Shown here piece after piece: positions 1 through 44,592 of a stretch of DNA of 44,592 bases; positions within the stretch are counted from its first letter, which is position 1, and every line of letters starts with the position of its first letter. The stretch lies in sequence record MN158212.1. The stretch is one strand, 5' to 3'. The notes beneath the pieces were generated by a model. That model was not told where the DNA came from and did no database searches. It saw nothing but the letters and a program-made list of their open reading frames with translations. The stretch comes from Escherichia phage BEK1-1. The position numbers were made by a program, and so were the translations under genes.

Positions 1-40
1 GCTGTAAACCAAGCATTTAGTGTTATAGTTTTCTAACAAG

Positions 41-68
41 AAAGCCCCGAAAGGGGCTTTATCTTTTA
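41..68. terminator. hairpin plus T-run downstream of ssb
   Basis: AAAGCCCC-GAAA-GGGGCTTT followed by ATCTTTTATC on the plus strand. Confidence 0.5.
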
Positions 69-494
69 TCAGAATGGGATGTCGTCCTCGAAGTTCTGTT
101 GCTGCTGAAGTTGCTGTTGCCGCTGAGGTTGCTGTTGCTGTTGCTGCGGCTGTTGCTGCTTCTGCGGTGCTGAATCACCGCGCTGACTAAACTCAAGTCG
201 CGGATTGTTCATGTTAATGGTTACGTAAGTCTTACCATCTTTATCCCTAACATCTACAGCCAGGCTTTCAGCGCTAACACTAACAACTTTACCTTCTTGA
301 AATGCATCATTGTACCAATCTAACATAGATTCTTTAGCGAATAAGACGGCACGATAATTTGTGTACTGTGATTGACCATCTTTATCTTTGTATCGCTCAC
401 TCAAATCAACTGCGAACATTTTCCAGTTACCATTAGCGTTTACGCCTTCTTTGGTGAATGGAGCGCGGCGAATGTGACCAGTAATTACGTGCAT
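69..494 (-). CDS. ssb: single-stranded DNA-binding protein
   Basis: 141 aa; OB-fold-like N-terminal part, Gln-rich linker, C-terminal acidic tip ...EDDIPF as in bacterial SSB (DDDIPF); RBS-like GAGAGA upstream. Confidence 0.85.
   Translation of the reverse strand: MHVITGHIRRAPFTKEGVNANGNWKMFAVDLSERYKDKDGQSQYTNYRAVLFAKESMLDWYNDAFQEGKVVSVSAESLAVDVRDKDGKTYVTINMNNPRLEFSQRGDSAPQKQQQPQQQQQQPQRQQQLQQQQNFEDDIPF
94..166 (-). repeat. imperfect CTG/TTG-rich (coding-strand CAG/CAA) simple repeat encoding the poly-Gln linker of SSB
   Basis: Direct reading: gctgttgctgttgctgcggctgttgctgcttctg; translates to QQQPQQQQQQPQRQQQLQQQQ. Confidence 0.8.
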
Positions 495-535
495 GTTTTT
501 ATCTCTCTATTGTTGGGGCCGAAGCATCTCTTAAA

Positions 536-1186
536 TTAGAATGTGTCGATTTGTCTTGATTCTACTTCAATCTTTTCTTCAGGACTACTTTTTTCTGCAA
601 CTTTCTTTGGTGTTGCTGGGTTGAAGCCATTCGCTGCATTTGCTTCAATCTCTGCCTTTCGCTCTATGATGTGGGGTTCGAAAACCTTCCATCCTGCTGC
701 ATCAAGTGACTGCTTAGCCTCCTTCCAGACATTGCGAAGCTCATCAAGAGTATTGCATTTCTCTAGCTCTCGCTTAAAGTCCTTAACACCTTTCGCTGCC
801 AGATTACCATCATCATCTGCCTGGCTAAGTCCTAACGCCGCTGTGATTCCGTAACGTCGAGCGTATGTTAAAGCTGAGCCGTAACCTTGTGCATCATTCT
901 TACTGATTGGTACGATCATCAAGAAGCTAACCCACTCTCCAGATTCAGCATGAAACAGTTTTGTCTCAACCTTCATGCGATTGGTTTGTTCATCATCAAG
1001 TACACTCTGGAACATAACAATCCCACACTCATCTAAACCAGGCTCAACGGCCGCCAAAACGTCTTCTAGGGTAGCGTACTTGTTCTTTAAGTGTGAGTTC
1101 TGCTTAGACTTTTCAGCCTTCGCAAATAGCGATTTGGCAGTGTGCAGCGCGTTTAAAATTGATTTGCATGATTCTGAAATTTGCAT
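536..1186 (-). CDS. ERF-family single-strand annealing protein (probable)
   Basis: Track ORF 536..1228; start moved to internal ATG (MQISESC...) preceded by GAGG, since the upstream codons overlap the promoter -10; motif GSALTYARRYGI; lies between ssb and the exonuclease. Confidence 0.5.
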   Translation of the reverse strand: MQISESCKSILNALHTAKSLFAKAEKSKQNSHLKNKYATLEDVLAAVEPGLDECGIVMFQSVLDDEQTNRMKVETKLFHAESGEWVSFLMIVPISKNDAQGYGSALTYARRYGITAALGLSQADDDGNLAAKGVKDFKRELEKCNTLDELRNVWKEAKQSLDAAGWKVFEPHIIERKAEIEANAANGFNPATPKKVAEKSSPEEKIEVESRQIDTF

Positions 1187-1262
1187 ATTTAACCTCGTTC
1201 GTCGTTGATGGGGGTAATCATACTCCACCTTTTAATTTTTTATTTAGCAATTTGTGCTATTT
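1187..1262 (-). promoter_or_regulatory. box promoter (AAATAGCACAAATTGCTAAA, 20 nt, TATGAT, leader ACCCCCATC...) upstream of the annealase gene
   Basis: Direct reading of the reverse complement; same architecture as the other copies. Confidence 0.5.
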
Positions 1263-2226
1263 AAATTTCTTTATACTTCCTCATATCCCACTCAGGAACA
1301 TCTAAGTCGATCTCTGTTGCGCCCATTGCATACCCTGGCCACACGTCATTCTCTTTACACTTCTTGTAAGTGGCAAGCGCCTCTAGATACATTCTGCGGC
1401 CAACCTTCAGTTGCTCTTCTGTAATATTGTAAAGCATTGGTAGGTAAGGCTCCTCTTTCTCGATTGCAAGTAGCCTTACTTTTGTTTTTCTTTTTTCATT
1501 AAAAGCCCTAACAAAAACATCGTGCTGTAGCGCCATTTTTGCAAGATAACCATGCTTGAATGCAAGCCTCCCAAACTCATGAGGTGATGCGCTGGCTGTC
1601 GTCTTCAGGTCGGTAATGCATACCATACCATCAACAACATCGACATGGTCAATTCGGATCTTAACGCCAACGCCAAGAATCTCACCGAAGATAGATAATT
1701 CCTTCTGCGCCGTCTCGCTATTAACGATTGCATTATATGCAGGAATATTGCAAAGAACCTCACGCATCGCGACAACTTTGTCATAGTCTGCTGCGCTAAC
1801 TAGCTCCTTGCCCTCTACAAGAGCCTGTGCGCTCTCCTGCTGCTCAATTAGCCATTTAACAGGCCAATCCTCACCAGATCGATACATCATCTCTACGAGC
1901 TCGCTATAACCCTTCCCGGAAGTGCCAGCCACGCCAACTTTTTTAAGTGCTGAAGCTAAACCTGCCTGGCTTGTAATTAAGCCTTCAATCGCGTCAAGGT
2001 CTGTAGCTCGAAGGTATTCTTTATCGAATACATCTTGCTCCAAAATCATCGTGTGGCTTAGTGTGCCGAACTTAAGCGCCTTGCTATCATTATTTCGCTG
2101 CTTAAATTTCCACTTCGCTGGTGATCCTTGGATAATCTCGACAAGTGAAGAGCCTGAGATGTGGTCAGTTTCAGCGTGGTAAGCCTCGTTGCTTAGTTCT
2201 TCTCGTGTGTAAACTCTGAAAGTCAT
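1261..2226 (-). CDS. PD-(D/E)XK family recombination exonuclease (YqaJ/RecE-like)
   Basis: 321 aa; ...IDHVDVVDGMVCITDLKTT... fits D...(D/E)xK; synteny with annealase and SSB. Confidence 0.55.
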   Translation of the reverse strand: MTFRVYTREELSNEAYHAETDHISGSSLVEIIQGSPAKWKFKQRNNDSKALKFGTLSHTMILEQDVFDKEYLRATDLDAIEGLITSQAGLASALKKVGVAGTSGKGYSELVEMMYRSGEDWPVKWLIEQQESAQALVEGKELVSAADYDKVVAMREVLCNIPAYNAIVNSETAQKELSIFGEILGVGVKIRIDHVDVVDGMVCITDLKTTASASPHEFGRLAFKHGYLAKMALQHDVFVRAFNEKRKTKVRLLAIEKEEPYLPMLYNITEEQLKVGRRMYLEALATYKKCKENDVWPGYAMGATEIDLDVPEWDMRKYKEI

Positions 2227-2420
2227 TTTATCTTAACCTCTACGTTTCTAAGTGATACATCTACAGGTATTTCACTGCATCCCATAATAGCTTTTGATAT
2301 GCCAGAGCATGTTGTTGTTATGTTTATCTCTCTTCCAGTTTCAAATTTTATCCTTATTCTTACCTCTGGATCTGATTCGTCGTTGTATGGTGACTTATTT
2401 ATGTCTATAAAAGCCTTCAT
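2223..2420 (-). CDS. hypothetical protein (65 aa)
   Basis: ORF overlapping the exonuclease start by 4 nt (coupled arrangement). Confidence 0.3.
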   Translation of the reverse strand: MKAFIDINKSPYNDESDPEVRIRIKFETGREINITTTCSGISKAIMGCSEIPVDVSLRNVEVKIK

Positions 2421-2424
2421 ATTT

Positions 2425-2823
2425 TTACTCCTTAACCTTAACTACTTTAACAGACTTCAAATCTTCTTCAGTGAAGTATCCGCTCAGTACATCCCTAGCT
2501 TCCTCTTTAGTCTCGAATCTGTCAGCCTCGCTCTTATTCGTGGTGTATCCAGCTGGGCCACCAAAATAGCAGTCGCCGAACAGTGCGTTGTTTTTCTCTT
2601 TGATAATGTAGTAGGTCATTTCTGCATCTCTCTGGTTGTTTGCTTTGGATGAGGTAACTATATATTCGCAAGTACAGCCAGTCCAATTGGTTTCGCCAAT
2701 CGTTGATTCAAACTTACGCGTGAATATTTGTAATTCTGTGTAGGCATTGGCACTAGTTACGTTTCTTGGCATCTCATCCCAGATATAGCTCAATGTAACC
2801 ATCGTGTATATCGTGTATATCAT
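2425..2823 (-). CDS. hypothetical protein (132 aa; start uncertain)
   Basis: First gene leftward of divergent control region A; no recognisable motif. Confidence 0.35.
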   Translation of the reverse strand: MIYTIYTMVTLSYIWDEMPRNVTSANAYTELQIFTRKFESTIGETNWTGCTCEYIVTSSKANNQRDAEMTYYIIKEKNNALFGDCYFGGPAGYTTNKSEADRFETKEEARDVLSGYFTEEDLKSVKVVKVKE

Positions 2824-2927
2824 TTATTGCTGATGGTGCATTGGTATAGCTGCCGTGCAATACTGTATAAATCCACATGATACTAAAATTATAACCGGAA
2901 CACTCCAGAACAGTAGTTACATGATAT

Positions 2928-2985
2928 ACACAGTAATATATATAATAATAATAATAATATTAAAAGGTTGATATATATAGATATT
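2928..2985. repeat. AT-rich element copy 1: ACACAGTA-(ATA)n-TAAAAGGTTGATATATATAGATATT
   Basis: Near-identical copy at about 29732..29797 with a different number of ATA units; core TATCAACCTTTTA (minus strand) fits the IHF consensus WATCAANNNNTTR. Confidence 0.7.
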
Positions 2986-3104
2986 TTAATGTAACTATTG
3001 CGTAAATTGGCGTAACAGAGCGTATATCATTTTTCGCGGATGGGATTGCATACATCGAGTTACATCGGTTACGTGTAACTGTGATTTGTGGTGAAATTGG
3101 CGAT

Positions 3105-3150
3105 AAATAGCACTAATTGCTAAAGACAACTGACTATCTTTAGGTATATT
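3105..3150 (+). promoter_or_regulatory. box promoter (AAATAGCACTAATTGCTAAA, 20 nt, TATATT) upstream of the Rha-like gene
   Basis: Direct reading. Confidence 0.5.
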
Positions 3151-3222
3151 TAGGCGCATGGCGGCAATGGTGTTGTCTGATCTACCGATTTTCGGTAGAC
3201 ATAAATAACTGGAGAGAATGAA

Positions 3223-3870
3223 ATGAACATTGAAGTGTGCAAAGAACAATCAAAAACCATGATGAGCACAAAGGAAATCGCAGAGTTAACCGGCAAACGT
3301 CATGATCACGTCGTTCGCGACACAAAGGAAATGATCAATGAATTGTTACATTATAACGATGCCCCAGATTTGGGTCATGATGATTATCAACTACTTACAG
3401 ACAATCGAGGCTATACATCTGAGATTTTACTCAACAAGGAACTAACCGAAACGCTAATCACTGGCTACAGTGTCGTACTTCGCCACAAAGTAATCCGCAG
3501 GCTTCATGAACTTGAGGCTTTAGTTAAAAAACAAGCGGAAGTAATCAGCCAGATGGTAAGCATTGATGAGCTTAAAGAGGTTCGAATGATGCTTGGTGTG
3601 GCTAATGCGCAGAATGCACACCTGAGCCAGCGCATTGTTGCAGAGCAAAGAATAAATGAGATCTTACTCATGGATAAGAGTACCGATGAAAAACTAGACA
3701 TGCTGGCTTGTGAGGCTCGCCAGTGTTGGGTTAGTCGATCTGATGAGATGGAGGAAAGATTTAAGTATGAAGCCCAATGCTTCGCCCTTAAAGAAAAGAA
3801 TGATGCGCTGACCGGATTGATTGAGAATAATCTCGGCATTGACATCAAGCTGCTGCTGGAAAAGAAATAG
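3223..3870 (+). CDS. Rha-family phage regulatory protein (antirepressor-like)
   Basis: N-terminal ...STKEIAELTGKRHDHVVRDTKEM... resembles the Rha signature; C-terminal half coiled-coil-like; RBS GGAGAG. Confidence 0.5.
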   Translation: MNIEVCKEQSKTMMSTKEIAELTGKRHDHVVRDTKEMINELLHYNDAPDLGHDDYQLLTDNRGYTSEILLNKELTETLITGYSVVLRHKVIRRLHELEALVKKQAEVISQMVSIDELKEVRMMLGVANAQNAHLSQRIVAEQRINEILLMDKSTDEKLDMLACEARQCWVSRSDEMEERFKYEAQCFALKEKNDALTGLIENNLGIDIKLLLEKK

Positions 3871-3910
3871 CACTAATTGCTAAACACTGATCGCAAGGAT
3901 GCGATACTAT
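3865..3910 (+). promoter_or_regulatory. box promoter (AAATAGCACTAATTGCTAAA, 20 nt, TACTAT, leader ACTCCATCGAAACGAAA) upstream of cor
   Basis: Direct reading; the box overlaps the stop codon TAG of the preceding gene. Confidence 0.55.
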
Positions 3911-3945
3911 TACTCCATCGAAACGAAATTACTAAGGAATACAAA

Positions 3946-4176
3946 ATGAATAACTTCATCAAATCAGCAATCATCGCAGCAGCAGTAATCATGGCAGTTG
4001 GTTGTTCTTCTGGTCCTCGTCCTGATGGTTGGTGTGCAACGTCCTCAAACGGGGTGTGCGTAGCTAAGTGGAAAGGCGGTGTAGTTGTTCCTGCTGGTGA
4101 AATTGACATTCGATACGATGGAATTAAAGGCTCCAGTGGCTCCGTTCGTGATTATGGCTCTAAGGAGTGGAATTAA
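3946..4176 (+). CDS. cor: Cor-like superinfection-exclusion outer-membrane lipoprotein
   Basis: Internal ATG of track ORF 3877..4176; [22 protein letters not shown] = signal peptide plus lipobox; about 76 aa; position next to the tail-tip genes as in T1/phi80-type phages. Confidence 0.65.
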
Positions 4177-5111
4177 TGGCCCAAGGTATATACATAGATC
4201 TTAATGATGGAAGGAATCCAATGACAATTACCGCAGGGATGCGAGCCTTGAACTTTGCTGGAAACTTCAACGTTTCTAGTGGTGGATTTAGTAAGACGTT
4301 CTCAATCCAGGGAAATGAAGGGGCCTCAAGGTTCCTTATCCCTAACAATGGCGCTTATTCATTCGAGCTTGATAGGGGTGTTGAAATTTATTACATAAAT
4401 GGATTTTCATCAACGGCGTCAAGCGGGACTATATCAATTGGTTATGAGAATGGTTATTCTGACCGTATAACTCAATTCTCTGGTACTGTTGTTGAGGTGC
4501 TAAGGGCATCGACTGGACAAGGTATTTATGTTGCGAATAGTACTGATTTTACTTCGATAACCACCACTGACAGGTTGTTGGTGTGCAAGTTTGCCCAGAG
4601 GATATCTTTCACCAACACATACACACTTCCAATTTATGGGATACCATTTGGAAAGTGGAGCAACCCAGGCGTTTCAGTTGAATACAACGGTAGCAACCAA
4701 CTGATATGTACAAACATAAATACTGAAGATACTGGTGACACACCAGGAAGTGTCACTATGGATTTGATTATCTTCCAGATGGTCGCTCCAACCCCTGGTC
4801 CTGGACTTAACATATTTAATTCAAATGGTGCTTGTACGCTATCGACCGTAACTAGGCCATTGGTTGTTTCTGGATTCATAAATCTATCAGGTAGCAACCA
4901 GTACATTGGCGAATCTTACTTCCCAATACTCAGATGTGGATTTAACACAAGGGCAATACGAGCATATAAGGAGTTAAGAAACAAAGGAATTGTAATGAGC
5001 AATGGGTATGTTAGATCTGGCACGGGCTCAAGGATTGTCAGATACGAGATAGGAAATAGGCCTGACGTAACAATATCAACGCCACTTCCTTACCTTCCTG
5101 ATATGTATTAA
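4176..5111 (+). CDS. hypothetical Gly/Ser/Thr/Asn-rich protein (311 aa), possible fibre-like or exclusion protein
   Basis: ATG overlaps the cor stop (TAATG) with AAGGAG RBS; no signal peptide; ends at a bidirectional terminator. Confidence 0.4.
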   Translation: MAQGIYIDLNDGRNPMTITAGMRALNFAGNFNVSSGGFSKTFSIQGNEGASRFLIPNNGAYSFELDRGVEIYYINGFSSTASSGTISIGYENGYSDRITQFSGTVVEVLRASTGQGIYVANSTDFTSITTTDRLLVCKFAQRISFTNTYTLPIYGIPFGKWSNPGVSVEYNGSNQLICTNINTEDTGDTPGSVTMDLIIFQMVAPTPGPGLNIFNSNGACTLSTVTRPLVVSGFINLSGSNQYIGESYFPILRCGFNTRAIRAYKELRNKGIVMSNGYVRSGTGSRIVRYEIGNRPDVTISTPLPYLPDMY

Positions 5112-5115
5112 ATAT

Positions 5116-5141
5116 AAAGCCCCTTTCGGGGCTTTTGTTTT
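5116..5141. terminator. bidirectional intrinsic terminator between convergent genes
   Basis: GCCCC-TTTC-GGGGC with T-runs on both strands. Confidence 0.7.
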
Positions 5142-8100
5142 AGAAAGTACCTACTACAACTCTCCCTCCTCCAGGCAAGTTAACCGTGATTCCGTTTCCG
5201 TTAATCTGTACCGTATTGTTTGTTCCGTTAAAGGCGAATTCACCACTGTTGGCGTACAGTTTGCCGCGAATCTCAGCGTTACCAGACTTATCAATCCTCC
5301 ATCCTGTGCTTCCTGCCACGTAGTTGCTGGACTGAATAAAGTCACCAATCTTCGCGTTAGTAATTGAGCCATCTCCGATTACTGCGCTTTGGATGATTAC
5401 GTTTCCGTTCTCTACAACGAAGGGTAGTTGCCATTGACCGGAGCCAGAACCAATGCCATTACTGATTGCGAATCTGTTTGCGTCAAAAATAAACTGACTG
5501 CGAACATTATCACCAGTGCCAACTAGCTCCATGCTCATGCCGGATGAATAAGTCTGACCATTGTATTTCAGGCCAAGACTAATTCCGTACTGTACACCAG
5601 TTGACGTGGCATTAGAGAAAGCGTCTAACTTCTGGTTTAGAGCCGCCTCGTTTTCGCCAAGTCTTGCTGATAGAGCCGTGTCTGCTGTAGTCCTTGCTTC
5701 TGTCTCTGTGGCTAATGCAGTCTTAACTTCAGTAATCGATGCTACAACTTCATCATCTATCTGCGCTTTAAGGGCCGTTAGAGCCTCTACGCGTGCCTGA
5801 GTTTCATCGGCTATGAGATTCACCGCCTGAACATATTCAGCCTTACGTTTGCCGTTCTCCTTAGTCATGCGACGAACATCAGTGTCATTAGCCAATGCGT
5901 TCTCAAGAATTGACTCTGCCTGATTCTGAATATCCTGATTCTTTTGAATCGCATTCTGCTCCAGGTATTTGAATCCTTCAGAACCCTCAATATCAACCTT
6001 GATGTAATCATTGATAATGTTAGCGTCGTCAGTACTCATGCCTCTAGCAAAATAAGACCAATCAGAGGTATTTCCGATTCTGTCAATCAATCTTGCGCGA
6101 TACCAGATGACCTTACCTGGCTGAATTGGCGTATGCCAGTACTCATAGGCTGGATAAGGTAGTAAAGTCAGCGAGCTTGCGTTATCTGGATTGTAAGTAC
6201 CATCGCCATTATCAGGAACCTGCTGAAGCTCAGTGTAAGCAGTATCACCAGAGCCTTCAGGGAAACCCCACTTAACACGAATGCCGAATACCTCATCTGT
6301 TGATGCCGTGATAACAGTAGGCGCAGATGGGCGACCAATCTTGCCAGTTAGCGATACCGTTACAATGTCAGACCAGGAAGACACGTTTTCAGTATCTGAT
6401 ACGCTGCGAACCCTAACGTCATAGATTCCTGCGTAAATACCTTCGATATCAACCTCTGTGCTAGCTGTTCTGGGTACGTTAATCCAGTTGCCATTCTCTT
6501 TTCTCCACTGAACATTGTAGGTTTTAGCGTATGGAGCTTTATCCCATCCGATAACCATCGTCTCAACCGACAAGCCCTGAACAACCTTGCTATAACTTGA
6601 CACGGTCAAGTTTTCTGGTGGCGACAATCTGTCAGGCTCTACGATTGAAGTCGGGCGGTCAACAATGTTTACGCCATAATCAATCTCGTCATACTTGTTA
6701 GGGTCGTACTCCACTGCTGTAATCGTATACTGGAATGAATCCGATCCATCAGAATCTGCTTTTTGAATCCCGGTCACAACATATTGCTGAAGAGCAAGAT
6801 TGTCCTTATCAATTGCGAACACAGTATCAGGTTGAGCTACAAAGCTAAAAGCAGTATTCAGGTTGATGGTTCTACCGTCTTCCGAAATGCTGGCAATAGT
6901 TCTCGCTTCAGGGCTTCCGTCGGGTTTGTTCAGAAGAATTCTGTCACCTGGAGCTGCGTCAACTTTAAACTGGGTAAAAACCTGCAATCCCTGAACTGAT
7001 TCAATACGACCGGAAAGGTTTAACTGATAGTTACTAGACCATGCCGCGTCATTAACCGCAATGACCTCTCCAATCATCGGAATCATGCCCTCCAACCCAG
7101 TGGTGAAGCTGATAGTTTCGCTTCTCAGGTTGGTTTTCAGGAGCCATCTGCCGCGTCTGTTTGCTTCACTTCTCCGCGTACATCCAATTGCCGTAAGGTC
7201 GACTGGATTAAATCCGAATCTGCGAGTAGCTTCCAGTTCAAATACCGGCTCAACATCCTGCTGATAGTTGTTCTCCACATCATCAAACTGAACGTTCGCC
7301 GTAGTGTAAAGGCTCTTATCACTGGCAAAGGTGCGACTGAACAATCCGTTTACAACGTTATCATTCGTGAAGATGTAAGATGGGTTGCGAGGCTTATCAA
7401 CCACTATACCAATCTTTTCGCCATCATAGAAAGTCAGGCCACGGAAGATTGAGCAGATATCACGAATTAGCGTGTAGGCCTCAACCTTATTCTGTACAAC
7501 CATATCGCACAGGTAGCGCGGCTCCATTCCACCTTTTCCATCAGGAACCATCTGGTCGCAGAATTGCGCAGCCTCGTAAAGACCCCACTTATCAATCTCC
7601 ACGCCCAACTCTCGTTGATCAAGGCCATAGCGACGGTTTGTCACTAAGTCATAAAGAACCCAAGCTGGGTTATTTGACCATGCCATTTTGAACAGTCCAT
7701 TCCATGTTCCGCTGTAAGTTCTTGCTTCCGGGTCGTAGTTGGTTGGGACCTGAATCAGCTTCCAGCGCTTCTTGATAGAGATTGTCGGTATTCCGTTAGG
7801 GAAAAGGTCAGATCCAAACTCAACATAAACCAGAGCCGTAAGCGGATAGCGGAATTTAGCGTCAATTACTTCCTGATAGGTTGTAATCTGCATCCCGTTA
7901 ACCAATGTGCTACTTGTTGAATCCGCTGTAATCTTTCGGATGCGAACCAATGCGCTATCAAATTCAGCCGGAAGGTTCACTCGAATGCTGCGGTCGTAAC
8001 CTGTAGTTGTCTTTCCGTTGGCAACTCCTCGAGTATATTCCTGATAAGCGCCACCATTAACAGAAAGATCAATCGCATACTCGCAGGTTGTTCCGTTCAG

Positions 8101-8511
8101 GTCTCCATTGCTTTCTTGCTTAACCAGTCTAGGCCAATATAGCTTTACACGAATCGCTGATAGCTGAGTATTGTTAACCGCAATGATGTACGGGGTATCG
8201 TTTTTGATTTCCCTGGAGACCTGAACCTCTGAGTTTGCACCATCAAGGCCAGAGATATAGTCCTGATACTGCGTTCCAGGGCGAAACTCAGCCCGAACAC
8301 CTTCGTAGTTGTAGCTACCATCCTGGTTTTGCACCGGAACGTCAGCAAGGTATAAATCCTTCATTGAGAAGTTAGGGTCAACCTCACCATCAGCAACCGC
8401 CAAAAGAACCTTAACCTTGTTAAGTGAAATAAGGTTGTCTTCCTGCTCCACTGGTTGATGCGGCTTCTGACTACCACCCTTAGCACCATAAATCTTAATA
8501 TCTTCAGCCAT
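5140..8511 (-). CDS. tail tip / host-specificity protein (lambda gpJ-like)
   Basis: Track ORF 5140..8550, about 1120 aa from internal ATG (MAEDIKIYGAKGG...) with GAGG RBS; size and position after the I/K/L/M homologues. Confidence 0.8.
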   Translation of the reverse strand: MAEDIKIYGAKGGSQKPHQPVEQEDNLISLNKVKVLLAVADGEVDPNFSMKDLYLADVPVQNQDGSYNYEGVRAEFRPGTQYQDYISGLDGANSEVQVSREIKNDTPYIIAVNNTQLSAIRVKLYWPRLVKQESNGDLNGTTCEYAIDLSVNGGAYQEYTRGVANGKTTTGYDRSIRVNLPAEFDSALVRIRKITADSTSSTLVNGMQITTYQEVIDAKFRYPLTALVYVEFGSDLFPNGIPTISIKKRWKLIQVPTNYDPEARTYSGTWNGLFKMAWSNNPAWVLYDLVTNRRYGLDQRELGVEIDKWGLYEAAQFCDQMVPDGKGGMEPRYLCDMVVQNKVEAYTLIRDICSIFRGLTFYDGEKIGIVVDKPRNPSYIFTNDNVVNGLFSRTFASDKSLYTTANVQFDDVENNYQQDVEPVFELEATRRFGFNPVDLTAIGCTRRSEANRRGRWLLKTNLRSETISFTTGLEGMIPMIGEVIAVNDAAWSSNYQLNLSGRIESVQGLQVFTQFKVDAAPGDRILLNKPDGSPEARTIASISEDGRTINLNTAFSFVAQPDTVFAIDKDNLALQQYVVTGIQKADSDGSDSFQYTITAVEYDPNKYDEIDYGVNIVDRPTSIVEPDRLSPPENLTVSSYSKVVQGLSVETMVIGWDKAPYAKTYNVQWRKENGNWINVPRTASTEVDIEGIYAGIYDVRVRSVSDTENVSSWSDIVTVSLTGKIGRPSAPTVITASTDEVFGIRVKWGFPEGSGDTAYTELQQVPDNGDGTYNPDNASSLTLLPYPAYEYWHTPIQPGKVIWYRARLIDRIGNTSDWSYFARGMSTDDANIINDYIKVDIEGSEGFKYLEQNAIQKNQDIQNQAESILENALANDTDVRRMTKENGKRKAEYVQAVNLIADETQARVEALTALKAQIDDEVVASITEVKTALATETEARTTADTALSARLGENEAALNQKLDAFSNATSTGVQYGISLGLKYNGQTYSSGMSMELVGTGDNVRSQFIFDANRFAISNGIGSGSGQWQLPFVVENGNVIIQSAVIGDGSITNAKIGDFIQSSNYVAGSTGWRIDKSGNAEIRGKLYANSGEFAFNGTNNTVQINGNGITVNLPGGGRVVVGTF

Positions 8512-8557
8512 ATCACAAAGCCTCATGTTTGTTTTGATCATTTGTGCCATTCTACAC

Positions 8558-8584
8558 TAAATAAAAAACCCGCACTAGGCGGGT
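8558..8584 (-). terminator. intrinsic terminator-like hairpin between the I-like and J-like genes
   Basis: Minus strand ACCCGC-CTAGT-GCGGGT followed by TTTTTTATTT. Confidence 0.5.
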
Positions 8585-8591
8585 ATGATAT

Positions 8592-9164
8592 TTAAGCATT
8601 GTCTTCGGCGTAGCTGCCTGCCGAAAATACCGAACCGCCAACCGTTCGATACCCATAAGGAAGACAAACTGGATATCCAGCAGCAACCGTGTTTACGGCT
8701 GAGCCAAATGCGTAAGAGGCCCTGTTACTTGTTTGGTTGCTCTGGGTCTTTAATCCAGTCGCTTGCGGCGAGAGTAATTGAGCAATACCGCCAGCAGCCA
8801 GAGAAACACCAGCACCAACAAGATAAATCTGCCCGGTAAAGATGCCAATCGTGATAAGAGCGGCGCCTAAAATAGTCTGAAACAAGCCGCCAGACTTACG
8901 ACCTAGTGGGATTGGCAAGATGCGTATCTCCTGAACGGCACTAAAATCAGCAATCCTATGCTCGTTCACATTTTTACCATCTACAAATACAGCGTATCTT
9001 GTGTTCTGACCGACATGGCTATTCATGAACTCCTTGAAAGCAGGAATCTGTGAGCAAAGCGCTCGCATAGCCTCTGGCACACTACTTACTGCCATTTGGT
9101 GAATCTTGCCAAACTTACGGCCTAGAGATAGGCCTAACTTAATATCAATCAGTTTCTGGGTCAT
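8592..9164 (-). CDS. tail assembly protein (lambda gpI-like)
   Basis: 190 aa; Gly/Ala-rich hydrophobic C-terminal half; position between K-like and J-like genes. Confidence 0.6.
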   Translation of the reverse strand: MTQKLIDIKLGLSLGRKFGKIHQMAVSSVPEAMRALCSQIPAFKEFMNSHVGQNTRYAVFVDGKNVNEHRIADFSAVQEIRILPIPLGRKSGGLFQTILGAALITIGIFTGQIYLVGAGVSLAAGGIAQLLSPQATGLKTQSNQTSNRASYAFGSAVNTVAAGYPVCLPYGYRTVGGSVFSAGSYAEDNA

Positions 9165-9903
9165 AAATTACATCCTCTGGTAAATCTGTGTGGCGAACGA
9201 TTCGAACTGTGCGCTCTCGCCAGTAATCGGAGTAGATATCAACGGAACTCATTTTACCATAAAGGTGATGAATGAACCTGTTGTTGCCAATGTAGATTCC
9301 TGCGTGGTTTGTCACCTCGCTTTGCACCTGCATCATAATCATCGAGCCAATAGGAATATCTGAAGTTTTTACCAGCTCAAATCCTTCCTTAATCCAGTTG
9401 TCGTCATAGATATTTTCATTGTACCGTTTCTCCCACCACGGGTAATTAACGCGGTAGTCATTCAGTTTGACGCCGCATTTCTTGTGAAATTCCATGACCA
9501 AGCCCCAGCAATCAAAGCTACCAAGACTCCACGGGCGCCCAATCAGTGGCATAGATGATGGCTCAAGAGTCCGCACATCTCCCTCTGGGATGCTTACAAT
9601 AACATAAGGAATCTCGCATTCATTGCAGCTACAGATATCCGCTGGGCTGGGTCTTGTTGTGGCTCCATCACCCGTATGGGAGTGAACTACGTAAACAATT
9701 GACTCATTGTCAGCTAAGCTAAATGCGATACCAGAATACTCATTTGAATCAAGGATAAACTCATTTTCCGGGTCCTTACTGGCGTTTGTGATTTTGTGAT
9801 ACTTCTGCGCCCTACCTTTCTGGGTAACAACCCCACAGCACTCATGCGGGTAAACTTCTTTTGCGTGCTGGAATATCTCAAGTTTAACTTTTGGTGTTAA
9901 CAT
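9145..9903 (-). CDS. tail assembly protein (lambda gpK-like; MPN/JAMM plus NlpC/P60 domains)
   Basis: HECCG...HSHTGDGATTRPSPAD (JAMM-like E...HxH...S..D) and FDCWGL...H (NlpC/P60-like Cys/His). Confidence 0.75.
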   Translation of the reverse strand: MLTPKVKLEIFQHAKEVYPHECCGVVTQKGRAQKYHKITNASKDPENEFILDSNEYSGIAFSLADNESIVYVVHSHTGDGATTRPSPADICSCNECEIPYVIVSIPEGDVRTLEPSSMPLIGRPWSLGSFDCWGLVMEFHKKCGVKLNDYRVNYPWWEKRYNENIYDDNWIKEGFELVKTSDIPIGSMIMMQVQSEVTNHAGIYIGNNRFIHHLYGKMSSVDIYSDYWRERTVRIVRHTDLPEDVIYDPETD

Positions 9904-9916
9904 TAATAAATCCTCT

Positions 9917-10672
9917 TTAACTCTGATTTGCTTTAGCCTGAAGGCTTGCTGCAGCGCAGCCGCCGAAATCTAACTGATTATTCTCACCAAATCTAAGTTT
10001 GCAACTGTTAACAGTTCCTGCACAGAAGTCTAATGAAGGATCCGCCACTGGCTCATCATCCTTATTAAAGTATCTATTTCCAGCATAAGTACACCCATTA
10101 CCGCTACGATACCAACCCCTTGAGGCGAAATAGCAAACAGACTGAACAAGTCTAGCAGGGATGTAAATGCCATCCATATCCATCGGGCTACTTAGTTCAA
10201 ACGAAGCCGTCTTGTAATCAACCTGCTTTGGTCGCTCAATGAAGTAAACGAATCTGCGATAGTCCCCATCAGCAATGCTTCCATCTTCATTGATGTTGTC
10301 TCGCGTAGTAATCCAGATAGTAACCTTAGCCTTAACCAATCCGTTGTATGTGCGAATCAATGCACTGATACGCTGGTCTACGTTTGATACTGTTAGCGTC
10401 ACTTTGTTGGCTTTGCCGTCAGATGTCATATTGATGCCAGAGATACCAAAAGGTCTAGGACCGTACTCTTCACCGCGAAATGTAATTGTCTTTTCTGGTA
10501 GTGGCTCGCCATTCATTTGGGCCAGCATGATTTCCTCTGGCGTGTATGAAATGTTCTCATTGTGGAAGTTGTAAACGAGACTTCCGAAGGAGGTTCCGTC
10601 AACCTGGATTAGTGTCACAATCTCGCCAGGGAAAAGGCTTTGCAACTGATTTTCAAACTTTGGACTTAGCAT
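9917..10672 (-). CDS. minor tail protein (lambda gpL-like)
   Basis: Track ORF 9917..10684 (non-ATG first codon); start moved to ATG (MLSPKF...) after GGAG; C-terminal Cys cluster C..C......C...C as in gpL. Confidence 0.7.
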   Translation of the reverse strand: MLSPKFENQLQSLFPGEIVTLIQVDGTSFGSLVYNFHNENISYTPEEIMLAQMNGEPLPEKTITFRGEEYGPRPFGISGINMTSDGKANKVTLTVSNVDQRISALIRTYNGLVKAKVTIWITTRDNINEDGSIADGDYRRFVYFIERPKQVDYKTASFELSSPMDMDGIYIPARLVQSVCYFASRGWYRSGNGCTYAGNRYFNKDDEPVADPSLDFCAGTVNSCKLRFGENNQLDFGGCAAASLQAKANQS

Positions 10673-10683
10673 ATATTTCTCCA

Positions 10684-10708
10684 ATAAAAAAGCCCCTCAC
10701 AGGGGCTT
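10684..10708 (-). terminator. terminator-like hairpin between the M-like and L-like genes
   Basis: Minus strand AAGCCCC-TGTGA-GGGGCTT followed by TTTTTTATT. Confidence 0.5.
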
Positions 10709-10711
10709 AGT

Positions 10712-11062
10712 TTAACGCATTGAACTAAATACTTCTACGAATTGCATGCTTACAGTTTGAATATCCTTGTTGAGCGGAGTTACGCTAATGCTATCCTGCT
10801 GGATAACAAACATGGATGTGTCACCTTGCGGCGTTGTCCAGAAGAAAGGGGTAATGATGTGGTTGAAGCAGAAATCCATCACATCTCGCCAGTCCTTGTT
10901 GGTGTAGGTCATCTGGTAGCTTCTAGTATTACTACGATACCCCCCCGTTCCCCGTTGGGAATAGCCATTACCAAAGCTAACAATTCGCACGTTGTTCGTA
11001 TTGCTGAATGATGCTGATCCATTTTGTATCTGAGTGCACCAGTTAAATGTATCAATAGCCAT
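10712..11062 (-). CDS. minor tail protein (lambda gpM-like)
   Basis: Start at internal ATG (MAIDTFNW...) after TAAGGA; position between tape measure and L-like gene. Confidence 0.55.
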   Translation of the reverse strand: MAIDTFNWCTQIQNGSASFSNTNNVRIVSFGNGYSQRGTGGYRSNTRSYQMTYTNKDWRDVMDFCFNHIITPFFWTTPQGDTSMFVIQQDSISVTPLNKDIQTVSMQFVEVFSSMR

Positions 11063-11092
11063 AAAAATCCTTAGGGGCCGAAGCCCCACTAA

Positions 11093-14074
11093 TTAGTTAA
11101 ATCCGCGCAGGTAAGCATAAGCACGGCCGCCTTGCTGGAAGGACTGAGCAATCTCTTCCGCTACGATAGCCTTGACGCCGCTCTGCAACGCTTTGGCTTG
11201 CTCTGGGTCGCTACCCACCCCTGAGTTTACGTTAACAGTAATGCCGCTAACATTAACATCAGTTCCACCAGAAACCAAACCTCCATTTGCATAACCAGAA
11301 GGACCACCAACAACACCGCCATTCGCATAACCCTTCATCAGCGCGTATAGGTTCTTAACACCAATTCGGCTTGTCGCTTCTTTTGTGAATACAAACTCGC
11401 CACGGTGTACCGTTCCTGCTGGTTGGTATTTCCCACCATTGCCGGTGTAACCACCATTAGCAAATCCACCACCAACCGCGGATGCGATAGAACCAATAGC
11501 GCCGCCAGTGCCTCCGAAGCTACTCAAGCTAGACTCGATAGCCTTGACAACAAGAAGCTGGGTTGCAATCTTTGCTATCTGCTTCAGGATGCTAACAGTA
11601 AACTCCCTGAAGTTTGTTTCTCCAGTCGTTACAAGGTTGGTAATCTGGTCGGTAATACCTTCGAAGACTGTTGTGGTTAAACTTCCAGCTATTGAAAATG
11701 CATCCGTCGCACTCTCAGCCCAATTGGTAAAGGATTGATTCACGCCAGCAAGCCAGTTTTCACGTAGCGCATCTTCCTGAGCATAAAAGTTACGTCTTGC
11801 CTCCAGTAGTTGCGTGAAATCAACGTCATCAAGTGCTCCTCCAGCATTAACCTGATTGGACTGAAGAGCTTGAATCTCTCTTGCCCTCTGCTGCTCACGA
11901 GAAGACAGGCCAGCCCCCAAATTAATATTGCTTGCCTCATTGTTAATCTGAAGAATCTTCTTGCGGTTATCTTCAGCTAACTTATTAGCTCGCTCCTGCA
12001 AAACAACCTGGTCACCTAGTTCAGCCTTCTGCCTTGCGAGTGCAAGAACTTTATCCTTTTCAATGAGAAGCCTTGCTTGCTCTTTGGTGATTGAGCCATC
12101 AAGTTGCCTCTGCTCAAGAATCCTGAACTTAGCCTCCTCCTGAAGGTACTGCTTGCGCTCATTACTTATTACTGCTCCAATATCCCTGTTTTCCTGAAGT
12201 ACCTTTAGTTGAGCCTGAAGTGCCAGCACGCCAGATTCGTAACAAATTGTAAGGTCTCTTTGCTCTTTAGCCCTACCATTTTCTTCTTTCCTACTCTTCT
12301 TGATCGCATCAAGTTCATCCTGAAGCGCCTTCTTCCTTTTTGCAAACTCCTCATCAGCACCTGACTGCTCATTGGAATTCTGATTTTCCCTGCGTGTAAC
12401 GTAACCAAGTTCTCCTTCTCTGATTCTGGCATCTCTCTCCCTGATAGACTTCTCTAGCTCAAGGTTTTGCTTCTTGGCGGCATCGATAATCTTCTGCTGA
12501 CTCTTGATTACATCATCACCGACACCATCAAGGCCTGGGATATTCTGCAATGCCTGAGTTGCACTAATTACAAACTCACCAATCAGCGCGTCACCTTGGT
12601 TAATGAAGACCTTAATCTGTTCAATTGTCCCGGCTATTACATCAACAAACAGGTTTAGCGCCCCAACCGTTCTGCGACTAATTGCATCCCATACATCAGA
12701 TATGTACTTCCTGAAGTCATTCCAGGCCAATTCAAGAGGAGTAAGCTGGGCTGCAATATCGTTAAGGTTTGCTTCCTGTGATTTGCTAAATATATCAATA
12801 GCAGCAGTTACGGCTTCAACCTCACCCCTAGTCTCTCTCAATCTTTCAATTGTTGTTAACTGCCCCTGTGTAAGGAAGTTAAACCTCTTGTCTAAATCAG
12901 CAAGTCCTTGAATTGGGTCGCTCGCAATCTGGTTATAGTAACCAGTAATTTCCTTTGCATCCTTACCTGTCAACTGCGCCCATCTGGCGGTAGATTTAGT
13001 AATCTTGTCAATCTGCGTCAGCGTAAGGTTCCCTTGCTCAATAAGGCTTGTTGCGATGCTAGTCACAAGTCCTCTGGTTGCACCAGTAGCATCAGAAACA
13101 GAGCTAACCAACTCTCTAACCTGCGAGATTGATGCGATTGTGGAGTTGTTTGAGAACGCAATGGCAGAATTTAATGCTCTGAATTCACTCTCTGCCTGGG
13201 CAGCACCGATACCTAGAGCAACAAGCGCGCCACCCAAAACCCCAACAGCAACATTGAATGGATTTAAGGCTGCAAGCGCGAATCTAAAGGTGTTACCAAT
13301 ACCTCCAAATGCATCCTTAATTTGTCCGCCTTGCTGAATTGCAATAAGCCAAATCGGAATGCCGCCAGCAAGTGATGTCCCAATATCTGTAATCTGCGCT
13401 GGCAATTGAGAGATTGCAGCCTTGTATTGACCTGCGCTTAATCCTGATTTCTGAAAAGCCTTACTCTGAGCAATTAGCTGGGTGTTTGCCTTCTGTGATG
13501 CATCGGCGATTCTGTCAATGATGGGTGCAGCCTGGGAGCTAACTCCAAGCTGGGCCGCTTGTAACTTTAGGTACTCCTCTCTCGTCAATGTCGCCGCCTG
13601 AGCCTGACGCTCAAGTGATGCGATAAATCTATCCGCTTCAGCCTTTGCTTTTGCTTTATCCTTTGCAGCCTGTGCTGCCGATCTCCCCTCTTCAGTTAGC
13701 GCCGCACGTGAACGAGCAAGTTTTGCGTTCTGCGTTTCAAGGGCTTCACCTAAGCGGAAAAACTCCTCATCAGGAACTAATCCAGCCGCGAAAGCCTTAT
13801 CAAGACCTACAGCAGCCTCTTGCAGCTTTCGGAACTTTGCCGCAGTTGGATCAATAGCTGTTTGCAATTTAGCTAAAGATGCTTGCTGTTCAGCCAGTGC
13901 GCGAGCGGTATCTCTAGCCTGGTTTTTAGCTACCTGTTCAGCGTTGACGAACTCACTAATACCGGAAGCAGCCTGCTGGTTTGCCTGTCTGAACTTTTGT
14001 AGGGATTGCGTTCCCCTGTCTACCTGCGAGACGTCTACGGCTAGTGTGATTCCGGCTAATTCATTTGTTGCCAT
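11093..14074 (-). CDS. tail tape measure protein
   Basis: 993 aa; long Ala/Gln/Glu/Lys-rich coiled-coil regions; Gly-rich C-terminus; follows the G/GT chaperone. Confidence 0.85.
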   Translation of the reverse strand: MATNELAGITLAVDVSQVDRGTQSLQKFRQANQQAASGISEFVNAEQVAKNQARDTARALAEQQASLAKLQTAIDPTAAKFRKLQEAAVGLDKAFAAGLVPDEEFFRLGEALETQNAKLARSRAALTEEGRSAAQAAKDKAKAKAEADRFIASLERQAQAATLTREEYLKLQAAQLGVSSQAAPIIDRIADASQKANTQLIAQSKAFQKSGLSAGQYKAAISQLPAQITDIGTSLAGGIPIWLIAIQQGGQIKDAFGGIGNTFRFALAALNPFNVAVGVLGGALVALGIGAAQAESEFRALNSAIAFSNNSTIASISQVRELVSSVSDATGATRGLVTSIATSLIEQGNLTLTQIDKITKSTARWAQLTGKDAKEITGYYNQIASDPIQGLADLDKRFNFLTQGQLTTIERLRETRGEVEAVTAAIDIFSKSQEANLNDIAAQLTPLELAWNDFRKYISDVWDAISRRTVGALNLFVDVIAGTIEQIKVFINQGDALIGEFVISATQALQNIPGLDGVGDDVIKSQQKIIDAAKKQNLELEKSIRERDARIREGELGYVTRRENQNSNEQSGADEEFAKRKKALQDELDAIKKSRKEENGRAKEQRDLTICYESGVLALQAQLKVLQENRDIGAVISNERKQYLQEEAKFRILEQRQLDGSITKEQARLLIEKDKVLALARQKAELGDQVVLQERANKLAEDNRKKILQINNEASNINLGAGLSSREQQRAREIQALQSNQVNAGGALDDVDFTQLLEARRNFYAQEDALRENWLAGVNQSFTNWAESATDAFSIAGSLTTTVFEGITDQITNLVTTGETNFREFTVSILKQIAKIATQLLVVKAIESSLSSFGGTGGAIGSIASAVGGGFANGGYTGNGGKYQPAGTVHRGEFVFTKEATSRIGVKNLYALMKGYANGGVVGGPSGYANGGLVSGGTDVNVSGITVNVNSGVGSDPEQAKALQSGVKAIVAEEIAQSFQQGGRAYAYLRGFN

Positions 14075-14089
14075 CTAAGCCTCCATAAT

Positions 14090-14120
14090 AGAAAACCCGC
14101 CGAAGCGGGTTATTTTTTTC
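14090..14120. terminator. hairpin plus T-run between the chaperone genes and tape measure
   Basis: ACCCGC-CGAA-GCGGGT followed by TTATTTTTTTC on the plus strand; weaker T-run on the minus strand. Confidence 0.45.
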
Positions 14121-14439
14121 TCAGGTTGTCCATCATCTCTAGAGCCTTAGCTTCAAGGATGCGTAAATCGCTGAGCACCAATTCTTCTTCAGAAACATTA
14201 TACACTCTAAAGAGGAAATTTAGCACGTTGTAATCAAGTCCTGTAGCTCCGTTAGCTCCTACTCGCCACTGTGTAGCCATTGAACAATAAATGTCCCACG
14301 CCTTCATCATGTTTTCGTCGAAGTGTAAAACTTCAGGCTCTTCATCTTCGTAATCAGAGCGGCGCATCCCAATAGCTTCCAGTTCGGCATCAGTTGGATC
14401 TGACTGGTACTGTAGATACACCGCTCGTTTTAGTTTTTT
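14110..14439 (-). CDS. -1 frameshift extension giving a G-T-like fusion chaperone
   Basis: The -1 frame is open from the slippery site A_AAA_AAC (about 14433..14439) to the stop at 14110; it matches track ORF 14110..14421. Confidence 0.5.
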   Translation of the reverse strand, partial: KKLKRAVYLQYQSDPTDAELEAIGMRRSDYEDEEPEVLHFDENMMKAWDIYCSMATQWRVGANGATGLDYNVLNFLFRVYNVSEEELVLSDLRILEAKALEMMDNLRKK

Positions 14440-14744
14440 ACTCGCTGACCAGCAAGCGCTTGCATATAAGCGGTAGTCAGTGCAACGGTTGACGCTGGGA
14501 ACAGGTCGCAGAACTCATTAACGTTATCCTCGTTGTATTCTTCTTCCAAATCCCAATCAGAGGCGATTGCCATAATCAATTCTTTAGTGCTCAAGTCTTC
14601 TTTCTGCAAAAGCTCCTGAAGCTCAGATGTTTTCTTATGCTTGACTGTAAAGATAACCTCTACATCCTGGTCGTTAGCCAGCTTGAATTTTACAGGCAAC
14701 TTAAAGTCAGGGAGTGCTGCCAGTGAAAGTTTGAACTTAGCCAT
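14430..14744 (-). CDS. tail assembly chaperone (lambda gpG-like)
   Basis: 104 aa, acidic; directly upstream of tape measure; ends ...GTA AAA AAC TAA with slippery heptamer A AAA AAC. Confidence 0.6.
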   Translation of the reverse strand: MAKFKLSLAALPDFKLPVKFKLANDQDVEVIFTVKHKKTSELQELLQKEDLSTKELIMAIASDWDLEEEYNEDNVNEFCDLFPASTVALTTAYMQALAGQRVKN

Positions 14745-14783
14745 CTTAGTTAATCCTCTTATTGTTTGTGAGTATGTATTCTA

Positions 14784-15032
14784 TTACTTAGTGTTTTCTT
14801 TTGCAATCTTAGCAGCCGAGTCCTTACAAACCTCTTTGCCGTATTTCATGATTTGGTCAACTTTGCCACCTACAAGTTCCTGACATGCTCGCTCAGCCTT
14901 AGCAAATTCAACAGTATATTTGTTTGCCTTGCTATTGGCATCAGCCTCGCCAGTTGGGTTAACAATCTGAACTACCGCATAAAAAGCAACCAGAACCGCA
15001 GTAAGTTTGATGATGTTTTTAACGTTATTCAT
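14784..15032 (-). CDS. small secreted or membrane-anchored protein (82 aa), moron candidate
   Basis: N-terminal hydrophobic segment MNNVKNIIKLTAVLVAFYAVVQIV; has its own box promoter; sits between major tail and chaperone genes. Confidence 0.45.
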   Translation of the reverse strand: MNNVKNIIKLTAVLVAFYAVVQIVNPTGEADANSKANKYTVEFAKAERACQELVGGKVDQIMKYGKEVCKDSAAKIAKENTK

Positions 15033-15065
15033 TTCTTTAGTCTCTCATTTCGTTTCGATGAGTTA

Positions 15066-15111
15066 ACTATACAGCAAAACTGAATAAGTGCTTTATCAAA
15101 AAGTGCTATGC
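15066..15111 (-). promoter_or_regulatory. box promoter (variant box, 20 nt, TATAGT, leader AACTCATCGAAACGAAA) upstream of the 82-aa gene
   Basis: Direct reading of the reverse complement. Confidence 0.5.
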
Positions 15112-15131
15112 AATAAAAAACCCTCCGAAGA
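15105..15131 (-). terminator. intrinsic terminator after the major tail protein gene
   Basis: Minus strand AAACCCTC-TTCGG-AGGGTTT followed by TTTTTATTGC. Confidence 0.7.
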
Positions 15132-15142
15132 GGGTTTGTGTT

Positions 15143-15799
15143 TTAAACTTCGGCCGCCACAGAAGACAGGCGACCACGAATTGATACTGCGATGGATACC
15201 GTTTCGATTTCGTTAACACCAATGGTAGGGGTGTCATTGAAAGCGATAGTACCGGACTGCAAACGCATTTCCTGAGCGCGAGGTACGAACAGACGAATTG
15301 CAACAACCTGGCCAGACTCATCGTACTTACGCAGAACCGGATAGACCGGGTTGGTGTACTCGTGAGCAAAGGTGAAGGTGTTTGTTACCGCAGATTTATA
15401 AGTCGGAATCTGCTGCTCGCGGTCATCGGACAAACACTGGAAGTTAACGAACTGCTGCTCACCGCCGTCAGTAGATACGTCCTGAACGCACGGAACTTCG
15501 AACCAGGAAGTAATCTTGACAACTTCACCAGTTAAACCAGTAGGGAACTTAGTGGTGTCGGAGGTATCAATACCTTCAACTGTTACCGAAGTGCCAGAAA
15601 CTTCAGTTACTCTCACCTGCTTGTCGCTAAGTAGGGTTGAGGTGGAGGCGGTAAACAGAAGGTAGTCACCCTTAGCCAGGTCAGATGCGCTAGATACGGT
15701 TAAAACTGGTTTATCTTTGTTAGAGATTGCAGTTACGGTAATTGGAGCTCCGCGAGTTCCTTCTACGAAGACCTGCGTGCCATTTGATAAATGAGCCAT
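15143..15799 (-). CDS. major tail protein (gpV-like)
   Basis: 218 aa, Thr/Ser/Val-rich; position before the chaperones; followed by a strong terminator. Confidence 0.65.
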   Translation of the reverse strand: MAHLSNGTQVFVEGTRGAPITVTAISNKDKPVLTVSSASDLAKGDYLLFTASTSTLLSDKQVRVTEVSGTSVTVEGIDTSDTTKFPTGLTGEVVKITSWFEVPCVQDVSTDGGEQQFVNFQCLSDDREQQIPTYKSAVTNTFTFAHEYTNPVYPVLRKYDESGQVVAIRLFVPRAQEMRLQSGTIAFNDTPTIGVNEIETVSIAVSIRGRLSSVAAEV

Positions 15800-15814
15800 G
15801 TATTTTTCCTTTTG

Positions 15815-16216
15815 TTAGTCTAGACGAACATAAAAATGAACAGGGATAAACCACCCAGACTTGGATTTGATAACCGGGTTAACAACTCCAGACTCGTAAA
15901 TGGTCCCACTGTCAAGCATTGTACCATCAACGATAGATTCTGCCAATTGATTAGCGATTTGTCTGGGCTTATCAATGCCAGTACCTGGACTGAAGAAGAC
16001 AGAAACCTGCACCATCCCTACATAGTATTTGCACTTCCTGCTCAGCCCGTATGTTACGGTGTCAACCTCGATGTAGTCATACTTTAGCCAGATAGAGCCA
16101 TCTGCTGGAGGAGTGAAAGCAACGTTTTCCCAGGATACTGGATATCTGACTGGGAAGATGCTCACCAGCAAATCATTAACATATTTCCTGGCAGCTATAG
16201 ACAATTCATAGTGCAC
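15815..16216 (-). CDS. tail terminator / tail completion protein (gpU-like, tentative)
   Basis: 133 aa; position immediately upstream of the major tail gene. Confidence 0.4.
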   Translation of the reverse strand: MHYELSIAARKYVNDLLVSIFPVRYPVSWENVAFTPPADGSIWLKYDYIEVDTVTYGLSRKCKYYVGMVQVSVFFSPGTGIDKPRQIANQLAESIVDGTMLDSGTIYESGVVNPVIKSKSGWFIPVHFYVRLD

Positions 16217-16694
16217 GTTTAGCCTCCTCTACTGCTTCCTGGAAGTATCGACCAAGCCGCATCTGAACAATCCTAATAATGCCGTTTGGCGCCTGACCCG
16301 AGCCGCCATACTCAAGGTGAATTGAGTAATCAAGCCTGTTTGTTATGTAAATGACCTTTGTTCCCTTTGCTCTGGCTACCGCCCTTGCCTGTCTTGCGAG
16401 TGCTCTTTTGGTCTCTGTTCCAAGTTTATCATAGTCAATTACTGACTGCTGAGCCGGGGAGTTTGCTGTTATTTGCCAGTTGGCTTTAAATCTACCAGTG
16501 TCAACTGGTGACTGATCTACCAGGCCATTAGCTGTCTTGATAATGGTTCCTGCAACAACCTCATCAACTCCAGATTCAACCTTATCTATCCATTCAGAAA
16601 TGGAGCGGCTAAATTCAATAACCCCGCCATTAGCCTTCGGTATAAAACTAGCCATAAGTAGCCACCCTACGAAGAATCGGTCTATAACCAACAA
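16206..16694 (-). CDS. head-tail joining protein (HK97 gp10-like, tentative)
   Basis: 162 aa; ...PVDTGRFKANW... resembles the gp10-type motif; position. Confidence 0.45.
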   Translation of the reverse strand: MLVIDRFFVGWLLMASFIPKANGGVIEFSRSISEWIDKVESGVDEVVAGTIIKTANGLVDQSPVDTGRFKANWQITANSPAQQSVIDYDKLGTETKRALARQARAVARAKGTKVIYITNRLDYSIHLEYGGSGQAPNGIIRIVQMRLGRYFQEAVEEAKRAL

Positions 16695-17019
16695 CTGTTC
16701 CGGTTGGCTTTACAGGGCGCGGATCAACAACAACAAAAGTATCACCATCTACTTTAATCTGATAGCCCTGCTTGATTTCAACCTGTGCCGTGAAGATTCC
16801 GCGCTTATCGCCAAACTGGATAAACTCGCCATCGATATCTCGCGTCTTGATTTCTCGCACCAAGCCTTTTAGCTGAAATGTTTGCGAAGGAACTTCAACT
16901 TCAACGCCGTTAACGATTTCAATATATCCATCACCAGTACTCATTTCATAAACGCCATTGGCATCACTAAAGAAGTTAATGCCAGAGCGAGTGATTGATT
17001 CGATTTCGTTGTAGTTCAT
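16648..17019 (-). CDS. head closure / head-tail adaptor protein (tentative)
   Basis: Start at internal ATG (MNYNEIES...) overlapping the upstream stop as ATGA; position. Confidence 0.4.
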   Translation of the reverse strand: MNYNEIESITRSGINFFSDANGVYEMSTGDGYIEIVNGVEVEVPSQTFQLKGLVREIKTRDIDGEFIQFGDKRGIFTAQVEIKQGYQIKVDGDTFVVVDPRPVKPTGTVVGYRPILRRVATYG

Positions 17020-17417
17020 CGGCAACCGCACCCGCCGCCACCAGCGGAAGTAATTAAACCGAAGCCGCCACCTTTCTTGCGGAGAAGCGCCTTGTACATA
17101 CGGCCCCATGAGGAAGATGACAAATCACCCTGTATTGCTGATTGGTTATCATAGGTGATAGAGAATTCACCGCTCAGTGCATAACTTGACATTCTACGAC
17201 TATACGTTTCAAGACCTTCATTCTCACCCTTAAATGCGCCATCAGCAAGCATCAGGTGTAGCGCATAAAGGCCGACAGCCTTGTCTTTGTCTGCACCAAA
17301 TTTGCTTTCACATACGTATAGGCGTGCCAAATCAATCCATACATTAATTGATTCGTCATCCACTGCCTTGAGCGCCGGAACAAGTGATCGCATAAACGCC
17401 AAAATTGCATCATTCAT
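17016..17417 (-). CDS. head-tail connector protein (tentative)
   Basis: Start at internal ATG (MNDAILAF...) after GGAG; Gly-rich C-terminus; position. Confidence 0.4.
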   Translation of the reverse strand: MNDAILAFMRSLVPALKAVDDESINVWIDLARLYVCESKFGADKDKAVGLYALHLMLADGAFKGENEGLETYSRRMSSYALSGEFSITYDNQSAIQGDLSSSSWGRMYKALLRKKGGGFGLITSAGGGGCGCR

Positions 17418-17458
17418 ATTAGCTCCATACAATAAAGGACGCCGAAGCGCCCTGTTTG

Positions 17459-17704
17459 TTATTTGTACTCGTTGCCAGTCTCAGCTTCGGAGATGGTTTT
17501 CGGTTCTTTGCGCTTTTTCTTGCTAACAATTTCTTGCGCGATTTGCTTGGTTGCTTTAGCGTCACCTTCAATAGTGAGTTTACCCTCTGCGATTAAACGC
17601 TTGAGTCCGTCGCAAATTACATCAACCTCGAAAGTGTCACCAGGCAAATATTTCTCACCCTTGTAAACGACAAGGCAAGCACCAGTGTGTTCTAAACGAA
17701 TCAT
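17459..17704 (-). CDS. hypothetical protein (81 aa)
   Basis: ORF between the capsid terminator and connector genes; Lys-rich C-terminus. Confidence 0.35.
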   Translation of the reverse strand: MIRLEHTGACLVVYKGEKYLPGDTFEVDVICDGLKRLIAEGKLTIEGDAKATKQIAQEIVSKKKRKEPKTISEAETGNEYK

Positions 17705-17766
17705 TTTTGTCTCCTTTGTTTATCTGATTGAGTGATTATAACCCAATAATTCCATTTGGTACAGAC

Positions 17767-17793
17767 GTAAAAAAAAGCCCTCCGAAGAGGGCC
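17767..17793 (-). terminator. intrinsic terminator after the major capsid gene
   Basis: Minus strand GCCCTC-TTCG-GAGGGC followed by TTTTTTTT. Confidence 0.75.
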
Positions 17794-17798
17794 ATTTA

Positions 17799-18743
17799 TT
17801 AGATTAAGGTAATACCTTTGATTACGGCCATCGTCAGAGGGCGATAAACGATCAAACCTGTAGCTTTTGATGTTACAGGGTACTTAAAGTGCAAGTCCTT
17901 AGGTTGTCCTGGAAGAACGTTGGTAGCTTCCGGAATCTCGATAGACATATTGAGTGGACTCTTCTCAAACGCCAGAGCAGCCTTACCACCTGCGCCATCG
18001 TAGTTGTCCAGGAACTGCAAGAAACGAATGGTCAAACCTGGGTTATTACGAGTGAACAGTTCACCGTAGCTCAAATTTGTCTGCGGAACCAGTTGCTGCA
18101 TAATTCGACGAGCAGAGGCCGGAAGCAGAATGTCAGTCACATGATGGAGGCCCTGTGTTGAAGTCTCAACTGCGTCAATCATCGCGGTGATATCATCAAT
18201 TGCGTTGTCCGGAATATTCCAACTTGGAGTTGCAACAACGTTGTTGATGTTCGGCTGGTCGAATACGCTCACGATGCCGTGCGGGGCGGAACCAGACCAC
18301 ACCAGTTTATCCAGCAGGTTGTCGTGCGCTTCGAAAGCCAGGGCTTGCTTGCGAGTCGACAGGGACTGACCAGTTGCGGCGCCAGCTTTAATTTCATCAA
18401 TAGAAATCAGGAATGCGTTACCGAAACGGAACACTTTGCCTTGTTTCTCGTTCATAAACGCATCAACCAGCGGCAAGTCGTCAGAGTAATCAGCGATAAT
18501 CTGAGCAATGCCAGCACCATCAAATTCTGGGTATTCGAAATACTTCGCGTGACCAGGAATTTCATTTGTTACAGGGAAGATATTAACAACTGAGTTTTCT
18601 GCGTATTCTTTTTCGTAAGCACGGTTCAGAGCAGCGGTAAGCTGGCTAACGGTCCAGATACCAGCGGCATCAGCTTTTTCTACGCCCATTTGCTCGAGGT
18701 GAGCAGTGATTTTTGCTTGTTCTGCGTCAAATTTAATGGCCAT
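17799..18743 (-). CDS. major capsid protein
   Basis: 314 aa; position after scaffold and decoration-like genes; flanked by terminators and a TATAAT-containing promoter. Confidence 0.65.
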   Translation of the reverse strand: MAIKFDAEQAKITAHLEQMGVEKADAAGIWTVSQLTAALNRAYEKEYAENSVVNIFPVTNEIPGHAKYFEYPEFDGAGIAQIIADYSDDLPLVDAFMNEKQGKVFRFGNAFLISIDEIKAGAATGQSLSTRKQALAFEAHDNLLDKLVWSGSAPHGIVSVFDQPNINNVVATPSWNIPDNAIDDITAMIDAVETSTQGLHHVTDILLPASARRIMQQLVPQTNLSYGELFTRNNPGLTIRFLQFLDNYDGAGGKAALAFEKSPLNMSIEIPEATNVLPGQPKDLHFKYPVTSKATGLIVYRPLTMAVIKGITLI

Positions 18744-18759
18744 TCTTTATTGTTCCTTT

Positions 18760-18800
18760 TCAGTTATGTGTCTACGGATTCATTATACACGAGTTTTTAA
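18760..18800 (-). promoter_or_regulatory. sigma70-like promoter (TTGCGT, 16 nt, TATAAT) in front of the capsid gene
   Basis: Reverse complement reads TTGCGTGGGTTAAAAACTCGTGTATAATG. Confidence 0.45.
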
Positions 18801-18813
18801 CCCACGCAATGGT

Positions 18814-18840
18814 GTAAAAAAACCTCCCGAAGGAGGCTTT
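18814..18840 (-). terminator. intrinsic terminator upstream of the capsid promoter
   Basis: Minus strand CCTCC-TTCG-GGAGG followed by TTTTTTT. Confidence 0.65.
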
Positions 18841-18854
18841 ATATATCTTAATTG

Positions 18855-19349
18855 TTAAGCTGCAGCAGTTGATTTTGCGGATTGAGTAAGCTGAACTTCA
18901 ACTAGTGCGCCATCAACGCTAAGGTCTTGCGGGTGTGTGCCAGTGTTTTTGATGTAACCACCCGCAAAAGTCCATCCAGTGTCAATCGTGCCTGAATCTT
19001 CAACCAATCCAGTGGTAGAAACTTTAACTGGTTGGCCAAACGTTGGTGCAGAAGTAAGTTTTGAGCGAACCCAGATTCTACCGTGAGTCATTACGTTAAC
19101 CGCTTCATTTACGCGAGCAGTTCCATCCGGGGTCTCATAATGAGAGCGAACAACCACACCGAGAGCATTACCCGCAGTGAGGCCGGTCGCTTCCACAAGC
19201 TTGTGGCCATCTACAGACTGAGCGGTTGTGAATTTAACAACAGTGCCAGCAGGAATTGGTGCTGCACCGCCAACCACACAAGCACCGTCGATGTTATAGA
19301 GCGAAGTATCAGAAATCATACCAGCCAGTGCTACGGAACGAATTGCCAT
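18855..19349 (-). CDS. head decoration-like protein (tentative)
   Basis: 164 aa, Gly/Thr/Val-rich; lies between scaffold and capsid genes, as lambda D does. Confidence 0.35.
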   Translation of the reverse strand: MAIRSVALAGMISDTSLYNIDGACVVGGAAPIPAGTVVKFTTAQSVDGHKLVEATGLTAGNALGVVVRSHYETPDGTARVNEAVNVMTHGRIWVRSKLTSAPTFGQPVKVSTTGLVEDSGTIDTGWTFAGGYIKNTGTHPQDLSVDGALVEVQLTQSAKSTAAA

Positions 19350-19361
19350 GTTTATAACTCC

Positions 19362-20447
19362 TTATTTCTTAATTTTAGCTAAACGAGCTCGTGGGTCTAA
19401 TTTCTTAGGCTCATCGGCGCTGTCAGATTTGTCGGAAGCGGTAGTCGCTTTACGTACTTCAGCCATTTTATCAGATTCTTTGGCAATGTCGAACGCTGCG
19501 TCGATGTACGCGTCAGACTTCTCGGAAACATCAAGGCCGGAGATTTCTTTAACGTAAGCCACTTTAATGCCTTTAGCATCCAGACCGTCAGCCTTAACAC
19601 CAGCTTCAGCAGCAACAGCAATCAGGGCGGCCAGGGCATCAGCGTCAGCTTTCGCTTTAGCAACGGCAGCTTCGATTTCAGCAGGCATTGCATCAACTTT
19701 AGCTTTCAGTGCATCGCGCTCAGCAATTGCAGTGTCAGCCTTTGCGTTCAGTGCTTCGATGTGAGAGGCGACTTCAGGGGCGACCTCAAATTCCTGTGCG
19801 CCGTCGAGTTTAATCTTAATCATTTCCTGTTTATCCTCTTTATTGATATCAACGTCAGTAGTATACGGGTTTTCCTGCTCACCGTCCATATTCAATTTGG
19901 CAATGCCTGCTCTACCTCGATATACCATTGCGATATGGTTCACTTTAATGTCACGCTGAATTGCGTCGAACTCCTGCCAACCCTCTGGCGCATCGAATTG
20001 ATCACCATCAGATTTAAGTACGTACTCACCAGTAATGGGGTCACCCCAGCCAGGGGTTTCGTCAAGAATTGCAGAGTAACCAACGGATAACTCTTTAGCG
20101 TTACCTGCCCTAGCTTCCTGAATGGCTTTGTTATCGTAAACAACAATTGGGGCAACTACCGAGCTACCTAATGGTTCAGCCTTGCCAGTAACGGAACCCA
20201 CCACTACATCTTTAGCATTCTCCGAGTTAACGAAAACATGTTCTAGAGTCATTGGTTTACCCTGGTAACTAGCGAGGGATTCATCCTTGAAGACTTCCTC
20301 GGCTGGGCGAAACTCTCGAACCGTTCGACCGTCTTCCATGTAGTAGACTTGCACGCCTAGGCGTGCGACTACTGGTGTGTCGACTAGAAATCCATTCTCG
20401 TCTATTGTCGCCTTGAACTTTGCGCTGTCATAGCGGATTTTACTCAT
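19362..20447 (-). CDS. prohead scaffolding / maturation protein (tentative)
   Basis: 361 aa; C-terminal third is Ala/Lys/Asp/Glu-rich coiled coil typical of scaffolds; position between Mu-F-like and capsid genes. Confidence 0.45.
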   Translation of the reverse strand: MSKIRYDSAKFKATIDENGFLVDTPVVARLGVQVYYMEDGRTVREFRPAEEVFKDESLASYQGKPMTLEHVFVNSENAKDVVVGSVTGKAEPLGSSVVAPIVVYDNKAIQEARAGNAKELSVGYSAILDETPGWGDPITGEYVLKSDGDQFDAPEGWQEFDAIQRDIKVNHIAMVYRGRAGIAKLNMDGEQENPYTTDVDINKEDKQEMIKIKLDGAQEFEVAPEVASHIEALNAKADTAIAERDALKAKVDAMPAEIEAAVAKAKADADALAALIAVAAEAGVKADGLDAKGIKVAYVKEISGLDVSEKSDAYIDAAFDIAKESDKMAEVRKATTASDKSDSADEPKKLDPRARLAKIKK

Positions 20448-20456
20448 CTAATTCTC

Positions 20457-21188
20457 CTATTGTGATTCCCAATCTGGAACCGACCAGCAACGACAGCCGT
20501 ATTCTTGGCCTGGAAATATATCGTTACCACCTAGTTTAAAGCTAAGGCCCTCTCTCGCTATATGCGATTGGCGCTCCCTATCATCCAGCATGCCATGCCA
20601 GATGTAACGGCTAACACCAGCATCCTCAAGTCTGCGTCTCATAAGTGTGGAATTCAGACTTGAAACAATCCCAGACGCGATGTTTGCCGTTCGCTTTCTG
20701 TATGTTTTGTACCTATCTGATAACTTAACGTAATCCCCATTCTGTATTGTTGCGGCCGTCTGCAAGAAATCATCTTTAATGTTATTCAGTAATTTAATCA
20801 CTGACTTATCCGTGGTGTAAATCCACTGATTAAGGTCATCATTATACCACGGCTCACCACCATTGATGCCGTTAACCTCAAGGTTCAGAACGCTAGGATT
20901 GGACCTTCCTCCGGTCTTTATTGCAAGCGCAAGAAATTGCGAGCTATTGTATCTGTATATCGCCGCCCCTATAGCCGGGATGGTTGATATAAATGACGCC
21001 ACCAATGCAGAAATTATCCCCTCAAGATATCCATCCTCCTCCCCTAGCTCCTCTGCAGTATCAATTCTAAGCCTTGTTGCTGACTCCTTCATTGCTGAAA
21101 TTAACTCAGTTACCGCAATGCTGAGATTGCGGTTAACCTGGCTCTCAATTGTCTGCGGATACTTCCAGCGGGTCGTTACTGGTTTCAC
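20457..21188 (-). CDS. minor head protein (Mu gpF / SPP1 gp7-like head morphogenesis)
   Basis: 243 aa; position immediately after portal; C-terminal ...WHGMLDDRERQSHIAREG...YGCRCW. Confidence 0.5.
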   Translation of the reverse strand: MKPVTTRWKYPQTIESQVNRNLSIAVTELISAMKESATRLRIDTAEELGEEDGYLEGIISALVASFISTIPAIGAAIYRYNSSQFLALAIKTGGRSNPSVLNLEVNGINGGEPWYNDDLNQWIYTTDKSVIKLLNNIKDDFLQTAATIQNGDYVKLSDRYKTYRKRTANIASGIVSSLNSTLMRRRLEDAGVSRYIWHGMLDDRERQSHIAREGLSFKLGGNDIFPGQEYGCRCWSVPDWESQ

Positions 21189-22413
21189 TAATCGTCACCT
21201 CTGTCTCTACTGAACCGTCACTAATCTTAACCTCTGGAGCGATTGCGCGCAATGTATCTCTCGCTTCGTCAATATCCATAGCGCCAGATGCAATTAGCGT
21301 CGCGATGCTGCTTACGTTCTTCTCCAGAATATCCGCTTTACCCTTGCTGGACTCTTGCGCTAAAGGATTAAACTCAACTGACCATTTGTCAACGTTAACA
21401 ATGAACGGAATCAGGAACCCGAGAATCGGCAGTAGTTCAGCGTTACGCTTGCGATCGACTAGCTTATGGAATGTCTCTAGCGCCGTATTCTGGCTGGATG
21501 ACACACCACCAACGTTCTTGTTCTTTAGGATGATTTCATGAATACCGCTCAGAGCAACGATTCTGTCAAACTTCTTATCCAGGAACGCATCAATCCCGCC
21601 AATATCAGAGTTCAGAACGCTGTATTCTTCAGACTCTGCATCAATGCCAATCGCCTGGCCAACGCCGCTATTGTTATCAACCTGTGCAAGTCGTAATCGA
21701 GCAGCGCCAAATCCCTCACTATCGTCACATAACTCAGCCAGTCCTTTCGCTTTCCATACCGCTTGCTGCTTGCGCTTCAGTAACTGCGTAGCAAGTCGTT
21801 CGCAGTTGGTGTAATCCTTAATTGAGTCAAGAATGTCACTGGAGAGAACGCTGCGGCCCCAGCCATCATTCTGCCGACGCATTGCGTTAGGTACTCGCTC
21901 ACCGTCAATGATGTGAATGCGACTGTAATGCACATCGTAGAACATATCTCTTTCGTTTGTGGTGATGCGATAGGTTAGCGGCTTACCAAAGCGCGCGTTG
22001 CGTGGGTTCTCCTCGCGAGTTTGTACTTTTACTTGCGTGCGGTCGTAAACGCGGACAGTTTCAAGTTCGGAACCCTCTCTGACCGGACTTGTTAGCGCCC
22101 TATTGTCCTTAACGATAGCGACAATTGCCGCCCCACCGAATAATCTAGCCCACGACCAGGCTTCATTGATGTGCTTTGTTAGTTCTAGATAGTCCCAGCG
22201 CGACCAGAATGCAGGCTCATCATCAATACCATCAATGTGGAATCCTGCCGCTAATGCTGTTTCCGGGATTGTATCAACGATTCGACGCACCAGCGCATTA
22301 TCCGCATAAAGCGAAGCCAGAATTGTAGGGGATTGGCTCTGCAAACTCCCGTAAATCTCACTACCATCACTGCCGCCTAGAAAGATACTGGCGTAGCTGT
22401 CTGTCTTAACCAT
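21145..22413 (-). CDS. portal protein
   Basis: Start at internal ATG (MVKTDSY...) after GGAG; about 422 aa; directly downstream of terminase large subunit. Confidence 0.75.
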   Translation of the reverse strand: MVKTDSYASIFLGGSDGSEIYGSLQSQSPTILASLYADNALVRRIVDTIPETALAAGFHIDGIDDEPAFWSRWDYLELTKHINEAWSWARLFGGAAIVAIVKDNRALTSPVREGSELETVRVYDRTQVKVQTREENPRNARFGKPLTYRITTNERDMFYDVHYSRIHIIDGERVPNAMRRQNDGWGRSVLSSDILDSIKDYTNCERLATQLLKRKQQAVWKAKGLAELCDDSEGFGAARLRLAQVDNNSGVGQAIGIDAESEEYSVLNSDIGGIDAFLDKKFDRIVALSGIHEIILKNKNVGGVSSSQNTALETFHKLVDRKRNAELLPILGFLIPFIVNVDKWSVEFNPLAQESSKGKADILEKNVSSIATLIASGAMDIDEARDTLRAIAPEVKISDGSVETEVTISETSNDPLEVSADN

Positions 22414-22429
22414 GTTTTTCTCCAATAGA

Positions 22430-22450
22430 AAAGCCCCATATAGGGGCTTA
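22430..22450 (-). terminator. hairpin with short T-run between terminase and portal genes (weak)
   Basis: Minus strand AAGCCCC-TATAT-GGGGCTT followed by TTCTATT. Confidence 0.3.
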
Positions 22451-22461
22451 GTTTATCACGG

Positions 22462-24027
22462 CTATTTAATTCCCGCTATGCGCATTAGTCGCGCTTTAGG
22501 ATCATCAGCAATGTTAAGCACCAGGTTTATTGCCATTGTCATGGTATCAATTTGGTCGTCGTGTTTGTGTGAGTCGTCAGCAGTAAAAGACGCAATCTCC
22601 GTAAGCAATCCATTTAGCCACGGCGCAGACTCCGGTAGAACCACGTTACCAGCCTTAATCTGCGGCAGGGCGCTCATCACCCTGGTTAGCTTGTCGCTAT
22701 CCGGAGCGTATGGCTCTATCGGTGTTCGCATAACCCTGCCAGCTGATTGAATCAGGCCGATACCAGAGGCTTTCTTCTCGATAATAATCTTTCGGAGGAT
22801 GCCATCCGACTGACTGGTTGCCCTTGATTTCTTCTCGAAGTCCAGTAATTCAGCCTCTAATTCTGGAGCCTCCCATTTACCCCTACGCTGGTCTATCAGG
22901 TAAATCTTAGCATCCTTATAGCCCCACAACTGAAGTACAGAGAAGTCACTATAACTCTTCGTGGTCATCGCAGTATCGCAAGTTATGAATCTATAATCGT
23001 ACTTGGCTGGAGGCCTGAATGTATCACTAAGACGCTGGAACCAGTCTACGTTAATCAGGTTGCCACCAAGTGCCACTGGTTCTTGTTGATACTGGCTGAG
23101 AAAAGTGTACGGGTCACTATCCCACATCGCAACCAGGTCGTTTACTGACTCCTTTTTTGGGAAGTAACTATAGTACTTTACGCCATCTCTCTCAATGCAC
23201 TCACTGCTTAAAACGTCTTCCGCAAACTGGTCTTTAATCCAGTCAGGTAGCGAGTCGATGTAATCCTCAGTAACTAGCGCTGGTATCTTAATCAAGTCAA
23301 AATCGATGCCCATCCCACCTTCCATCATGAACCATGTTGAGTCATTGACGTGCAAGCGCTGCTGTATAGAAATGATTGGTGTTGCCTTTCCTTTTACAGA
23401 GCTAGCGCGACGTGATCGAATTGTGTTCTTAAGCATTACGTGGTTGTTAGCTCGATAAACCGGAGAAAGCATATCTGCGGGCTTATCGAAATCATCTAAC
23501 AACACCGCACCACTGTAATTTTCAGTTATGTAGCCACCGCGAGCACCAGTAATCTGGCCTCCAGCCGCCTTTGATATTGACTCAAACCTAACCTTTCCGC
23601 TCTCATCAAGAACCTGAAGCTCATCATCCTTGCATGTGCCAAACTTGCAAGGCCAGAGTGATTGAAATTCTTGAGACTTGATAAGGTCACGTACGCGCTT
23701 CGAGTTACGCTTTACCAGTGAGTCTGCAAATGAGATGTTAAGGTTTCTAACCTTCTTCAGCTTAACCATTGAGTAGGCTGGAAAGTGTATCGATGCAATC
23801 TCTGTCTTGCCGCTACCAGGCGCTATATTGATAATAGTGTCCTTACGTTCTCCTGCGATAATCTCGTCAATGATTCTGCACAAGTACTTGTGATGCCAGT
23901 TAGGGATGTATCGCTCGCCTTGCGTGATCTGGAACCAACAACGAAGGAAACCCTCGAAGCTGTGTTCTGATATCGCCTTGACGGCCATCTTTTCCTGAAT
24001 GGTCATTTCTTCCCATACCAAAGACAT
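22462..24027 (-). CDS. terminase large subunit
   Basis: 521 aa; P-loop-like ...IAPGSGKT..., Walker-B-like ...VLLDDFDK..., acidic C-terminal nuclease-like region; position. Confidence 0.8.
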   Translation of the reverse strand: MSLVWEEMTIQEKMAVKAISEHSFEGFLRCWFQITQGERYIPNWHHKYLCRIIDEIIAGERKDTIINIAPGSGKTEIASIHFPAYSMVKLKKVRNLNISFADSLVKRNSKRVRDLIKSQEFQSLWPCKFGTCKDDELQVLDESGKVRFESISKAAGGQITGARGGYITENYSGAVLLDDFDKPADMLSPVYRANNHVMLKNTIRSRRASSVKGKATPIISIQQRLHVNDSTWFMMEGGMGIDFDLIKIPALVTEDYIDSLPDWIKDQFAEDVLSSECIERDGVKYYSYFPKKESVNDLVAMWDSDPYTFLSQYQQEPVALGGNLINVDWFQRLSDTFRPPAKYDYRFITCDTAMTTKSYSDFSVLQLWGYKDAKIYLIDQRRGKWEAPELEAELLDFEKKSRATSQSDGILRKIIIEKKASGIGLIQSAGRVMRTPIEPYAPDSDKLTRVMSALPQIKAGNVVLPESAPWLNGLLTEIASFTADDSHKHDDQIDTMTMAINLVLNIADDPKARLMRIAGIK

Positions 24028-24044
24028 GTTATACCCTCTTATTG

Positions 24045-24551
24045 TTATAGCTTACCAATCACAGACTCCAGCGCTTCCTTCATGCTATCAACGTCGTTAG
24101 CTGTGGAGTTATTGCTAATTGTAATCTCCTGCGGCTTATCAATCCCTAACTCTTTACCAACGATTGTGGAGCTGATGATGCCTGCAACGCCAAGCTGATA
24201 CTTCTGCTCATAAATTACGTTATCAATGAATTCCATCACATCAGAGTATCCAGCCTCAGTACGCCAGCGTGCGAATCTATTTATATTAACTCCCATGAAT
24301 AGCGCCAGCCCGGTTAATGTGAACACTCGCGGCTTGTGTACAAGGTTTTCACTAACAACGCCCTGGAAAGCCGCCGTCTCAATAGCTTTGATTGCCTCAC
24401 TCTCTGCCCATGAGAAGTATCGAACAGCGAAATCAAAAACTTCCTCGGGAGTGTACTTGCGGTTGATTGCCACCATGGCAATATCGCCATACTTCTTGTT
24501 GTATAGCGCCTTGAAATTTCCCTCACCCATTTTTAATGCTGCTTTGCTCAT
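24045..24551 (-). CDS. terminase small subunit (probable)
   Basis: 168 aa immediately upstream of the large subunit; ...FTLTGLALFMGVNINRFARW... resembles the helix-turn-helix DNA-binding region of small subunits. Confidence 0.6.
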   Translation of the reverse strand: MSKAALKMGEGNFKALYNKKYGDIAMVAINRKYTPEEVFDFAVRYFSWAESEAIKAIETAAFQGVVSENLVHKPRVFTLTGLALFMGVNINRFARWRTEAGYSDVMEFIDNVIYEQKYQLGVAGIISSTIVGKELGIDKPQEITISNNSTANDVDSMKEALESVIGKL

Positions 24552-24564
24552 AAATCCTCCTTTG

Positions 24565-24590
24565 TTGAGGTCAGATTATACCATATTACA
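24565..24590 (-). promoter_or_regulatory. TATAAT -10 element upstream of the small-terminase gene
   Basis: Reverse complement reads ...GTAATATGGTATAATCTGACC... just downstream of a terminator. Confidence 0.35.
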
Positions 24591-24593
24591 TAC

Positions 24594-24618
24594 GAAAAAA
24601 AGCCCTCAAGCGAGGGCT
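24594..24618 (-). terminator. intrinsic terminator between the early small gene and the terminase genes
   Basis: Minus strand GCCCTC-GCTT-GAGGGC followed by TTTTTTTCG. Confidence 0.7.
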
Positions 24619-24662
24619 AAAAACAACGAGAGAAACGAAACTTAACAGGGGTATAACACTTT

Positions 24663-24845
24663 TTACTTTCGCTCACGAACGTAAGCTACAAGGAATTTGT
24701 GAGTATCAGGGTCAGCGCCTGACATCTCTTTTACTTTCGCTACCGCATCCTCAGCGCTGATTGCGGCAACTGACGCGATATAATCTTGAGTACAATTCTT
24801 GCACAAGCGGCCCATTAAGCGAATGGACAACTTCACATCCCACAT
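24663..24845 (-). CDS. hypothetical protein (60 aa)
   Basis: AAGGAG RBS 7 nt before the ATG; begins 16 nt after the tRNA 3' end. Confidence 0.45.
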   Translation of the reverse strand: MWDVKLSIRLMGRLCKNCTQDYIASVAAISAEDAVAKVKEMSGADPDTHKFLVAYVRERK

Positions 24846-24860
24846 AATGAACTCCTTTAT

Positions 24861-24938
24861 TGGCGCTCCGCACTGGATTCGAACCAGTAACCTACGACTT
24901 AGAAGGTCGTTGCTACTATCCTATTGAGCTAGCAGAGC
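24861..24938 (-). tRNA. tRNA-Arg (anticodon UCU)
   Basis: Minus strand reads GCTCTGC...TAGCTCAATAGGATAG...ACGACCTTCTAAGTCGT...CTGGTTCGAATCCAG...GCGGAGC-G-CCA; acceptor stem pairs 7/7 (one G-U); anticodon loop CT-TCT-AA; T-loop GGTTCGAATCC. Confidence 0.85.
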
Positions 24939-25161
24939 CTTGAATGAGTCCCGGTTACGGCTCCGGGGCTGCCTGATACAGCCGATTAATCTGCCTATTT
25001 GCGCTAGGTCTTAATGCCGCATGCGCTACTTAATGAGCAGCGGACTTAGTAGTTGCGCTCCGTGCGCCGTTACCACTTGGTGGTCTCGTTTGTCTACGAA
25101 ATTAATATTAGATACTTCCACTCAGAGATGCAAGTCCTTTTTAACAATTGCGGTCTGACTG

Positions 25162-25416
25162 TTAGTTTTTTGAGCTTCTAATCCTTTGAAGCCTTTCGTA
25201 TGCAATCTCATCGAGCAGGCCACGACAAATCATCATATCCACCTTGCTGTTCTCGACGTGCTTGCATTTCTTGCATATTAGCTTCGTTTTGGAGCCATCC
25301 AAACAGTAAGCATCCTCGAACCATTTAATATCACGAAAGTAAACGTAATGATGCTTCTTGCAACCGTGCAAAATCTGCCTAAATGTTCTCATGCTGCCAC
25401 CATAAAGTAAGCCCAA
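25162..25416 (-). CDS. hypothetical Cys/His-rich small protein (possible zinc ribbon)
   Basis: HGCKKHH...C...CKKCKH...C pattern. Confidence 0.35.
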   Translation of the reverse strand: MGLLYGGSMRTFRQILHGCKKHHYVYFRDIKWFEDAYCLDGSKTKLICKKCKHVENSKVDMMICRGLLDEIAYERLQRIRSSKN

Positions 25417-25449
25417 GTAATCAGCCCCGCGATAAACCAGATAGTAAAT

Positions 25450-25689
25450 TCACTCATAAAGACTATTCCCATTCTCGTCATGACCGACACGACCCTTAAG
25501 ATATCCACTAGTCCAAACAAAGCGATCTCGACTAATGATTGTAAAAACCGGTTCCCACATCTTAGAAATCAACGTCGCAACATGCTTATCGTCCTTACGC
25601 TGCTTTGGCGATAGCTTGCTGTACTCTTCGTTCAACTTTGCGGCCTGACGTTTAACTGCGTTGAAGTGTGCTTCTGATAATCCGAACAT
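25450..25689 (-). CDS. hypothetical protein (79 aa)
   Basis: ORF in the early small-gene array. Confidence 0.35.
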   Translation of the reverse strand: MFGLSEAHFNAVKRQAAKLNEEYSKLSPKQRKDDKHVATLISKMWEPVFTIISRDRFVWTSGYLKGRVGHDENGNSLYE

Positions 25690-25886
25690 TATAATACTCC
25701 ACCAGCAAAGACGCAGCGAGACTCAAAGCCAATAACTGGTTTAGCTATAACGCAGCGAGAATGAAAACCCATGATTCCGTTAACAACTACTTTTCTTGAA
25801 TTGAAAACTAAACCCAAAGACTCATCGTAATTATTTTCTGCGATATGTGATTTAACTTTGGTCACTTCATTTGATTTGTTGTTCAT
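25689..25886 (-). CDS. hypothetical protein (65 aa)
   Basis: Start moved to internal ATG (MNNKSNEV...), because the track start codon lies inside the promoter -10 (GGCATATAATC). Confidence 0.4.
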   Translation of the reverse strand: MNNKSNEVTKVKSHIAENNYDESLGLVFNSRKVVVNGIMGFHSRCVIAKPVIGFESRCVFAGGVL

Positions 25887-25919
25887 TTGCTCTATCTCTC
25901 TCATTGTGCTGATGTGGTG

Positions 25920-25965
25920 ATTATATGCCATCCATGGCGACTGCGTTTAGCAATTCGTGCTATTT
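25920..25965 (-). promoter_or_regulatory. box promoter (AAATAGCACGAATTGCTAAA, 20 nt, TATAAT)
   Basis: Direct reading of the reverse complement. Confidence 0.55.
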
Positions 25966-26276
25966 ATAGAATGACTTAACAAAAGCCTCAGGTGTCACGC
26001 CTTGCTTGTACGGCTTGATTAAATCCTTAATGATGAACCAGTGGAAAGTCTTCATATCAAAGACCAGTCGTTCACATGCGATAACATATTCAGTGAAGAT
26101 CATTGTTTCTTCTCCCGTTCCATCCATATTTGCGCCAGCTCGTAGTAAGCCATGGCCTCTTCGCCAGTTTTGGCTTCGTCCTGCATTCGCTTACACCACT
26201 CTACTGGGCTTTCTTGTGCTTCCATGATGAATCACCTTACTTAAATTATCGTTCGTTAGAATGCGTTTTAGGCGCG

Positions 26277-26678
26277 TTAAATCTTGTTCAATTGCTCTAG
26301 GATTTCGTACGCCATCTCTCTGGCCTGCTCCTCGGTTAAGTGGATGGTGTGAACCTGCGGCTCGTCACGCATCCCGCAAGCCTGGGCAATGATGAATGTT
26401 GCGTAGCCGTCGAAATTGTTGACTTGAAGTTTCGGCTGTGATTGGTTGAATTTTGTTTCTTTAGCAGACAAATCCACCTTAACCTCTCTCCATTGCCAAA
26501 GTAGACCATTTAATGGAACTCGTTCCCCAACCTTAAACTTTGGTTCACCATTATCAGAAAGGCAATCGCTGGTGTCTTTGCTTACAATAAATTCGCCATC
26601 TTCAGATGCGAGGCCATATACCGTCTGACCAATAGGAACTGAATCAGTGTAACTTCCTGTGCAAGTAAACTTAGTCAT
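26277..26678 (-). CDS. hypothetical protein (133 aa)
   Basis: ORF with box promoter upstream. Confidence 0.4.
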   Translation of the reverse strand: MTKFTCTGSYTDSVPIGQTVYGLASEDGEFIVSKDTSDCLSDNGEPKFKVGERVPLNGLLWQWREVKVDLSAKETKFNQSQPKLQVNNFDGYATFIIAQACGMRDEPQVHTIHLTEEQAREMAYEILEQLNKI

Positions 26679-26699
26679 TGTTGTAACCTCATATCGTTT

Positions 26700-26755
26700 C
26701 GATGGGGTAACTATAACAAATTACCCCAATACAGTTTTAGCAATTCGTGCTATTT
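26700..26755 (-). promoter_or_regulatory. box promoter (AAATAGCACGAATTGCTAAA, 20 nt, TATAGT, leader ACCCCATCGAAACGA)
   Basis: Direct reading of the reverse complement. Confidence 0.55.
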
Positions 26756-26900
26756 AGCATTCTTTGACAACTTCACACCACTTAATAGTTCCCCCAAGAA
26801 CCCTCTGCTGATCAAATGTTTTATGAAACCCATCGTACACTCGAACATGCTTAACGCTATTGAACTTTCCTGTGTAGTATGTGTGAACGTAAATCATTTG

Positions 26901-27128
26901 TTAGTCGCCTTGTGCTGATATTTTTGAGAATGCTACCATTGCTTCACCAGACATTGATCTGATAAAAACTCTTCCGCCATTTTCTTTTACGTGCATATGC
27001 ACGCCAGTCTTCGGTGACTTAACTGTAAGGATTCCGCGTTCGTTTACTACAGCAATCAACTTCATGCCTCGTCGGAATCCAAAAATATTACAAGCTCTGT
27101 AGCTTGCAAAATCAACATTTAGAATCAT
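26901..27128 (-). CDS. hypothetical protein (75 aa)
   Basis: ORF; overlaps the next gene as ATGA. Confidence 0.35.
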   Translation of the reverse strand: MILNVDFASYRACNIFGFRRGMKLIAVVNERGILTVKSPKTGVHMHVKENGGRVFIRSMSGEAMVAFSKISAQGD

Positions 27129-27352
27129 TTCTTTGTAGCCTTATCCCAATTATTAAGGTATGCCGCATTGACGCTGAATGCCTCGTACTGACGTGATGAC
27201 TCGAAGTCGCTAACGTCGAACTGCTGGTTTTTGATTTGGCCGCGAACCTCATCCACCACACTGCGTTGGCCGTCGCAGCGTGTTGGCATGAATGAGTTCA
27301 TCATGGACTTCAGCTCTGCTGCTTGCTTGTCTGACAGGTTAATAGTAATCAT
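27125..27352 (-). CDS. hypothetical protein (75 aa)
   Basis: ORF with variant box promoter upstream. Confidence 0.35.
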   Translation of the reverse strand: MITINLSDKQAAELKSMMNSFMPTRCDGQRSVVDEVRGQIKNQQFDVSDFESSRQYEAFSVNAAYLNNWDKATKK

Positions 27353-27380
27353 TTTCTATCCTCTCGTTTGGTGTGAACTA

Positions 27381-27427
27381 ACTATAACAAAACCCGCCGT
27401 AGCTGGTTATGCAAAAGGTGCTATTTA
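27381..27427 (-). promoter_or_regulatory. box promoter, half-box variant (AAATAGCACCTTTTGCATAA, about 20 nt, TATAGT)
   Basis: Direct reading of the reverse complement. Confidence 0.4.
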
Positions 27428-27681
27428 CCAACCTGAATTGATTTAGACGATTCATGAATCATCTTCTGCCCGTAAAGCTCTTTAGCCTTCTGTAGTGACT
27501 CAATAGAGTCATTAAGATCAGTTAAGTAATCCTTGTGGCCACGCAATCCAGTACAAAGCATCTTCTTTAATGCGTGCTGAGTGGCCGGGTCAGATACGCC
27601 AAACGCATCAAGAACGCGATAAACATCTACTGTTGTTACCGTGCCATCAATGCCAATAATTTCTCGCTCGTACTTGCTCAT
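27421..27681 (-). CDS. hypothetical protein (86 aa)
   Basis: ORF with GAGGA RBS. Confidence 0.4.
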   Translation of the reverse strand: MSKYEREIIGIDGTVTTVDVYRVLDAFGVSDPATQHALKKMLCTGLRGHKDYLTDLNDSIESLQKAKELYGQKMIHESSKSIQVGK

Positions 27682-27873
27682 ATATCAATCCTCGTCACTG
27701 TGCCGCCATGCGTCTTAAGCATGAGGTTTGCGTATTTTTCGTCTACATAGTGCAGGAACATATCAATTCCCCTGCTGCTGAATTTATGTTCGTATATCGT
27801 CACTTAACTTACACTCGTGTGGTTGATGTGGGGATTATACCAGTCAGGATGAATCCCCTTTTAACAATTATTG

Positions 27874-28092
27874 CTATTTGATAACCCCGTACTTAACCGC
27901 GTTGGCGAGGGTAATATACTCCTTAGCCGTCAGCGTTGAGTGAAAGGTGAAGATTCCGGCCTGGATACCCTTAACCAGCGATTCAGTCTTGATCCCTGAA
28001 ATGTTGACGATCCCGAGACCGCCAACAGTGCGAAGAACCACTCCGGAAACCACACAAAACTCCACACCATTACTATTCGTATACACCTGCAT
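27874..28092 (-). CDS. hypothetical protein (about 72 aa)
   Basis: Start at internal ATG (MQVYTNSNG...) after AAGGAG. Confidence 0.4.
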   Translation of the reverse strand: MQVYTNSNGVEFCVVSGVVLRTVGGLGIVNISGIKTESLVKGIQAGIFTFHSTLTAKEYITLANAVKYGVIK

Positions 28093-28105
28093 TATAATTT
28101 CTCCT

Positions 28106-28363
28106 TCATTGCCTCTCCGCCTCTTCCGCCGCAAGGATTAATGCCGCCGCCAGCTTGCGTGCTTGCTCAGGACTGTATTGCATAATCGTCTGACAATCTC
28201 CGCATTCATCCGGGTCGAAATCCAGACATACAACGGGACCTCGATCTCTTTTTGTAATGCTTATCTCAGCTTGGTCTAAGTAAAGATCTTCAATACGAAC
28301 AGCTTCCATATTCATTTCCTCTTTGTTTTCGATTGGGTAATCATAGCTAACTACCCGATCCAT
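28106..28363 (-). CDS. hypothetical acidic protein (85 aa)
   Basis: ORF with box promoter immediately upstream. Confidence 0.4.
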   Translation of the reverse strand: MDRVVSYDYPIENKEEMNMEAVRIEDLYLDQAEISITKRDRGPVVCLDFDPDECGDCQTIMQYSPEQARKLAAALILAAEEAERQ

Positions 28364-28385
28364 TGTTTAGCAATTCGTGCTATTC
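28340..28385 (-). promoter_or_regulatory. box promoter (AATAGCACGAATTGCTAAA, 20 nt, TATGAT, leader ACCCAATCGAAAACA)
   Basis: Direct reading; the box overlaps the TAG stop of the upstream gene. Confidence 0.55.
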
Positions 28386-28904
28386 GCCGATAATAAGCGA
28401 TTTAGCTTTCCGGTAGAAATCGACAGCCCTCTCCACCTCTTCCTCATTGTACCGCAAGTGGTATGGTAGTCTACTAGCGTGCTCACCTTCGTAAGTTTTG
28501 AAGTTAGGTTGCCAGTACTCATCAATGATAGCTGGGTGGACGTAAATCTTATCCCCAATGAGGAAAACTAGATTCATTTCCTCTAGATCAGGGATTAGTT
28601 CGTCCTTAATGCGAGCTATGATATCAAGGCATCCTACGAACGGCTTAATCTTTCGAGCCTCCTCGTGTACAGACTTGACACCCACCACTCCCCTTCCGTT
28701 TCTTGCCATCTTCCTGATCAGCTTAATCAGAACTCCCAGCGCTTCATCTCTGTAGACTTCCGATGCATCAGGCTGGCCCCATAGGTGCTGAACATGCCGA
28801 TAACCGTTAGCATTGATTGCAACCCGCAGTGGCGGTAGCCCATCCTGGATAGCAATATTCATAATCTGCTCGTCCGTCAGTTTCTCTTCATCGAAATTAA
28901 ACAT
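28380..28904 (-). CDS. hypothetical protein (174 aa), short paralogue of the 527-aa P-loop protein
   Basis: N-terminus MFNFDEEKLTDEQIMNIAIQDGLPPLRVAINANGYR and C-terminus ...NGRGVVGVKSVHEEARKIKPF...LIGDKIYVHP align with the ends of ORF 31388..32971. Confidence 0.5.
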   Translation of the reverse strand: MFNFDEEKLTDEQIMNIAIQDGLPPLRVAINANGYRHVQHLWGQPDASEVYRDEALGVLIKLIRKMARNGRGVVGVKSVHEEARKIKPFVGCLDIIARIKDELIPDLEEMNLVFLIGDKIYVHPAIIDEYWQPNFKTYEGEHASRLPYHLRYNEEEVERAVDFYRKAKSLIIGE

Positions 28905-29452
28905 CAGTTAGTCTCCTTAATCATTTCATAGTAACGGGCCAGGGCAATGAGAGCGCCTTCTTTCTGCTCGCCTTGCAGGTCGATAACGTTAGGTGTGATC
29001 TTGAGTAACCGAGCCTTGAACCTTTCAATGATGGCGGCCTCCTTCTCTGCTTCCTGCTTCTTCTTCTCACGATTTCCAGTCCAGTGAGCGCCGTTCTCAA
29101 TATAGATTACCAGGTATTTATCAGCACCATCGCCGTCGAAATTACCCGGCCTGGTTTGCTCGCCTTCATCGTCAATCCAGATGAACTTGTAGCGCGCTCG
29201 CTTGTTGGCGTCTCGTAGTTCAGTCATTCGCGATACGGTATTGTAGATGTACGAGTTCTTGAGTTCAGGCATCGACCTGTCTGCCAGGTTTAGGATCTCG
29301 TCAGTCTCTTCGTCATACTCCATTTCGGGATATGGCTTGCCGCGAACAAGTTTGAATATCTGGCTTACCGGAACTTTGAACTCGCCGTTCTCAGACGCCA
29401 TTGCGTTACGGACCATCTCACGGATAACTTCGCCAAGTGTTAATTTCTGCAT
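28904..29452 (-). CDS. hypothetical protein (182 aa)
   Basis: First gene leftward of divergent control region B. Confidence 0.4.
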   Translation of the reverse strand: MQKLTLGEVIREMVRNAMASENGEFKVPVSQIFKLVRGKPYPEMEYDEETDEILNLADRSMPELKNSYIYNTVSRMTELRDANKRARYKFIWIDDEGEQTRPGNFDGDGADKYLVIYIENGAHWTGNREKKKQEAEKEAAIIERFKARLLKITPNVIDLQGEQKEGALIALARYYEMIKETN

Positions 29453-29731
29453 GTTGATACCTCGTTTCGTTTACTTCGTTTCAGTGATTGCCATCTTGCC
29501 ACTTGTTTACGTGTCGGTCAACGTATTTTTATGTCTATTTCATCGCGGATACGTTTTTCGGCCTCCAAGTTAGCGTCAGCACTGGTTGTAAACGTGCCGT
29601 ATCCCCTGTGTACAGTTTTGTAGGGTACTTTCCTATATATGTGCCTTTTTATTCCTACAATGTCATCCCATTCTGACAAGTGTCAGAATATCTGCACGGA
29701 ACATATCAACTATTGCCTCCGTGAGCGGTAT

Positions 29732-29797
29732 ACACAGTATACATATATATAATAATAATAATAATAATAAAGTAAAAGGTTGATATATATAGATATT
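29732..29797. repeat. AT-rich element copy 2: ACACAGTA-(ATA)n-TAAAAGGTTGATATATATAGATATT
   Basis: Near-identical to 2928..2985, with a longer ATA run. Confidence 0.7.
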
Positions 29798-29983
29798 ATA
29801 TTGTATATCGTGTGTATATCTCGCGTAAAAACGTAGGTTAGTGGTCACTAACTTTTGTGACGACACTGAGTATACGGAGGATACGCGTATATCGATGAGA
29901 ACCTTACCGATTGGTAAAAAATCAACTTGTATGGTAGTCCATCCATCTTTCATTCACTCACTCACCACTTTATTTTACTTTTC

Positions 29984-30069
29984 GCAACAATCAAAGACAT
30001 CATTGCATCTGAAGCAATATTGCTGTATATGCAATAATCATGTGAATCATTGCAATATCTGCAACAATC
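29984..30069. repeat. iteron-like cluster (GCAACAATC x2, ATCATTGCA x2, palindrome GCAATATTGC)
   Basis: Direct reading of gcaacaatcaaagacatcattgcatctgaagcaatattgctgtatatgcaataatcatgtgaatcattgcaatatctgcaacaatcc. Confidence 0.5.
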
Positions 30070-30085
30070 CATAAATCTGACGAAT

Positions 30086-30129
30086 GGCACTTTTTGCTAA
30101 AGACACTGGAGGTCATGGAGGATATAGTT
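30086..30129 (+). promoter_or_regulatory. box promoter, half-box variant (CACTTTTTGCTAAA, about 20 nt, TATAGT, leader AACTCATCAAAACGAGG)
   Basis: Direct reading. Confidence 0.45.
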
Positions 30130-30154
30130 AACTCATCAAAACGAGGAGATAGAA

Positions 30155-30334
30155 ATGAAGATTGATAAAGATGAACTTCGTAACGAATGCGCACTGATTG
30201 GGCTTAATGAAGATTACACGAAACTTGTGGTGCGCGGAAAGTTAGACATTGACTTGGCTAAGCAATTCCAGTCAGAAGATGAATTCATGTGCTGTGATGG
30301 GCTTGGCTGCGCAGAATGTTTACCATTTATTTGA
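30155..30334 (+). CDS. hypothetical Cys-rich small protein (59 aa)
   Basis: Below the track cutoff; GAGGAG RBS; C-terminal CCDGLGCAEC cluster. Confidence 0.4.
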   Translation: MKIDKDELRNECALIGLNEDYTKLVVRGKLDIDLAKQFQSEDEFMCCDGLGCAECLPFI

Positions 30335-30344
30335 GGATTGAGAC

Positions 30345-30584
30345 ATGAAAACTCGCTGTACCAATTGCATTACAAGTACCGGCAAGAAGGTATTAACTCC
30401 ATTCGTTAAAGGCTCTGTATACGACGCTGAGCCGCTAATCATTAACGGTAAGGCAATCCCGAACGAATGGTTGATTAATGGCGCTGAGAGACCGCACAAG
30501 CACGATTCTGGATGGATTGCTATCGCTGGCTGGAAGGTTGGGATGTTTATTCCTGGGATTGCAACTTTTGACGAGGTGAAGTGA
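30345..30584 (+). CDS. hypothetical protein (79 aa)
   Basis: ORF with RBS-like GAGG; second gene of the rightward early operon. Confidence 0.4.
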   Translation: MKTRCTNCITSTGKKVLTPFVKGSVYDAEPLIINGKAIPNEWLINGAERPHKHDSGWIAIAGWKVGMFIPGIATFDEVK

Positions 30585-30745
30585 TGCTGCTGCCATCTGA
30601 GATAAATTATTTCGATCTTGAAGTCATAAGCGCATACAGCTGGAAGGGTTGGCCTTGCGGGGACTGGTTTCGCGAAGACTTACTTGAGAGTCATGAAATT
30701 ATGCTCAAGGCCATAGAAAAAGCACGAAATAGCACTAATTGCTAA
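30584..30745 (+). CDS. hypothetical protein (53 aa)
   Basis: ATG overlaps the upstream stop (TGATG); 3' end AAT AGC ACT AAT TGC TAA coincides with the box. Confidence 0.35.
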   Translation: MLLPSEINYFDLEVISAYSWKGWPCGDWFREDLLESHEIMLKAIEKARNSTNC

Positions 30746-30772
30746 ACACTGATCGCAAGGATGCGGTATTAT
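30727..30772 (+). promoter_or_regulatory. box promoter (AAATAGCACTAATTGCTAAA, 20 nt, TATTAT)
   Basis: Box and spacer nearly identical to the cor promoter (CACTGATCGCAAGGATGCG). Confidence 0.5.
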
Positions 30773-30798
30773 CTTTACATCAAAACGGGAGATAAGAA

Positions 30799-30963
30799 AT
30801 GTTCGACAACTTTCATGACGCGATAGAAGAGGCATTGTACCGCGCGTCACTTGATGGGAAGATTTACGGTTTAGTTCAGAAGGTTGACAAGATTGTTGTG
30901 CGAATCGTGCGCAAATCAGTACCTAACAAATTCATGTGGACAACTAAGAGAGTAACAAAATGA
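30799..30963 (+). CDS. hypothetical protein (54 aa)
   Basis: GGGAG RBS; below the track cutoff. Confidence 0.35.
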   Translation: MFDNFHDAIEEALYRASLDGKIYGLVQKVDKIVVRIVRKSVPNKFMWTTKRVTK

Positions 30964-31313
30964 CCAATACGATTACCAAAAACTGGATCAGCAACGAAAA
31001 TGTACTCTATAAAGCTCGCGTTAAAGATGGAGTAGAGCAAATCAAGAAAGATGGAAAATGGATTAACCTTGAAGAGCGCGGCAAGTACATCAAGACAAAG
31101 ACAATTTACTGCACAAATGTTAATCATCGCTCATCCATTCGTAAATACTTCACTGAAGGGAAGAGGTATCAAGTAGATCTCCATGCTGGACTTGGTCAGT
31201 TCGCTGGATACATTTACGATAAAGAGGGCAGCGCATGGCAGGTATATCGTGACGAAGATGTTGGCTTTGTTACAGTTTGCGGCGACTACCGCTTTGAGGC
31301 TCAATACCGATAA
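30960..31313 (+). CDS. hypothetical protein (117 aa)
   Basis: ATGA overlap with the upstream gene. Confidence 0.4.
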   Translation: MTNTITKNWISNENVLYKARVKDGVEQIKKDGKWINLEERGKYIKTKTIYCTNVNHRSSIRKYFTEGKRYQVDLHAGLGQFAGYIYDKEGSAWQVYRDEDVGFVTVCGDYRFEAQYR

Positions 31314-31387
31314 TAAGCACAAATTGACAATGAATTATAAGCGGCCGTTGATATAATGGCCGCTCAGAAACAATACGGAGACAAGTA

Positions 31388-32971
31388 ATGTTCGATTTCA
31401 ACGAAGATAAACTATCTGTTGAACAGGTTATGGCAATTGCTGCCGCAGAAAACCTCCCGCCCCTGCGCGTCGCCATTAATGCTAATGGCTATCGCCAGTC
31501 CCAGTCATTCTGGAAAGCACCAGTCGAGATTGATGCAGCTAATGACAAGTATCCAGTAATCTCACTAGGTAATGACATTGATGTTGTTGGTAAGCTGTCA
31601 GCTAATATTGCCCGATCTGTTCAGTTCCCTGAGTCGTCAGCTTACATGCACTTCCTGGGGTGTATTTCCGCTGCAATGCTGGGTCGATTTACTGTTGAGT
31701 ATCACGGAACGCAGCAACCGACTTCGCTTTACGTCGTAACAAGCCAGCCACCATCCACTGGTAAATCAGCCATTAACTCGCTATCGATTGCTCCAATGAT
31801 TGCTGAGACTCAGCGACTAAATGAAGTTAGAAAGCGTGAGCGCAAGAAAATTATGGCAAAACTATCTGCATTATCGAAAGAGATGAAACAGGAAAAATCT
31901 CCGTCAGAGATGGCCTCTCTTTTTGAGGAGAAGGAGGAGTTGGAGGAAAAACTCGAGAAACTATGCGATATCGTTTTCCCAGTATCAGATACCACACCAG
32001 AAGGTCTGGCCCGAATCAACAACCGCCAGGGCAACTTTGCTGTAATCTCTGATGAGGCAACGAGTGTAAACTCACTACTTGGCATGACCTATGGTGACGG
32101 CTCAAAGAAAACGAACAGCGAACTGGTACTGAAGGCATGGGATGCTGGTAACGTATCTATCGCTCGCGCTAACGCTGAAAACAACATGAGTTTTGTTGCT
32201 ATGGGTTGCATCTCTGTAATTGCGCAGGATGAGACAATCAACGCTATCATGAACGCTGGCGCGCGTGGTATCGGTGTATCTGAGCGTTTCCTGCTTGTAC
32301 GTGAAAAGTCATTCCTTGGCGAGCGTGTATTCGTTGATGAAAATGGCGAATCGACTTATGAACCAATTGATGCCGGGTTGAAGGCTGATTACTTCCGTTT
32401 AGTTCACGAAATCATGAATGAGCAAGATGTAAAGTTGACGGTGAGCAACTCAGCGATGAAATATCTCAACCGTGCACGTCAGGAAATGGAGCCTCATCTT
32501 GCTGACGGCGGTAAGTATTCCCACACAATGTTGCGCGGCGCGCTGGGTAAGTTCGATAAACAGGCTATAAGGATTGCAGCCGTTCTTCACACAGTTCGCA
32601 ACTGGTTCAACCCTAACGGTGGGAGTCCACAGAAGTCCAGAGAAATCGAGCTCGACACCATGCAAGAGGCTGTGATTATGTTCCAGGAACTGAGTAAGAC
32701 TTATTTGTCATCTGCCAACGCTGCGGGTCACGCTGGCGACAATGCAGAGATGAATAAGCTGATTGATATCCTGATTAAGCAAGGCAAAAACGGGAAAGGA
32801 GTAGTAGGTATTCGTTCGCTATATGAAGCGGCTCGCAAGGTTAAGCCATTCGAGGCTCAGGCTGGAGTGATGACGAAGATTAAAGATCACCTGCTGCCAA
32901 TGCTTGATGAGAAAAACTATACGTGCCTGATTGGTGATAAGGTTTACATTAATCCGCGACTTCTGGGGTGA
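31388..32971 (+). CDS. P-loop NTPase-like protein (527 aa), long paralogue of ORF 28380..28904
   Basis: Walker-A-like ...TSQPPSTGKSAI..., Walker-B-like ...FAVISDEAT... about 100 aa later; N- and C-terminal about 45 and 65 aa match the 174-aa protein. Confidence 0.5.
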   Translation: MFDFNEDKLSVEQVMAIAAAENLPPLRVAINANGYRQSQSFWKAPVEIDAANDKYPVISLGNDIDVVGKLSANIARSVQFPESSAYMHFLGCISAAMLGRFTVEYHGTQQPTSLYVVTSQPPSTGKSAINSLSIAPMIAETQRLNEVRKRERKKIMAKLSALSKEMKQEKSPSEMASLFEEKEELEEKLEKLCDIVFPVSDTTPEGLARINNRQGNFAVISDEATSVNSLLGMTYGDGSKKTNSELVLKAWDAGNVSIARANAENNMSFVAMGCISVIAQDETINAIMNAGARGIGVSERFLLVREKSFLGERVFVDENGESTYEPIDAGLKADYFRLVHEIMNEQDVKLTVSNSAMKYLNRARQEMEPHLADGGKYSHTMLRGALGKFDKQAIRIAAVLHTVRNWFNPNGGSPQKSREIELDTMQEAVIMFQELSKTYLSSANAAGHAGDNAEMNKLIDILIKQGKNGKGVVGIRSLYEAARKVKPFEAQAGVMTKIKDHLLPMLDEKNYTCLIGDKVYINPRLLG

Positions 32972-32974
32972 TGA

Positions 32975-33310
32975 ATGTTCATTTTGGATTTATACCGCTT
33001 CTGTGAGTCGTATTCATACTTTACGCGTCAGCATTTGGCGCGATTCATCTACCAACATAAGGACTCCCAGAGATTCAGTAAAGCGGCGGGGTTATCTCAT
33101 AGAGAGTTTTGCAGCGCGGCTTCAAAGGAGTTTTGCGCAAAGATGTTAACTGCTGGATACATTGATGGTAAGTGTGGTGAGTTTGTTAGCAAGGGGAGTT
33201 TGAAAAGGCCATTTGATTTCAACTTCGAGGCGCTTGGCGGGTATCAGAGCAAGTACATAAAGGAGATGATGAATATAGGAACAATGACTGACGATGAGTT
33301 ATTTGGGTAA
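32975..33310 (+). CDS. hypothetical protein (111 aa)
   Basis: ORF directly after the P-loop gene; followed by a terminator. Confidence 0.4.
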   Translation: MFILDLYRFCESYSYFTRQHLARFIYQHKDSQRFSKAAGLSHREFCSAASKEFCAKMLTAGYIDGKCGEFVSKGSLKRPFDFNFEALGGYQSKYIKEMMNIGTMTDDELFG

Positions 33311-33315
33311 AAATA

Positions 33316-33338
33316 TAGCCTCCATTAGGAGGCTTTTT
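33316..33338. terminator. bidirectional intrinsic terminator between convergent genes
   Basis: AGCCTCC-ATTA-GGAGGCT followed by TTTTTTACG; A/T run on the other strand. Confidence 0.7.
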
Positions 33339-33714
33339 TACGCCTTAAGATTAAGGTCAGGAGAATCAGAACAAGCAACCCCATAGCTCCTGTTCCAACC
33401 CACGGAAGCGCTGATGATTCGTTATTGGTAATTTCAATCTTTTCGGCAGTGATTGTTGAGGCCTTAATCGAATTGTCGGCAGTCTTTTTTCCGCTCGAGC
33501 TATCCAGAGAGCCTACGCTAGAATCCTTAACGGAAGCATCGCTGGAGTTACTGGAGTCAACCCTGTTCGTTAACCCGACACCAACCTTATTGTTCTCTGC
33601 ACCAGCTTGAGCGCTAATCTCTGGCTTACTGCCAATTAAACCAGTCAGCGCAGATGTTGCTGAACATCCAGATAAAGCTACGCACATTACTAACGCTGCA
33701 ATCCGCTTAAGCAT
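33325..33714 (-). CDS. unimolecular spanin (u-spanin, T1 gp11-type)
   Basis: N-terminal lipoprotein signal with lipobox LSGC and C-terminal transmembrane helix plus RRKKAS; Ser-rich middle; overlaps the endolysin gene end. Confidence 0.65.
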   Translation of the reverse strand: MLKRIAALVMCVALSGCSATSALTGLIGSKPEISAQAGAENNKVGVGLTNRVDSSNSSDASVKDSSVGSLDSSSGKKTADNSIKASTITAEKIEITNNESSALPWVGTGAMGLLVLILLTLILRRKKAS

Positions 33715-34175
33715 AACTTAATCTCCTCATTCCTGCGGTTTACCAAGCCCTTAACCACAACCCTCTTGCCATTAACGGTGGCTTTATTCCACATCCCGAG
33801 AGCCTTGCAGCCCTGCTCAATCTTACCCTGGTTAATTAACTTAACGGCAGTGGATCTCCTCATTGCAGAGCCACCAACATTATAGCTAAAGCTGATTAAC
33901 GCAGCTCTTGTCTGCGGTGCTATGGGGTAGGTAACCGCATCCTGAACATACTTAGCATGAATCTGGATGTGCTTCTCCAGCAGATTGCGGCACTCCCTGT
34001 TGCTGTATGTTTTACCCCAGACCACATCTGGACCGGTAATACCTGAACAAACTGTAGGTATTCCGGCAATGTCCATGTACGGCTTGTTCTCCACGCCCTC
34101 AACGAGCTCAATAAGCGGCGCTGCGATGTATATTGCTGCAGCCGTAGCCGAGCTAATTAGCAGCTTCTGCTTCAT
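33690..34175 (-). CDS. SAR endolysin (T4-type lysozyme fold, GH24-like)
   Basis: N-terminal weakly hydrophobic segment LLISSATAAAIYIAAPLI followed by E-x8-D-x5-T (E..VENKPYMD.IAGIPT). Confidence 0.7.
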   Translation of the reverse strand: MKQKLLISSATAAAIYIAAPLIELVEGVENKPYMDIAGIPTVCSGITGPDVVWGKTYSNRECRNLLEKHIQIHAKYVQDAVTYPIAPQTRAALISFSYNVGGSAMRRSTAVKLINQGKIEQGCKALGMWNKATVNGKRVVVKGLVNRRNEEIKLCLSGLQR

Positions 34176-34391
34176 TTACTTGCTCCTTATATTGATTGCT
34201 GTTTTCAAGTCTCCCGATTCAAGAGCCCGCCTGATAGCTTGACTATCCTTATACTTCCAGTAAGCACCCCAAACTCCAAAAATGATTAGAGCGATAAGGC
34301 TGATTATTGCTATAGTCATTTGACCAGTTGCTGCGCCAGTTACCGCAGCACCTCCTGTTGATGCCGTAGCGGCGTTAATTACTTCCCTCAT
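34176..34391 (-). CDS. holin (pinholin-like, two hydrophobic segments)
   Basis: Start at internal ATG (MREVIN...) after GGTGGA; Gly/Ala-rich first segment then AIISLIALIIFGVWGAYW; immediately upstream of the endolysin. Confidence 0.55.
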   Translation of the reverse strand: MREVINAATASTGGAAVTGAATGQMTIAIISLIALIIFGVWGAYWKYKDSQAIRRALESGDLKTAINIRSK

Positions 34392-34467
34392 GTGATCCAC
34401 CTTTATGTATTTGTCAATGTTTAAGTTAATAAAAGAATGATACATTAGCACCGCTCGGAAAAGAAGC

Positions 34468-34495
34468 ATAAAAAAAGGGAGCCAAAAGGCTCCCC
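34468..34495 (-). terminator. intrinsic terminator upstream of the lysis cassette
   Basis: Minus strand GGGAGCC-TTTT-GGCTCCC followed by TTTTTTTATGC. Confidence 0.7.
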
Positions 34496-34521
34496 GCTTG
34501 TAACACTATGTTTTAGATACA

Positions 34522-34698
34522 CTAGTCAGCGATAATAAATTCAACTAACGAGCCATCAATCGGCGCTAAAATGTGCGTCATATCGTCGCCATAAATCTTG
34601 TAGTATCCATCGCCCTGGTACTCTGCGTTGTACGGCTGGTTAACTGTAAATGGCAGTGTCTTGGAATTGTTTTTGGTGCAATAAATCATTTTAGTCAT
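34522..34698 (-). CDS. hypothetical protein (58 aa)
   Basis: Below the track cutoff; RBS GAGGAAACACAAAATG; box promoter upstream. Confidence 0.35.
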   Translation of the reverse strand: MTKMIYCTKNNSKTLPFTVNQPYNAEYQGDGYYKIYGDDMTHILAPIDGSLVEFIIAD

Positions 34699-34739
34699 TT
34701 TGTGTTTCCTCGTTTAGTTTATCTCGTTTCGATGTGGTG

Positions 34740-34786
34740 ATTATGCCGCATTTCTACGGCATTAGTTAGGCAAAAAGTGCTATTTA
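34740..34786 (-). promoter_or_regulatory. box promoter, half-box variant (AAATAGCAC..., 20 nt, CATAAT, leader ACCACATCGAAACGAG)
   Basis: Direct reading of the reverse complement. Confidence 0.45.
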
Positions 34787-35265
34787 CCGTGCCTCTCTGT
34801 GAATTCTGGGTTACCCTCGTAAACTGACTTCGCATATGATACTGCTTCTTCTTTTGTGTAGAAGGTTTTGTAAACCCTGTTTTTATCAATCTGAATTTGA
34901 ACAAGCCACGGCTTTCCATCCCTTTTTATCTTATTTATGAAGTAAACACCTGTAACTCCTGATGTGTTATCCTTTCTCATAGCTGCATTCTTGCAGTTAA
35001 CCCATCTATCTACGCATCTCAAATTCTCTATCCGATTATCGTGCTTAACTCCATTAATGTGATCGATTTCCATACCTTTAGGGACTTCTCCGTTATGCAT
35101 TTCCCATATTACTCGATGGGCAAAAGTCATCTTTGAAAACAGTTTAGTCCTAACGTACCCCCTCAAATCAATATACCCAGCCTTAACTCCGTTATAAGAT
35201 GATACCCTGTGGTTCTTTCTGTACAAATCACCATTTGAATATTCGTAATAATCGTGCCAATTCAT
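34780..35265 (-). CDS. HNH homing endonuclease with AP2-like DNA-binding domain
   Basis: ...AHRVIWEMH...EIDHINGVKHDNRIENLR... (HNH) and ...SGVTGVYF...KPWLVQI...KTFYTKEEA... (AP2-like). Confidence 0.7.
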   Translation of the reverse strand: MNWHDYYEYSNGDLYRKNHRVSSYNGVKAGYIDLRGYVRTKLFSKMTFAHRVIWEMHNGEVPKGMEIDHINGVKHDNRIENLRCVDRWVNCKNAAMRKDNTSGVTGVYFINKIKRDGKPWLVQIQIDKNRVYKTFYTKEEAVSYAKSVYEGNPEFTERHGK

Positions 35266-35293
35266 TTCAATCTCCTCTCGTTTCTATAAAACA

Positions 35294-35339
35294 ATAATAG
35301 CCGCTTTCGCGGCTACTGTTTTAACAAAAGGTGCTATTA
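35294..35339 (-). promoter_or_regulatory. box promoter, variant, with hairpin TAGCCGC-GAAA-GCGGCTA inside the 20-nt spacer
   Basis: Direct reading; the hairpin may also terminate transcripts from the upstream phosphoesterase gene. Confidence 0.4.
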
Positions 35340-36491
35340 GTATTTGGATCCAGGGTTTGCGTCACGAAGCATTTCAACAGGAATGCTCACTCGACTAACT
35401 TCTCCATACTTCTTGTGATACGTAATAACGTTTGCACTACGCCCAGAGAAGTACCCGCCCTTGGATGAGTACTCATCTTTTGCAGCAAGTGTCTGGTGTT
35501 GCTCAATAATCATCAAGCTAGTTTCCTTAACCGCTCTGTGGTGCAGGTGGCCTAGGTGCGTGTATGCGAACTTGGATTTACCAAACATCTCACGATACTT
35601 AGCAATTATTGCTGATTCAACTCTGGAGAAGTTAGCGCAATGCCCGTGATGCATGGCAATCATAACGTCTCCAAATTCATATGCGTAGTAAGGGGAAACT
35701 TCGCGATTCACTTCAACTCGCTCATTTTCAATAAATACTTCATGAAACATCTCGCGCAACCATAATGAAGATACCGGGTTGTGATTTCCCTCACAAATCA
35801 ATAGCTTAACCTTTTTATGTTTAACCAGGCACATGCTTATGGCTGCCTTGATTAATTTAATCTGAGTCCGAATCATTCGGAATAATCTAGTATCAGCAGA
35901 AAGAATGTGACCACTCATTGGGGTTACAGCTTTCATTGAGTCGTAGTGAGCCTCATCCCCTAAAAAGTTAATTATGCATTCATCGCTGTTCGGGCTCATT
36001 GCCACGGCGCTGCTGAACCAGTCCAATGCTAATTTCTCAGCAATCTTGGTGTCATAATTGTCACCACCTTCCTCTGCGCAAGCAAGCATTCCAATGTGAT
36101 GGTCTGTGATGGTGTAGAGGTTGAGAATGTCAGAATTAGTTATCTCACCTGAGTGGTTAACAGCATCGTACTTAGGTAGCTCTTTCTTAAGCTCCTCAAC
36201 AACAATTTGCATCAGCTCTTGCTGTCGCTCCTTGTCAACTTCTGATTTAACCCACTGACCTTTAATCTCACCATCGGCACCAATTAAGCTAGACACACCT
36301 TTGACAGCGTAACCTTGAGGAATTAGGTTGCTTACATCACGGCCGTGCCCCTCACCCCGTTTTGCCAGCTTACTACGACGCAATTCAACGTTGCGAATGT
36401 TCATTCCGTACTTCTCTGCGATTGCCTTGTTGGTCATTCCATTCGCCAGCTCTTCGCGTAGTTGTTCGTTGGTGATTTTTGCAGTTGCCAT
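35337..36491 (-). CDS. calcineurin-like metallophosphoesterase with N-terminal helix-turn-helix domain
   Basis: N-terminal ...MTNKAIAEKYGMNIRNVELRR... (HTH-like); phosphoesterase-like motifs ...ITDHHIG..., ...GDEAH..., ...EGNHN..., ...MHHGH..., ...GHLHH... Confidence 0.55.
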   Translation of the reverse strand: MATAKITNEQLREELANGMTNKAIAEKYGMNIRNVELRRSKLAKRGEGHGRDVSNLIPQGYAVKGVSSLIGADGEIKGQWVKSEVDKERQQELMQIVVEELKKELPKYDAVNHSGEITNSDILNLYTITDHHIGMLACAEEGGDNYDTKIAEKLALDWFSSAVAMSPNSDECIINFLGDEAHYDSMKAVTPMSGHILSADTRLFRMIRTQIKLIKAAISMCLVKHKKVKLLICEGNHNPVSSLWLREMFHEVFIENERVEVNREVSPYYAYEFGDVMIAMHHGHCANFSRVESAIIAKYREMFGKSKFAYTHLGHLHHRAVKETSLMIIEQHQTLAAKDEYSSKGGYFSGRSANVITYHKKYGEVSRVSIPVEMLRDANPGSKY

Positions 36492-36574
36492 TATATAAGT
36501 TCCTTAATTCATTACGATAAAGTATAAGATAGTAAAGCTAAACAGTGGGGCTAATGCTACTAGTATCAGGCCCT

Positions 36575-36832
36575 TCATTCAACTTCTTTCAACCAGTAGT
36601 CAATCAAATCAGCACTAATTGCTAATTTCTGGTCAAGGTCAGTCATACAAAGGTCTCCGCATGCTGGGGAGTAGTAAATCTGAACCCACTTCCCGTCTTT
36701 AGTTTTTGCGTTCACATCCACATAATCTGGAGGAAACCAGTCAGAGATGGGTATCGCTCTAAACTTTGCACCACTTTGACCATATACTAAATCGTAATGA
36801 TCTGGCTGAAAATCTAAACCCAACATACTCAA
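36575..36832 (-). CDS. hypothetical protein (85 aa)
   Basis: ORF; ATGA-type overlap with the upstream gene. Confidence 0.35.
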   Translation of the reverse strand: MSMLGLDFQPDHYDLVYGQSGAKFRAIPISDWFPPDYVDVNAKTKDGKWVQIYYSPACGDLCMTDLDQKLAISADLIDYWLKEVE

Positions 36833-37077
36833 TCCTTAGGCTTCGTTATCTTAAACTTGAATCCCTCAGATTTAAGGAACTCGTTAACATCAATTCTAAC
36901 ACCCGGCTTAACTCTTACGTATTTTCTTGGGCGCTCATCCATATAAGAGAATTTACCATTGAAAACAACGCTGATGTCTTTTATATCAAAGAAGCGGGAT
37001 ATCTGCTTAATGTCATCCTGTAACCCCGCCTCACCACAATGTGCCCAAACTGCGGCGCGTCCGGTTTCAACTATCAT
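36829..37077 (-). CDS. hypothetical protein (82 aa)
   Basis: ORF in a translationally coupled chain. Confidence 0.35.
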   Translation of the reverse strand: MIVETGRAAVWAHCGEAGLQDDIKQISRFFDIKDISVVFNGKFSYMDERPRKYVRVKPGVRIDVNEFLKSEGFKFKITKPKD

Positions 37078-37198
37078 AATCCGTAAGCCATTTTCAGGTA
37101 TTCTTTAGCGCACATCCAACAATATTCTGAGTCTGTTTTAACTGCTTCATTTGCATATGTCTGTGCAATTTCGAACATCTCTTTGTCTACGATTTTCA

Positions 37199-37420
37199 TT
37201 ATTCAAAATCCTCTGGGCAATCTTTCTTCATTTCTGCAATGTCTGCAACCATACGGTCACGCCATGTTTCTACATCTGTGTTCAGGTAATCTTCTTCAAA
37301 GCTCATATCCAGGCAAAATGCTAAGTCCCAGGGGTTTTTGTTAAATCCAGACTTCTTTAGTTCCTCAACTGCCATTAGCTTAAAGACTTCCCATTGATTT
37401 TCAAATGTAAAGATTGCCAT
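37199..37420 (-). CDS. hypothetical acidic protein (73 aa)
   Basis: ORF in a translationally coupled chain. Confidence 0.35.
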   Translation of the reverse strand: MAIFTFENQWEVFKLMAVEELKKSGFNKNPWDLAFCLDMSFEEDYLNTDVETWRDRMVADIAEMKKDCPEDFE

Positions 37421-37662
37421 TATTCTGATACCTCATCAAATTTTTCGCCAAATGCGTTTTTAACAGTTTCCAGGTCATCTTTGTAAGTCGGGCTAACTTC
37501 GAAAGCATAACCCTCACCATCGTCAAGAACATAGCCATCAGGGGTGATTACCAATTCATACTCATAACCAGTTTTGCGTGATTCGTAGAATTTTCCAGTG
37601 TAGATAGTAGCCATTTTGTTTCTCTCTCTGTGTTTCGTTTCGATGGAGTAACTATACCCCAA
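37420..37662 (-). CDS. hypothetical protein (80 aa)
   Basis: ORF with box promoter upstream. Confidence 0.4.
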   Translation of the reverse strand: MGYSYSIETKHRERNKMATIYTGKFYESRKTGYEYELVITPDGYVLDDGEGYAFEVSPTYKDDLETVKNAFGEKFDEVSE

Positions 37663-37696
37663 TCTTTAAAATCGTCTTTAGCAATTCGTGCTATTT
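37651..37696 (-). promoter_or_regulatory. box promoter (AAATAGCACGAATTGCTAAA, 20 nt, TATAGT, leader ACTCCATCGAAACGAAA)
   Basis: Direct reading of the reverse complement. Confidence 0.55.
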
Positions 37697-38110
37697 TGAA
37701 ATCATTTCTTCAAATGCTGCCAGGAAGCCCTCTCTACCGTAGGCAACTCCAGCGAAACCTCCTGATTCTCTCACGCTTTTAAGGAAGGACTTCTGTTCGT
37801 CACTGACTGGACTAGCTTGAGTTTTTCCCGCCCTCTTTAGCTCTATGGCCCCAAAAGGGTACTTTCCTCTAAGTGATTCAGGTATCAGGAATAAGCAGTC
37901 CGAAACCCCCTTAAGCAATCCTTTGGCCTGGTCCTTCCTTGCTTGTCCAATGGTCTTCTTACCCTCATTCACGCAGTGGAAAAATACCATCTCTGGATAG
38001 TTATACTTAACCCAATCAGAGCAAAAGATTTGTTCGTCATCCTCTTTCGGGCATGACTTAACCGGGCCAGGGTAAAACTCAATGTAATCAACTTTGTCTG
38101 TAATGTTCAT
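37691..38110 (-). CDS. VRR-NUC domain nuclease
   Basis: ...GVSDCLFLIPE...GAIELKRAGKTQASPVSDEQKSFL...GGFAGVA fits the VRR-NUC PD-(D/E)XK pattern; coupled to the helicase gene. Confidence 0.6.
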   Translation of the reverse strand: MNITDKVDYIEFYPGPVKSCPKEDDEQIFCSDWVKYNYPEMVFFHCVNEGKKTIGQARKDQAKGLLKGVSDCLFLIPESLRGKYPFGAIELKRAGKTQASPVSDEQKSFLKSVRESGGFAGVAYGREGFLAAFEEMISK

Positions 38111-40101
38111 AACAATTCTCCAAAATTCTTAAAAGCTATTATATCATTTCCTTTGCCATTCTTGCGGTGTGTCACCTGGACTGGCGCACGAAACTTATCT
38201 GCGTTAGTCATAATCATTCTGGCATTCTTCAGTCTGCCAATTCGTGCTGCTTCAGCTCGATTTTCAATGTGAGCAAGGCAAAAGTTTTTCCAAAGCACAC
38301 TACAAACCCTGTGGTCAGATTCTGGATTGAAGAACTCCCAAGCATTAAACCGCTCTCCGTTGTGCGCCATGATATTGTACTTAACAACAATTCCCGTTTG
38401 GTTCTTACTTAAGCCAACCTGAAAATCATAAACACGAAGGTAATCACCACGTCGATACATTTTTCCAGTAAGATTGGCATTCGGGTCTTTAAGCATTTCT
38501 CCGCATTCACGACAAACTTTTGCTGCTATGTCATTTTTAGTTCCACAACCTTTCTTGATTACCGCCTTTGTTTGTTGGTCGGTAATATCATCACATGTCG
38601 TGAACTGGAAAAAGTGATCGCATCTAACACCATCAATCTTATTGCTACAGCGTCTAGCAAATGGCGAGTTCTCATATCCACATTTCGGACACTGGCGAAC
38701 CTCATCACCACCTTTTCTTGAGGATTTAAACTTCTCAGCCTGAATCTCCTCAATTATTGGGTCAAAGTAAAGCTCTGCCATGTCATCAAGCGCCCCGGCA
38801 AAGTCTAATACCAAGTGGTCCTCCTTCTTGAACCCAGCATCTATGTGCGCCTTTTTTAGTTTTCGCATGCCACGACCAAGAAGCTGAATCATTAAGGTTA
38901 TACTGCCAATCTTGCGTAGTATGACGCTAGTATCCCACAGTGGTTGGTTTACGCCCGTGGTTAGACATCCAATCTGAAAGATAATCTTGTACTTTCCAGT
39001 CTGGCAATCAGCAAGAATCTCCCTGCGCTTCTTCTCCCCCGTAGAATCAGTAATGATAGCGTAAGGGTATCCATCTGGGAGTGCCTCGGCGGCTTCATCA
39101 CAATGTAGTTTGCCAGCGCATGTTACCAATGCGGCATTGCGAGTCTCAAGTATTTTTACAACAAAACCCATTATCTTTTGAGTCATGGATTGGTTGTCGT
39201 GAATCTTTGCAGCCATTGCGTCCATTTCTTTCTTGCTGAAATCCTTCACGCCATCGCTTCCGTCTGGCGCAAACTCACTAAGGTCATAACCAAGGTCACC
39301 AACCTCGCCGTAAACAGTTGGTACCACGAATCCCAAATCAACAAGGTAATTTGTTGGAACCTGAATCACAGTTTTTCGCCAGAACCCACGGATGTTTGGA
39401 TTGCTAACGACGATATGGTCATTATTTCGATAAGGGCTACCAGTAAGGCCGAATATACGAAGCTCCCGCCCGTATTTTTCACGGCAGCGACGCTTCATCT
39501 CAGTGATTATTAACGTGTACTGCGCGCGACCAGTGCCAAGCAACCCTGTGTTTACGCCATCCTTAAAAACCATCTCGCCTTTCTTTGTGCTCATCTGCTC
39601 AAATGTTTCTTCATTCTCTTCGGCTTCCACGATATCCATGTGATCGACCATGTGGCATTCATCTATAGCTATAACGGCAGGAACATAGTCACCAAGCCCC
39701 TTAAACAAGCCGTTAGCTGCCGTGCCCTCACTAGCAACTATGGTTGGGTAGTAAACTGATTTAACGTTAAGTCCGGCGCAATAGACGCTGTTGCGGATGC
39801 CGAAATTACGAAGTTCTTCTGAGTTCTGGCTTATTATCTCTGACTGGCGAGAAAGAACCATGTAAGGCAACCCTAATTGCTCCATTCGCTTTCCAATCAT
39901 GGCGAGAATGATTGTCTTACCAGCAGATACTGAAAGGTCTGCGATAAATGGGGCCTCGTACTTCCCAATAGCCTTTCCGATAGCATCAAATGTAACGCAC
40001 TGGAACTCGTAAGGAGTTATCTCTCCAAACTGATAATCTTTCTGAATCTGTTTAATTCTTTCTTTATCAAAGTTTGCAACCTGCTTCTCGATAGGCAACA
40101 T
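38107..40101 (-). CDS. DExH-box (SF2) helicase with C-terminal Cys-rich zinc-ribbon region
   Basis: Motif I-like ...SVSAGKTIIL..., motif II ...IDECHMV...; C-terminal ...CPKCGYEN...C...C... cluster. Confidence 0.7.
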   Translation of the reverse strand: MLPIEKQVANFDKERIKQIQKDYQFGEITPYEFQCVTFDAIGKAIGKYEAPFIADLSVSAGKTIILAMIGKRMEQLGLPYMVLSRQSEIISQNSEELRNFGIRNSVYCAGLNVKSVYYPTIVASEGTAANGLFKGLGDYVPAVIAIDECHMVDHMDIVEAEENEETFEQMSTKKGEMVFKDGVNTGLLGTGRAQYTLIITEMKRRCREKYGRELRIFGLTGSPYRNNDHIVVSNPNIRGFWRKTVIQVPTNYLVDLGFVVPTVYGEVGDLGYDLSEFAPDGSDGVKDFSKKEMDAMAAKIHDNQSMTQKIMGFVVKILETRNAALVTCAGKLHCDEAAEALPDGYPYAIITDSTGEKKRREILADCQTGKYKIIFQIGCLTTGVNQPLWDTSVILRKIGSITLMIQLLGRGMRKLKKAHIDAGFKKEDHLVLDFAGALDDMAELYFDPIIEEIQAEKFKSSRKGGDEVRQCPKCGYENSPFARRCSNKIDGVRCDHFFQFTTCDDITDQQTKAVIKKGCGTKNDIAAKVCRECGEMLKDPNANLTGKMYRRGDYLRVYDFQVGLSKNQTGIVVKYNIMAHNGERFNAWEFFNPESDHRVCSVLWKNFCLAHIENRAEAARIGRLKNARMIMTNADKFRAPVQVTHRKNGKGNDIIAFKNFGELL

Positions 40102-40149
40102 ATCTGAATTCCTATAAAAATTGTCTTGTAGCGTTTAATTGAGTACAAT

Positions 40150-40191
40150 ATTACCATCAAATCATGATGACTTTTAACAAAAAATGCTATT
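40150..40191 (-). promoter_or_regulatory. box promoter, half-box variant, upstream of the helicase gene
   Basis: CAATAGCATTTTTTGTTAAA, 20 nt, AATATT on the reverse complement. Confidence 0.35.
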
Positions 40192-40202
40192 GAGGTAATA
40201 AG

Positions 40203-40688
40203 ATGAATGCAGTCGACAAGCGAACCATTAACGGTAATAACGGAACCATCCGCACTGAAGACAAAAAGCAACGGAAACGACCTTCAGGTTACTACGTTTT
40301 GAAAGATGAGGTAAGGGCGGGTTTACGTGCGCGGCTGGAAATTGTTCTTGATTTCTTCGGCACAAAGGCAAATATGGCAAAGCAATTAAAGGTAACACCA
40401 CAGGCTGTAGAGGAATGGTTTAAGCGCGGCATGATTTCTGCGCGCGGGGCTCAACTCTCACACAACTACTACAAGCGAACCGGGGAAGGCTTTCGCGCCA
40501 CATTCTGCCGACCAGATCTGCAATTCGACGGCAACGGCAAGCCTCTTACTCTACGTTGCAAAAAGCGTCACATGCTGCGTGTTGTTACTGAGGCTGAATT
40601 AGCCACCAAGCCAGAGTGTCGATCATGGCGCAAGATTAAGGAAGAGAATCGCAAAAAGCGAGAAGCAGAGAAAAATAGCACGAATTGA
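40203..40688 (+). CDS. putative HTH DNA-binding regulator (161 aa)
   Basis: ...FGTKANMAKQLKVTPQAVEEWFKRGMIS... resembles a Cro/CI-type helix-turn-helix; basic N- and C-termini. Confidence 0.45.
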   Translation: MNAVDKRTINGNNGTIRTEDKKQRKRPSGYYVLKDEVRAGLRARLEIVLDFFGTKANMAKQLKVTPQAVEEWFKRGMISARGAQLSHNYYKRTGEGFRATFCRPDLQFDGNGKPLTLRCKKRHMLRVVTEAELATKPECRSWRKIKEENRKKREAEKNSTN

Positions 40689-40725
40689 TAAACAATGGCG
40701 CTATGCATTGTGTATAGTGCCTTTA
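40673..40725 (+). promoter_or_regulatory. box promoter (AAATAGCACGAATTGATAAA, 20 nt, TATAGT) upstream of the second HNH gene
   Basis: The box overlaps the last codons (NSTN-stop) of the HTH gene. Confidence 0.5.
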
Positions 40726-40738
40726 TTGTTTATGGAGG

Positions 40739-41269
40739 GTGTATATGAAAGTTAATGATTTTGTTTATGTTGATGATGAATTTAAATTAAGATGGAAGAG
40801 TAGAGGTGTTGAATTCTTCAAAACAGAGAGGTCATCAAAGATCTGGAATAGTAGGTTTGCAAACAAGGAATGTGGATACATTAGGGATGACGGCTATCTT
40901 TCTTTTGAGTTCAATGGTCGAGCATACAGAAATCACAGGGTGATATGGGAAATTGTAACTGGTAATGAAATAGATGATAACATGGAGATTGACCATATAG
41001 ATCATAATACAACAAACAACAATACTGAAAACCTTAGACTTGTTGACAGGAAAGAGAATTGCAAAAACCAATCCATGATGCCCCATAACTCGAGTGGCTT
41101 CACAGGTGTTCACTGGTGGTCAGCAAGAAACAAATGGAGAGCCCGCATCGAATGTGATGGCAGAGTGAAAACAAAAACATTTGAAGACTTTAATGACGCC
41201 GTCGAGTGGAGAAAAGAAATGAACATAAATCTTGGCTTTCACAAGAATCATGGAGATAAGAAAAAATGA
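40739..41269 (+). CDS. HNH homing endonuclease with AP2-like domain (paralogue of 34780..35265)
   Basis: ...YRNHRVIWEI...EIDHIDHNTTNNNTENLR... and ...SGFTGVHW...KWRARIECDGRVKTKTFEDFNDAVEW... Confidence 0.7.
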   Translation: MYMKVNDFVYVDDEFKLRWKSRGVEFFKTERSSKIWNSRFANKECGYIRDDGYLSFEFNGRAYRNHRVIWEIVTGNEIDDNMEIDHIDHNTTNNNTENLRLVDRKENCKNQSMMPHNSSGFTGVHWWSARNKWRARIECDGRVKTKTFEDFNDAVEWRKEMNINLGFHKNHGDKKK

Positions 41270-42189
41270 AATTTTATGATAAGAAAGAGGTATTGCCAAG
41301 AATGATGGGGATGTGGAAGGATGCCCTCATAAACATTTGTGATGCGCCTGAGAGCTTCTTTAATGGCAAGCACCAGCCATGCCTATATTGTGGAGGTCGG
41401 GATCGGGCTAGATGGACTGATAACCTATCTATAAAAGGTGACGGCGGAAATATATGCAATCAGTGCGGAAACGACACTGGAATAGGGTTGATGATGAGGC
41501 TTACTGGAATGAACTACAATGAGGCCATAAATGTATTAGGTGACTGGCTCAACCTTATACCTACAGAGGCTATATCAAAAGCAAACAAAAGAGCTTCAAG
41601 AACATCACCATACAAAATGGGAGCACAGATCGACCACGAAAGATGCCTGGAGATAATGGAAAGAACTGAAAGAGTAGAATCAACCCCACTCAGCACATAT
41701 GAGGGTATCTATAGTGAGTTTGGTTTTGATGTTGGCAGGACAAAATCAGGCGAACTAATACACGCAATACCGTGTTTTATGGCTTATAGTGACGGCATAT
41801 CGGAAGAAATGTGCAATGTAATGTTTATCAATGAAGATGGAGATGTTAGTTATGCTGCAAAAGATTATACTCGCCAATCTGTCGCTGTTATTGGTGCCTT
41901 TAAAAGTGATGAGTACGCTTATCTGGTCGATAATCTCATTGACGGCTATCGTGTTCACATTGCTACTGGGAGCCGCTGTGTGCTTGTTTGCTACTCTAGT
42001 TACAACATGGAAATGGTTGCTTATGCGCTTAGAAACCACAAGCTGAGAGTGGCTTGTACTCGCCACGATTTTGATTTACTCGCCGTTGCTGATGATCGCA
42101 ATCTTGATGTGGTAATGCCAAATGATGATAATTTTTTCAAGTCAGGCATAAGAAAGCGAATATACAAAGCAAGCGAATTACTAGACTAA
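41266..42189 (+). CDS. putative DNA primase (N-terminal Zn-ribbon)
   Basis: ...CLYCGGRDRARW...CNQCGN... resembles the primase zinc-ribbon; lies next to the helicase block; ATGA overlap with the HNH gene. Confidence 0.5.
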   Translation: MKFYDKKEVLPRMMGMWKDALINICDAPESFFNGKHQPCLYCGGRDRARWTDNLSIKGDGGNICNQCGNDTGIGLMMRLTGMNYNEAINVLGDWLNLIPTEAISKANKRASRTSPYKMGAQIDHERCLEIMERTERVESTPLSTYEGIYSEFGFDVGRTKSGELIHAIPCFMAYSDGISEEMCNVMFINEDGDVSYAAKDYTRQSVAVIGAFKSDEYAYLVDNLIDGYRVHIATGSRCVLVCYSSYNMEMVAYALRNHKLRVACTRHDFDLLAVADDRNLDVVMPNDDNFFKSGIRKRIYKASELLD

Positions 42190-42211
42190 CCTCCTTCGGT
42201 AGGTTTTTTTA
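42188..42211 (+). terminator. intrinsic terminator after the primase gene
   Basis: AACCTCC-TTCG-GTAGGTT followed by TTTTTTT. Confidence 0.65.
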
Positions 42212-42276
42212 TGCCTGAAAGATGATACAATCCAATTTAGCAATTCTTGCTATTTTACAAATGGAGACTTTACACA

Positions 42277-44592
42277 ATGGCAATTTATGACTTAGGAACC
42301 GCCTCGCTGGCCGCAAATGGCGAGGTAACTGGCGTGGGGACAACATGGAAAGCACCTCTTACACTGATCAGGGTTGGTGCAACTATCATTTTTAAAACTA
42401 ACCCACTAAAAATTTACACCATCTCTGAAATCATCAGTGATACGCAGATTAATGTTTACAATCCTAATTCTGAAACAGTTCCGGCTGGTACGGGTTATGC
42501 GATTCTTGCGCACGATGGTATTACGGTTCAGGGTTTGGCTCAGGATGTTGCGGAGACACTTCGTTATTATCAGAGCAAGGAAACTAGCATTCAGAGCCTT
42601 CTTGATTTCATTGGTCAAGATTCTTTTGACTGGCCTAGATTCGAACAATTAGCAAAGCAGTCAGTAACAGGTGCTGCCGAGGCTTTAGCTAGCCAGATTG
42701 TCGCAGCAGAGAGCGCCGCTACTGCTGTTAGTGCAAGAAACATAACTACAGCCGCAAGAGATGCAACTATCGCGGCCATTGATAGCGCTGGGGACGCGGG
42801 TACTATGGTTGCTCTCGCCGGGATGGGAATTAGCGGAACAACGCCACTTCTAACATCGCTTGACTGGGATACATTTAATTTCAACTCTGGCTCTCGTTAC
42901 CTATGCCGGGTATCATCGATGACCAACGCCCCGGAGGTGATAACATCAACCTTCCCATCTGAGGCAGTTTGCATAATTGAAGTGAAATCAAACAGAGGGA
43001 TCAATGGTCAGAAAAACTTCCAGATTTCAGCAAACACGTCATCTGATAACCTGTACAGGGTCATTGACTTAAACCAGATTGTAACGGGCGGTGTGCGCTC
43101 CTATGTATCTAGGGAGGCTCTGTATGTTGCTTCTGGCTCTAATGCTGGTGGCGCAAGCGCAGAACGAGTAAGGGGGTTGCTTGATGTTTATTCAAAAAAT
43201 GAGACTTTTCAAAAATCATTGAATTTCTCTGACGTTGAAAATAAAGCCACAGCAAGAAATAATCTTGATGTTTACTCAAAGTTAGACATTAACTCAAGAG
43301 ATGGCTATTCAACTAATCTTGCGGAAGTTACTTCAGGGCTATCAAGCGGTATGGCAACTATATCTAAGTCCTTGGTTATCTCCGATGGGCTTTCGGTGCC
43401 TTCATTTGCTGAAATATCAGGCGATAAAAACTTTAGGGCTGGTTTTATTGGAGTTGATTATAGAAAGAACAAGACGATAAGGAAAAGTTCAAACTCTACA
43501 GTTACATTATCAAATCAGGATTCCAACGCAGGCAGTCAGGTTGTTGACGCAGTTCTTTACCAGGACCCAGCGTGGCCTTTTGCTTCTGTTTACCCGCAGA
43601 AGACAACAATAAAAAATCTAACAATTGAGGGTAACTCGGCTGCAAGCAAGAATCAGGCAGCGATTTACATCCTACAGGCAGGCGTTGCTGAAATTGATGG
43701 CGTAGATACTATTAACTGTAAGTATTCAGTGTGGTCAAAGGATATTTTTCAGACGCGCATTAATCGCGTTTTCTCTAACGACGGAAAGATAAGGCTGGAT
43801 AACGGAACATCAGTTGTGATTTCTAACTGCGGGCTTGCATCATCAGACACGGAGAGAACTGGAGCCTTTGACCTTACCGGAATGAAGTACTCAACAATGA
43901 TTAGCTGCACTTCAGACCACACGACAAATACCGCTTATTCAATCAATGCGTGTGAGGGTTTAAGCATGATTTCATGTGGGTGTGAAGCATCAGGAACAAC
44001 TACACCAAATTCAGGAACGGCGATTGCATTTAGGGATAACAATAGGAATATCTTTGTTAGTGGATTCTCATGCTTACCTGTACCAGATCAAGGGCCTGCA
44101 TTGGTTAGCTTCGGATCTAACAATGATATCAACCTTACTAACTTTCAAGTCATACCAGGAATAAACTACTCATCTGACTTCTATATTGCTGGCCCTGGAA
44201 ACAACATCGTTATCAATGGCGGTCGTTTTGGGCGTTCTGGCGGCTTGATGCCTGTTGTGACAGCTAGTGGAAGCGCAATTGGATCAAGGATTACATACAA
44301 CGCATCAAACGGCGTAACTTATGATTACGTAGTTTCCGCGCCTGGAGTTGTAAATCCAGTGCCGAGAAAAAGCGCAATAACTTCTATTCTAGTAAATGCT
44401 GAAGGTAATGTGATTAGAGGGTCCGGGGCTTCATGCGTGAGAGAGGCTAATGGAACGTACCTTGTAACTCTTGATTATTCAAATGGAATTACTGGCGCAT
44501 CAGTTGATTTGTATGGTTACATTGGTTTATCTTCATTTGTGTTTGTTGATAACAACAAGATTAGGGTTAGCGTAACAAATACAGGAGGAACA
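42277..44592 (+). CDS. tail fibre / tailspike-like protein, 3'-truncated by the window end
   Basis: Frame checked open over 42277..43200 and 43201..44592 by manual translation (at least 772 codons); N-terminus MAIYDLGTASLAANGEVTGVGTTW...; C-terminal part Gly/Ser/Asn/Thr-rich with repetitive short beta-strand-like segments. Confidence 0.5.
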   Translation, partial: MAIYDLGTASLAANGEVTGVGTTWKAPLTLIRVGATIIFKTNPLKIYTISEIISDTQINVYNPNSETVPAGTGYAILAHDGITVQGLAQDVAETLRYYQSKETSIQSLLDFIGQDSFDWPRFEQLAKQSVTGAAEALASQIVAAESAATAVSARNITTAARDATIAAIDSAGDAGTMVALAGMGISGTTPLLTSLDWDTFNFNSGSRYLCRVSSMTNAPEVITSTFPSEAVCIIEVKSNRGINGQKNFQISANTSSDNLYRVIDLNQIVTGGVRSYVSREALYVASGSNAGGASAERVRGLLDVYSKNETFQKSLNFSDVENKATARNNLDVYSKLDINSRDGYSTNLAEVTSGLSSGMATISKSLVISDGLSVPSFAEISGDKNFRAGFIGVDYRKNKTIRKSSNSTVTLSNQDSNAGSQVVDAVLYQDPAWPFASVYPQKTTIKNLTIEGNSAASKNQAAIYILQAGVAEIDGVDTINCKYSVWSKDIFQTRINRVFSNDGKIRLDNGTSVVISNCGLASSDTERTGAFDLTGMKYSTMISCTSDHTTNTAYSINACEGLSMISCGCEASGTTTPNSGTAIAFRDNNRNIFVSGFSCLPVPDQGPALVSFGSNNDINLTNFQVIPGINYSSDFYIAGPGNNIVINGGRFGRSGGLMPVVTASGSAIGSRITYNASNGVTYDYVVSAPGVVNPVPRKSAITSILVNAEGNVIRGSGASCVREANGTYLVTLDYSNGITGASVDLYGYIGLSSFVFVDNNKIRVSVTNTGGT

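Follow-up and report, generated by a model that had tools for sequence, protein, structure and literature searches.

The window, that is, the whole 44,592-bp stretch of DNA analysed here, belongs to a T1-like siphophage of the Drexlerviridae with its nearest relatives among the Braunvirinae (Veterinaerplatzvirus/Rtp-like phages); over the region considered, vB_EcoS-12210I (12210I in the following) shares approximately 92% nucleotide identity with it. T1-like phages are notorious contaminants of E. coli fermentations and are represented in the BASEL model collection, for instance by JulesPiccard (Bas03), which carries the gene considered here as bas03_0063. At the locus, a leftward and a short rightward unit are separated by a divergent gap, and the rightward unit opens with a gene for a 59-aa protein carrying a cysteine cluster, hereafter referred to as the Cys protein (Table 1). 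T1 shares this architecture: ST1-ST10 at the right end of T1 are the counterpart of the rightward unit, and the genes from ST77 onwards, past the terminal repeat at the T1 left end, that of the leftward unit, so that the divergent gap of the window corresponds to the T1 genome terminus region. The core of the T1 operon consists of ST7, ST9, and ST10, as in the window, while the leading genes differ. An analogue of the Cys protein in the same T1 operon was ruled out, as ST1-ST6 are devoid of a Cys cluster.

Table 1. Coordinates of the genes and sequence features treated in the text (positions in the window).
Feature	Position	Strand	Basis or remarks
tRNA-Arg(TCT)	24861-24938		in leftward unit
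Second C/H ORF, 76 aa	25162..25392	minus	likely ATG at 25392, overlapping upstream stop as ATGA
Leftward unit	from 29452	minus	about 20 small genes, tRNA-Arg(TCT), terminase, structural genes
Divergent gap, 702 bp	29453-30154		separates leftward and rightward units
GCAA(C/T)AATC / ATCATTGCA array	29984..30069	.	both orientations, central GCAATATTGC palindrome; repeat finder
Promoter cassette (predicted)	30085..30144	+	promoter scan, conservation, repeat motif
Upstream element TGGCAC-TTT-TTGCTAAA	30085-30101	+	part of cassette
-35-like AAGACA	30100-30105	+	17-nt spacer to -10
-10 TATAGT	30123-30128	+	promoter scan
Leader CATCAAAACGA	30134-30144	+	conserved
Shine-Dalgarno GAGGAG	30143-30148	+	strong; 6 nt before ATG
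Rightward unit, short	30155-33310	+	Cys protein, four small genes, DUF3987 helicase, 111-aa ORF
CDS, 59-aa Cys protein	30155..30334 (stop codon included)	+	ATG start, ORF list
Second module gene, 79-aa basic protein	30345..30584	+	PHROG 4448; pI 9.1; N-terminal C5-x2-C8
Third module gene, 53-aa acidic protein	30584..30745	+	PHROG 4548
Second cassette copy	30730..30772	+	TAGCACTAATTGCTAAA at 30730-30746; -10-like TATTAT ending at 30772
Hairpin ATCGCA-AGGA-TGCGGT	30752-30767	+	T-rich tail; spacer of second cassette
DUF3987 helicase	31388-32971	+	Pfam E 1.9e-41; replicative

The sequence-only reading of this DNA had singled out the 59-codon plus-strand ORF and quoted the C-terminus of its product; direct reading and translation bore out both, the protein ending in FMCCDGLGCAECLPFI exactly as quoted. 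It had also counted five Cys in the last 16 residues, which needs correction: the tail contains four (C46, C47, C52, and C55), and the fifth, C12, sits in predicted helix 1. With the Cys frequency of 1.08% in the long ORFs of the window as background, at least four Cys within any 10-residue span of a 59-aa protein are expected by chance with a probability of only about 5e-5. The Shine-Dalgarno sequence is kept in the relatives as GAGGAG or GAGGGG. All five Cys residues are invariant in a 70-sequence alignment, and the family alignment defines a tail motif C-C-x-(G/D)-x-G-C-x-x-C-(L/I/V)-P-(F/W); replacements of Cys are rare and were encountered only in singleton metagenomic sequences, most often at C47 (three times). 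Across eight genomes (dS 0.5-1.8), each of the five Cys codons alternates between TGT and TGC yet stays Cys, and 21 pairwise comparisons among the eight genomes gave dN/dS values of 0.06-0.25, with dS up to 1.8. The Cys gene is thus genuine and under strong purifying selection, and the Cys residues are a selected feature of the protein; that the ORF is a protein-coding, expressed gene we regard as almost certain. Direct selection on the Cys residues is also what a metal site predicts.

The putative control region and the predicted promoter cassettes

No plus-strand gene is present upstream of the Cys ORF for more than 25 kb, and the transcript must therefore begin inside the 702-bp gap. The roughly 70 nt immediately 5' of the gene are conserved among relatives, and the predicted promoter cassette is kept in 12210I, IME253, JulesPiccard, UDF157lw, and phiEB49. 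Its underlying motif, TAGCAC-N3-TTGCTAAA, recurs genome-wide: 18 copies with at most two mismatches were counted, compared with 0.62 expected, and no shuffled sequence came near this number. The strand of the copies tracks local transcription, and the motif is typically followed about 20 nt later by TATAGT/TATAAT and then by TAcyCCATCGAAACGA. Six exact copies of the motif are also found within 14 kb of T1. The TTGCTA part lies 22 nt from the -10 element, which is beyond the normal distance of a -35 element, and TAGCA together with TGCTA forms an inverted repeat centred near -44. The copy at 15092 is located directly 3' of a GC-rich hairpin that, with its T-run, resembles a terminator.

We propose that the host RNA polymerase would transcribe the Cys gene from the cassette (30085-30128), with a transcription start expected near 30135, and that the gene would serve as the first cistron of a three-gene module heading the unit with the DUF3987 replicative helicase. 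The sequence-only reading had described it as the first gene of a rightward early operon. The first position holds in the window, 12210I, IME253, and JulesPiccard, while a small ORF is inserted between leader and Cys gene in Rtp (rtp75), UDF157lw, and phiA2-1. As to the early timing, copies of the cassette are found 5' of small-gene clusters and of replication, lysis, and structural genes alike; since this promoter class also precedes structural genes, it gives no evidence for early expression. The position of the Cys gene near the T1-type genome end is at most suggestive of an early class.

On its upstream side the cassette adjoins an array of GCAA(C/T)AATC and ATCATTGCA repeats, which holds three of the four GCAAYAATC copies of the window as well as both ATCATTGCA copies and is conserved in Braunvirinae and in phiEB49 of the Rogunavirinae. 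These features suggest that the array is a candidate operator-like region that would provide extra control specific to the Cys-gene promoter. A Fur box in the GCAAT/ATCATT repeats, and with it a connection of the gene to iron, was rejected, as 32% of shuffled sequences reached the score of the best match (12/19). Likewise, a Cys-rich plus-strand ORF at 29841..30074 proved to be an artefact of translated TGCAAT repeats, and an Rfam scan of the intergenic region returned only sub-threshold chance matches.

A cassette-bounded module with variable content

The Cys gene, the 79-aa gene, and the 53-aa gene form a module that is flanked by direct copies of the cassette, the last codons and the stop codon of the 53-aa gene being located within the second copy. 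The 79-aa protein corresponds to rtp73 and to phiEB49 gp2. The spacer of the second cassette contains a hairpin whose predicted fold is weak (-10 kcal/mol, z -1.5). At the equivalent position, JulesPiccard and UDF157lw carry an unrelated GC hairpin, GCCCTTCGGGGC, followed by TTTT, which supports a putative role as terminator or attenuator for the hairpin of the window.

The content of the module varies among phages. Phage records with the helicase numbered 906, those with the 79-aa neighbour 137, and those with the Cys protein, searched for with tblastn, 98, nearly all of these last from Rtp-like E. coli phages. The difference between 137 and 98 records rules out an obligate pairing of the Cys protein with its 79-aa neighbour. 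In phiEB49 and Sf12, leader and array are kept, and the slot is occupied by gp1, a Cys-free and extremely acidic protein of 72 aa. In UDF157lw the Cys gene comes after an acidic 64-aa ORF, in Rtp rtp74 comes after rtp75, and phiA2-1 harbours yet another insert. Taken together with the 98 versus 906 helicase records and the lack of an analogue in T1, the gp1 genes of phiEB49 and Sf12 and the inserts of UDF157lw and Rtp show the Cys gene to be accessory and swappable. The slot behaves as a cargo position for small, often acidic proteins, as is typical of accessory genes directed at the host or its defences. This behaviour supports the general drift of the sequence-only reading, in which small metal-binding proteins expressed first after infection were considered frequent inhibitors of host factors, while it names no target.

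T4-type phages reportedly contain comparable elements, the PeSL (promoter-early stem-loop) cassettes that Arbiol and colleagues are said to have described in 2010. The cassettes of the window resemble PeSL in being repeated promoter cassettes, often with a small hairpin, that flank small accessory ORFs; they differ in sequence and phage family and additionally precede structural and lysis genes. By analogy, recombination between cassette copies could explain the swapping of modules. The cassette-bounded module and the atypical genome-wide cassette are the more unusual items at this locus, although they may have been described in the T1 or Rtp genome papers. The slot furthermore indicates where additional interchangeable accessory genes of the Drexlerviridae are located.

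Family, predicted fold, and the putative metal site

Over its full length (1-59/59, E 6e-39), the Cys protein matches PHROG 9053, the family of the hypothetical protein rtp74 from phage Rtp and its hypothetical relatives. Across residues 5-59, rtp74 is 93% identical to the Cys protein, and its gene has the same place with respect to rtp73 and the helicase gene of the T1 gp09 type; the synteny of the family is found in the window as well, with the divergent gap before the gene and the rtp73-like 79-aa gene and this helicase gene after it. Homologues fall into 89 clusters of a 5.8-billion-protein collection. When 1.84 billion (1.84e9) representatives were searched exhaustively with an HMM, nothing emerged beyond the cluster of the protein itself, frameshifted fragments, and two artefacts from repeat proteins. 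Pfam gave zero matches at E<=10 for the window protein and 31 family members, NCBIfam contained no match to the Cys protein, and a profile search of the PDB revealed no sequence relative. A fold search gave no relative either; it matched the protein neither to Bfd, ferredoxins, or WhiB nor to helix-turn-helix (HTH) proteins or AsiA, and none of the homology and fold searches tied it to any known inhibitor. The family is already catalogued, as PHROG 9053 and rtp74, with no detectable relatives in these searches. In the searchable literature, we found no experiment on any family member and no transcriptome of a T1-like phage.

The protein has a mass of 6.7 kDa, a pI of 4.3, and a net charge of -6.5. 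AlphaFold2, supplied with the family alignment, predicts three helices (residues 5-15, 19-26, and 32-45), with pLDDT values above 90 for residues 11-40 and of 54-66 in the Cys tail. Such low values are expected for a segment that needs a metal, since AlphaFold2 does not model metals. Helices 1 and 3 of an up-down-up bundle have their C-terminal ends at the same pole, and C12 can therefore reach C46/C47 and the C52-x2-C55 knuckle; from this topology we infer that C12 may be part of the site. We propose an acidic three-helix mini-protein in which the C-terminal knuckle CC-x4-C-x2-C would fold back to Cys12, located where helix 1 ends, and both together would bind a single metal, most probably in a structural Zn(Cys)4 site. 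The five Cys residues leave one over in such a four-ligand site, and the best candidate for this spare residue is C47, the position most often replaced in the singleton metagenomic variants. The metal clasp would then stabilize a very small domain and turn it into a protein-binding module. The cluster probably binds a metal, and zinc is clearly favoured over Fe-S.

The most serious competitor to a zinc site is an Fe-S protein, in which the Cys residues would coordinate a [2Fe-2S] or [4Fe-4S] cluster and the protein would be redox-active or cluster-sensing, of the BFD or Wbl type, and would disturb host iron, redox, or transcription factors. One point in its favour is the record OQ243221, where a homologue is labelled 'Fer2_BFD domain-containing', the only public functional label in the family. 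Plant-type [2Fe-2S] ferredoxins use a ligand pattern C-x4-C-x2-C ... C. C47-x4-C52-x2-C55 has this spacing, with the remote C12 as a fourth Cys, although the latter is N-terminal instead of about 29 residues downstream as in Fer2 (PF00111); the arrangement of one plus three Cys on a small helical domain is reminiscent of the Wbl logic. However, the AlphaFold2 model is all-helical, with no Pfam match, in contrast to the beta-grasp fold of Fer2.

The likeness to Bfd and BFD-like proteins (PF04324) goes somewhat further, as these also comprise approximately 60 helical residues with at least four Cys and contain a G-x-x-C-x-x-C knuckle about 35-40 residues past an N-terminal Cys; a G-x-x-C-x-x-C-(L/V) stretch of the Cys protein can be aligned with Bfd. 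Nevertheless, the N-terminal C-x-C half of the BFD site is missing. In the Bfd alignment C4-L-C6 is invariant, whereas the Cys protein has C12-A-L14 with a nearly invariant L14, and it contains an additional CC doublet. For a direct comparison, a Bfd profile was rebuilt from verified enterobacterial bacterioferritin-associated ferredoxins and compared by hhalign, which returned a probability of 0.65% over 8 aligned columns, although the low diversity of both profiles (Neff about 2) leaves room for a very remote kinship. At E<=10, none of the 31 family members matched PF04324 or other Fe-S families. Searches of PDB sequences and of folds connected the protein with none of Bfd, ferredoxins, and WhiB, and as the repeats upstream do not form a Fur box, nothing links the gene to iron regulation. 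The Pfam scan, the PDB profile search, and hhalign all speak against the 'Fer2_BFD' label, which in our reading of the sequences reflects the common CxxC knuckle and not homology. We consider an Fe-S protein unlikely, yet a serious alternative on account of the plant-type ligand spacing.

Possible function and relation to known systems

Given its strong acidity and the variable accessory slot of its gene, the protein is better explained as a protein-binding factor than as an enzyme or as a binder of DNA. With its pI of 4.3 and net charge of -6.5, it is a poor candidate for DNA binding, and its length of just 59 residues and the lack of HTH or other Pfam/NCBIfam matches likewise speak against a DNA binder or an enzyme. 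We thus propose that the Cys protein would be neither an enzyme nor a DNA-binding regulator, and that it would act as a dispensable, lineage-restricted accessory factor, most likely by stoichiometric binding of a host or host-defence protein, as inhibitor or decoy. Action through protein binding, as opposed to DNA binding or catalysis, seems to us somewhat more probable than its opposite, and for a host or host-defence protein as the target we see the chances as evenly balanced. The combined picture of a metal-clasped accessory factor that binds host or defence proteins is our best explanation, held tentatively.

Virulent coliphages are well known to encode acidic, promoter-proximal proteins directed against the host or its defences, among them T7 Ocr/gp0.3, gp2, and gp5.9. 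Like the Cys protein in the reading proposed here, these are small, very acidic, and non-enzymatic and are encoded at the head of a unit near the genome end, and they are likewise dispensable and variable between lineages; they are, however, not known to be Cys-rich or metal-dependent and share no sequence or fold similarity with it. A second comparison is offered by the C4 zinc-finger regulators of the DksA/TraR family, including lambda Orf73, which are small phage or plasmid proteins that bind host machinery (PMC9239242). As tiny (about 60-75 aa), helical, Cys4-type proteins that are encoded by mobile elements and contact a host machine, they represent the kind of mechanism proposed here for the Cys protein. 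In contrast to the CxxC-x17-CxxC arrangement of this family (PF01258, zf-dskA_traR), the Cys protein follows a 1 + CC-x4-C-x2-C pattern, and neither a Pfam nor a fold match between them was found.

Instead of a host protein, the Cys protein might bind a phage protein as partner or chaperone, for example in a heterodimer with the basic 79-aa CxxC protein that would share an intermolecular metal site and support the replication genes. The 11-nt gap between the two genes suggests co-translation, the charges are opposite (pI 4.3 versus 9.1), the neighbour contributes a CxxC of its own (C5 and C8), and the two genes are syntenic in most genomes examined, among them the window, 12210I, Rtp, IME253, JulesPiccard, and UDF157lw. 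On the other hand, the 79-aa gene is the more widespread of the two and functions without the Cys gene in phiEB49 and Sf12, and in T1, replication proceeds with the same helicase core although both proteins are missing. We rate such a partnership as quite unlikely.

The protein could also be a more novel effector than our preferred explanation implies, namely an unrecognised metal-dependent mini-fold, perhaps with an Fe-S centre, that would serve in counter-defence or host takeover against a new E. coli target as interchangeable cargo of the slot. The mini-fold could be a three-helix bundle clasped by the CC-x-G-x-G-C-x-x-C knuckle to the helix-1 Cys. We rate this possibility as rather improbable.

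A role as transcription factor or co-factor for the phage promoters appears very unlikely. The protein would be a DNA-binding or RNA-polymerase-binding module and act, as Cro-like auto-regulator or AsiA-like sigma appropriator, on the GCAAT array or on the genome-wide TAGCAC-N3-TTGCTAAA cassettes, and its gene is indeed the first one 3' of the conserved operator-like array. Besides, the 18 atypical cassettes with their upstream element 22 nt from the -10 suggest a dedicated factor, and tri-helical bundles are common as DNA-binding and sigma-binding modules. Against this stand the net charge, to which an acidic third helix (DIDLAKQFQSEDEF) adds, and the lack of any match to an HTH family or to the folds of HTH proteins or AsiA; neither the HTH or fold match nor the basic surface of a Cro/XRE-like protein was found. 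Moreover, T1 has the cassette motif and phiEB49 has the array, both without the Cys protein, and a general factor for these DNA elements must therefore be something else. Charge and distribution together led us to reject a DNA-binding regulator. Finally, a Cys cluster without metal function, be it in covalent chemistry (a RiPP-like precursor or disulfides) or in a functionless remnant, is hardly credible: the helical N-terminal part and short Cys-rich C-terminus resemble RiPP precursors superficially, but no modifying enzyme is encoded nearby or was matched in the window, the E. coli cytoplasm is reducing, and purifying selection over the full length, helices included, excludes a remnant.

The Cys protein is a conserved hypothetical protein and overturns no existing ideas; as a kind, small accessory phage proteins in which a structural metal site is probable are nothing unusual. 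If the proposed host- or defence-directed role is true, it would add one more small effector to the T1-like phage group. Specific inhibitors of host machines or of defence systems have come from mini-proteins of this type time and again. Its practical value lies in being a cheap and clear target, with 59 aa, five defined Cys residues, and presence/absence variants among near-identical phages.

The sequence-only reading had also mentioned another small early ORF (25162..25416) with a C/H-rich pattern, HGCKKHH...CKKCKH. The quoted pattern is present, whereas the ORF is encoded on the minus strand in the leftward unit, about 4.7 kb from the Cys gene, and does not belong to the same operon; on the plus strand, 25162..25416 contains three stops. 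Pfam, PHROG, and NCBIfam gave no match for this ORF, and its distribution is patchy (28 phage records, 41-84% identity). In 18 homologues, H9-x-C11-x2-H14 ... C40-x2-C43-x-H45, the two knuckles of the pattern, show no or almost no variation (H45 in at least 90%), and two further Cys are not conserved. This ORF is thus a real gene that lies outside the module of the Cys protein.

A putative promoter cassette and its copy before the Cys gene

A putative promoter cassette recurs across the window, laid out as aaaTAGCAC-N3-TTGCTAAA, then about 20 nt, which form a small hairpin in many copies, followed by TATAGT, TAcyCCATCGAAACGA, SD, and ATG. Eighteen copies were found in the window, compared with 0.62 expected, and the strand of the copies matches the local direction of transcription. 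In many copies the preceding gene terminates at the TAG of the motif. The distance from TTGCTA to the -10 element is 22 nt, which is beyond the reach of a sigma70 -35 element, and TAGCA/TGCTA compose an inverted repeat centered near -44. Both features suggest that the cassette may act as an activator-type or otherwise atypical promoter. The motif also occurs in T1, and the publications on the T1 or Rtp genomes may have reported it before.

Positions of the cassette copies and of the other features discussed
Feature	Position	Strand	Remarks
Cassette copies	3108, 3868, 30085, 30730, 36610, 40676	+	
Cassette copies	1243, 15092, 25946, 26736, 27407, 27860, 28366	-	
Cassette copies (further)	34766, 35320, 37677, 40173, 42236	-	
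C/H-rich ORF and hydrophobic mini-ORF	25162-25520	-	
174-aa protein gene	28380-28904	-	leftward unit
(AAT)7-8 microsatellite	29729-29818		middle of divergent gap; flanked by nested AT-rich inverted repeats
ORF over the array	29841-30074	+	77 aa; GTG start; C-terminal end ...QYCCICNNHVNHCNICNNP
Motif array	29984-30069		GCAA(C/T)AATC and ATCATTGCA around GCAATATTGC palindrome; just upstream of Cys-gene cassette
Hairpin	30752-30767		
527-aa DUF3987 helicase gene	31388-32971	+	

The copy preceding the Cys gene, which encodes a 59-aa Cys-cluster protein, carries TGGCAC in place of TAGCAC (30085-30101) and is the sole strong copy in the window to do so; relatives have TAGCAC at this site. Another structure is found 3' of the third gene of the module that the Cys gene opens, where a hairpin lies inside the spacer of a cassette. 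Two unrelated sequences, ATCGCAAGGATGCGGT followed by a T-rich stretch or GCCCTTCGGGGC followed by TTTT, form a hairpin at this same position in the window and at the equivalent sites of two relatives, JulesPiccard and UDF157lw. The structure has thus been kept in position while its sequence was replaced, suggesting that it may be a functional terminator or attenuator.

Elements of the divergent gap

The array upstream of the Cys-gene cassette is kept in Braunvirinae as well as in the Rogunavirinae phage phiEB49, and it resembles an operator or a set of iterons. A Fur box was also considered for the array and rejected. The ORF lying over it owes its Cys-rich appearance solely to translation of the TGCAAT repeats of the array, and is almost certainly spurious; overlapping ORFs are annotated here in some relatives.

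The inverted repeats beside the microsatellite in the center of the gap include, among others, TATACACAGTATA / TATCGTGTGTATA. The microsatellite is positioned as the counterpart of the T1 genome terminus, and this region is therefore a candidate pac or origin region. Another (AAT)n run was observed near 2941.

Genes of the leftward unit and labels of relatives

The 174-aa protein is a "core-less" paralogue of the DUF3987 helicase, whose gene lies back to back with its own across the divergent gap. Its N-terminal ~45-55 residues correspond to one helicase terminus (BLASTP HSP residues 1-92, E 6e-18) and its residues 58-126 to the other, aligning to helicase residues 458-526 (BLASTP, E 5e-21), while the ~400-aa helicase core is absent.

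The C/H-rich ORF encodes 76 aa from an ATG at 25392, with a conserved knuckle pair, H-x-C-x2-H ... C-x2-C-x-H, and is predicted to be translationally coupled via ATGA to the upstream mini-ORF, whose product is very hydrophobic and ends ...MSEFTIWFIAGLITWAYFMVAA. The closest relative, vB_EcoS-12210I, is devoid of this pair and has a 275-nt gap 3' of the tRNA; the pair is therefore an indel-type accessory module.

Near-identical Rtp-like coliphage sequence is also present in two phage records whose host labels are non-enterobacterial, PP134917.1 (Pseudomonas phage PsgS01F) and MG065688.1 (Campylobacter phage A110b). The identity to genes of the window is 88-92%, and the probable explanation is contamination by T1-like coliphages or mislabelling of the hosts.

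Follow-up and report, generated by a model that had tools for sequence, protein, structure and literature searches.

A predicted repeat-type promoter within a probable RNA hairpin ahead of the DUF3987 gene of a T1-like phage

The gene for a DUF3987 P-loop protein in Escherichia phage BEK1-1 is probably preceded by a promoter of a repeat-defined type that is nested in an RNA hairpin, and this hairpin would act only on transcripts reading through from upstream; we give this reading a probability of about 0.6. The window, by which we mean the whole 44,592-nt stretch of sequence record MN158212.1 that was analysed, is a T1-like phage genome (Drexlerviridae). Pairing within the hairpin is under selection and is biased towards one strand, the site belongs to a family of direct repeats, and its −10 hexamer stands in the fixed phase of that family. 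From these observations we infer the promoter activity, the involvement of an activator and the exact role of the hairpin at the RNA level. Compared with the published description of the repeat (PMC11447400), the fixed-phase −10 hexamer, the CA start and the embedded sense-strand hairpins are new. The features of the locus are collected in Table 1.

Table 1. Features at the junction upstream of the DUF3987 gene, in window coordinates.
Feature	Coordinates	Strand	Description
Nearest upstream repeat-type promoter copy	30730..30775	+	TAGCACTAATTGCTA...TATTAT; PWM score 57.8
Upstream gene	30960..31313	+	117 aa, phrog_2684, function unknown; same direction as the DUF3987 gene
Degenerate direct repeat/palindrome copy	31315..31329	+	AAGCACAAATTGACA versus consensus TAGCAC-nnn-TTGCTA; includes TTGACA
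Hairpin 5' arm	31340..31350	+	AGCGGCC (31340-46, Watson-Crick core) and GTTG (31347-50); fills the promoter spacer
Extended −10	31349..31357	+	TGATATAAT: TG 31349-50 and hexamer TATAAT 31352-57
Hairpin 3' arm	31354..31364	+	TAAT (last four −10 bases) and GGCCGCT (discriminator, reaching the predicted start)
Predicted transcription start region	31364..31366	+	Inferred from the family C−1/A+1 profile
Shine-Dalgarno GGAG of the DUF3987 gene	31377..31380	+	
Downstream P-loop gene	31388..32971	+	527 aa; Pfam DUF3987 (E 1.9e-41)

The site lies between two co-directional genes. The stop codon of the upstream gene ends 1 nt ahead of the repeat copy, and the protein encoded downstream matches phrog_2373, annotated as 'DNA helicase' (E 7e-259). 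The earlier note had pointed to four motifs here, all of which are correctly placed: TTGACA (31324-31329), TATAAT (31352-31357) and the inverted repeat formed by GCGGCC (31341-31346) and GGCCGC (31358-31363). Its 22-nt gap between TTGACA and TATAAT (31330-31351) holds as well, as does its remark that this distance is too long for a standard sigma70 promoter, since a consensus scan with a 16-18 bp spacer calls none at this position. The hexamer 16 bp upstream of TATAAT reads ATGAAT, a 3/6 match to a −35 element, and the extended −10 is a perfect match.

TTGACA, which had been taken for a displaced −35, is instead the right half of the repeat, a palindrome of the form TAGCA-N5-TGCTA. A 21-nt direct repeat, aaATAGCACnnnTTGnTAAAA, was described as DR1-DR18 in phage TLS and occurs also in T1, Rtp and Rogue1, where it lies ~76 nt upstream of start codons and is oriented with the downstream gene; its function was left open, with a stoperator, an enhancer site or a UP-like element under consideration (PMC11447400). 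The same re-annotation of TLS lists just three sigma70-like promoters and no encoded RNA polymerase or sigma subunit (PMC11447400). The window copy shares the motif, the orientation and the distance to the start codon, beginning 73 nt from the ATG at 31388 on the same strand (about 76 nt in TLS), but is degenerate relative to the published repeat (AAGCAC...TTGACA). Across the window, the pattern TAGCAY-N4-TK...TAnnnT has 17 matches against 1.8 expected, and a PWM scan finds 16 repeat copies scoring 19-68, while 20 shuffles reach at most 6.8. All 16 are aligned with a downstream Shine-Dalgarno sequence and start codon, and the ORF table shows them co-oriented with the next gene. The copy at 31315 is the weakest among them (PWM 19.0), with its first base changed from T to A and TGCTA changed to TGACA. 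Orthologous sites in relatives read TAGCACAAATTGATA, and in Rtp and TLS the DUF3987 gene is preceded by a canonical repeat. For the copy at 31315, the perfect extended −10 may matter more, and a putative factor less, than elsewhere.

The phase between repeat and −10 hexamer is constant throughout the family. Among 256 unique sites selected by the repeat alone, TAnnnT stands at offset 37 from TAGCAC in 46%, compared with 1-2% at other offsets, and the offset-37 share rises to 63% when CATAAT-type hexamers are included. The TATAAT at 31352 occupies exactly this phase (31315+37). Seven nucleotides past the hexamer the family shows a start-like profile, with C−1 in 121/155 sites and A+1 in 127/155, and TG is present at −15/−14 in 37%. 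At the flagged site the corresponding bases are C31363/T31364 with the next A at 31366, and the sequence that follows, CAGAAACAAT, is similar, though not identical, to the AUCGAAACGA-like leader profile of the family. The C−1/A+1 profile and the frequent TG point to promoters with a sigma70-type −10 and a palindrome near −42: the centre of TAGCA-N5-TGCTA lies 30 nt upstream of the start of the hexamer, equivalent to about −42 when the hexamer is numbered −12 to −7. Matches to TTGACA average 1.5/6 at 17-bp spacing and 2.3/6 at 18-bp spacing across the family, against 4.1/6 for the repeat half at 22 nt, and this right half varies between C and T in a G.U-compatible manner. Because the repeat half sits 22 nt from the −10 at about 16 sites of the window and at hundreds in relatives, most of them without an enclosing hairpin, no structure is needed to correct the geometry. 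The site is most probably a promoter of the P-loop (DUF3987) gene, for which the earlier note had suspected a control point.

The hairpin itself is real and somewhat larger than the perfect 6-bp stem first described. Its Watson-Crick stem (AGCGGCC 31340-46 with GGCCGCT 31358-64) comprises 7 bp, six of them G-C, around an 11-nt loop; ViennaRNA adds GUUG/UAAU with two G.U pairs, which gives 11 pairs and an AUA triloop. TATAAT is enclosed by the inverted repeat, as had been noticed, yet in this fold it lies partly inside the stem and not simply in the loop. A 101-nt RNA fold has a centroid of −19.8 kcal/mol that consists mostly of the hairpin at 31340-31364 and leaves the Shine-Dalgarno GGAG unsequestered. 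The 42-nt core alone folds at −16.9 kcal/mol as RNA, better than 99.9% of 8100 background windows from the same genome, and as DNA the hairpin forms a 10-bp stem of −10.4 kcal/mol (z=−5.1; 0/200 shuffles as stable). The arrangement GCGGCC-N5-20-GGCCGC is present a single time in the window, where chance would give 0.01, and a search for further GCGGCC...GGCCGC dyads across the window found none. The stem is followed by CAGAAACA, with one U in 8 nt and no U-tract, and the hairpin at 31340-31364 is not reported by an intrinsic terminator consensus scan. An Rfam 15 scan of the whole window, with the gathering score as cut-off, gave a tRNA at 24864-24938 as its sole match and none at the hairpin site.

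Pairing is conserved at this junction although the sequence is not. In alignable relatives 96.5% of cells are paired and three pairs have changed on both sides; the covariation score is 0.224 versus 0.089 and is reached by 3/500 shuffles, with slid controls paired at 56% or less. One stem position is C-G in the window, U.G in most relatives and U-A in relative L009, so that the dyad is not kept as a perfect duplex palindrome: most relatives carry G.T on the sense strand and A.C on the other. The arms are unrelated to those of the window in PH1062-, TLS- and L023-type relatives, and more distant lineages still cover the hexamer with a hairpin whose stems are unrelated (GGTGCG/CGCACC, GTTGCCG/CGGCAAC, GATGCCG/CGGCATC and GGTTCCGG/CCGGAACC). 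Other lineages have terminator-like hairpins at the same junction, CCCGCTTCGGCGGG or GCCCCTTCGGGGGC; with their tails these are the canonical terminators of sister lineages (TTCG tetraloop, T-rich tail), the former followed by TATATTTAT and the latter by ATTT.

Hairpins of this kind are also a property of the promoter class. The 16 cores of the window have a mean fold of −9.7 kcal/mol against −5.6 kcal/mol for the background (p=7e-4), and 7/16 fall in the most stable 4%. A GC-rich hairpin, defined by at least 5 Watson-Crick pairs, is present in 137/216 family cores (63%) compared with 14% of shuffles. Transition mismatches in the stems are strongly skewed, with 61 G.T against 9 A.C, the share of G.T expected under a composition null being 29% (p about 1e-23), and the skew persists when pairs touching the hexamer are excluded (29 versus 7; p=3e-10); as the related-phage sequences are phylogenetically non-independent, such p-values are optimistic. 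The sense strand of the family cores also folds more stably than the antisense strand (−10.9 versus −9.5; p=5e-7). Fold strength varies with the upstream context: the mean is −12.4 for cores preceded by a co-directional ORF, 72% of them at or below −10, and −7.1 for those with no ORF ending there, 31% of them at or below −10 (p=8e-5), the latter class comprising 16 cores that include some probable chance matches from unrelated contigs. Two apparently first-in-unit copies of the window, 3108+ and 40189-, have no hairpin. Core hairpins showed no association, and hence no sign of exclusion, with hairpins in the 50 nt that precede the repeat (Fisher p=0.71), by a measure that is too crude given that these 50 nt are mostly coding.

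Our preferred reading is that T1-like phages would place one promoter-like module before many of their genes, the flagged locus being one copy. As predicted, the module begins with a 15-bp palindrome, TAGCA-N5-TGCTA (here AAGCA-N5-TGACA), at about −49 to −35, followed by 22 unconstrained bases, a sigma70-type and often extended −10, a 6-nt discriminator, a CA start and an A-rich leader; the distance from the repeat to the ATG is about 73-76 nt. The −10 is most likely used by the host RNA polymerase, promoter activity being predicted from sequence, and the repeat is most likely bound by a dimeric factor, as its class-II-activator-like position suggests on geometric grounds. The obvious candidate for the binder is the product of 40203-40688: when ten small ORFs nearby were scanned against Pfam for DNA-binding domains, only this one matched, with a weak Cro-like HTH, and PHROGs places it in the 'transcriptional regulator' family phrog_2856. 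On this reading the inverted repeat has been selected as a sense-strand RNA stem-loop whose arms occupy the spacer and the discriminator, where alone the promoter leaves the sequence free. The predicted start (about 31364-66) falls where the 3' arm ends, so that RNA made from this promoter would lack the 5' arm and could not form the hairpin, which could therefore act only on RNA reading through from upstream. Such RNA would come from upstream promoters through the 117-aa gene, and the promoter copy at 30730..30775 is a likely source; its own spacer hairpin, ATCGCA/TGCGGT, is listed as terminator-like by the terminator scan. In read-through RNA the hairpin would mark the boundary of the upstream transcript, likely by weak attenuation or pausing and/or by protecting the 3' end of the upstream mRNA, or by masking the AU-rich −10 from RNase E. 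Efficient termination is not expected, because there is no U-tract. The earlier suggestion of an RNA attenuator at the end of the preceding gene is thus borne out in so far as the evidence favours an RNA structure, although not as an attenuator of the promoter's own transcript.

A broader hypothesis, which we put forward tentatively, is that these modules constitute a promoter class of the Drexlerviridae in which a phage factor acts on TAGCA-N5-TGCTA at about −42, and in which the −10 and the start are nested in an RNA hairpin that serves as a compact, 'self-immune' insulator and divides a tightly packed genome into transcription modules. In such an insulator the hairpin, be it a terminator, a pause signal or a stabiliser, would act on transcripts derived from upstream and be invisible to those born at the promoter. 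In a more radical variant, the repeat (UAGCA/UGYUA, G.U-tolerant on the sense strand) may combine with the second hairpin into a two-stem RNA signal for a phage protein, with a role in processing or antitermination. A general literature search on promoters nested in terminators returned nothing specific.

The strongest competing explanation is that the hairpin is a leaky or non-canonical intrinsic terminator that ends a substantial share of upstream transcription, with the embedded promoter restarting the DUF3987 gene at a 'transcripton' boundary as proposed for T1. As RNA the hairpin has a strong stem (the 42-nt core folds at −16.9 kcal/mol), the sister lineages carry their canonical terminators at exactly this junction, and T-rich-tailed hairpins occur in other repeat-promoter cores of the window (35336-, 40676+ and 30730+). 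In TLS, the terminators T57 and T62 both lie within repeat-promoter cores, T57 with the repeat-specified TATCAT in its loop and a T-tract. However, efficient intrinsic termination by E. coli RNA polymerase generally needs a U-tract; the 8 nt past the stem hold a single U, and the 54 unique family hairpins ending after the hexamer have on average 1.4 T in the tail. The terminator explanation overlaps with our preferred one and differs solely in the amount of termination claimed, and in this stronger form we regard it as rather unlikely. A terminator for the minus strand was considered separately and rejected, as its tail has only a moderate U content here and is not U-rich in other lineages, and the antisense fold is weaker.

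Considerably less probable is the proposal of the earlier note that the structure gates the promoter, such that a DNA hairpin or cruciform, or a hairpin in the non-template strand, corrects the 22-bp distance or exposes a single-stranded −10 and so switches the DUF3987 gene in response to supercoiling or structure. Hairpin or single-strand promoters exist in the phage N4 virion RNA polymerase promoters and in F plasmid Frpo, and the loop centre at about −12 superficially recalls them. The DNA fold is stable for its size, hairpins are similarly placed in many promoters of the repeat class, and G.T is tolerated in single-stranded DNA, so that the strand bias by itself would be compatible with a non-template-strand hairpin. 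A 7-bp stem with an 11-nt loop is, however, a poor cruciform substrate. A cruciform would moreover need pairing in both strands, whereas each sense G.T of the relatives is an A.C opposite (61:9) and antisense folds are weaker. Extrusion of the 25-nt hairpin would take out the −10 itself and not merely 5 bp of spacer, and the 22-nt spacing is the norm of the class even in copies that have no hairpin (1259-, 3108+ and 15108- in the window). Between lineages, the hairpin also moves by 3-4 nt with respect to the −10, and its position differs among paralogous promoters, some copies having it wholly within the spacer. Hairpin strength tracks the upstream co-directional gene, as expected of an RNA element and not of a promoter-intrinsic one. 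Together, the mismatch bias and the register shifts make gating of the promoter by this structure unlikely. The N4 virion RNA polymerase and Frpo promoters resemble the idea in the earlier note in that a promoter element is associated with a DNA hairpin, and in Frpo the promoter hexamers are located in the stem, but they need a dedicated polymerase or a single-stranded template, and TLS encodes no RNA polymerase (PMC11447400); for the repeat class, the dependence on an upstream ORF points to RNA.

Two further explanations are very improbable. If AGCGGCC-N11-GGCCGCT were the operator of a dimeric repressor or regulator covering the −10, an inverted repeat straddling this element would be the classical layout, and two-sided changes in a palindrome can also come from co-evolution with a protein; yet the arm sequence is unique within the window, each paralogous promoter of the genome has different arms, orthologous junctions show unrelated arms in shifted registers, and the half-site centres are 18 bp apart and not on one helix face. 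One-sided changes are, in addition, overwhelmingly wobble-compatible on the sense strand, which a protein site would not require. Mere coincidence, with a GC-rich spacer and discriminator complementary by chance and a hairpin without function, gains some plausibility from the short stem and from GC-rich discriminators being common among promoters, but is at odds with the expectation of 0.01 per window, with pairing that survives two-sided changes and full replacement of the stem between lineages, and with the class-wide hairpin enrichment (63% versus 14%).

The predicted module resembles several known systems in part. Class II activator promoters (CRP/FNR at −41.5, lambda cII at pRE, T4 MotA/AsiA) likewise combine a palindrome near −42, overlapping the −35 or standing in its place, with a poor canonical −35 and a good, often TG-extended, −10; this likeness is geometric only, and the repeat sequence is unrelated to CRP, FNR, cII or MotA boxes. 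The repeat could alternatively have a repressive role or work at the RNA level, the latter in view of the G.U-compatible variation of its right half. MerR-type promoters, with spacers of 19-20 bp, share an over-long apparent −35/−10 distance with a dyad in between, but here the distance is 22 bp, the apparent −35 is part of the upstream repeat, and each promoter of the genome has a dyad of its own, so that there is no common operator. Terminators overlapping promoters, such as the T1 'transcriptons' and T57/T62 of TLS, similarly interleave a GC-rich stem-loop after a co-directional gene with the next promoter; the hairpin here differs in lacking a U-tract and in holding the −10 within its loop and 3' arm. 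The hairpin may also resemble intercistronic mRNA-stabilising stem-loops (REP-type or 3'-terminal ones acting as barriers to 3' exonucleases, and those remaining at T7 RNase III sites), as it is predicted to be stable, has no U-tract, lies between two putatively co-transcribed genes and is selected on the sense strand. It differs from them in being nested in a promoter and in its 11-pair stem, which is shorter than typical RNase III substrates and too short for an RNase III site.

T1-like phages often turn up as contaminants in laboratories and industry and are candidates for phage therapy, yet their transcription programme is essentially unmapped; our literature search found no transcription-start, transcript-end or transcriptome data for the Drexlerviridae. 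At the flagged locus the annotation changes from an aberrant −35/−10 pair to a predicted promoter of the repeat type that has an extended −10 and serves the DUF3987 gene. The fixed phase of repeat, −10 and CA start yields 16-20 promoter predictions for each genome, together with a concrete candidate for the regulator. If confirmed, placing the start site inside a stem would amount to a design rule by which a structure acts only on read-through RNA, and this rule would be of interest for transcriptional insulation and for the design of synthetic-biology parts.

The hairpin around TATAAT upstream of the DUF3987 gene is real and non-random. Reading the window confirmed every coordinate in the earlier note, including the 22 nt between TTGACA and TATAAT, and the GC inverted repeat stands, although its Watson–Crick stem has 7 bp rather than 6. 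The hexamer is enclosed by the hairpin but does not lie wholly in its loop: folding programs extend the stem by GUUG/UAAU to 11 pairs with an AUA triloop, and once these pairs form the −10 is partly inside the stem. The centroid fold of a 101-nt RNA reaches −19.8 kcal/mol, mostly from this hairpin. Its 42-nt core (the stretch of the promoter folded for hairpins) alone gives −16.9 kcal/mol, with 99.9% of equally long windows in the genome less stable, and the hairpin as DNA gives −10.4 kcal/mol (z = −5.1); a GCGGCC/GGCCGC dyad is expected 0.01 times per window. An upstream TG completes a perfect extended −10 (TGATATAAT), and a consensus scan with 16–18 bp spacers called neither a promoter nor a terminator at the site.

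Features of the site and of the surrounding window
Feature	Position	Strand	Details
Upstream gene	30960-31313	+	conserved 117-aa protein of unknown function; same strand as DUF3987 gene
TTGACA	31324-31329	+	
Watson–Crick stem	31340-31346/31358-31364	+	AGCGGCC/GGCCGCT; earlier GCGGCC 31341-31346, GGCCGC 31358-31363
TG of extended −10	31349-31350	+	
TATAAT	31352-31357	+	
Downstream gene	31388-32971	+	527-aa DUF3987 P-loop protein; annotated 'DNA helicase' in relatives
Short DUF3987 ORF	28380-28904	−	174 aa; N-terminal ~45 aa and C-terminal ~90 aa of the 527-aa protein, without P-loop core; phrog_7327, E 1e-74
Regulator ORF	40203-40688	+	161 aa; phrog_2856 'transcriptional regulator', E 1e-83; weak Cro/YdaS-type HTH, aa 48-80
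−10 enclosed by G-run/C-run arms	26703-26728, 27835-27860, 28340-28365, 37651-37676	−	TGGGGTAA...TTACCCCA, GGGGAT...ATCCCC, GGGTA...TACCC, TGGGG...CTCCA
Embedded hairpin	35291-35336	−	coordinates of the repeat promoter; hairpin TAGCCGC-GAAA-GCGGCTA, T-rich tail TTATTGTTTTAT
Embedded hairpin	40676-40730	+	coordinates of the repeat promoter; hairpin GGCGCTATGCA...TGTATAGTGCC, T-rich tail TTTATTGTTTA; −10 hexamer within 3′ arm
TGnTATAAT, no preceding repeat	20841-20849, 24575-24583, 38138-38146	−	perfect extended −10
Divergent region	29453-30154		~700 bp, AT-rich, between leftward and rightward gene blocks
Sigma70-like match	30100-30128		AAGACA-17-TATAGT, an example from the divergent region
tRNA gene	24864-24938	−	Rfam RF00005, 57 bits
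Symmetric hairpin	33317-33334		AGCCTCC-ATTA-GGAGGCT, T-runs on both strands; between convergent 111-aa gene (+) and lysis cassette (−)

The phage is a T1-like siphovirus (Drexlerviridae, Braunvirinae, Veterinaerplatzvirus) with 96–99% identity to the vB_EcoS-12397 group. A comparison of 35 relatives over the 110 nt preceding the DUF3987 gene showed, in every comparable group, a conserved TAGCAC with a TAnnnT hexamer 31 nt further on. This arrangement has 17 matches in the window against 1.8 expected, and a PWM scan found 16 repeat copies, aligning as aAATAGCACnAATTGcTAAA-N20-TATaaT-tancccAtcgaAacgaa, every one lying ahead of a Shine-Dalgarno sequence and start codon and on the strand of its downstream gene in the ORF table. 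The copy at the site, AAGCACAAATTGACA where orthologues (Rtp and others) have TAGCACAAATTGATA, is the weakest of the 16, scoring 19.0 against a shuffle maximum of 6.8. The motif was described as a 21-nt 'direct repeat', aaATAGCACnnnTTGnTAAAA, when phage TLS was re-annotated in 2024. Its 21 copies there, oriented with transcription, lie about 76 nt upstream of start codons; the same repeat occurs in T1, Rtp and Rogue1, its function was left open (stoperator, enhancer-binding site or UP-like element), and only three sigma70-like promoters were found in TLS (PMC11447400). The site adds a new, degenerate copy to this known but unexplained family.

In Veterinaerplatzvirus T145P1, an insertion of ~350 bp with two small ORFs (1660-2010 of locus L002) separates the 117-aa gene homologue from the repeat, and phage ES has a wholly different gene upstream. 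Repeat, hairpin and −10 remain joined to the DUF3987 gene in both; the module thus moves with the gene it precedes. The short DUF3987 ORF, also found in relatives (L033-L035), may be a truncated paralogue mimicking the terminal domains of the helicase. Upstream stop codons are often the TAG of TAGCAC (28382, 34782 and 37693, minus strand), and the repeat at 40676+ contains the upstream TGA (40686-40688). The coding sequence thus abuts or overlaps the regulatory module with zero spare bases. Over all repeat sites (the window and loci L001-L155) the two halves of the repeat vary asymmetrically, the left being TAGCA in 91 of 103 sites and TAACA in none, the right TGCTA (74), TGTTA (42) or TGATA (8) among 135. 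If the repeat itself formed an RNA hairpin (UAGCA/UGYUA), the common C-to-T in the right half would leave a G.U pair; the asymmetry could equally come from unequal contacts with a protein or the polymerase.

Promoter geometry was examined in 256 unique sites chosen on the repeat alone, from an IMG/VR pattern scan that returned 120 loci and from loci fetched earlier. In 46% of them (63% including CATAAT-type hexamers) a TAnnnT begins exactly 37 nt past the T of TAGCAC; every other offset has 1–2%. Seven nucleotides past the hexamer, C-1 is present in 121 and A+1 in 127 of 155 sites, and TG occurs at −15/−14 in 37%. Matches to TTGACA are poor at the canonical −35 position (1.5 at 17-bp spacing, 2.3/6 at 18-bp), and the right half of the repeat, at 22 nt, averages 4.1/6. 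Judged by sequence, such traits typify sigma70 promoters with a −10 or extended −10 and no −35. The 22-nt spacing, which the earlier note considered too long, is instead the rule of the class, and TTGACA, there taken as the displaced −35 of a structure-gated promoter, is the right half of the repeat, leaving that role unsupported.

The sequence TAGCA-N5-TGCTA reads as a perfect palindrome, and its centre falls about 42 nt before the predicted start. CRP, FNR and other class II activators bind at this distance; the likeness is one of palindrome position and geometry only. The 161-aa regulator ORF is flanked by two divergent repeat promoters, 40189− and 40676+, and ends inside the latter's repeat. 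The window encodes no other recognisable transcription regulator, and the product of this ORF is the only obvious candidate for a repeat-binding factor, and nothing more. The three extended −10 sequences without a preceding repeat may be repeat-independent promoters. The divergent region has several ordinary sigma70-like matches and no repeat copies, which would suit early promoters that need no factor. One arginyl-tRNA is reported from T1-like phages of this group, and the window has a tRNA gene at 24864-24938; the symmetric hairpin at the convergent junction is likely a bidirectional terminator.

Hairpins recur throughout the class. The 16 promoter cores of the window average −9.7 kcal/mol against a background of −5.6, despite lower GC (p = 7e-4), and 7 of them are among the most stable 4%. 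The hairpin encloses or overlaps the −10 at 26752−, 28382−, 27876−, 37693− and 40676+, and lies in the spacer between repeat and −10 at 3868+, 30730+, 35336− and 34782−. In the four minus-strand promoters with G-run/C-run arms, pairing joins a spacer G-run to the C-rich discriminator (tacCCC), an architecture identical to that of the site. Requiring at least 5 Watson–Crick pairs, including at least 3 G-C, a hairpin was present in 137 of 216 cores family-wide and in 14% of composition-matched shuffles. Transition mismatches in 100 unique stems were G.T in 61 cases and A.C in 9, where A/C-rich shuffles predict only 29% G.T (p about 1e-23); without pairs touching the hexamer the counts were 29 and 7 (p = 3e-10), and the sense strand folds better than the antisense (−10.9 versus −9.5 kcal/mol, p = 5e-7), all p-values being optimistic because unique sequences from related phages are not independent. 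A sense-strand G.T still pairs, as G.U, in the sense RNA but gives a mismatched A.C on the opposite strand, so that this bias, with the weaker antisense folding, argues for structure in the sense transcript.

With the predicted start at the end of the 3′ arm, RNA born at the promoter would lack the 5′ arm, and only RNA from upstream could fold. Cores after a co-directional ORF are far more structured (p = 8e-5): they average −12.4 kcal/mol and 72% reach −10 or lower, whereas cores with no ORF ending there, a small class partly contaminated by chance matches, average −7.1, with 31% that low. The hairpin is absent at the apparently first-in-unit copies 3108+ and 40189−; at 15108− a separate canonical terminator lies just upstream. 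An auxiliary test for mutual exclusivity between core hairpins and hairpins upstream of the repeat was null. The evidence comes close to the alternative already raised in the earlier note, an RNA structure at the end of the preceding gene. Such a hairpin would act as a boundary element for read-through transcripts, by weak attenuation or pausing, by protecting the upstream mRNA 3′ end, or by masking the AU-rich −10 sequence.

Substantial terminator function is possible. Where a hairpin stops before the hexamer or at it, the T-rich −10 region serves as its tail, with a mean of 3.6 T in 8. Clear terminators are among these hairpins (35336−, 40676+, TLS T57 and TLS T62), and the repeat promoters at 35291-35336 and 40676-40730 look, from their sequence, like true terminator/promoter overlaps. 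A U-tract is nearly lacking from the 54 unique hairpins that extend beyond the hexamer (mean 1.4 T), and with 1/8 T at the site, which disfavours this function, we do not infer an efficient terminator there. Searchable literature yielded no transcript-end data for Drexlerviridae. A hairpin in the non-template DNA strand would be compatible with the wobble argument, but dependence on an upstream ORF speaks against it. A cruciform gating the promoter is contradicted by the mismatch bias and by a spacing that needs no hairpin, and the same strand-biased mismatches contradict a palindromic protein operator.

Chance pairing is contradicted by comparison with relatives. Among alignable ones 96.5% of stem cells are paired, against at most 56% in slid controls; at three stem pairs both partners have changed (C-G to A-U in 2725-N35, the top two as C-G/U.G/U-A and C-G/U-A), and the covariation score is 0.224 versus 0.089 in shuffles (3/500 at least as high). 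In more distant lineages a hairpin still covers the hexamer, although its stem is a different one throughout (GGTGCG/CGCACC in PH1062, GTTGCCG/CGGCAAC in TLS, and GATGCCG/CGGCATC and GGTTCCGG/CCGGAACC in loci L055 and L023), and in two further lineages the junction instead carries tetraloop hairpins that resemble terminators, CCCGCTTCGGCGGG then TATATTTAT, and GCCCCTTCGGGGGC. Judging from these alignments, the hairpin at the site is under selection.

The fixed-phase −10, the class-II-like geometry and the nested sense-strand hairpins apparently have no prior description in the searchable literature. By this nesting with the start site the hairpins would act only on read-through RNA, and all three family-level features are directly testable.

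Follow-up and report, generated by a model that had tools for sequence, protein, structure and literature searches.

Replicative helicases of the DUF3987 (PF13148) / SF6 family carry a C-terminal wHTH (Kazlauskas et al. 2016, PMC4889955). Within this family, hexameric ATP-dependent DNA unwinding has been shown only for a distant member, AgaPH, whose 5'-3' helicase activity is lost in Walker mutants and which binds its own primase (PMC11724360). The MCM-like Rep helicases of SaPI are also initiators, and their C-terminal WHD recognises iterons of five or six nucleotides that flank an AT-rich region (PMC9371898). In this study, two ORFs of 527 aa and 174 aa were examined in a 44,592-nt window (the whole stretch of DNA that was analysed) from a T1-like coliphage. 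An earlier note on this DNA had described the two ORFs as a paralogous pair of a family that it did not recognise, and it had named a takeover system as one possibility. Our analyses indicate instead that the long protein is an ordinary DUF3987 / SF6 replicative helicase of an already known kind, which brings nothing new, and that the novelty resides in the short paralogue.

The helicase and its short paralogue

As shown in Table 1, both ORFs are present in the window, on opposite strands. When the long protein was compared with Pfam, PF13148 was matched at 142.9 bits (gathering cut-off 27; E 1.9e-41) over residues 81-430, and this model was carried by all of the 120 homologues listed for the protein. 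The Walker-A-like PPSTGKS and Walker-B-like AVISDE motifs that had been pointed out in the long copy are indeed there; across 43 sequences, down to 35% identity, Q120, P121, P122, S123, G125 and K126, together with S221, (D222) and E223, were invariant or near-invariant. Structure modelling predicted an MCM-type AAA+ fold for the core, so the proposed P-loop NTPase was borne out, and the portion that is not shared with the short protein was found to span about 406 residues (46-451) rather than the 350 or so previously estimated. The helicase is core to Drexlerviridae, and its relatives are annotated as 'DNA helicase', which argues against starting from a takeover system. Its termini hardly differ among members of Braunvirinae and Rogunavirinae. 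The window also encodes a primase, with matches to Pfam Zn_Ribbon_Prim (E 8e-9) and to PHROG 510 'DNA primase' (E 7.5e-96); it is neither fused to the helicase nor immediately upstream of it, but lies about 8.3 kb off in another gene block, and the association is thus at the level of the genome only.

Table 1. Positions of the features discussed in the text
Feature	Position (nt)	Strand	Remark
Long paralogue, 527-aa DUF3987 / SF6 MCM-like replicative helicase	31388..32971	+	
Helicase N motif, residues 1-45	31388-31522	+	
Helicase Pfam DUF3987 core, residues 81-430	31628-32677	+	
Helicase Walker A PPSTGKS, residues 121-127	31748-31768	+	
Helicase Walker B AVISDE, residues 218-223	32039-32056	+	
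Helicase C-terminal winged helix, residues 452-527	32741-32968	+	
DnaG-type primase (Zn ribbon + TOPRIM), 307 aa	41266..42189	+	candidate shared ligand of N motif
Short paralogue, 174 aa	28380..28904	-	PHROG 7327
Short-protein N motif, residues 1-45	28904-28770	-	
Short-protein linker / deletion junction, residues 46-52		-	
Short-protein winged helix, residues 53-128	28748-28521	-	
Short-protein private tail, residues 128-174, amphipathic helix 154-172	28523-28383	-	
Upstream partner gene, 182-aa DUF7174 protein	28904..29452	-	Pfam PF23796, E 1.6e-49
Conserved non-coding block, six ATTGC/GCAAT pentamers + GATTGTTGC direct repeats	29983..30107	.	
AT-rich spacer core, 87.5% A+T, (AAT)6 at 29751-29768	29729..29808	.	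conserved in relatives

Judged by sequence comparison, the short and long proteins are true paralogues, as had been claimed. BLASTP of one against the other returned two independent significant segments. The N segment paired residues 1-45 (extending to 98) of the short protein with residues 1-45 (extending to 94) of the long one at E 7e-19, and the C segment paired short residues 59-127 with long residues 458-526 at 46% identity (E 6e-21). When the N motif and the winged helix (WH) were isolated and compared with the whole window by tblastn, the two paralogues were the only places matched (62% identity, E 5e-18, and 46% identity, E 2e-20, respectively). Profile-profile alignment by hhalign extended the C-terminal module to short 53-128 and long 452-527 (probability 99.6%, E 1.3e-24), and PHROG searches were reciprocal, with either paralogue matching the PHROG of the other. 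A winged-helix fold was predicted in both proteins, and the two WH models superposed on helicase WH domains at 0.6-1.2 Å over 72-75 residues; the WH is basic in both, with pI values of 9.3 and 9.6. The pairwise alignment thus set the boundaries of the shared segments and confirmed that the terminal similarity is significant. Of the two shared termini claimed in the earlier note, the N-terminus stood; the C-terminal module is homologous, but the short protein runs 47 residues further, so that only the N-terminus is a truly shared terminus. Searches of the isolated shared segments against Pfam models (PriCT, HTH and others) gave no match even at E = 10, no solved-structure sequence relatives were found for the short, long or DUF7174 proteins, and NCBIfam and PADLOC yielded no meaningful match. 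An HMM match between the N motif and P0271, a repeat protein in which AP2-like segments occur, was judged to be compositional or due to chance.

The short protein had no Pfam match and no Walker motifs. Its alignment to the helicase covers only residues 1-45 and 452-527 of the latter, and the AAA+ ATPase core is missing; the short protein is therefore a derivative of a DUF3987 helicase and not a member of the family. Its 47-aa tail (128-174) has no counterpart in the helicase or elsewhere in the window. The fold of the short protein was predicted confidently: in the model, an acidic three-helix N motif is packed on a basic winged-helix domain, and this N + WH arrangement recurred in an independent model (1.2 Å over 140 residues). 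In the window, the recognition helix is more acidic in the WH of the short protein than in that of the helicase. PHROG 7327 carries no function assignment.

The short gene has the appearance of a helicase gene copy that arose by duplication long ago and lost an internal part in frame. Whereas the earlier note had regarded the NTPase as an insertion into a small protein, deletion of the core from a helicase copy is the likely direction, because the N + AAA+ + WH arrangement is widespread and the short form is confined to part of Drexlerviridae, where it nests beside the helicases of its own clade. In each of the genomes tested, synonymous sites between the copies were saturated (pS 0.7-1.0), which ruled out recent gene conversion between them; despite this saturation, the N motif is 63-77% identical between copies, and the similarity is thus maintained by selection. 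The short gene is under purifying selection: its omega was 0.12-0.23, compared with 0.013-0.03 for the helicase, and the N motif was the most constrained part. The short protein evolves 5-10 times faster than the helicase and occurs in several divergent subtypes. In the AKS96/Sf12 subtype, a few lineage-specific residues were common to the short protein and its helicase, but DNA identity was not raised (0.63-0.64). Origin of the tail by read-through into the same-frame gene that follows the helicase (32975-33310) was also considered. A tblastn alignment extended weakly across the helicase stop codon toward that gene; blastp found nothing, the profile-profile probability was 0.2%, and this origin was rejected.

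The coupled DUF7174 gene, the spacer and the distribution of the short gene

In every full-length locus examined, the short gene was preceded by the DUF7174 gene, with the start of the one overlapping the stop of the other. The overlap is 1 nt (TGATG) in the window and mostly 1 nt elsewhere, with 4 nt in TR1 and Sf12. Both this upstream partner and the private tail had been overlooked in the earlier note. DUF7174 was found in 133 phage records, as compared with 112 that contain the full-length short paralogue. A search for publications on DUF7174, on the short paralogue or on escape from defence through Drexlerviridae helicases found nothing relevant.

The short gene and the helicase gene, both taken for first-wave genes in the earlier note, belong to divergent gene blocks on either side of a 700-bp spacer, but promoter-like sites occur in this spacer at the rate of chance (13 found versus 10.6 expected). 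Directly upstream of the helicase-side gene block lies the conserved ATTGC block. In an alignment of eight phages, this block was near-invariant and the remaining spacer diverged; in 128 phage records it was 78-97% identical, and none of these records carried a relevant annotated feature over it. The density of its pentamers (6 in 55 nt, versus about 0.5 expected) is the genome-wide maximum. The block is a candidate iteron or operator array, which may be tied to the paralogue pair, and the AT-rich core is a possible DNA-unwinding element; the pentamer array lies about 210 nt from this core, on one side only. Given that the TR1 record annotates a pac site in this spacer, the block may just as well be an operator or belong to a pac region. 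The module and the ATTGC block co-distribute in one phage set (112 records for the short gene, 133 for DUF7174 and 128 for the block), and the block is kept in T145P1, from which the short gene is absent. A separate Cro-like regulator is encoded elsewhere.

Intact ORFs of about 174 aa were recovered from more than 100 phage records and from 120 metagenomic clusters, down to 37% identity. The short gene sits among small variable genes, and its distribution is patchy even inside one genus. In Rtp it is reduced to a 19-aa remnant, and the counterpart region there codes for a lipoprotein that has taken the place of the short gene, along with a polynucleotide kinase and an Stp-like PrrC activator; in the 12210I group it is tail-truncated. 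The helicase termini are the same whether or not the genome contains the short gene. The short gene is thus dispensable and accessory, and its loss or truncation in Rtp, T145P1 and the 12210I group argues against its product being required as an initiator or loader. Moreover, the variant in ACG-M12 keeps the N motif and the tail without the winged helix, so that WH-mediated DNA binding cannot account for everything the short protein does. The DUF7174 / short-gene / ATTGC module was also found in the BASEL phage Bas01, where the short gene is bas01_0066. An 86-aa ORF (27421-27681) was examined as a possible remnant of the Bas01 P-loop NTPase and showed no similarity to it.

Possible roles of the short protein

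The earlier note had seen in a short paralogue that has the terminal modules and no ATPase a possible decoy, regulator or inhibitor; the data above support such an architecture, which would suit a competitor, a regulator or a decoy. Among the explanations considered, the one that we favour, although tentatively, is that the short protein acts as a motor-less mimic of the helicase, has its ligands in common with it and modulates replication initiation or helicase recruitment. An old duplicate of the helicase gene would have lost residues ~50-450, containing the AAA+ core, in frame and would have gained the 47-aa tail. Through the overlapping stop and start codons, the product would be made at a fixed ratio with DUF7174, to which it probably binds through its private tail. 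The peripheral surfaces would be retained, and ring formation and ATP hydrolysis would be impossible for the short protein; with these helicase surfaces kept and the motor gone, it would occupy the ligands of the helicase termini. The case of SaPI Rep suggests by analogy that the winged helix may contact short repeats in the DNA close to an AT-rich region, the candidate here being the ATTGC array. The partner of the N motif may be a protein, for which there are two candidates: the DnaG-type primase and, since the phage is without a polymerase of its own, a factor of the host replisome. The outcome would be accessory, non-essential modulation, in which the short protein might be either helper or brake. 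It is more doubtful that DUF7174, the mini-paralogue and the ATTGC block together constitute an accessory module of T1-like phages that licenses or brakes origin firing or absorbs a helicase-directed host factor. If true, this module would be a viral 'microProtein' aimed at the phage's own replicative helicase.

An anti-defence function appears rather unlikely. As a decoy or sponge, an abundant short copy without a motor, expressed from the leftward gene block, would titrate a host or prophage factor that recognises the helicase, or inhibits it, through the N motif or WH, and would thereby shield the real helicase. The accessory and patchy occurrence of the gene, the faster change of its product with divergent subtypes, and its location in a variable small-gene region, where Rtp has the PrrC activator, would all suit such a function, and the indifference of the helicase termini to the presence of the short gene is as expected of imitation rather than co-evolution. 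However, a defence system that targets DUF3987 helicase termini was not found in the literature searched, PADLOC revealed no relationship, and neither NCBIfam nor Pfam gave a match for the short protein. Omega is also far below 1, with the shared surfaces free of any arms-race sign; in the case of an abortive-infection sensor, a decoy would trigger rather than block it; and a decoy explains neither why the gene is so strictly coupled to DUF7174 nor why it co-distributes with the DNA element. It seems distinctly improbable that the short protein acts as a dominant-negative brake, which would bind its own helicase, or those of co-infecting relatives or satellites, via the N-motif/WH interface and delay ring assembly or loading, either as a timing device or as a weapon in competition between elements. 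The architecture is that of a microProtein or truncated-paralogue inhibitor, with interaction modules kept and the catalytic core gone, and the near-identity of helicase termini in Braunvirinae and Rogunavirinae means that one short protein could hit many relatives. In SaPI Rep, moreover, the C-terminal domain is swapped onto the neighbouring protomer (PMC9371898), where a free WH could compete. Such a brake would nevertheless inhibit its own helicase too, with no evident discrimination, and purifying selection retains the gene in numerous lytic phages, whose cycles are very short.

We place just as little weight on an autonomous regulator, in which DUF7174 and the short protein would form a winged-helix transcription or packaging regulator that acts on the spacer, with the likeness to the helicase reflecting only ancestry. 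Although the WH is basic, the module adjoins the spacer and co-distributes with the conserved block, and a pac site is placed in this spacer by the TR1 record, conservation within the short protein is highest not in the WH but in the acidic N motif that it has in common with the helicase. The persistence of a WH-less variant, the retention of the block in T145P1 and the existence of a separate Cro-like regulator likewise speak against it. That the short gene is a leftover without function from a duplication of part of the helicase gene, in the course of being lost, is hardly credible: loss or truncation in several lineages would agree with it, but it is already contradicted by the selection analysis (low omega with saturated dS), as well as by the many intact ORFs in phage and metagenomic sequences, the conserved translational coupling and the confident predicted fold.

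The replication system of T1-like phages is under-studied; it relies on an MCM-like helicase and a DnaG-type primase, with the polymerase apparently supplied by the host, and the short paralogue amounts to a natural experiment on it. The existence of a separate, strongly conserved copy of the N motif and WH points to these modules as the functional docking surfaces of the helicase, and the short protein offers a small soluble bait for their ligands. If it proves to be a regulator or decoy, the truncated-paralogue (microProtein) principle would extend to phage replicative helicases, and two widespread 'hypothetical' families, PHROG 7327 and DUF7174, would acquire a function. The presence of the module in Bas01 makes these proposals directly testable.

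Comparison with known systems

The long protein resembles the DUF3987 (PF13148) / SF6 helicases (PMC4889955; AgaPH, PMC11724360) in its Pfam match, its Walker A and B motifs and its MCM-like AAA+ core, as well as in having a small N-terminal domain, a C-terminal winged helix and a primase encoded in the same genome. It differs from them in that the N-terminal element is a three-helix motif of about 45 aa without a Pfam model, not PriCT, and in that the primase is of the DnaG type and lies about 8 kb off, neither adjacent nor fused. The short protein, from which the whole ATPase core is missing, is not one of these helicases. In the self-loading initiator-helicases SaPI Rep and SCCmec Cch (PMC9371898; PDB 7ola, 5dgk), the ori is immediately downstream of rep, whereas the candidate array here is upstream of the operon. 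Unlike in this phage, a separate WH-only Rep paralogue is not reported in SaPI / SCC elements.

Beside the full-length protein, a shorter form that modulates replication is present in the cases of T7 gp4A/gp4B, AAV Rep78/68 versus Rep52/40, and the R6K pi isoforms. The likeness to the present pair consists in a full-length protein beside a shorter relative that is without one module. In T7 gp4, AAV Rep and R6K pi, the short forms arise from internal starts or splicing of one gene and keep the motor; here, in contrast, the short form has a gene of its own, which diverged long ago, lies on the opposite strand and encodes peripheral modules only and a new tail. Similarity to the WH domains of Cdt1 and ORC/Cdc6, which act in MCM loading, is of a generic fold only (6-16% identity), and the short WH is derived from that of the helicase itself, not from a loader. 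MicroProteins such as LITTLE ZIPPER and the Id proteins, a concept developed for eukaryotic transcription factors, are expected to compete for or sequester partners. The short protein is likewise homologous to the peripheral domains of a larger protein and is without the catalytic part; it differs from microProteins in that its gene is coupled to that of a second protein, DUF7174, to which binding is putative.

Shared modules in a helicase and a small protein

The earlier note had described a 174-aa protein and a 527-aa protein of Escherichia phage BEK1-1 as paralogues with common termini, the longer one carrying an NTPase insertion. Both reading frames were found where it had placed them, and their similarity was significant in two separate BLASTP alignments, one covering the N-termini (E 7e-19) and the other joining residues 59-127 of the short protein to residues 458-526 of the long protein (46% identity, E 6e-21). 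In a six-frame search of the whole window, the isolated N motif (residues 1-45 of both proteins) matched only itself and its counterpart (62% identity, E 5e-18), as did the C-terminal module (E 2e-20). Moreover, each protein matched the PHROG of the other. Profile-profile alignment (99.6%, E 1.3e-24) bounded the C-terminal module, a winged helix (WH), at residues 53-128 of the short protein and 452-527 of the long protein. The claim of two shared termini thus stands for the N-terminus but not for the C-terminus of the short protein, which runs 47 residues past the shared module; this tail (128-174) had no match elsewhere in the window in a six-frame search. The long protein has an unshared core of ~406 residues rather than the ~350 proposed. 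Residues ~46-52 of the short protein, at the junction of the shared parts, align with the helicase just after residue 45 and just before residue 452, the outcome expected if the AAA+ core was lost in one in-frame deletion.

The long protein, whose family had not been recognised, is an ordinary member of a known one: it matched Pfam DUF3987 (E 1.9e-41, residues 81-430) and PHROG 2373 ('DNA helicase'). Its proposed NTPase was borne out by this match and by the Walker A (Q120, P121, P122, S123, G125, K126) and Walker B (S221, D222, E223) residues, which were invariant or almost so among 43 aligned homologues (to 35% identity). DUF3987 proteins are superfamily-6, MCM-related phage replicative helicases with a C-terminal wHTH and, usually, a primase association (PMC4889955); a PriCT-DUF3987 protein forms oligomers with 5'-3' helicase activity, which Walker mutations abolish, and interacts with its primase-polymerase (PMC11724360). 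In all relatives, a conserved 111-aa protein is encoded one codon past the helicase stop, in the same frame. A weak tblastn extension across that stop codon, suggesting kinship between this protein and the short-protein tail, was not significant.

The short protein belongs to PHROG 7327 ('unknown function') and had no Pfam, NCBIfam, PADLOC or PDB sequence match; it falls outside DUF3987 because the ATPase core is missing. Its AF2 model (pLDDT 82, pTM 0.68) contains three short helices within residues 11-41, a canonical winged helix (helix 55-69, strand 73-75, helix 76-83, helix 95-109, hairpin 113-122), and a stretch of poor order followed by a terminal helix (154-172). Both WH modules are basic (pI 9.3 and 9.6), and the N motif is acidic. 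The most fitting description of the short protein is a domain-only paralogue derived from the helicase; the literature searched gave no account of one for MCM-like or DUF3987 helicases.

Coordinates of features in BEK1-1 and, where named, in other phage loci
Feature	Position	Strand	Remarks
tRNA-Arg (anticodon TCT)	24861-24938	-	
86-aa ORF	27421-27681	-	
Short gene	28380-28904	-	174 aa
DUF7174 gene	28904-29452	-	182 aa; directly upstream of short gene
AT-rich core	29729-29808		87.5% A+T; conserved (AAT)6 tract; ~210 nt from ATTGC block
ATTGC block	29983-30107		125 nt, non-coding; in 700-bp spacer between DUF7174/short and helicase-side blocks
Helicase gene (long protein)	31388-32971	+	527 aa
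111-aa ORF	32975-33310	+	PHROG 2794, unknown function
HNH_3 endonuclease ORF	40745-41269	+	174 aa; Pfam E 3.5e-15; between Cro-like regulator and DnaG-type primase
DnaG-type primase gene	41266-42189	+	
Rtp rtp2	L013 (phage Rtp) 1064-1383		19-aa N-terminal stub (MFDFTEEKLTDEQVMRIVE, then stop), then lipoprotein gene rtp3
ACG-M12 gp77	L014 1025-1309		94 aa; N motif and tail helix kept, WH lost

Genome context and evolution of the short family

The window is a complete 44.6-kb genome of a T1-like siphovirus, and a 7-kb query around the paralogue pair matched 152 phage records, for the most part Escherichia phages. It is collinear with Escherichia phage vB_EcoS-12210I (Drexlerviridae, Braunvirinae, Veterinaerplatzvirus), which is annotated with structural genes, terminase, lysis genes, exonuclease VIII, an SNF2-type helicase, a VRR-NUC nuclease, a primase and a 'DNA helicase'; the last is the counterpart of the long ORF, and that of the short ORF is a 'hypothetical protein'. 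No DNA polymerase gene was seen in this annotation, and we therefore infer that the host polymerase is used for phage replication. Nothing is encoded at the position of the HNH_3 ORF in the collinear relative NC_049813, which suggests a homing-endonuclease insertion. Like related Drexlerviridae, the phage carries a single tRNA-Arg gene. The 86-aa ORF matched just the C-terminal third of several ~235-250-aa PHROGs (phrog_2452; phrog_17613 'ATPase') and may be a further domain-only small gene of the same leftward block as the short gene; on comparison, it was unrelated to a Bas01 P-loop NTPase.

Database matches to the short protein exceeded 300, the best 120 of which cluster at 160-187 aa. Among 40 aligned members (to 37% identity), the N motif (L9, A18, D21, R27, I30, N33-G34-Y35-R36, W42) and the wing (I116-G117-D118, Y121) carry invariant signatures. 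With an overall omega of 0.12-0.23 (Nei-Gojobori, against nine relatives), the short gene is under clear purifying selection, 5-10 times laxer than that on the helicase, a core gene under extreme constraint (omega 0.013-0.03). The short family is thus real and selected. Synonymous sites have reached saturation between the two copies within one genome (pS 0.7-1.0), ruling out recent gene conversion, yet the N motif retains 63-77% protein identity; the duplication is therefore old, with similarity maintained by selection on both copies. In a neighbour-joining tree, which is rough and of low resolution (121 shared columns), most short proteins sit beside the helicase clade of their own phage group, inside the wider Drexlerviridae helicase tree. 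This nesting supports an origin by duplication and core deletion over NTPase insertion into a small protein. An exhaustive search of 1.84 billion representatives with the short-family HMM gave only 53 matches, every one a short-family member, a fragment or a DUF3987 helicase of the Drexlerviridae type, which makes this a narrow family. Five 'AEEALAAAEAEGLPLIRSAASSSGYKHV' repeats before AP2-like segments of metagenomic P0271 (633 aa, eukaryote-like) also matched this HMM, at an E of 2.9e-9 that is inflated by the repeats, and their likeness to the N motif is probably compositional or due to chance.

The DUF7174 gene, the spacer and natural losses

The short gene begins at the DUF7174 stop codon in every locus examined, including the most divergent metagenomic variants, and the overlap is 1 nt (TGATG) in the majority, though TR1 and Sf12 have 4 nt; from this gene layout, the short protein is predicted to be co-translated with DUF7174. 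The DUF7174 protein is acidic (PF23796, E 1.6e-49) and is without structural or functional annotation. In an alignment of eight phages, the ATTGC block was almost invariant, whereas the rest of the spacer had diverged; across 128 phage records it is 78-97% identical. It holds six ATTGC/GCAAT pentamers within 55 nt, the genome-wide maximum (~0.5 expected), GATTGTTGC direct repeats at either end and a GCAATATTGC palindrome. Together with the AT-rich core it may serve as an origin, an operator or a pac-associated element; the TR1 record annotates a pac site within this spacer.

The full-length short paralogue occurs in 112 records of the phage collection (Braunvirinae, Rogunavirinae, Nouzillyvirus), and DUF7174 in 133; with the 128 records of the ATTGC block, the three therefore have essentially one phyletic range. 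The remaining Drexlerviridae match the short protein via their helicase only. Rtp and ACG-M12 form a natural deletion series, and the short protein of the 12210I group ends at 140 aa. In Veterinaerplatzvirus T145P1 the short gene is wholly absent, although the helicase termini are identical all the same. DUF7174 persists where the short gene has been lost (Rtp, as rtp1, and T145P1). Judged from these genomes, the short gene is non-essential.

Possible roles of the short protein

Taken together, these data show a motor-less, selected, accessory helicase derivative that kept both peripheral modules and added a new tail. The two copies are constrained to one N-motif signature and WH, and for this reason most likely share their ligand or ligands. 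SaPI Rep initiator-helicases read 5-6-nt iterons round an AT-rich region through a C-terminal WHD, which allows self-loading (PMC9371898). Following this precedent, the WH of the short protein would read the ATTGC array near the AT-rich core, a plausible counterpart of the SaPI iterons; the array could instead function as an operator or belong to the pac region. The N motif might bind a host replisome component or the DnaG-type primase, the latter a candidate because DUF3987 proteins have N-terminal primase-binding domains (by analogy with PMC11724360). We tentatively favor the reading that the short protein is an accessory modulator of replication initiation, sharing the helicase ligands and probably complexed with DUF7174 via its tail.

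The patchy distribution of the short gene, its faster evolution than the helicase and its variable neighbourhood would also suit an anti-defence decoy, but this leaves both the DUF7174 coupling and the link to the ATTGC block unexplained, and we consider it unlikely. It is rather improbable that the short protein acts as a dominant-negative brake on helicase assembly. An autonomous WH regulator with incidental helicase ancestry is similarly doubtful, since conservation is highest in the N motif rather than in the WH and a variant without a WH persists. That the gene is a decaying remnant is contradicted by the selection analysis and seems very remote.

The paralogue observation is sound, and what we infer is the function of the short protein. 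The family is uncharacterised and testable, as BASEL phage Bas01 carries the module. T7 gp4A/B and AAV Rep are replication proteins made in two forms; such proteins, together with microProtein-type competitors, are the nearest concepts to the short paralogue.

Follow-up and report, generated by a model that had tools for sequence, protein, structure and literature searches.

Among the described systems closest to the locus considered here, R21 of phage 21 is the structurally characterised prototype of the SAR endolysins, EssD of DLP12 is a homologue of S21, the pinholin of phage 21, and gp11 of phage T1 is the experimentally defined prototype of the u-spanins. According to the Young laboratory, a SAR domain is recognised by two or three basic residues followed by roughly 18–20 uncharged, weakly hydrophobic residues rich in Gly, Ala, Ser and Thr (PMC9239132), the same paper treating as decisive that the enzyme stays tethered and inactive until depolarisation and is released by a pinholin. 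Pinholins on the S21 68 model have two transmembrane domains (N-in, C-in), the first weakly hydrophobic and SAR-like; their holes are of nanometre scale and serve SAR endolysins but not cytoplasmic ones. T1 gene 11, alone in its family, has been shown to complement a lambda Rz/Rz1 defect, for which its lipidated Cys is needed (PMC6139136), and phage Rtp has been assigned to the T1gp11 u-spanin family, within cassettes built from a pinholin and a SAR endolysin (Kongari et al. 2018; PMC6139136 Table 5). The holin of the T1 family is likewise called a pinholin in the literature (PMC6139136, PMC11447400, PMC13164509), and the searchable literature yielded no experiments on the holin or the endolysin of any member of this family. 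The combination of holin, SAR endolysin and u-spanin is thus ordinary for the Drexlerviridae and already part of the published record.

The window analysed here is a stretch of 44,592 nucleotides from Escherichia phage BEK1-1 (MN158212.1), an Rtp-like coliphage of the Drexlerviridae with sequenced relatives that are about 90% identical. On its minus strand, open reading frame calls delimit a lysis cassette of three genes, running from position 34391 down to 33325 and encoding in turn a holin (34391..34176), an endolysin (34175..33690) and a u-spanin (33714..33325); the original prediction had described three overlapping or adjacent minus-strand genes, and its coordinates are exact to the base. 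A megablast search with the cassette region matched 98 phage records, with 86–92% identity to the lysis regions of Rtp-like coliphages and about 88% nucleotide identity to Rtp, and in the Rtp-like coliphages the genes carry the labels holin, endolysin or SAR endolysin, and u-spanin. Each product also matches a profile of the PHROG collection (PHROG 2877, holin, 1.7e-37; 2.2e-48 for the endolysin; PHROG 1804, Rz-like spanin, 1.7e-48). Since all three open reading frames have strong homologues, the cassette is not a chance pattern. Synteny with T1 is complete in the order gp14-gp13-gp12-gp11-terminator, and the proteins are orthologous, with identities of 56% to the holin gp13, 46% to the endolysin gp12 and 36% to gp11. 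We regard it as very probable that the three genes form the late lysis cassette of a T1-family siphophage of the Rtp type; the cassette and its sequence features are seen directly, its mechanism is inferred from characterised homologues.

The holin gene (34176..34391, minus strand) encodes a 71-residue protein of the T1 gp13 family, a putative pinholin, and its best start is the ATG at 34391, with the stop codon TAA at 34178..34176 and the endolysin ATG at 34175 directly after it. A Shine-Dalgarno sequence, AAGGTGG, can be read at 34397..34403 (minus strand), 5 nt before this ATG, and the 71-residue product aligns end to end with T1 gp13 and with the PHROG holin model (1–71 of 71). A longer product of 97 residues, starting at the ATG at 34469, was rejected: its frame is not conserved, it has no ribosome-binding site and it would start inside the T-tract of the upstream terminator. 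Compared with phage SU57, the sequence immediately before the ATG at 34391 has a 1-nt indel. The holin family occurs in 822 phage records and is separate from S21 (PHROG 2877; PF27028); Pfam returned only sub-threshold matches for the holin (DUF4234, TatA), and no NCBIfam model matched either the holin or the DUF7244 protein encoded upstream. Protein searches with the holin, one word-indexed and one exhaustive on representatives, gave 11 matches each, among which about eight are true family representatives at 50% identity, too few for covariation to be usable.

Two hydrophobic segments, the first of them rich in Gly and Ala, had been predicted for this small protein, and both are present. Residues 4–23, VINAATASTGGAAVTGAATG (34323..34382, minus strand), form a candidate SAR-like first transmembrane domain (TMD1), uncharged and consisting to 80% of Gly, Ala, Ser and Thr; the segment lacks charge in nearly all family members and follows a conserved, net-neutral start, M-[RK]-[ED]. 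Residues 25–45 (34257..34319, minus strand) form a strongly hydrophobic TMD, with Kyte-Doolittle (KD) values of up to 2.6 and a summed dGapp below 0, which is modelled by AlphaFold2 as a helix with a pLDDT of 82–89. It carries a motif, F38-G39-x-W-G42, in which F38 is invariant and G39 and G42 are near-invariant in the family, and it is followed by a basic, amphipathic tail that is predicted to be cytoplasmic. The protein is small, and its gene directly precedes that of a SAR endolysin, as is the case for pinholins. BLASTP found no similarity between it and the S21/EssD pinholins (E 0.49), and a Foldseek search of viral structures with the holin model, which is itself of moderate to low confidence, gave no match at E <= 0.001. 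Without homology to S21, the holin therefore stands outside the S21 family and is a functional analogue at most. "Pinholin-like", the term of the original prediction, agrees both with the literature naming of the T1-family holin and with the composition of the first segment, and its hedge is apt, two-TMD topology and pinhole formation being putative throughout this holin family.

The endolysin gene (33690..34175, minus strand) encodes a 161-residue GH24 lysozyme of the R21 type (Pfam Phage_lysozyme PF00959, 2.2e-35), for which the nearest solved structures are RrrD (4zpu, E 2e-27) and R21 (3hde/3hdf, E 1e-26), at 43–45% identity. Its predicted SAR domain comprises residues 5–22, LLISSATAAAIYIAAPLI (34110..34163, minus strand), preceded by K2 and K4; the segment is 18 residues long and uncharged, half of it is Ala, Ser or Thr (9 of the 18), its KD value is 1.94, and in the alignment it falls on the SAR region of RrrD. 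This N-terminus fits the Young laboratory description (PMC9239132). The segment ends three residues before the catalytic Glu26, and the alignment places the motif E26-x8-D35-x5-T41 at 34053..34100 (minus strand), with E26, D35 and T41 invariant in the four sequences compared (the window protein, SU57, T1 gp12 and RrrD). Close relatives have been deposited as "SAR endolysin". The anticipated SAR-like N-terminus and catalytic spacing are thus both borne out, and assignment as a SAR endolysin is supported, with membrane tethering and release as predicted properties.

The third gene (33325..33714, minus strand) encodes a 129-residue protein of the T1 gp11 family; its ATG at 33714 creates a 25-nt overlap with the 3' end of the endolysin gene. 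BLASTP aligns the product with T1 gp11 over nearly its full length (36% identity, E 2e-24), and its relatives are annotated as u-spanins, the NCBIfam search returning only "spanin2", below threshold. At the N-terminus stands a lipoprotein signal peptide, MLKRIAALVMCVALSG, with a predicted lipidated Cys17 (33664..33714, minus strand); at the level of the motif, the lipobox is L14-S15-G16-C17, with Ser18 rather than Asp at position +2. Cys17 is invariant in the relatives, the lipobox reads LSGC or LTGC in 113 of 121, and no further Cys follows Cys17 here, as is the case in 108 of 113 relatives. At the other end, residues 105–123 (33346..33402, minus strand) form a TMD (KD 2.33, dGapp -2.1) followed by RRKKAS, and the AlphaFold2 model has a helix at 104–127 with a pLDDT of about 86. 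A beta-rich periplasmic domain, with a short helix ahead of at least four strands, has been described for the gp11 family; for this part the same model gives a short helix at 20–26 and no strands in 28–100, at a pLDDT below 50 and from a shallow alignment (78–97% identity). Among the open reading frames in other frames within the cassette, searched as candidates for a second spanin or lipoprotein, none has a lipobox. The gene is the last of the cassette, adjoins the endolysin gene and is followed by a terminator. Lipobox and C-terminal TMD give the protein the architecture of T1 gp11, and together with the homology they uphold the earlier call of a T1 gp11-type u-spanin, an assignment that is supported at the sequence level, spanin function being predicted.

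The cassette is framed by intrinsic terminators. The upstream one (34466..34495, minus strand) consists of a hairpin at 34495..34476 and a T-tract; its stem has 8 bp, of which 6 are GC pairs, followed by the run of T, and its folding energy of -17.7 kcal/mol (z -3.4) agrees with the strong terminator that had been noted at 34468..34495. It is kept in phage SU57 and closes the gene of the DUF7244 protein (34522..34698, minus strand; 58 residues, Pfam DUF7244 3.4e-29), a homologue of T1 gp14 with 44% identity. A standalone, SH3-like DUF7244 protein has been hypothesised to be a component of the Drexlerviridae lysis module (PMC13164509), and the gene is possibly an accessory member of the module here. 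The downstream terminator (33307..33339), proposed to be bidirectional, indeed has T-tracts on both strands of its hairpin (33317..33334; z -4.6 and -3.6) and is common to the cassette and a convergent plus-strand gene; its stem takes in the final two codons and the stop codon of the u-spanin gene. A scan of the minus strand for sigma-70-like promoters from the upstream terminator to the holin gene detected none, and the cassette may be transcribed by read-through or from a promoter missed by the scan. The holin ATG is preceded, at a distance of about 24 nt, by a perfect TTGACA, which is not accompanied by a usable -10 element.

Taken with the characterised homologues, these features suggest the following course of lysis. 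The 71-residue holin would build up in the inner membrane, with the TMD at 25–45 as its anchor and the basic tail in the cytoplasm, and on reaching a critical level would trigger and collapse the proton-motive force; most likely its holes would be small and the N-terminal segment, rich in Gly, Ala and Thr, would come to lie in the periplasm. The endolysin, exported by Sec, would wait in inactive form at the inner membrane, on its periplasmic side, tethered there by its SAR segment (residues 5–22), until depolarisation lets this segment leave the bilayer, upon which the enzyme would refold and cut the peptidoglycan as a muramidase of the T4/R21 type. The u-spanin would be processed by signal peptidase II at LSG|C, lipidated on Cys17 and, with Ser at +2, sorted to the outer membrane, while its C-terminal TMD would keep its place in the inner membrane; after loss of the peptidoglycan mesh, the u-spanins could move, oligomerise and fuse or disrupt the outer membrane, releasing the virions.

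The step of this scheme that admits the most serious rival is the behaviour of the holin, for the cassette could be as described and yet contain a single-pass holin in N-out/C-in orientation, with its first 24 residues, rich in Gly, Ala and Thr, translocated directly and never residing in the bilayer. The AlphaFold2 model has one continuous helix from residue 15 to 58, with no hairpin or turn at G23-Q24, and the spacing of about 2 residues between the segments leaves little of a loop; the summed dGapp of the first segment is about +6 to +7 kcal/mol, T1 gp13 has been deposited as "contains single transmembrane domain", and homology to S21/EssD is absent. SAR endolysins, moreover, also work with holins other than pinholins, as indicated in PMC9239132 and by the title of a preprint on N4. 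Against this, the N-terminal part of the model has a pLDDT of only about 51, and TMD1 of the S21 family, a proven transmembrane domain, has still lower hydrophobicity by the same scales (peak KD 0.56 for EssD, compared with 0.95 for the holin segment), so weak hydrophobicity is compatible with transient insertion of the first segment. A charge-free stretch of 20 residues is, furthermore, conserved in the family, and specialists class the T1-family holins as two-TMD pinholins. On balance we consider the single-pass topology somewhat unlikely. We likewise judge it unlikely that PHROG 2877 represents a distinct single-pass N-out/C-in class, in which a conserved, uncharged periplasmic tail rich in Gly, Ala and Thr regulates triggering and the cytoplasmic, SH3-like DUF7244 protein acts as a fourth, regulatory lysis component.

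For the other two genes the rival explanations fare far worse than for the pinholin-like holin. A signal peptide, too, has basic residues ahead of a hydrophobic stretch, and the endolysin might accordingly be a soluble periplasmic lysozyme with a cleavable Sec signal peptide and some other regulation. Its candidate cleavage sites speak against this, A12-A13-A14 coming after only about 7 residues of h-region and A18-A19 being followed by Pro20; by rule, cleavage by signal peptidase I is disfavoured because the only late AxA-like site precedes this proline. The hydrophobic segment also leads straight into the catalytic domain at E26, the homology to R21 and RrrD reaches into it, R21 is the SAR prototype and the relatives are annotated as SAR endolysins, all of which makes cleavage very improbable and favours the SAR endolysin. 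Small exclusion lipoproteins are known in this phage family, T1 Cor among them, and the third gene could in principle encode a lipoprotein of such another role, for instance in superinfection exclusion, rather than a spanin; its homology, however, is to T1 gp11 and not to Cor, a C-terminal TMD is present besides the lipobox, the gene ends the lysis cassette and overlaps the endolysin gene translationally, and T1 gene 11 complements the lambda Rz/Rz1 defect (PMC6139136). We therefore hold a role other than that of a u-spanin to be extremely improbable.

Beyond the correct annotation of this genome the significance of the locus is slight. Because the genome carries the canonical Drexlerviridae module, the names holin (putative pinholin), SAR endolysin and u-spanin can be given to its genes confidently; the membrane topology of the holin, how large its holes are and how the periplasmic domain of the u-spanin brings about fusion are questions for the whole T1-type family rather than for this window.

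The gene order of the cassette is that of gp13-gp12-gp11 in T1 and rtp63-rtp64-rtp65 in Rtp, and the flanks correspond as well, with the DUF7244/gp14 gene and an HNH gene upstream and a terminator and convergent genes downstream. Protein lengths match (71, 161–162 and 129–133 residues), and the lipobox is LSGC in T1 gp11 too. Here the endolysin gene shares 25 nt with the spanin gene, compared with 1 nt in T1, and the hydrophobicity of the SAR segment exceeds that of its T1 counterpart (KD 1.7–1.9 against 1.1); the remaining differences from T1 and Rtp are ordinary sequence ones, with no functional difference apparent. With phage 21 and DLP12 the relationship varies along the cassette. R21 and RrrD are true homologues of the endolysin, sharing E-x8-D-x5-T and an uncharged N-terminal anchor, although R21 has about 6 more residues in the linker between its SAR segment and the catalytic Glu. 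S21 68 and EssD have the same layout as the holin (71 residues, a net-neutral N-terminus, a segment rich in Gly, Ala, Ser and Thr, and a basic tail behind a strong TMD), but the loop between the segments is about 2 residues here compared with 7 in S21, and the dual-start antiholin of the phage 21 system is absent. Outer-membrane disruption would fall to a u-spanin here and falls to the two-component Rz/Rz1 (rzpD/rzoD) in phage 21 and DLP12. Relative to lambda Rz/Rz1, to which its sequence is unrelated, the u-spanin lacks periplasmic cysteines and predicted coiled coils and carries both membrane anchors in a single polypeptide.

In Escherichia phage BEK1-1, the ORF listing and a direct reading of the strand agree on three overlapping or adjacent minus-strand lysis genes: a holin gene (34391..34176, 71 aa), an endolysin gene (34175..33690, 161 aa), and a unimolecular spanin (u-spanin) gene (33714..33325, 129 aa). 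Direct reading also places an AAGGTGG ribosome-binding site 5 nt upstream of the holin ATG and assigns a GAGGAG ribosome-binding site to the u-spanin gene, while the endolysin ATG abuts the holin stop codon and the endolysin and u-spanin genes overlap by 25 nt. A 97-aa holin ORF from the ATG at 34469 was rejected: it starts within the terminator T-tract, and because a 1-nt indel relative to the related phage SU57 breaks its frame, the 71-aa form, which aligns end to end with T1 gp13 and with the PHROG holin profile, is taken as the gene. The consensus scan locates a terminator upstream (34495..34476 plus a T-run, minus strand) and a hairpin downstream (33317..33334, both strands), and RNA folding assigns these elements energies of -17.7, -13.8, and -12.5 kcal/mol (z-scores between -3.4 and -4.6). 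Since ORF listing, terminator scan, and RNA folding agree, the original prediction of three such genes between a strong upstream and a bidirectional downstream terminator is correct in every particular of what it observed. On the coding strand between terminator and holin start (34392..34475, minus), the scan found no sigma-70-like promoter; a perfect TTGACA 5' of the holin is conserved with SU57, but it has no -10 element at the proper spacing. T1 likewise has a hairpin at the position equivalent to the upstream terminator, and the cassette may rely on read-through of the terminator for its transcription.

The endolysin matches Pfam Phage_lysozyme (2.2e-35) and the PHROG endolysin profile (2.2e-48). 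R21, the endolysin of phage 21, is the structural prototype of the signal-anchor-release (SAR) endolysins, and its structures (3hde, 3hdf), together with that of the E. coli DLP12 homologue RrrD (4zpu), are the closest solved relatives. The SAR-like N-terminus proposed for the lysozyme is supported by K2 and K4 followed by LLISSATAAAIYIAAPLI, an 18-residue anchor without charge, in which 9 residues are Ala, Ser, or Thr and the mean Kyte-Doolittle value is 1.94, in line with a published description of SAR domains (PMC9239132). The proposed E-x8-D-x5-T catalytic spacing holds as well, with E26, D35, and T41, along with four cysteines, invariant in an alignment of the window endolysin, RrrD, T1 gp12, and the SU57 enzyme. 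A rule-based reading of the N-terminus, made without a predictor, finds no plausible signal peptidase I site, because the sole late Ala-x-Ala-like site precedes Pro20. The disulfide-caged type of SAR endolysin is represented by P1 Lyz; since the window anchor contains no Cys and the catalytic residue is Asp, the enzyme resembles R21 and not P1 Lyz, and on sequence-level grounds it belongs among the R21-type SAR endolysins. The gap between anchor and catalytic Glu is about 6 residues longer in R21, whereas here the anchor ends 3 residues before Glu26, so that in the tethered enzyme the catalytic Glu would lie at the surface of the membrane.

The u-spanin begins with MLKRIAALVMCVALSG followed by C17-S18, its LSGC lipobox being identical to that of T1 gp11, and ends in a strongly hydrophobic transmembrane domain (TMD; residues 105-123) and RRKKAS, the very combination of lipobox and C-terminal helix that had been predicted; Ser at +2 implies sorting to the outer membrane. 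Across the protein and 120 close relatives, Cys17 is invariant, LSGC or LTGC occurs in 113 of 121 sequences, and further Cys is absent from 108 of 113. Variation is densest in the signal peptide (mean entropy 0.86) and the TMD (0.65), and lower values (0.14-0.33) mark the periplasmic domain as more constrained. AlphaFold2 gives a confident helix for the TMD and weaker ones at the signal peptide and residues 20-26; the periplasmic domain has pLDDT <50, and the beta-rich family pattern is not readable from such a model. Kongari et al. 2018 (PMC6139136) reported that T1 gene 11 complements a lambda Rz/Rz1 defect, listed RTP among 28 members of the T1gp11 family, found no u-spanin with a periplasmic cysteine, and placed all members but two within pinholin/SAR-endolysin cassettes. 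The window protein agrees with this family in every feature by which membership can be judged from sequence. In a word-indexed search, the u-spanin fell into 460 distinct 90%-identity clusters and the holin into only 11, a gap that may be partly due to word-index sensitivity on the low-complexity holin.

The holin matches PHROG 2877 'holin' at full length (1.7e-37) and has homologues in 822 phage records, forming about 8 clusters at 50% identity. The family alignment reveals an M-[RK]-[ED] start that is net-neutral, a stretch at residues 4-23 that is free of charge and rich in Gly/Ala/Ser/Thr (80% in the window holin), a 'GQ' junction after this first segment, a strong TMD with F38 invariant and G39 and G42 near-invariant, and an amphipathic, basic tail (DS.AI..AL..GDL). 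Whether the weak first segment suits a pinholin was calibrated in a 17-residue window on EssD, the DLP12 homologue of the phage 21 pinholin S21: EssD TMD1 peaks at a Kyte-Doolittle value of 0.56 (dGapp ~ +6.5) and the window segment at 0.95 (dGapp ~ +6), so that a segment this weakly hydrophobic is entirely consistent with a TMD1 of the pinholin type. The pinholin-like reading fits the Gly/Ala-rich first segment, but a strict S21-like model is opposed by the lack of sequence similarity to EssD (E 0.49), a loop of about 2 residues against 7 in S21, and the absence of the S21 dual-start motif. AlphaFold2 also speaks against it by drawing a single continuous helix (15-58) and no hairpin, though with an N-terminal pLDDT of only ~51. 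Both models would end in one active topology: N-terminus periplasmic, TMD 25-45 in the membrane, basic tail cytoplasmic. On bioinformatic grounds, published genome papers have placed T1-family holins among the class II pinholins (PMC11447400; PMC13164509), and we found no experimental test of this in the literature. The window holin belongs to the T1 gp13 family; it is no member of the S21 family and can at best be an analogue of S21 in function.

Directly upstream of the cassette, with the strong terminator in between, lies a DUF7244 gene (34522..34698, minus; 58 aa; Pfam 3.4e-29), whose product, a T1 gp14 homologue, has no signal peptide or TMD. A 2026 paper proposes that it serves the Drexlerviridae lysis module as a standalone, SH3-like auxiliary (PMC13164509); for a cytoplasmic protein, a pre-lysis peptidoglycan-binding role would be puzzling. 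An HNH_3 homing-type endonuclease gene (34780..35265, minus; Pfam 2.8e-21) is flanked by this gene and a 384-aa ORF (35337..36491), whose position is held in T1 by the DNA-repair exonuclease gp16; in SU57 the corresponding spot is occupied by genes for an ATPase and a polynucleotide kinase, and a mosaic junction thus adjoins the lysis module. On the other side, the convergent genes for a DUF3987 protein (31388..32971, plus; 527 aa; Pfam 1.9e-41; annotated as helicase in SU57 and T1) and a 111-aa protein of PHROG 2794, unknown function (32975..33310, plus), have the bidirectional terminator in common with the u-spanin gene.

The genes, motifs, and homology are direct results, and the order of events would follow the phage 21 and T1 paradigms (PMC6139136; PMC9239132). 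Triggering of the holin would depolarise the inner membrane, upon which the SAR segment would exit the bilayer and the endolysin refold and degrade peptidoglycan; the u-spanin, anchored in both membranes through the peptidoglycan mesh, would then be freed to oligomerise and would fuse or disrupt the outer membrane.

The lysis region matches 98 phage records at 86-92% identity, almost all Rtp-like coliphages (Drexlerviridae, Braunvirinae), with Rtp itself at 88% nucleotide identity and the vB_EcoS-2005III group sharing about 90% identity with the window's 3' half. The best nucleotide match for 33200..34600 is 'Campylobacter phage A110b' (92.4%), and 'Pseudomonas phage PsgS01F' (90%) is also among the matches; both records are Rtp-like coliphage genomes, and the hosts in their names suggest that the deposited records were contaminated or mislabelled. 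A tRNA-Arg gene (anticodon TCT; 24861..24938, minus) is annotated in the closest relatives too. Relatives' records already name a holin, an endolysin or 'SAR endolysin', and an 'Rz-like spanin', 'u-spanin', or 'unimolecular spanin', and the whole interpretation, real but ordinary, is on record in the literature and in GenBank annotations. Residual novelty is only family-wide, concerning how the holin spans the membrane and how large its holes are, how the u-spanin acts, and what the DUF7244/SH3-like gene does, questions no more tractable from the window than from T1 itself. T1 has the same arrangement of HNH endonuclease, gp14, gp13 holin, gp12 endolysin, gp11 spanin, terminator, and convergent genes, and the window proteins match their T1 counterparts at 44% identity for the DUF7244 protein (E 9e-16), 56% for the holin (E 3e-31), 46% for the endolysin (E 2e-45), and 36% for the u-spanin (E 2e-24). 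As judged by homology, the genes of the cassette are, as a set, orthologous to those of the T1/Rtp lysis cassette.

Follow-up and report, generated by a model that had tools for sequence, protein, structure and literature searches.

Escherichia phage BEK1-1 carries two free-standing genes for HNH-AP2 endonucleases, hereafter HNH1 and HNH2, at sites which are empty in most of its close relatives, and sequence comparison suggests that both are probably there through intronless homing by two independently acquired endonucleases, a reading to which we give a probability of roughly 0.75. The window analysed here is the whole stretch of 44,592 nucleotides in record MN158212.1. The genomes nearest to BEK1-1 in the phage collection are T1-like siphoviruses of the Drexlerviridae, mostly Braunvirinae, with about 90% nucleotide identity. 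An earlier note on this DNA had described two paralogous homing endonuclease genes on opposite strands, each behind its own box promoter, and had regarded them as mobile and recently inserted. The list of open reading frames places both frames at the positions and on the strands given there, and the neighbours are also those described. HNH1 has the phosphoesterase/exonuclease gene on one side and a small DUF7244 gene, followed by holin and endolysin genes, on the other, and HNH2 lies between an HTH regulator and the primase. Both are separate genes with their own start and stop codons between complete neighbours, and neither is within an intron or an intein. The HNH1 product is 100% identical to the NCBI entry 'homing endonuclease [Escherichia phage BEK1-1]'. 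For HNH2, the frame reported earlier (40739..41269, plus strand) opens at a GTG at 40739; the likely true start is the ATG at 40745, because the sequence GGAGGG ends 5 nt upstream of it and overlaps that GTG, and because the orthologue in phage TR2 is annotated with 174 aa. The features of both sites are collected in Table 1.

Table 1. Coordinates of the two endonuclease genes, their flanking modules and their neighbours in the window.
Feature	Position	Strand	Details
HNH1, free-standing HNH-AP2 endonuclease gene	34780..35265	minus	161 aa; HNH core residues ~48-87, AP2-like domain residues ~100-151
Extra module copy upstream of HNH1	35266..35339	minus	from the sequence and a gap-free alignment with 14 other copies
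Box of the extra module, ATAGCACCTTTTG	35337-35325		overlaps exonuclease stop codon
GAAA-tetraloop hairpin of the extra module	35317-35296		dG -18.4, z -5.75; terminator-like
-10-like TATTAT of the extra module	35299-35294		together with GAAACGAG and RBS GAGGAG
Resident module upstream of the DUF7244 gene	34699..34783	minus	from alignment of occupied and empty sites
Box of the resident DUF7244 module	34783-34771		overlaps HNH1 stop codon TAG
Phosphoesterase/'DNA repair exonuclease' gene	35337..36491	minus	384 aa; phrog_704, E=3.7e-141
HNH2, free-standing HNH-AP2 endonuclease gene	40745..41269	plus	174 aa from ATG
Resident primase module, now before HNH2	40675..40744	plus	aligned part 100% identical to HNH-less 12210I
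Box of the module upstream of HNH2, ATAGCACGAATTG	40675-40687	plus	
Hairpin upstream of HNH2, with T-rich tail	40697-40721		dG -16.0, z -4.9; terminator-like
-10-like TATAGT upstream of HNH2			within 3' arm of the hairpin
RBS of HNH2, GGAGGG	40734-40739		
DNA primase gene	41266..42189	plus	307 aa; Pfam Zn_Ribbon_Prim, phrog_510

Nuclease core, AP2-like domain and family membership

Both proteins exceed the curated gathering score of the Pfam family HNH_3 (PF13392; 24.8 bits), HNH1 with 75.3 bits (E=2.8e-21) and HNH2 with 55.8 bits (E=3.6e-15), and all 45 aligned homologues match the same family. Each also matches phrog_99, 'HNH endonuclease', with an E-value of about 1e-49. Four residues of HNH1, D68, H69, N81 and N90, are invariant in the 45-member alignment, HNH2 included, and align with the VDH...N...N catalytic segment of I-HmuI, whose structure is the source of the roles which we presume for them, namely an Asp-His pair and two downstream Asn. 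The Pfam and phrog assignments and the conserved catalytic residues thus uphold the identification of both genes as free-standing HNH(-AP2) endonuclease genes. The sequence match to I-HmuI has E=0.0022 with the single protein and E=6.7e-10 with the family profile. The AlphaFold model of HNH1 (pLDDT 91.3) has I-HmuI (1u3e) as its best PDB match in Foldseek, with E=1.1e-4 and a probability of 1.00; I-PpoI, another His-Me enzyme, stands lower in the list with non-significant E-values of 0.23-1.7. The predicted model accordingly has the beta-beta-alpha-metal (His-Me) fold. Each of the two proteins consists of an N-terminal beta-rich region, the I-HmuI-like His-Me core and a C-terminal AP2-like domain.

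The AP2-like assignment is supported indirectly. When the isolated C-terminal segments were compared with Pfam AP2 (PF00847), HNH1 gave no match and HNH2 reached only E=0.17 and 12.7 bits against a cut-off of 33.3. Because the Pfam model failed on both sequences, the assignment was examined through homologues, a family profile and the structure model. Nearly half of the aligned homologues (22 of 45) match PF00847 over the same columns, with a best E-value of 2.3e-11. In the profile search, solved AP2 domains follow directly after I-HmuI, weakly and over about 86-152 (PfAP2 3igm, E=0.031; WRI1, 0.04; AP2IX-6, 0.065; TEM1, 0.1). The C-terminal end of the HNH1 model is predicted to contain strands at 107-109, 120-126 and 129-135 and a helix at 138-151. 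Foldseek matches to AP2 structures are weak (3igm, E=0.56; 6sy0_C, rmsd 3.4 A over 49 columns), since the whole two-domain model served as the query. The AP2-like domain named in the earlier note therefore holds for the family, on the strength of homologues, profile and model, but not by direct Pfam matches of HNH1 and HNH2 themselves.

The two proteins are 37% identical over 140 aa (E=5e-20). They can be called paralogous insofar as they belong to one family, but hundreds of other phage HNH-AP2 genes are at least as close to them as they are to each other. At this identity they are members of one large family rather than recent duplicates, and by sequence they look like independent acquisitions. 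The family is abundant, with 1,591 phage records matching HNH1 and 921 matching HNH2 at E<=1e-10. A six-frame translation of the whole window, searched with the family HMM, gave only HNH1 and HNH2 and no third copy. More than 1,500 phage records match the HNH-AP2 class, but our literature search found no biochemically characterised member of it.

Repeated modules, exact junctions and divergent neighbours

A box of the form ATAGCAC-N3-TTG occurs 13 times without mismatch in the window, where 0.12 occurrences would be expected, so that the occurrence of the motif upstream of each HNH gene, as had been claimed, is far from chance. The module to which it belongs is present in 15 copies which align without gaps over about 65 columns, in the order box, TTGCTA, 22 nt of variable and hairpin-prone sequence, a -10-like hexamer in which A2 and T6 never vary, TACCCCATCGAAACGA, an RBS and ATG. 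All copies examined precede an adjacent gene and share its orientation. The box is also found in loci of Braunvirinae, Rogunavirinae and Webervirus, and a motif search did not find it in the Jerseyvirus or BUCT791 loci. A scan with the sigma-70 consensus did not call the site 1 modules promoters, because the spacer between TTGnnA and TAnnAT is 22 nt long; at site 2 the match was no better than 9/12. The module may be described as promoter-like, with a good -10-like hexamer but a spacer too long for a standard -35/-10 pair. The literature search gave nothing relevant on BEK1-1 or on a promoter motif described in T1-like phages.

At site 1 of HNH-less genomes, the exonuclease stop codon runs directly into TAATAGCACTTTTTGCCTAA, which is followed by a hairpin, GAAACGAG and the ATG of the DUF7244 gene. 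BEK1-1, G8 and DTL keep this DUF7244 module, the box of which now overlaps the HNH1 stop codon; in BEK1-1 it is the same copy as in the HNH-less genomes, with the right-hand insertion junction at this module. A second, different module copy lies between the exonuclease stop and the HNH1 start. Since module copies flank the gene on both sides, the insert comprises a module copy together with the HNH reading frame and is bounded by direct box repeats. Its junctions are exact when compared with HNH-less 12210III. The module upstream of HNH1 is 93-98% identical in T1, JMPW2, ACG-M12, AugustePiccard and DTL, in all of which it lies between the exonuclease and an HNH gene. In the T1 record, a rho-independent terminator is annotated at the hairpin of the equivalent module. 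The GAAA-tetraloop stem varies among phages (AGCCGC/GCGGCT, ACCCGC/GCGGGT and AGCGCC/GGCGCT), and because these changes are compensatory the hairpin structure appears to be under selection. By hairpin stability, the HNH-proximal modules rank first and third among the 15. We considered whether strong hairpins are specific to HNH genes and rejected this, as the site 2 hairpin is part of the primase's resident module and strong hairpins occur in other modules as well.

Site 2 is constructed differently. In HNH-less genomes the module, the RBS and ATGAA, the first five bases of the frame, belong to the primase, whereas in BEK1-1 and TR2 these signals and ATGAA open HNH2, and the primase is without a module of its own, being joined to HNH2 through an ATGA stop/start overlap (41266-41269). 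HNH2 has therefore taken over the signals of the primase and acquired no module. Consequently, the view that each gene sits behind its own box promoter fits HNH1 insofar as it has an extra copy of the promoter-like module, but not HNH2, which uses the resident module of the primase; the further statement that both genes had acquired the promoter module is wrong for HNH2, since in genomes lacking HNH2 the primase has the identical module, RBS and start for itself. The junctions at site 2 are exact, and the site is empty in 12210I and Sd1.

Both insertions have a divergent tract of the neighbouring gene on one side only, in a background of about 90-97% nucleotide identity on both sides of the two sites. 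At the DUF7244 edge of site 1, identity to the HNH-less relative is 92% at once, whereas beside HNH1 about 900 nt of the exonuclease gene, its 3' three-quarters (~35340-36250), are divergent; sliding nucleotide identity is 41-57% at 35400-36199 and rises sharply again to 91-95% from 36300. Compared with the HNH-less allele, the exonuclease protein gives 96, 78, 37, 46, 30, 18, 48 and 43% identity in successive segments of 50 aa. Its divergent part is nearer (47-62%) to the alleles of two phages with HNH1-type genes, Klebsiella phage BUCT791 and Jerseyvirus S4lw. At site 2, the regulator edge is 100% identical to the HNH-less relative at once, and the divergent tract takes up some 330 nt at the start of the primase gene (~41266-41600), with 65-70% nucleotide identity across 41200-41599 and 87-98% thereafter. 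The primase protein shows 31, 64, 70, 97, 97, 95, 91, 100 and 100% identity to the HNH-less allele in segments of 40 aa. Over the first 40 aa it shares 61% identity with the primase of Webervirus PMM-G3, a phage with an HNH gene at the same junction. Such one-sided tracts are the pattern expected of an endonuclease gene entering with part of its neighbour, and are consistent with, not proof of, co-conversion; they could also derive from ordinary mosaic recombination unrelated to the endonuclease.

Distribution among relatives and possible routes of acquisition

In the phage collection, 105 records match the region of site 1 and 94 that of site 2, with only one in each case covering at least 80% of the query. 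The HNH-less relatives listed have regions which are shorter by about 580 bases at site 1 and 510 bases at site 2. Independent empty genomes are far fewer than the records, because many of the relatives are near-identical isolates: 43 of the matching records have E. coli DSM 12242 as their common host, and many of the HNH-less genomes are such isolates of one Veterinaerplatzvirus. At site 1, the only close orthologues of HNH1 in Braunvirinae are those of vB_Ec-G8 (75%) and DTL (66%). For HNH2, the 50,697 phage records contain a single close orthologue, that of TR2 (92%), annotated as an HNH endonuclease and located at the same site. The comparison with relatives lacking the insertions, which the earlier note had proposed for defining the insertion sites, thus yields exact junctions and a majority of close relatives without both genes. 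The note had also named an observation that would speak against mobility, namely conservation of both genes at identical positions in all relatives, and this is not what the relatives display. Mobility fits their absence from most close relatives, the exact junctions and the one-sided divergent tracts.

The insertions can be called recent only in part, as the sites themselves are old, recurrent landing sites of several HNH lineages across Drexlerviridae. HNH1-type genes with 55-76% identity directly follow an exonuclease homologue in Braunvirinae, Rogunavirinae (Sf12), Jerseyvirus (S4lw and five related Salmonella phages), BUCT791 and three metagenomic contigs. What lies downstream of them varies and includes DUF7244, a polynucleotide kinase-phosphatase (HAD_PNKP) gene and tail genes; a relative with 42% identity to HNH1 is located among head-morphogenesis genes instead. 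Site 1 holds three lineages with 30-45% identity, the HNH1 lineage and two found in T1 (ST15), AugustePiccard and ACG-M12. Site 2 likewise holds three, mutually 35-45% identical, in BEK1-1/TR2, PMM-G3 and DTL (ORF60). Both DTL genes are listed as endonucleases in the paper on that phage (PMC5816109). The site 1 copy of DTL, which is unannotated in RefSeq, contains in the sequence as deposited an in-frame TAA that removes the conserved C-terminal FTERHGK, and this may reflect either decay or a sequencing error.

From these comparisons we infer nuclease activity, target sites and transfer during co-infection. BEK1-1 would enter a cell together with a relative lacking the HNH gene, and the enzyme would nick or cut the HNH-less allele, within the conserved neighbouring gene or close to it. 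The target of HNH1 would be the 3' part of the exonuclease/phosphoesterase gene, and that of HNH2 the 5', zinc-ribbon-coding part of the primase gene, with the AP2-type domain presumably binding DNA and providing site specificity. Recombinational repair using the HNH-bearing genome as template would then copy the endonuclease gene along with a stretch of its neighbour, and this co-copied stretch, being divergent, would presumably resist cleavage. HNH1 would move in one cassette together with a Drexlerviridae module of its own, comprising box, hairpin, -10-like element and RBS, and HNH2 would have been placed exactly behind the module, RBS and start codon of the primase, and so be co-expressed with it.

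The endonucleases might instead have had no part in their own spread, the cassettes being shuffled passively by homologous or microhomology recombination between the repeated modules and other short homologies; the proteins may then lack activity or do something else, for instance degrade the DNA of competitors or of the host. Both junctions of site 1 fall exactly in the box (TAATAGCAC / AAATAGCAC), so that the cassette is bounded by direct repeats, and the upstream module remains 93-98% identical across subfamilies with three HNH lineages behind it, as if it were a homology arm. In addition, a given exonuclease allele does not always go with a given HNH lineage, because DTL and Sf12 pair an HNH1-type gene with the other exonuclease allele class. 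We nevertheless consider passive shuffling unlikely, given that the catalytic residues are kept in both proteins and across the family, that an HNH1-type gene comes after the exonuclease even in the box-free loci of Jerseyvirus and BUCT791, that other family members occupy module-free junctions (DTL ORF63, for instance, is packed between helicase and VRR-NUC genes), and that the divergent tracts reach into the neighbouring gene and not into the module. A related proposal, which we hold to be quite improbable, is that the box modules do more than direct expression and act for HNH-AP2 cassettes as homology arms or portable landing pads, perhaps even as the sequences recognised by the AP2-like domain. 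If it were true, units of module and HNH gene would be swapped between phage subfamilies at module positions. It would account for the position of both site 1 junctions and for the near-constant module behind which three lineages stand from T1 to BEK1-1, but the module-free junctions and the HNH1 lineage following the exonuclease in phages without the box argue against it.

Ancestral HNH genes, repeatedly deleted in the relatives, would make the empty sites a product of loss and not the occupied ones a product of insertion. Occupancy of site 1 in T1 and several Braunvirinae is indeed old and widespread, and a deletion between the direct box repeats there would restore the empty state exactly. 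Loss is nonetheless very improbable, since the occupants of each site are only 30-45% identical while the flanking genes are much more conserved, since the tracts beside the HNH genes are closer to alleles of other genera than to those of their own subfamily, and since TR2 alone in the whole phage collection has a close orthologue of HNH2. Scarcely credible is a housekeeping role, either as a terminase HNH partner in packaging or as an AP2-type transcription regulator acting on the box modules. The AP2 fold is the DNA-binding domain of transcription factors elsewhere, and both genes adjoin promoter-like modules; however, most close relatives manage without either gene, both genes lie away from those of the terminase, their nuclease residues are intact, and the architecture is that of the HNN-AP2 class described as mobile and degenerating (PMC2248197). 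We therefore rejected both a packaging-associated HNH protein and a transcription factor, on the grounds of absence from most relatives, location and intact nuclease residues. Intronless homing by the two endonucleases remains our preferred reading.

Known systems and use of the sites

Among solved structures, I-HmuI of Bacillus phage SPO1 (PDB 1U3E) is the best match in both sequence and structure, and it shares with the BEK1-1 proteins the N-terminal beta region and the D-H...N...N nuclease core. I-HmuI nicks one strand of the intron-less allele. What sets the BEK1-1 proteins apart from I-HmuI is that they are free-standing and carry at the C-terminal end an AP2-like domain, predicted to comprise three strands and a helix; identity to I-HmuI is only about 23%. 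The HNH endonuclease of phage T1 (gene ST15, YP_003930) and its orthologue in AugustePiccard (Bas01) belong to the same HNH-AP2 family and lie at the same site as HNH1. In T1 the order is exonuclease, hairpin module, HNH gene, small DUF7244-type gene and holin, as it is around HNH1, and the upstream module in T1 and AugustePiccard is about 95-97% identical to that of HNH1 over 77 nt. The proteins themselves, however, constitute a lineage apart, with only 38-39% identity to HNH1, and the exonuclease allele differs.

A free-standing gene between conserved genes, present in some genomes and absent in others, with a polymorphic neighbour, is the pattern known from SegF, SegG and MobE of T4, and HNH1 and HNH2 share it; cleavage of the neighbour with subsequent co-conversion would be expected to produce it. 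The Seg enzymes of T4 are GIY-YIG proteins, and MobE is an HNH protein without an AP2 domain. For the T4 enzymes, cleavage and marker exclusion have been demonstrated experimentally. The two-domain architecture recurs in the free-standing HNN-AP2 genes scattered in the Xanthomonas phages Xp10, OP1 and Xop411, for which gain and degeneration have been described (PMC2248197). With these, the BEK1-1 proteins have in common an HNN core without cysteine dyads and the boxes DNR, NLR and EN followed by AP2; in the Xanthomonas phages, too, there are multiple copies per genome, positions that vary between relatives, and degenerate copies. No conserved flanks were found in that study, which proposed sequence-independent spread, whereas the lineages seen in BEK1-1 keep to particular, reused junctions. 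HNN-AP2 genes of T5, Rtp, RB16 and RB43 are also covered there (PMC2248197, citing Magnani et al. 2004), and multiple HNH copies have been noted in T1, Rtp and T5 (PMC2248197). HNH-AP2 genes have been counted in T4-related phages in a census of homing endonuclease genes (PMC2993671), and homing endonuclease 'infestation' with associated gene conversion has been reported in coliphage genomes, where it is a routine nuisance for comparative genomics (PMC8594841).

In view of the HNN-AP2 literature and of the name 'homing endonuclease' in the BEK1-1 record itself, the finding is already known in kind and in annotation, as a routine and named component of T1-like phage genomes, and it has little importance beyond careful annotation. 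What is added here is descriptive and consists of the exact junctions, the one-sided divergent tracts and the reuse of both sites by several lineages. For practical purposes, the exonuclease 3' part (~35340-36250) and the primase 5' part (~41266-41600) should be treated as recombinant tracts and excluded from phylogenies and taxonomy. Both junctions are well-defined, naturally tolerated insertion sites which could serve the engineering of Drexlerviridae, and BEK1-1 together with an HNH-less Veterinaerplatzvirus would form a convenient pair for the study of intronless homing by an HNH-AP2 enzyme.

Distribution of the HNH-AP2 family and occupancy of its junctions

Two metagenomic contigs, Logan ERR12726519 (L015) and ERR12726568 (L016), are identical in gene order, and in gene coordinates through position 3471; they differ by an additional HNH_3+AP2 gene in the latter, placed between a HAD_PNKP gene and a gene for a 188-aa protein. 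Another member of the family is thus directly seen to be polymorphic for presence or absence. Further members lie at the helicase/VRR-NUC junction of phage DTL and next to a DUF3987 helicase gene on a metagenomic contig (table); the helicase/VRR-NUC junction is unoccupied in BEK1-1, in which the two genes overlap (38107-38110). The family numbers six members in the genome of DTL and five in that of Sf12.

At site 1, the exonuclease/DUF7244 junction, DTL carries an HNH1-type gene, which corresponds to the 474-nt ORF in the list of the DTL paper (PMC5816109). An in-frame TAA in the deposited sequence truncates the product by ~15 residues at its C-terminus, with loss of the conserved FTERHGK motif, and the gene is either a decaying copy or affected by a sequencing error.

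Features of the BEK1-1 window and comparison loci
Feature	Sequence	Coordinates	Strand	Remark
Holin ORF	window	34176-34469	-	97 aa, mechanically called
HNH_3+AP2 gene	L016	3989-4462		absent from L015
HNH-AP2 gene	L021 (DTL)	7068-7541	+	helicase/VRR-NUC junction
HNH-AP2 gene	L011 (contig)	5482-5964	-	adjoins DUF3987 helicase
HNH1-type gene	L003 (DTL, NC_047893)	2184-2654	-	site 1; unannotated in RefSeq
Exact box	window	1248-1260	-
Exact box	window	3107-3119	+
Exact box	window	3867-3879	+
Exact box	window	15097-15109	-
Exact box	window	25951-25963	-
Exact box	window	26741-26753	-
Exact box	window	27412-27424	-
Exact box	window	28371-28383	-
Exact box	window	30729-30741	+
Exact box	window	34771-34783	-
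Exact box	window	35325-35337	-
Exact box	window	37682-37694	-
Exact box	window	40675-40687	+
Box near-copy	window	31316	+
Box near-copy	window	40188	-

Possible exchange within and beside HNH1

HNH1 (34780-35265(-)) and its orthologue in phage G8 (L001 2182-2655(-)) share ~94% identity over the N-terminal region and HNH core, whereas only about half of the positions are identical in the AP2-like domain, where BEK1-1 also has a four-residue insertion, RDGK, found in some metagenomic homologues as well. This contrast, together with the insertion, suggests that the DNA-binding domain has been exchanged inside an otherwise conserved gene. The neighboring exonuclease occurs in two allele classes, and JGI metagenome contig Ga0376683_0000434 (L013) carries tandem homologues upstream of the HNH gene: the first (552-1705), a BEK1-1-like allele (62% and 53%), is frameshifted into 221-aa and 155-aa ORFs, while the second (1804-2931) is intact and of the other class (47%). 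From sequence, the arrangement looks like the footprint of an incomplete allele replacement at the site.

Between exonuclease and HNH1 lies a GAAA-tetraloop hairpin (35296-35317(-)), the stem of which is preserved by compensatory changes among the window, G8, L011, L013 and L015 (AGCCGC/GCGGCT, ACCCGC/GCGGGT, AGCGCC/GGCGCT and AACCCC/GGGGTT); the same hairpin is annotated as a rho-independent terminator in the phage T1 record.

The box module and the holin start

Exact boxes number 13 in the window, against 0.12 expected. They belong to a repeated, intergenic module of constant spacing, in which AAATAGCAC-N3-TTGCTAAA is followed by a variable 22-nt stretch prone to form hairpins, a TAtaaT resembling a -10 element (A2 and T6 invariant), TACCCCATCGAAACGA, an RBS and ATG. 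No description of the module was found in the literature searched. The 22-nt spacer exceeds that of a canonical sigma-70 -35/-10 pair, which hints at a class of promoters, common to Drexlerviridae, that depends on an activator or departs from the standard type in some other way.

The holin probably starts at an internal Met, residue 27 of the called ORF, because the 71-position holin family profile phrog_2877 matches residues 27-97 and the holins of relatives are annotated at 71-75 aa.

Follow-up and report, generated by a model that had tools for sequence, protein, structure and literature searches.

The closest known kind of element to the one described here is the PeSL of T4-type phages, a composite promoter-terminator cassette that mediates modular shuffling (PMC2839356; PMC4122927). 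PeSLs carry a strong sigma70 promoter. The stem-loop of a PeSL lies between the -35 and -10 elements, overlaps the -10 element or stands just before the start, and these cassettes have been reported to have both promoter and terminator activity in vivo, with mini-circles and gene shuffling by recombination between cassettes (PMC2839356; PMC4122927).

In T1-like phages, a 21-nt direct repeat, aaATAGCACnnnTTGnTAAAA, has been described at 21 places in the genome of phage TLS, oriented with transcription and located about 76 nt before start codons (PMC11447400, 2024). It was also noted for T1, Rtp and Rogue1, and a role as stoperator, enhancer or UP-like element was suggested by the authors, who reported only three sigma70-like promoters for TLS (PMC11447400). 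The T1-like phages (Drexlerviridae) are abundant, are used therapeutically and are notorious contaminants of fermentations, and their transcription programme is essentially unmapped: no mapped 5′ ends, RNA-seq data or promoter assays were found for any member of the family in the searchable literature, outside which the genome papers of T1 and Rtp lie.

The present analysis concerns a short sequence block that recurs in a stretch of 44,592 nucleotides from Escherichia phage BEK1-1 (MN158212.1), hereafter called the window. An initial annotation of the window had listed six promoters at which such a sequence follows the -10 hexamer, one of them at 37621-37660, and had interpreted it as a conserved transcribed leader carrying a shared post-transcriptional signal. 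Where does the block lie relative to the start of transcription? Is it read as DNA or as RNA? The block is real, non-random and family-wide. It is probably the start-site and initial-transcribed element of a promoter that forms part of a PeSL-like promoter-terminator cassette. We describe below the anatomy of this cassette, weigh other explanations and compare it with known systems.

The Phage and Its Relatives

By megablast the window belongs to an Rtp/T1-like siphophage (Drexlerviridae), its top DNA matches being Escherichia phages of the vB_EcoS-2005III group at about 92% identity. The large terminase (TerL) shows 98% identity to that of phage vB_ecoS_OzMSK, and T1, TLS and Rtp have the same gene order as the window. 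The relationship to Klebsiella phage KLPN1 is more distant, its TerL being only about 51% identical to that of the window. The sole Rfam match in the window is tRNA. The region 40203-40688 encodes a weakly P22_Cro-like HTH protein, whose homologue is annotated as a transcriptional regulator in relatives.

Anatomy of the Cassette

The block, CATCGAAACGA, is the 3′ end of an intergenic cassette of about 75 bp, which is present in 17 copies in the window and also in T1, TLS and KLPN1. The parts of the cassette are arranged in a constant order: the box aaATAGCACnnnTTGcTAAAA, a variable stretch, the hexamer, about six mostly C-rich bases, the block, a short A-rich leader, GAGG or GGAG, and ATG. The GAGG or AGGA ribosome-binding site and the A-rich context ahead of the ATG that the initial annotation had pointed out are present as well. 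Among 86 modules from five genomes, 69 have exactly 25 nt between the TTG of the box and the hexamer, and nearly all intergenic boxes are followed by a matching hexamer at 24-26 nt. Since A at the second and T at the sixth position of the hexamer were search criteria, the 100% conservation of TAnnnT is partly circular, and only its fixed position counts as independent.

A logo was made from 65 modules aligned on the hexamer, which come from the window, T1, TLS and KLPN1 and represent four genera. Each position of the box (-52 to -31) has an information content of 1-1.7 bits. Downstream of it, G is found at -14 in 82% (53/65), C at -3 in 66%, C at -1 in 66% and A at +1 in 82% of the modules, and every position in +2..+12 (T C G A A A C g A a a) contributes 0.3-0.65 bits. 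The same logo is obtained independently from 50 non-identical modules on 27 contigs of IMG/VR, a set that was left after filtering, raw matches of the pattern scan being mostly due to chance; CATCGAAACGA is the most frequent 11-mer among these as well. From +1 to the start codon there are 26 nt in the median, mostly 18-40.

The box also supplies stop codons in all three frames: TAA at -4, TAG at 0 and TAA at +13. In 25 modules the upstream gene ends with this TAG, in 7 with the TAA at -4 and in 6 with the TAA at +13.

These parts can be followed in the focal region (37621-37660, minus strand), which contains the -10 hexamer, the block and the leader down to the purine-rich SD region. The upstream box, aaaATAGCACgaaTTGCTAAAg, occupies 37675..37697 on the same strand, at about -53 to -31, and corresponds to the repeat published for TLS, T1, Rtp and Rogue1 (PMC11447400); the upstream ORF (37691-38110) ends with the TAG of this box (37691-37693). 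The hexamer TATAGT (37651..37656, minus strand) is preceded by G at -14 and lies 25 nt past the TTG of the box. The block at 37635..37645 (minus strand) is an exact copy of CATCGAAACGA and covers -1 to +10. It is followed by the remaining part of a 30-nt leader, AACACAGAGAGAGAAACAAA with the purine-rich SD-like region, and the ATG (together 37612..37634, minus strand). The ATG itself (37612-37614, minus strand) opens a 64-aa ORF (37420-37614), for which no Pfam match was found.

Copies and Position of the Start Block

The exact sequence CATCGAAACGA occurs five times in the window and not once in 100 dinucleotide-preserving shuffles; a chance origin of these five copies is excluded. With up to two mismatches allowed there are 19 occurrences against 11.75 expected, a number that is unremarkable by itself. 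All six promoters listed initially are present with the sequences quoted for them. Besides the focal block at 37635 (minus strand), exact copies are located at 3916..3926 on the plus strand (box 3864-3886, -10 3905-3910, ATG 3946) and, on the minus strand, at 15050..15060 (box 15090-15112, -10 15066-15071, ATG 15030-15032), 26694..26704 and 34724..34734, with predicted starts at 3917, 15059, 26703 and 34733, respectively. The sixth, at 28324..28334 on the minus strand, is the degenerate copy AATCGAAAACA. The module at 15050..15060 is the only one within the structural gene block.

In the five exact and about eight degenerate copies, the A of CATCG is the seventh base past the TAnnnT hexamer. 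Degenerate copies sharing this offset include AATCGAAAACA, CATCAAAACGA (30134..30144, plus strand), TATAGAAACGA (35278..35288, minus strand) and CATCAACCACA, and the same offset is seen for CATCAAAACGG (30778..30788, plus strand). The conservation of the block upstream of unrelated genes, as claimed in the initial annotation, is borne out. It does not result from recent duplication, because the spacers of the five exact copies are unrelated to one another and because orthologous modules have retained the block while their spacer and discriminator differ.

Outside promoters the sequence is not favoured. The 8-mer ATCGAAAC occurs 17 times in four genomes, and 10 of the 17 fall within the 0.27% of the sequence near predicted starts; the seven elsewhere compare with 5.9 expected, which is no enrichment. 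Genes within operons, which are also translated, thus do not use the block.

Probable Promoter Class and Predicted Start Site

E. coli RNA polymerase starts transcription at a purine about 7 nt past the -10 hexamer, with a pyrimidine preceding it. By this rule, +1 was assigned to the A of CC/ATCG (the slash marking the predicted start); in the focal module this is 37644 on the minus strand, the seventh base past the hexamer with C at -1, a start deduced from its position. The motif described initially would then straddle the start. Its reading as a transcribed leader holds for ATCGAAACGA, which makes up most of the block and would be +1 to +10, and does not hold for A(C/T)(C/T)CC and the C of CATCG, which lie upstream of the predicted +1 and would be an untranscribed discriminator.

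What kind of promoter would this be? No -35 hexamer above chance was found in the 65 modules, the best match scoring 2.69 of 6 against 2.41 for random sequence, and the full TG upstream of the hexamer is present in 27 of the 65. A generic sigma70 scan of the window detects 39 sites against 39.7 in shuffles, that is, nothing above chance. Two assignments of the box to a known promoter element were rejected. If its TTGCTA were a -35 element, the spacer would be 22 nt. The sigma54 (-24/-12) consensus is TGGCAC-N5-TTGC; compared with it, the TAGCAC-N3-TTGC of the box lacks 2 bp of spacing, and almost every copy has A in place of the first G of GG. The block is absent from some of the predicted promoters, those of the helicase among them, which indicates that it is not required for this type of promoter.

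The block is aligned with the predicted start of transcription rather than with the start of translation. When the modules are aligned on the predicted start (+1..+14), 5.5 bits of information are obtained, against 2.5 bits when they are aligned on the ATG (-30..-15). The core motif lies at +3 in 21 of 27 cases, but its distance to the ATG varies between 16 and 33 nt, which means that the block is locked to the -10 hexamer and not to the SD sequence. A sigma-dependent promoter-proximal pause, or an element of the lambdoid Q type, was considered for this part of the module and rejected, as +1..+25 contains fewer -10-like hexamers than shuffled sequence does (0.26 against 0.50 per module).

Is the Block Read as RNA?

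If transcription starts where predicted, the first 10 nt of each message (AUCGAAACGA) might be recognised as RNA, so that translation or stability would be set uniformly for all of these genes. Proposed recognisers are the 30S subunit or its protein S1, for which the block would be an A-rich enhancer, a phage or host RNA-binding protein, and the 5′-end-dependent decay machinery. This explanation is unlikely, though a real possibility. The block is predicted to be transcribed and to form the extreme 5′ end of the message. The predicted leaders have a high content of A (49% in +1..+12) and are unstructured, folding less than their shuffles in 53 of the 65 modules, and with a median leader of 26 nt the block would be reachable by a ribosome bound at the SD sequence. 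Against it stand the variable distance to the SD sequence and ATG (16-33 nt) as opposed to the fixed distance to the -10 hexamer, and the lack of the block at promoterless internal genes. It should be kept in mind, however, that a fixed distance to the -10 hexamer is equally expected of an RNA signal that is anchored at the 5′ end.

More specific forms of an RNA signal were also considered. An enhancer pairing with 16S rRNA was rejected: the longest complement to 16S rRNA is 6-7 nt, within the range of shuffles (mostly 5-7 nt), and the energy of the block-16S duplex (-5.9) is weaker than the mean of shuffles (-8.1). A hairpin at the 5′ terminus, AUCG-AAA-CGAU, was rejected as well, as its energy is a marginal -0.7 kcal/mol in the one tested variant with U at its end, and 0.0 in the others; for AUCGAAACGAAA the folding energy is 0.0 kcal/mol, and the block alone has no stable fold. 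No Rfam family was found for the block or the leader. In addition, the mapped starts of the T7 promoters A1 and A3 share the start context of the modules far from any ribosome-binding site; the first T7 gene is more than 170 nt downstream of them, so that the shared context cannot concern translation there. Instead of the shared post-transcriptional signal initially proposed, these tests favour a promoter or initiation element, which is locked to the -10 hexamer, not enriched away from promoters, unstructured, no more complementary to 16S rRNA than shuffles are, and without a match in Rfam. A contribution to translation may nevertheless be made, as the median leader of 26 nt puts the block inside the 30S footprint.

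The block might also be recognised as DNA by a regulator. Its core, TCGAAACGA (TCG-N3-CGA) at +2..+10, is a 3+3 palindrome placed where a repressor would block initiation, and a phage regulator, for example the Cro-like HTH protein encoded at 40203-40688, might switch all of these promoters together, off or on. Such an operator is highly improbable. The common variants ATCAAAACGA, ATTGAAGCGA, ATAGAAACGA and ATCAACCAA break the symmetry, and the information of this part (0.3-0.65 bits per position) is low compared with that of the box.

Hairpins Upstream of the Block

Upon folding of -31..+4, a strong hairpin (z < -2) is found in 42 of the 65 modules, with a median z of -3.6. It takes two forms. 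In the first form, the -10 hexamer is in the loop and the 3′ arm consists of the discriminator, sometimes extended by +1..+4. An example is GGGGTAA...TTACCCC of the module with the block at 26694..26704 (26752, minus strand; -14.2 kcal/mol, z = -5.3); another is the focal hairpin, GAU.UGGGGUA-UAGU-UACUCC.AUC (37642..37664, minus strand), which spans the hexamer, has a folding energy of -9.2 kcal/mol (RNAfold of -31..+4; z = -2.5) and a 3′ arm made up of the discriminator and +1 to +3, one G.U pair being included. In the second form, the hairpin often has a GNRA loop and ends in the first bases of the hexamer, as does GCCGCgaaaGCGGC of the module at 35336 (minus strand), which precedes the block TATAGAAACGA, ends in the -10 hexamer and has a terminator-like T-rich tail. 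The T1 orthologue of this module has a compensatory change, CCCGCgaaaGCGGG. The arm sequences vary between modules; the ACCCC or ACTCC of the motif initially described is thus one common hairpin arm rather than a conserved signal.

In 40 of 49 cases, the sense strand yields a more stable RNA than the antisense strand. Of the six promoters without a co-directional upstream ORF, five have no hairpin (Mann-Whitney p = 0.004), and among the first promoters of units is that at 30134..30144 (plus strand), which opens a rightward unit without a hairpin. The strand bias and this absence suggest that the hairpin acts on read-through RNA, most likely as a terminator or insulator, and three hairpins of the window pass a terminator scan. 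The first-in-unit promoters keep block-like starts, so the block does not depend on the hairpin. The promoters of the N4 virion RNA polymerase form a cruciform presenting a loop; a DNA cruciform with the -10 hexamer in its loop was set aside here, as the hairpins are sense-biased and missing at first-in-unit promoters.

The position of the hairpin next to the block raises another possibility, namely that the block is a processing site. An endonuclease would cut the read-through RNA just 3′ of the hairpin, within AUCGAAAC, so that the upstream message keeps a protective 3′ hairpin and the downstream message acquires the same 5′ end as that initiated at the promoter. Roughly every second module has a 3′ arm whose end, at -1 to +4, directly abuts the block, and the strand bias of the hairpins, their G.U pairs and GNRA loops, and their absence where no upstream transcription is expected would all fit. 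Nevertheless, we consider processing quite improbable, since the other class of hairpins ends at -9 to -13, away from the block, and the first-in-unit promoters, which have no read-through RNA to be cut, still have block-like starts. RNase E favours A/U-rich sites, and AUCGAAAC is not such a site; stems of 6-11 bp are too short for RNase III.

Mosaic Boundaries

The cassette coincides with boundaries of homology between related phages. In a genome-wide blastn comparison of the window with OzMSK and Rtp, a predicted start is no more than 60 nt away from 26 of 80 ends of homology, where 3.6 such ends would be expected; these ends gather where the box starts, at the hexamer and in +4..+31. In these dense genomes, nearly every sizeable intergenic gap of the early regions holds a module, which makes clustering at modules inseparable from clustering in intergenic regions. 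The module at 34782 (minus strand; block 34724..34734) illustrates such a boundary: compared with OzMSK, the leader is identical from +1 onward and the downstream protein is 100% identical, whereas the box variant, spacer, hexamer and discriminator are all unrelated. The modules at 3868 and 30730 (both plus strand) have an identical box-plus-spacer of 36 nt, which points to recent copying.

Is the block then a mere passenger, a part of a linker without function of its own that travels with the cassettes and is made uniform by recombination or gene conversion among them? The breakpoints at cassettes, including those just past the block (+4..+31) and those at the -10 hexamer, and the 36-nt identity of the two modules could be taken in this sense. 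This explanation is improbable, because the spacers between the conserved box, -10 hexamer and block have diverged to unrelated sequence, so that conservation is position-specific and not wholesale, and because the start logo is shared by Klebsiella and E. coli phages that have a TerL identity of about 51%. Recombination has a place in the promoter reading of the block as well: as the cassette, block included, marks the boundaries of mosaic segments, recombination among its copies would help to keep the block uniform, and probably reinforces its uniformity.

A Model of the Cassette

The explanation that we prefer is a repeated sigma70 promoter of the extended -10 type, lacking a -35 element and enclosed in a compact intergenic cassette, of which the block would be the part from -1 to about +10. 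The order of its parts, their fixed spacing, the conservation throughout the family, the lack of RNA structure and the clustering of breakpoints are observed; where transcription begins, the activity of the promoter, a role of the block in escape and termination at the hairpin are predicted from the sequence. An outline of the cassette is as follows: at its 5′ end, the stop codon of the upstream gene lies inside the 21-nt box at -52 to -31. A variable hairpin spanning the -10 hexamer or ending in it comes next, together with G-14 and TAnnnT, followed by the C-rich discriminator, C-1/A+1, ATCGAAACGA, a leader of about 26 nt that is rich in A and unstructured, the SD sequence and ATG. Transcription by host RNA polymerase would begin with the A of CC/ATCG. 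The conserved +1 to +10 would act mainly at the level of DNA and initiation, in that it fixes the start site, and as an A-rich and pause-free initial transcribed sequence it may allow efficient escape; every transcript would receive an identical, unstructured 5′ end. ACYCC would be the discriminator, doubling as the 3′ arm of the hairpin, and not leader. On the read-through RNA of the upstream gene, the hairpin would serve as a terminator or insulator.

A more specialised version is conceivable, in which box and block together mark a separate class of promoters dependent on a specific factor and in which +1 to +10 is a second recognition element. Candidates for this factor are a Cro/C2-like HTH protein of the phage and host Lrp, either of which might occupy the palindromic box, whose centre is near -42. 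The second element might be recognised as DNA while initiation takes place or, as the 5′ end of the RNA, by a phage protein. This version is doubtful; if it were true, it would offer a single global handle on all transcription units of T1-like phages.

For the block itself, the gain from the promoter reading is modest: a presumed leader signal is reassigned to the start-site part of a promoter. For the phage as a whole, the combination of box, extended -10 hexamer at a fixed distance, start block and short leader would provide a testable promoter map with 17 units in the window, in which the generic scan finds no excess of sites. The modular view would also explain the mosaic gene content as shuffling of cassettes, and the modules are predicted to supply compact promoter-terminator parts.

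Comparison with Known Systems

Three kinds of described elements share features with the modules, besides PeSLs. The aaATAGCACnnnTTGnTAAAA repeat of TLS is the upstream box of the present modules; it was treated alone, without the -10 hexamer at a fixed distance, G-14, the hairpin and the CATCGAAACGA block (PMC11447400). No earlier description of the fixed-distance -10 hexamer, G-14, the hairpins or the start block was found in the literature searched. Extended -10 (TGn) sigma70 promoters are like the modules in having TAnnnT with G at -14 (82% of the modules) and no recognisable -35 element. However, classical promoters of this kind need no added factor, whereas the long box at a fixed distance in the modules suggests an extra contact or factor.

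The T7 A promoters, early promoters used by E. coli RNA polymerase, provide a precedent with mapped starts. The start of A1, GATACT TACAGCC/ATCGAGAGG, is very similar in context to the consensus of the modules, TATAGT TACCCC/ATCGAAACGA, its CC/ATCGA being nearly identical to the predicted start of the focal module, and that of A3, TACGAT GTACCAC/ATGAAACGACAG, is similar if a 1-nt gap is allowed. A1 and A3, described as strong phage promoters, start with A after C, and so would the modules, which are predicted to be strong phage promoters as well. Unlike the modules, the T7 A promoters have good -35 hexamers, no box and no hairpin. With an ungapped matrix of the module start, A1 and A3 rank among the top 3.5% and 1.8% of positions, respectively, which is weak statistically. 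The likeness is an analogy rather than a proof, and may be due to coincidence or convergence.

The most extensive likeness is to PeSLs. Both are repeated intergenic cassettes of about 70-100 bp, reaching from the stop codon of the upstream gene to the SD sequence and start codon of the next. A sigma70-type promoter is combined in both with a variable stable stem-loop containing G-T pairs, and the stem-loop of the modules, as in PeSLs, lies between the upstream element and the -10 hexamer, overlaps the -10 hexamer or stands just before the start. Both occur at boundaries of gene replacement between close relatives. They differ in their motifs: PeSLs have consensus -35 and -10 elements and an AT-rich upstream region, whereas the modules have no -35 element and instead the box TAGCACnnnTTGcTAAAA at -52..-31, the 25-nt spacing and G-14. 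A conserved start block, which the modules have, is not described for PeSLs. The activities of PeSLs have been shown experimentally, whereas those of the modules are predicted. Moreover, the modules belong to siphoviruses of the Drexlerviridae and not to T4-type phages, and there is no evidence of common descent with PeSLs. By these comparisons, the module of T1-like phages would work like a PeSL, with a different motif.

Modules as Possible Linkers between Gene Cassettes

The box, the published 21-nt repeat lying at about -52 to -31 of the predicted start in each of the 17 modules, closes all three reading frames: counted from its TAGCAC motif, it carries TAA at -4, TAG at 0 (for example, window 37691-37693, 34780-34782, 28380-28382, 27874-27876, 27421-27423, 25960-25962 and 3868-3870) and TAA at +13. 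The upstream ORF terminates at the TAG in 7 of the 17 modules of the window and in 25 modules when four genomes (the window, T1, TLS and Klebsiella phage KLPN1) are considered together. Stops in three frames are a trait that would be expected of a universal linker joining gene cassettes.

Comparison of the whole window with the related phages OzMSK and Rtp has revealed that homology ends at modules: of the 80 homology ends, 26 are no more than 60 nt away from a predicted start, against 3.6 expected. At module 34782-, named after its box coordinate and strand, the homology junction with OzMSK falls between the hexamer and position -1 (window 34724-34786 compared). Window segments 3868-3903 and 30730-30765 share an identical 36-nt box and spacer, TAGCACTAATTGCTAAACACTGATCGCAAGGATGCG, beyond which the sequences differ, and this identity followed by divergence indicates that half a cassette was copied recently between the two modules.

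In T1 and TLS, box-like sequences occur on the strand opposite the late structural genes (15085-, 18849- and 25060- in T1; 15041- in TLS). A TAAGAT hexamer and a GC-rich hairpin come after the one at T1 18849-. These could be antisense promoters or boxes in reverse orientation.

The window also carries a tRNA gene at 24864-24938 on the minus strand (Rfam RF00005, 57 bits); tRNA-Arg is annotated at the corresponding place in related phages.

Promoter Prediction and Hairpins around the -10 Hexamer

A -35/-10 consensus scan of window 25000-44592 found 39 promoter-like sites versus 39.7 in shuffled sequence. This lack of excess explains why the promoters in published annotations of Drexlerviridae are few or inconsistent.

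The region from -31 to +4 of the modules holds strong hairpins that vary in sequence and either have the -10 hexamer in the loop or have a stem that ends in it (for example, 26700-26734, 31340-31366, 40697-40721 and 35296-35317 in the window). In 42 of the 65 modules of the four genomes the hairpin in this region has z < -2, with a bias to the sense strand. Five of six first-in-unit promoters, which have no co-directional upstream ORF, are without one. The module hairpins are likely to be terminators or insulators against transcription from upstream, although most of them have no U-tract.

Candidate Box-Binding Factors

The core of the box is a TAGCA-N5-TGCTA palindrome centered near -42, at about -49 to -35 of every module (for example, window 37679-37693). 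One candidate box-binding protein is the product of ORF 40203-40688 (+), whose homologue in T1, Rtp and OzMSK carries the annotation "transcriptional regulator" and which has only a sub-threshold match to the P22_Cro HTH (26.2 bits; cutoff, 30.2). This ORF and the helicase gene are divergently oriented, and its stop codon is contained in the box of module 40676+. Another lead toward a candidate factor may come from the likeness of the core to the E. coli Lrp consensus, yAGhAwATTwTdCTr (quoted in PMC5554404), with which the TTT class of cores agrees except at positions 6-7 and the GAA class except at positions 6-9.
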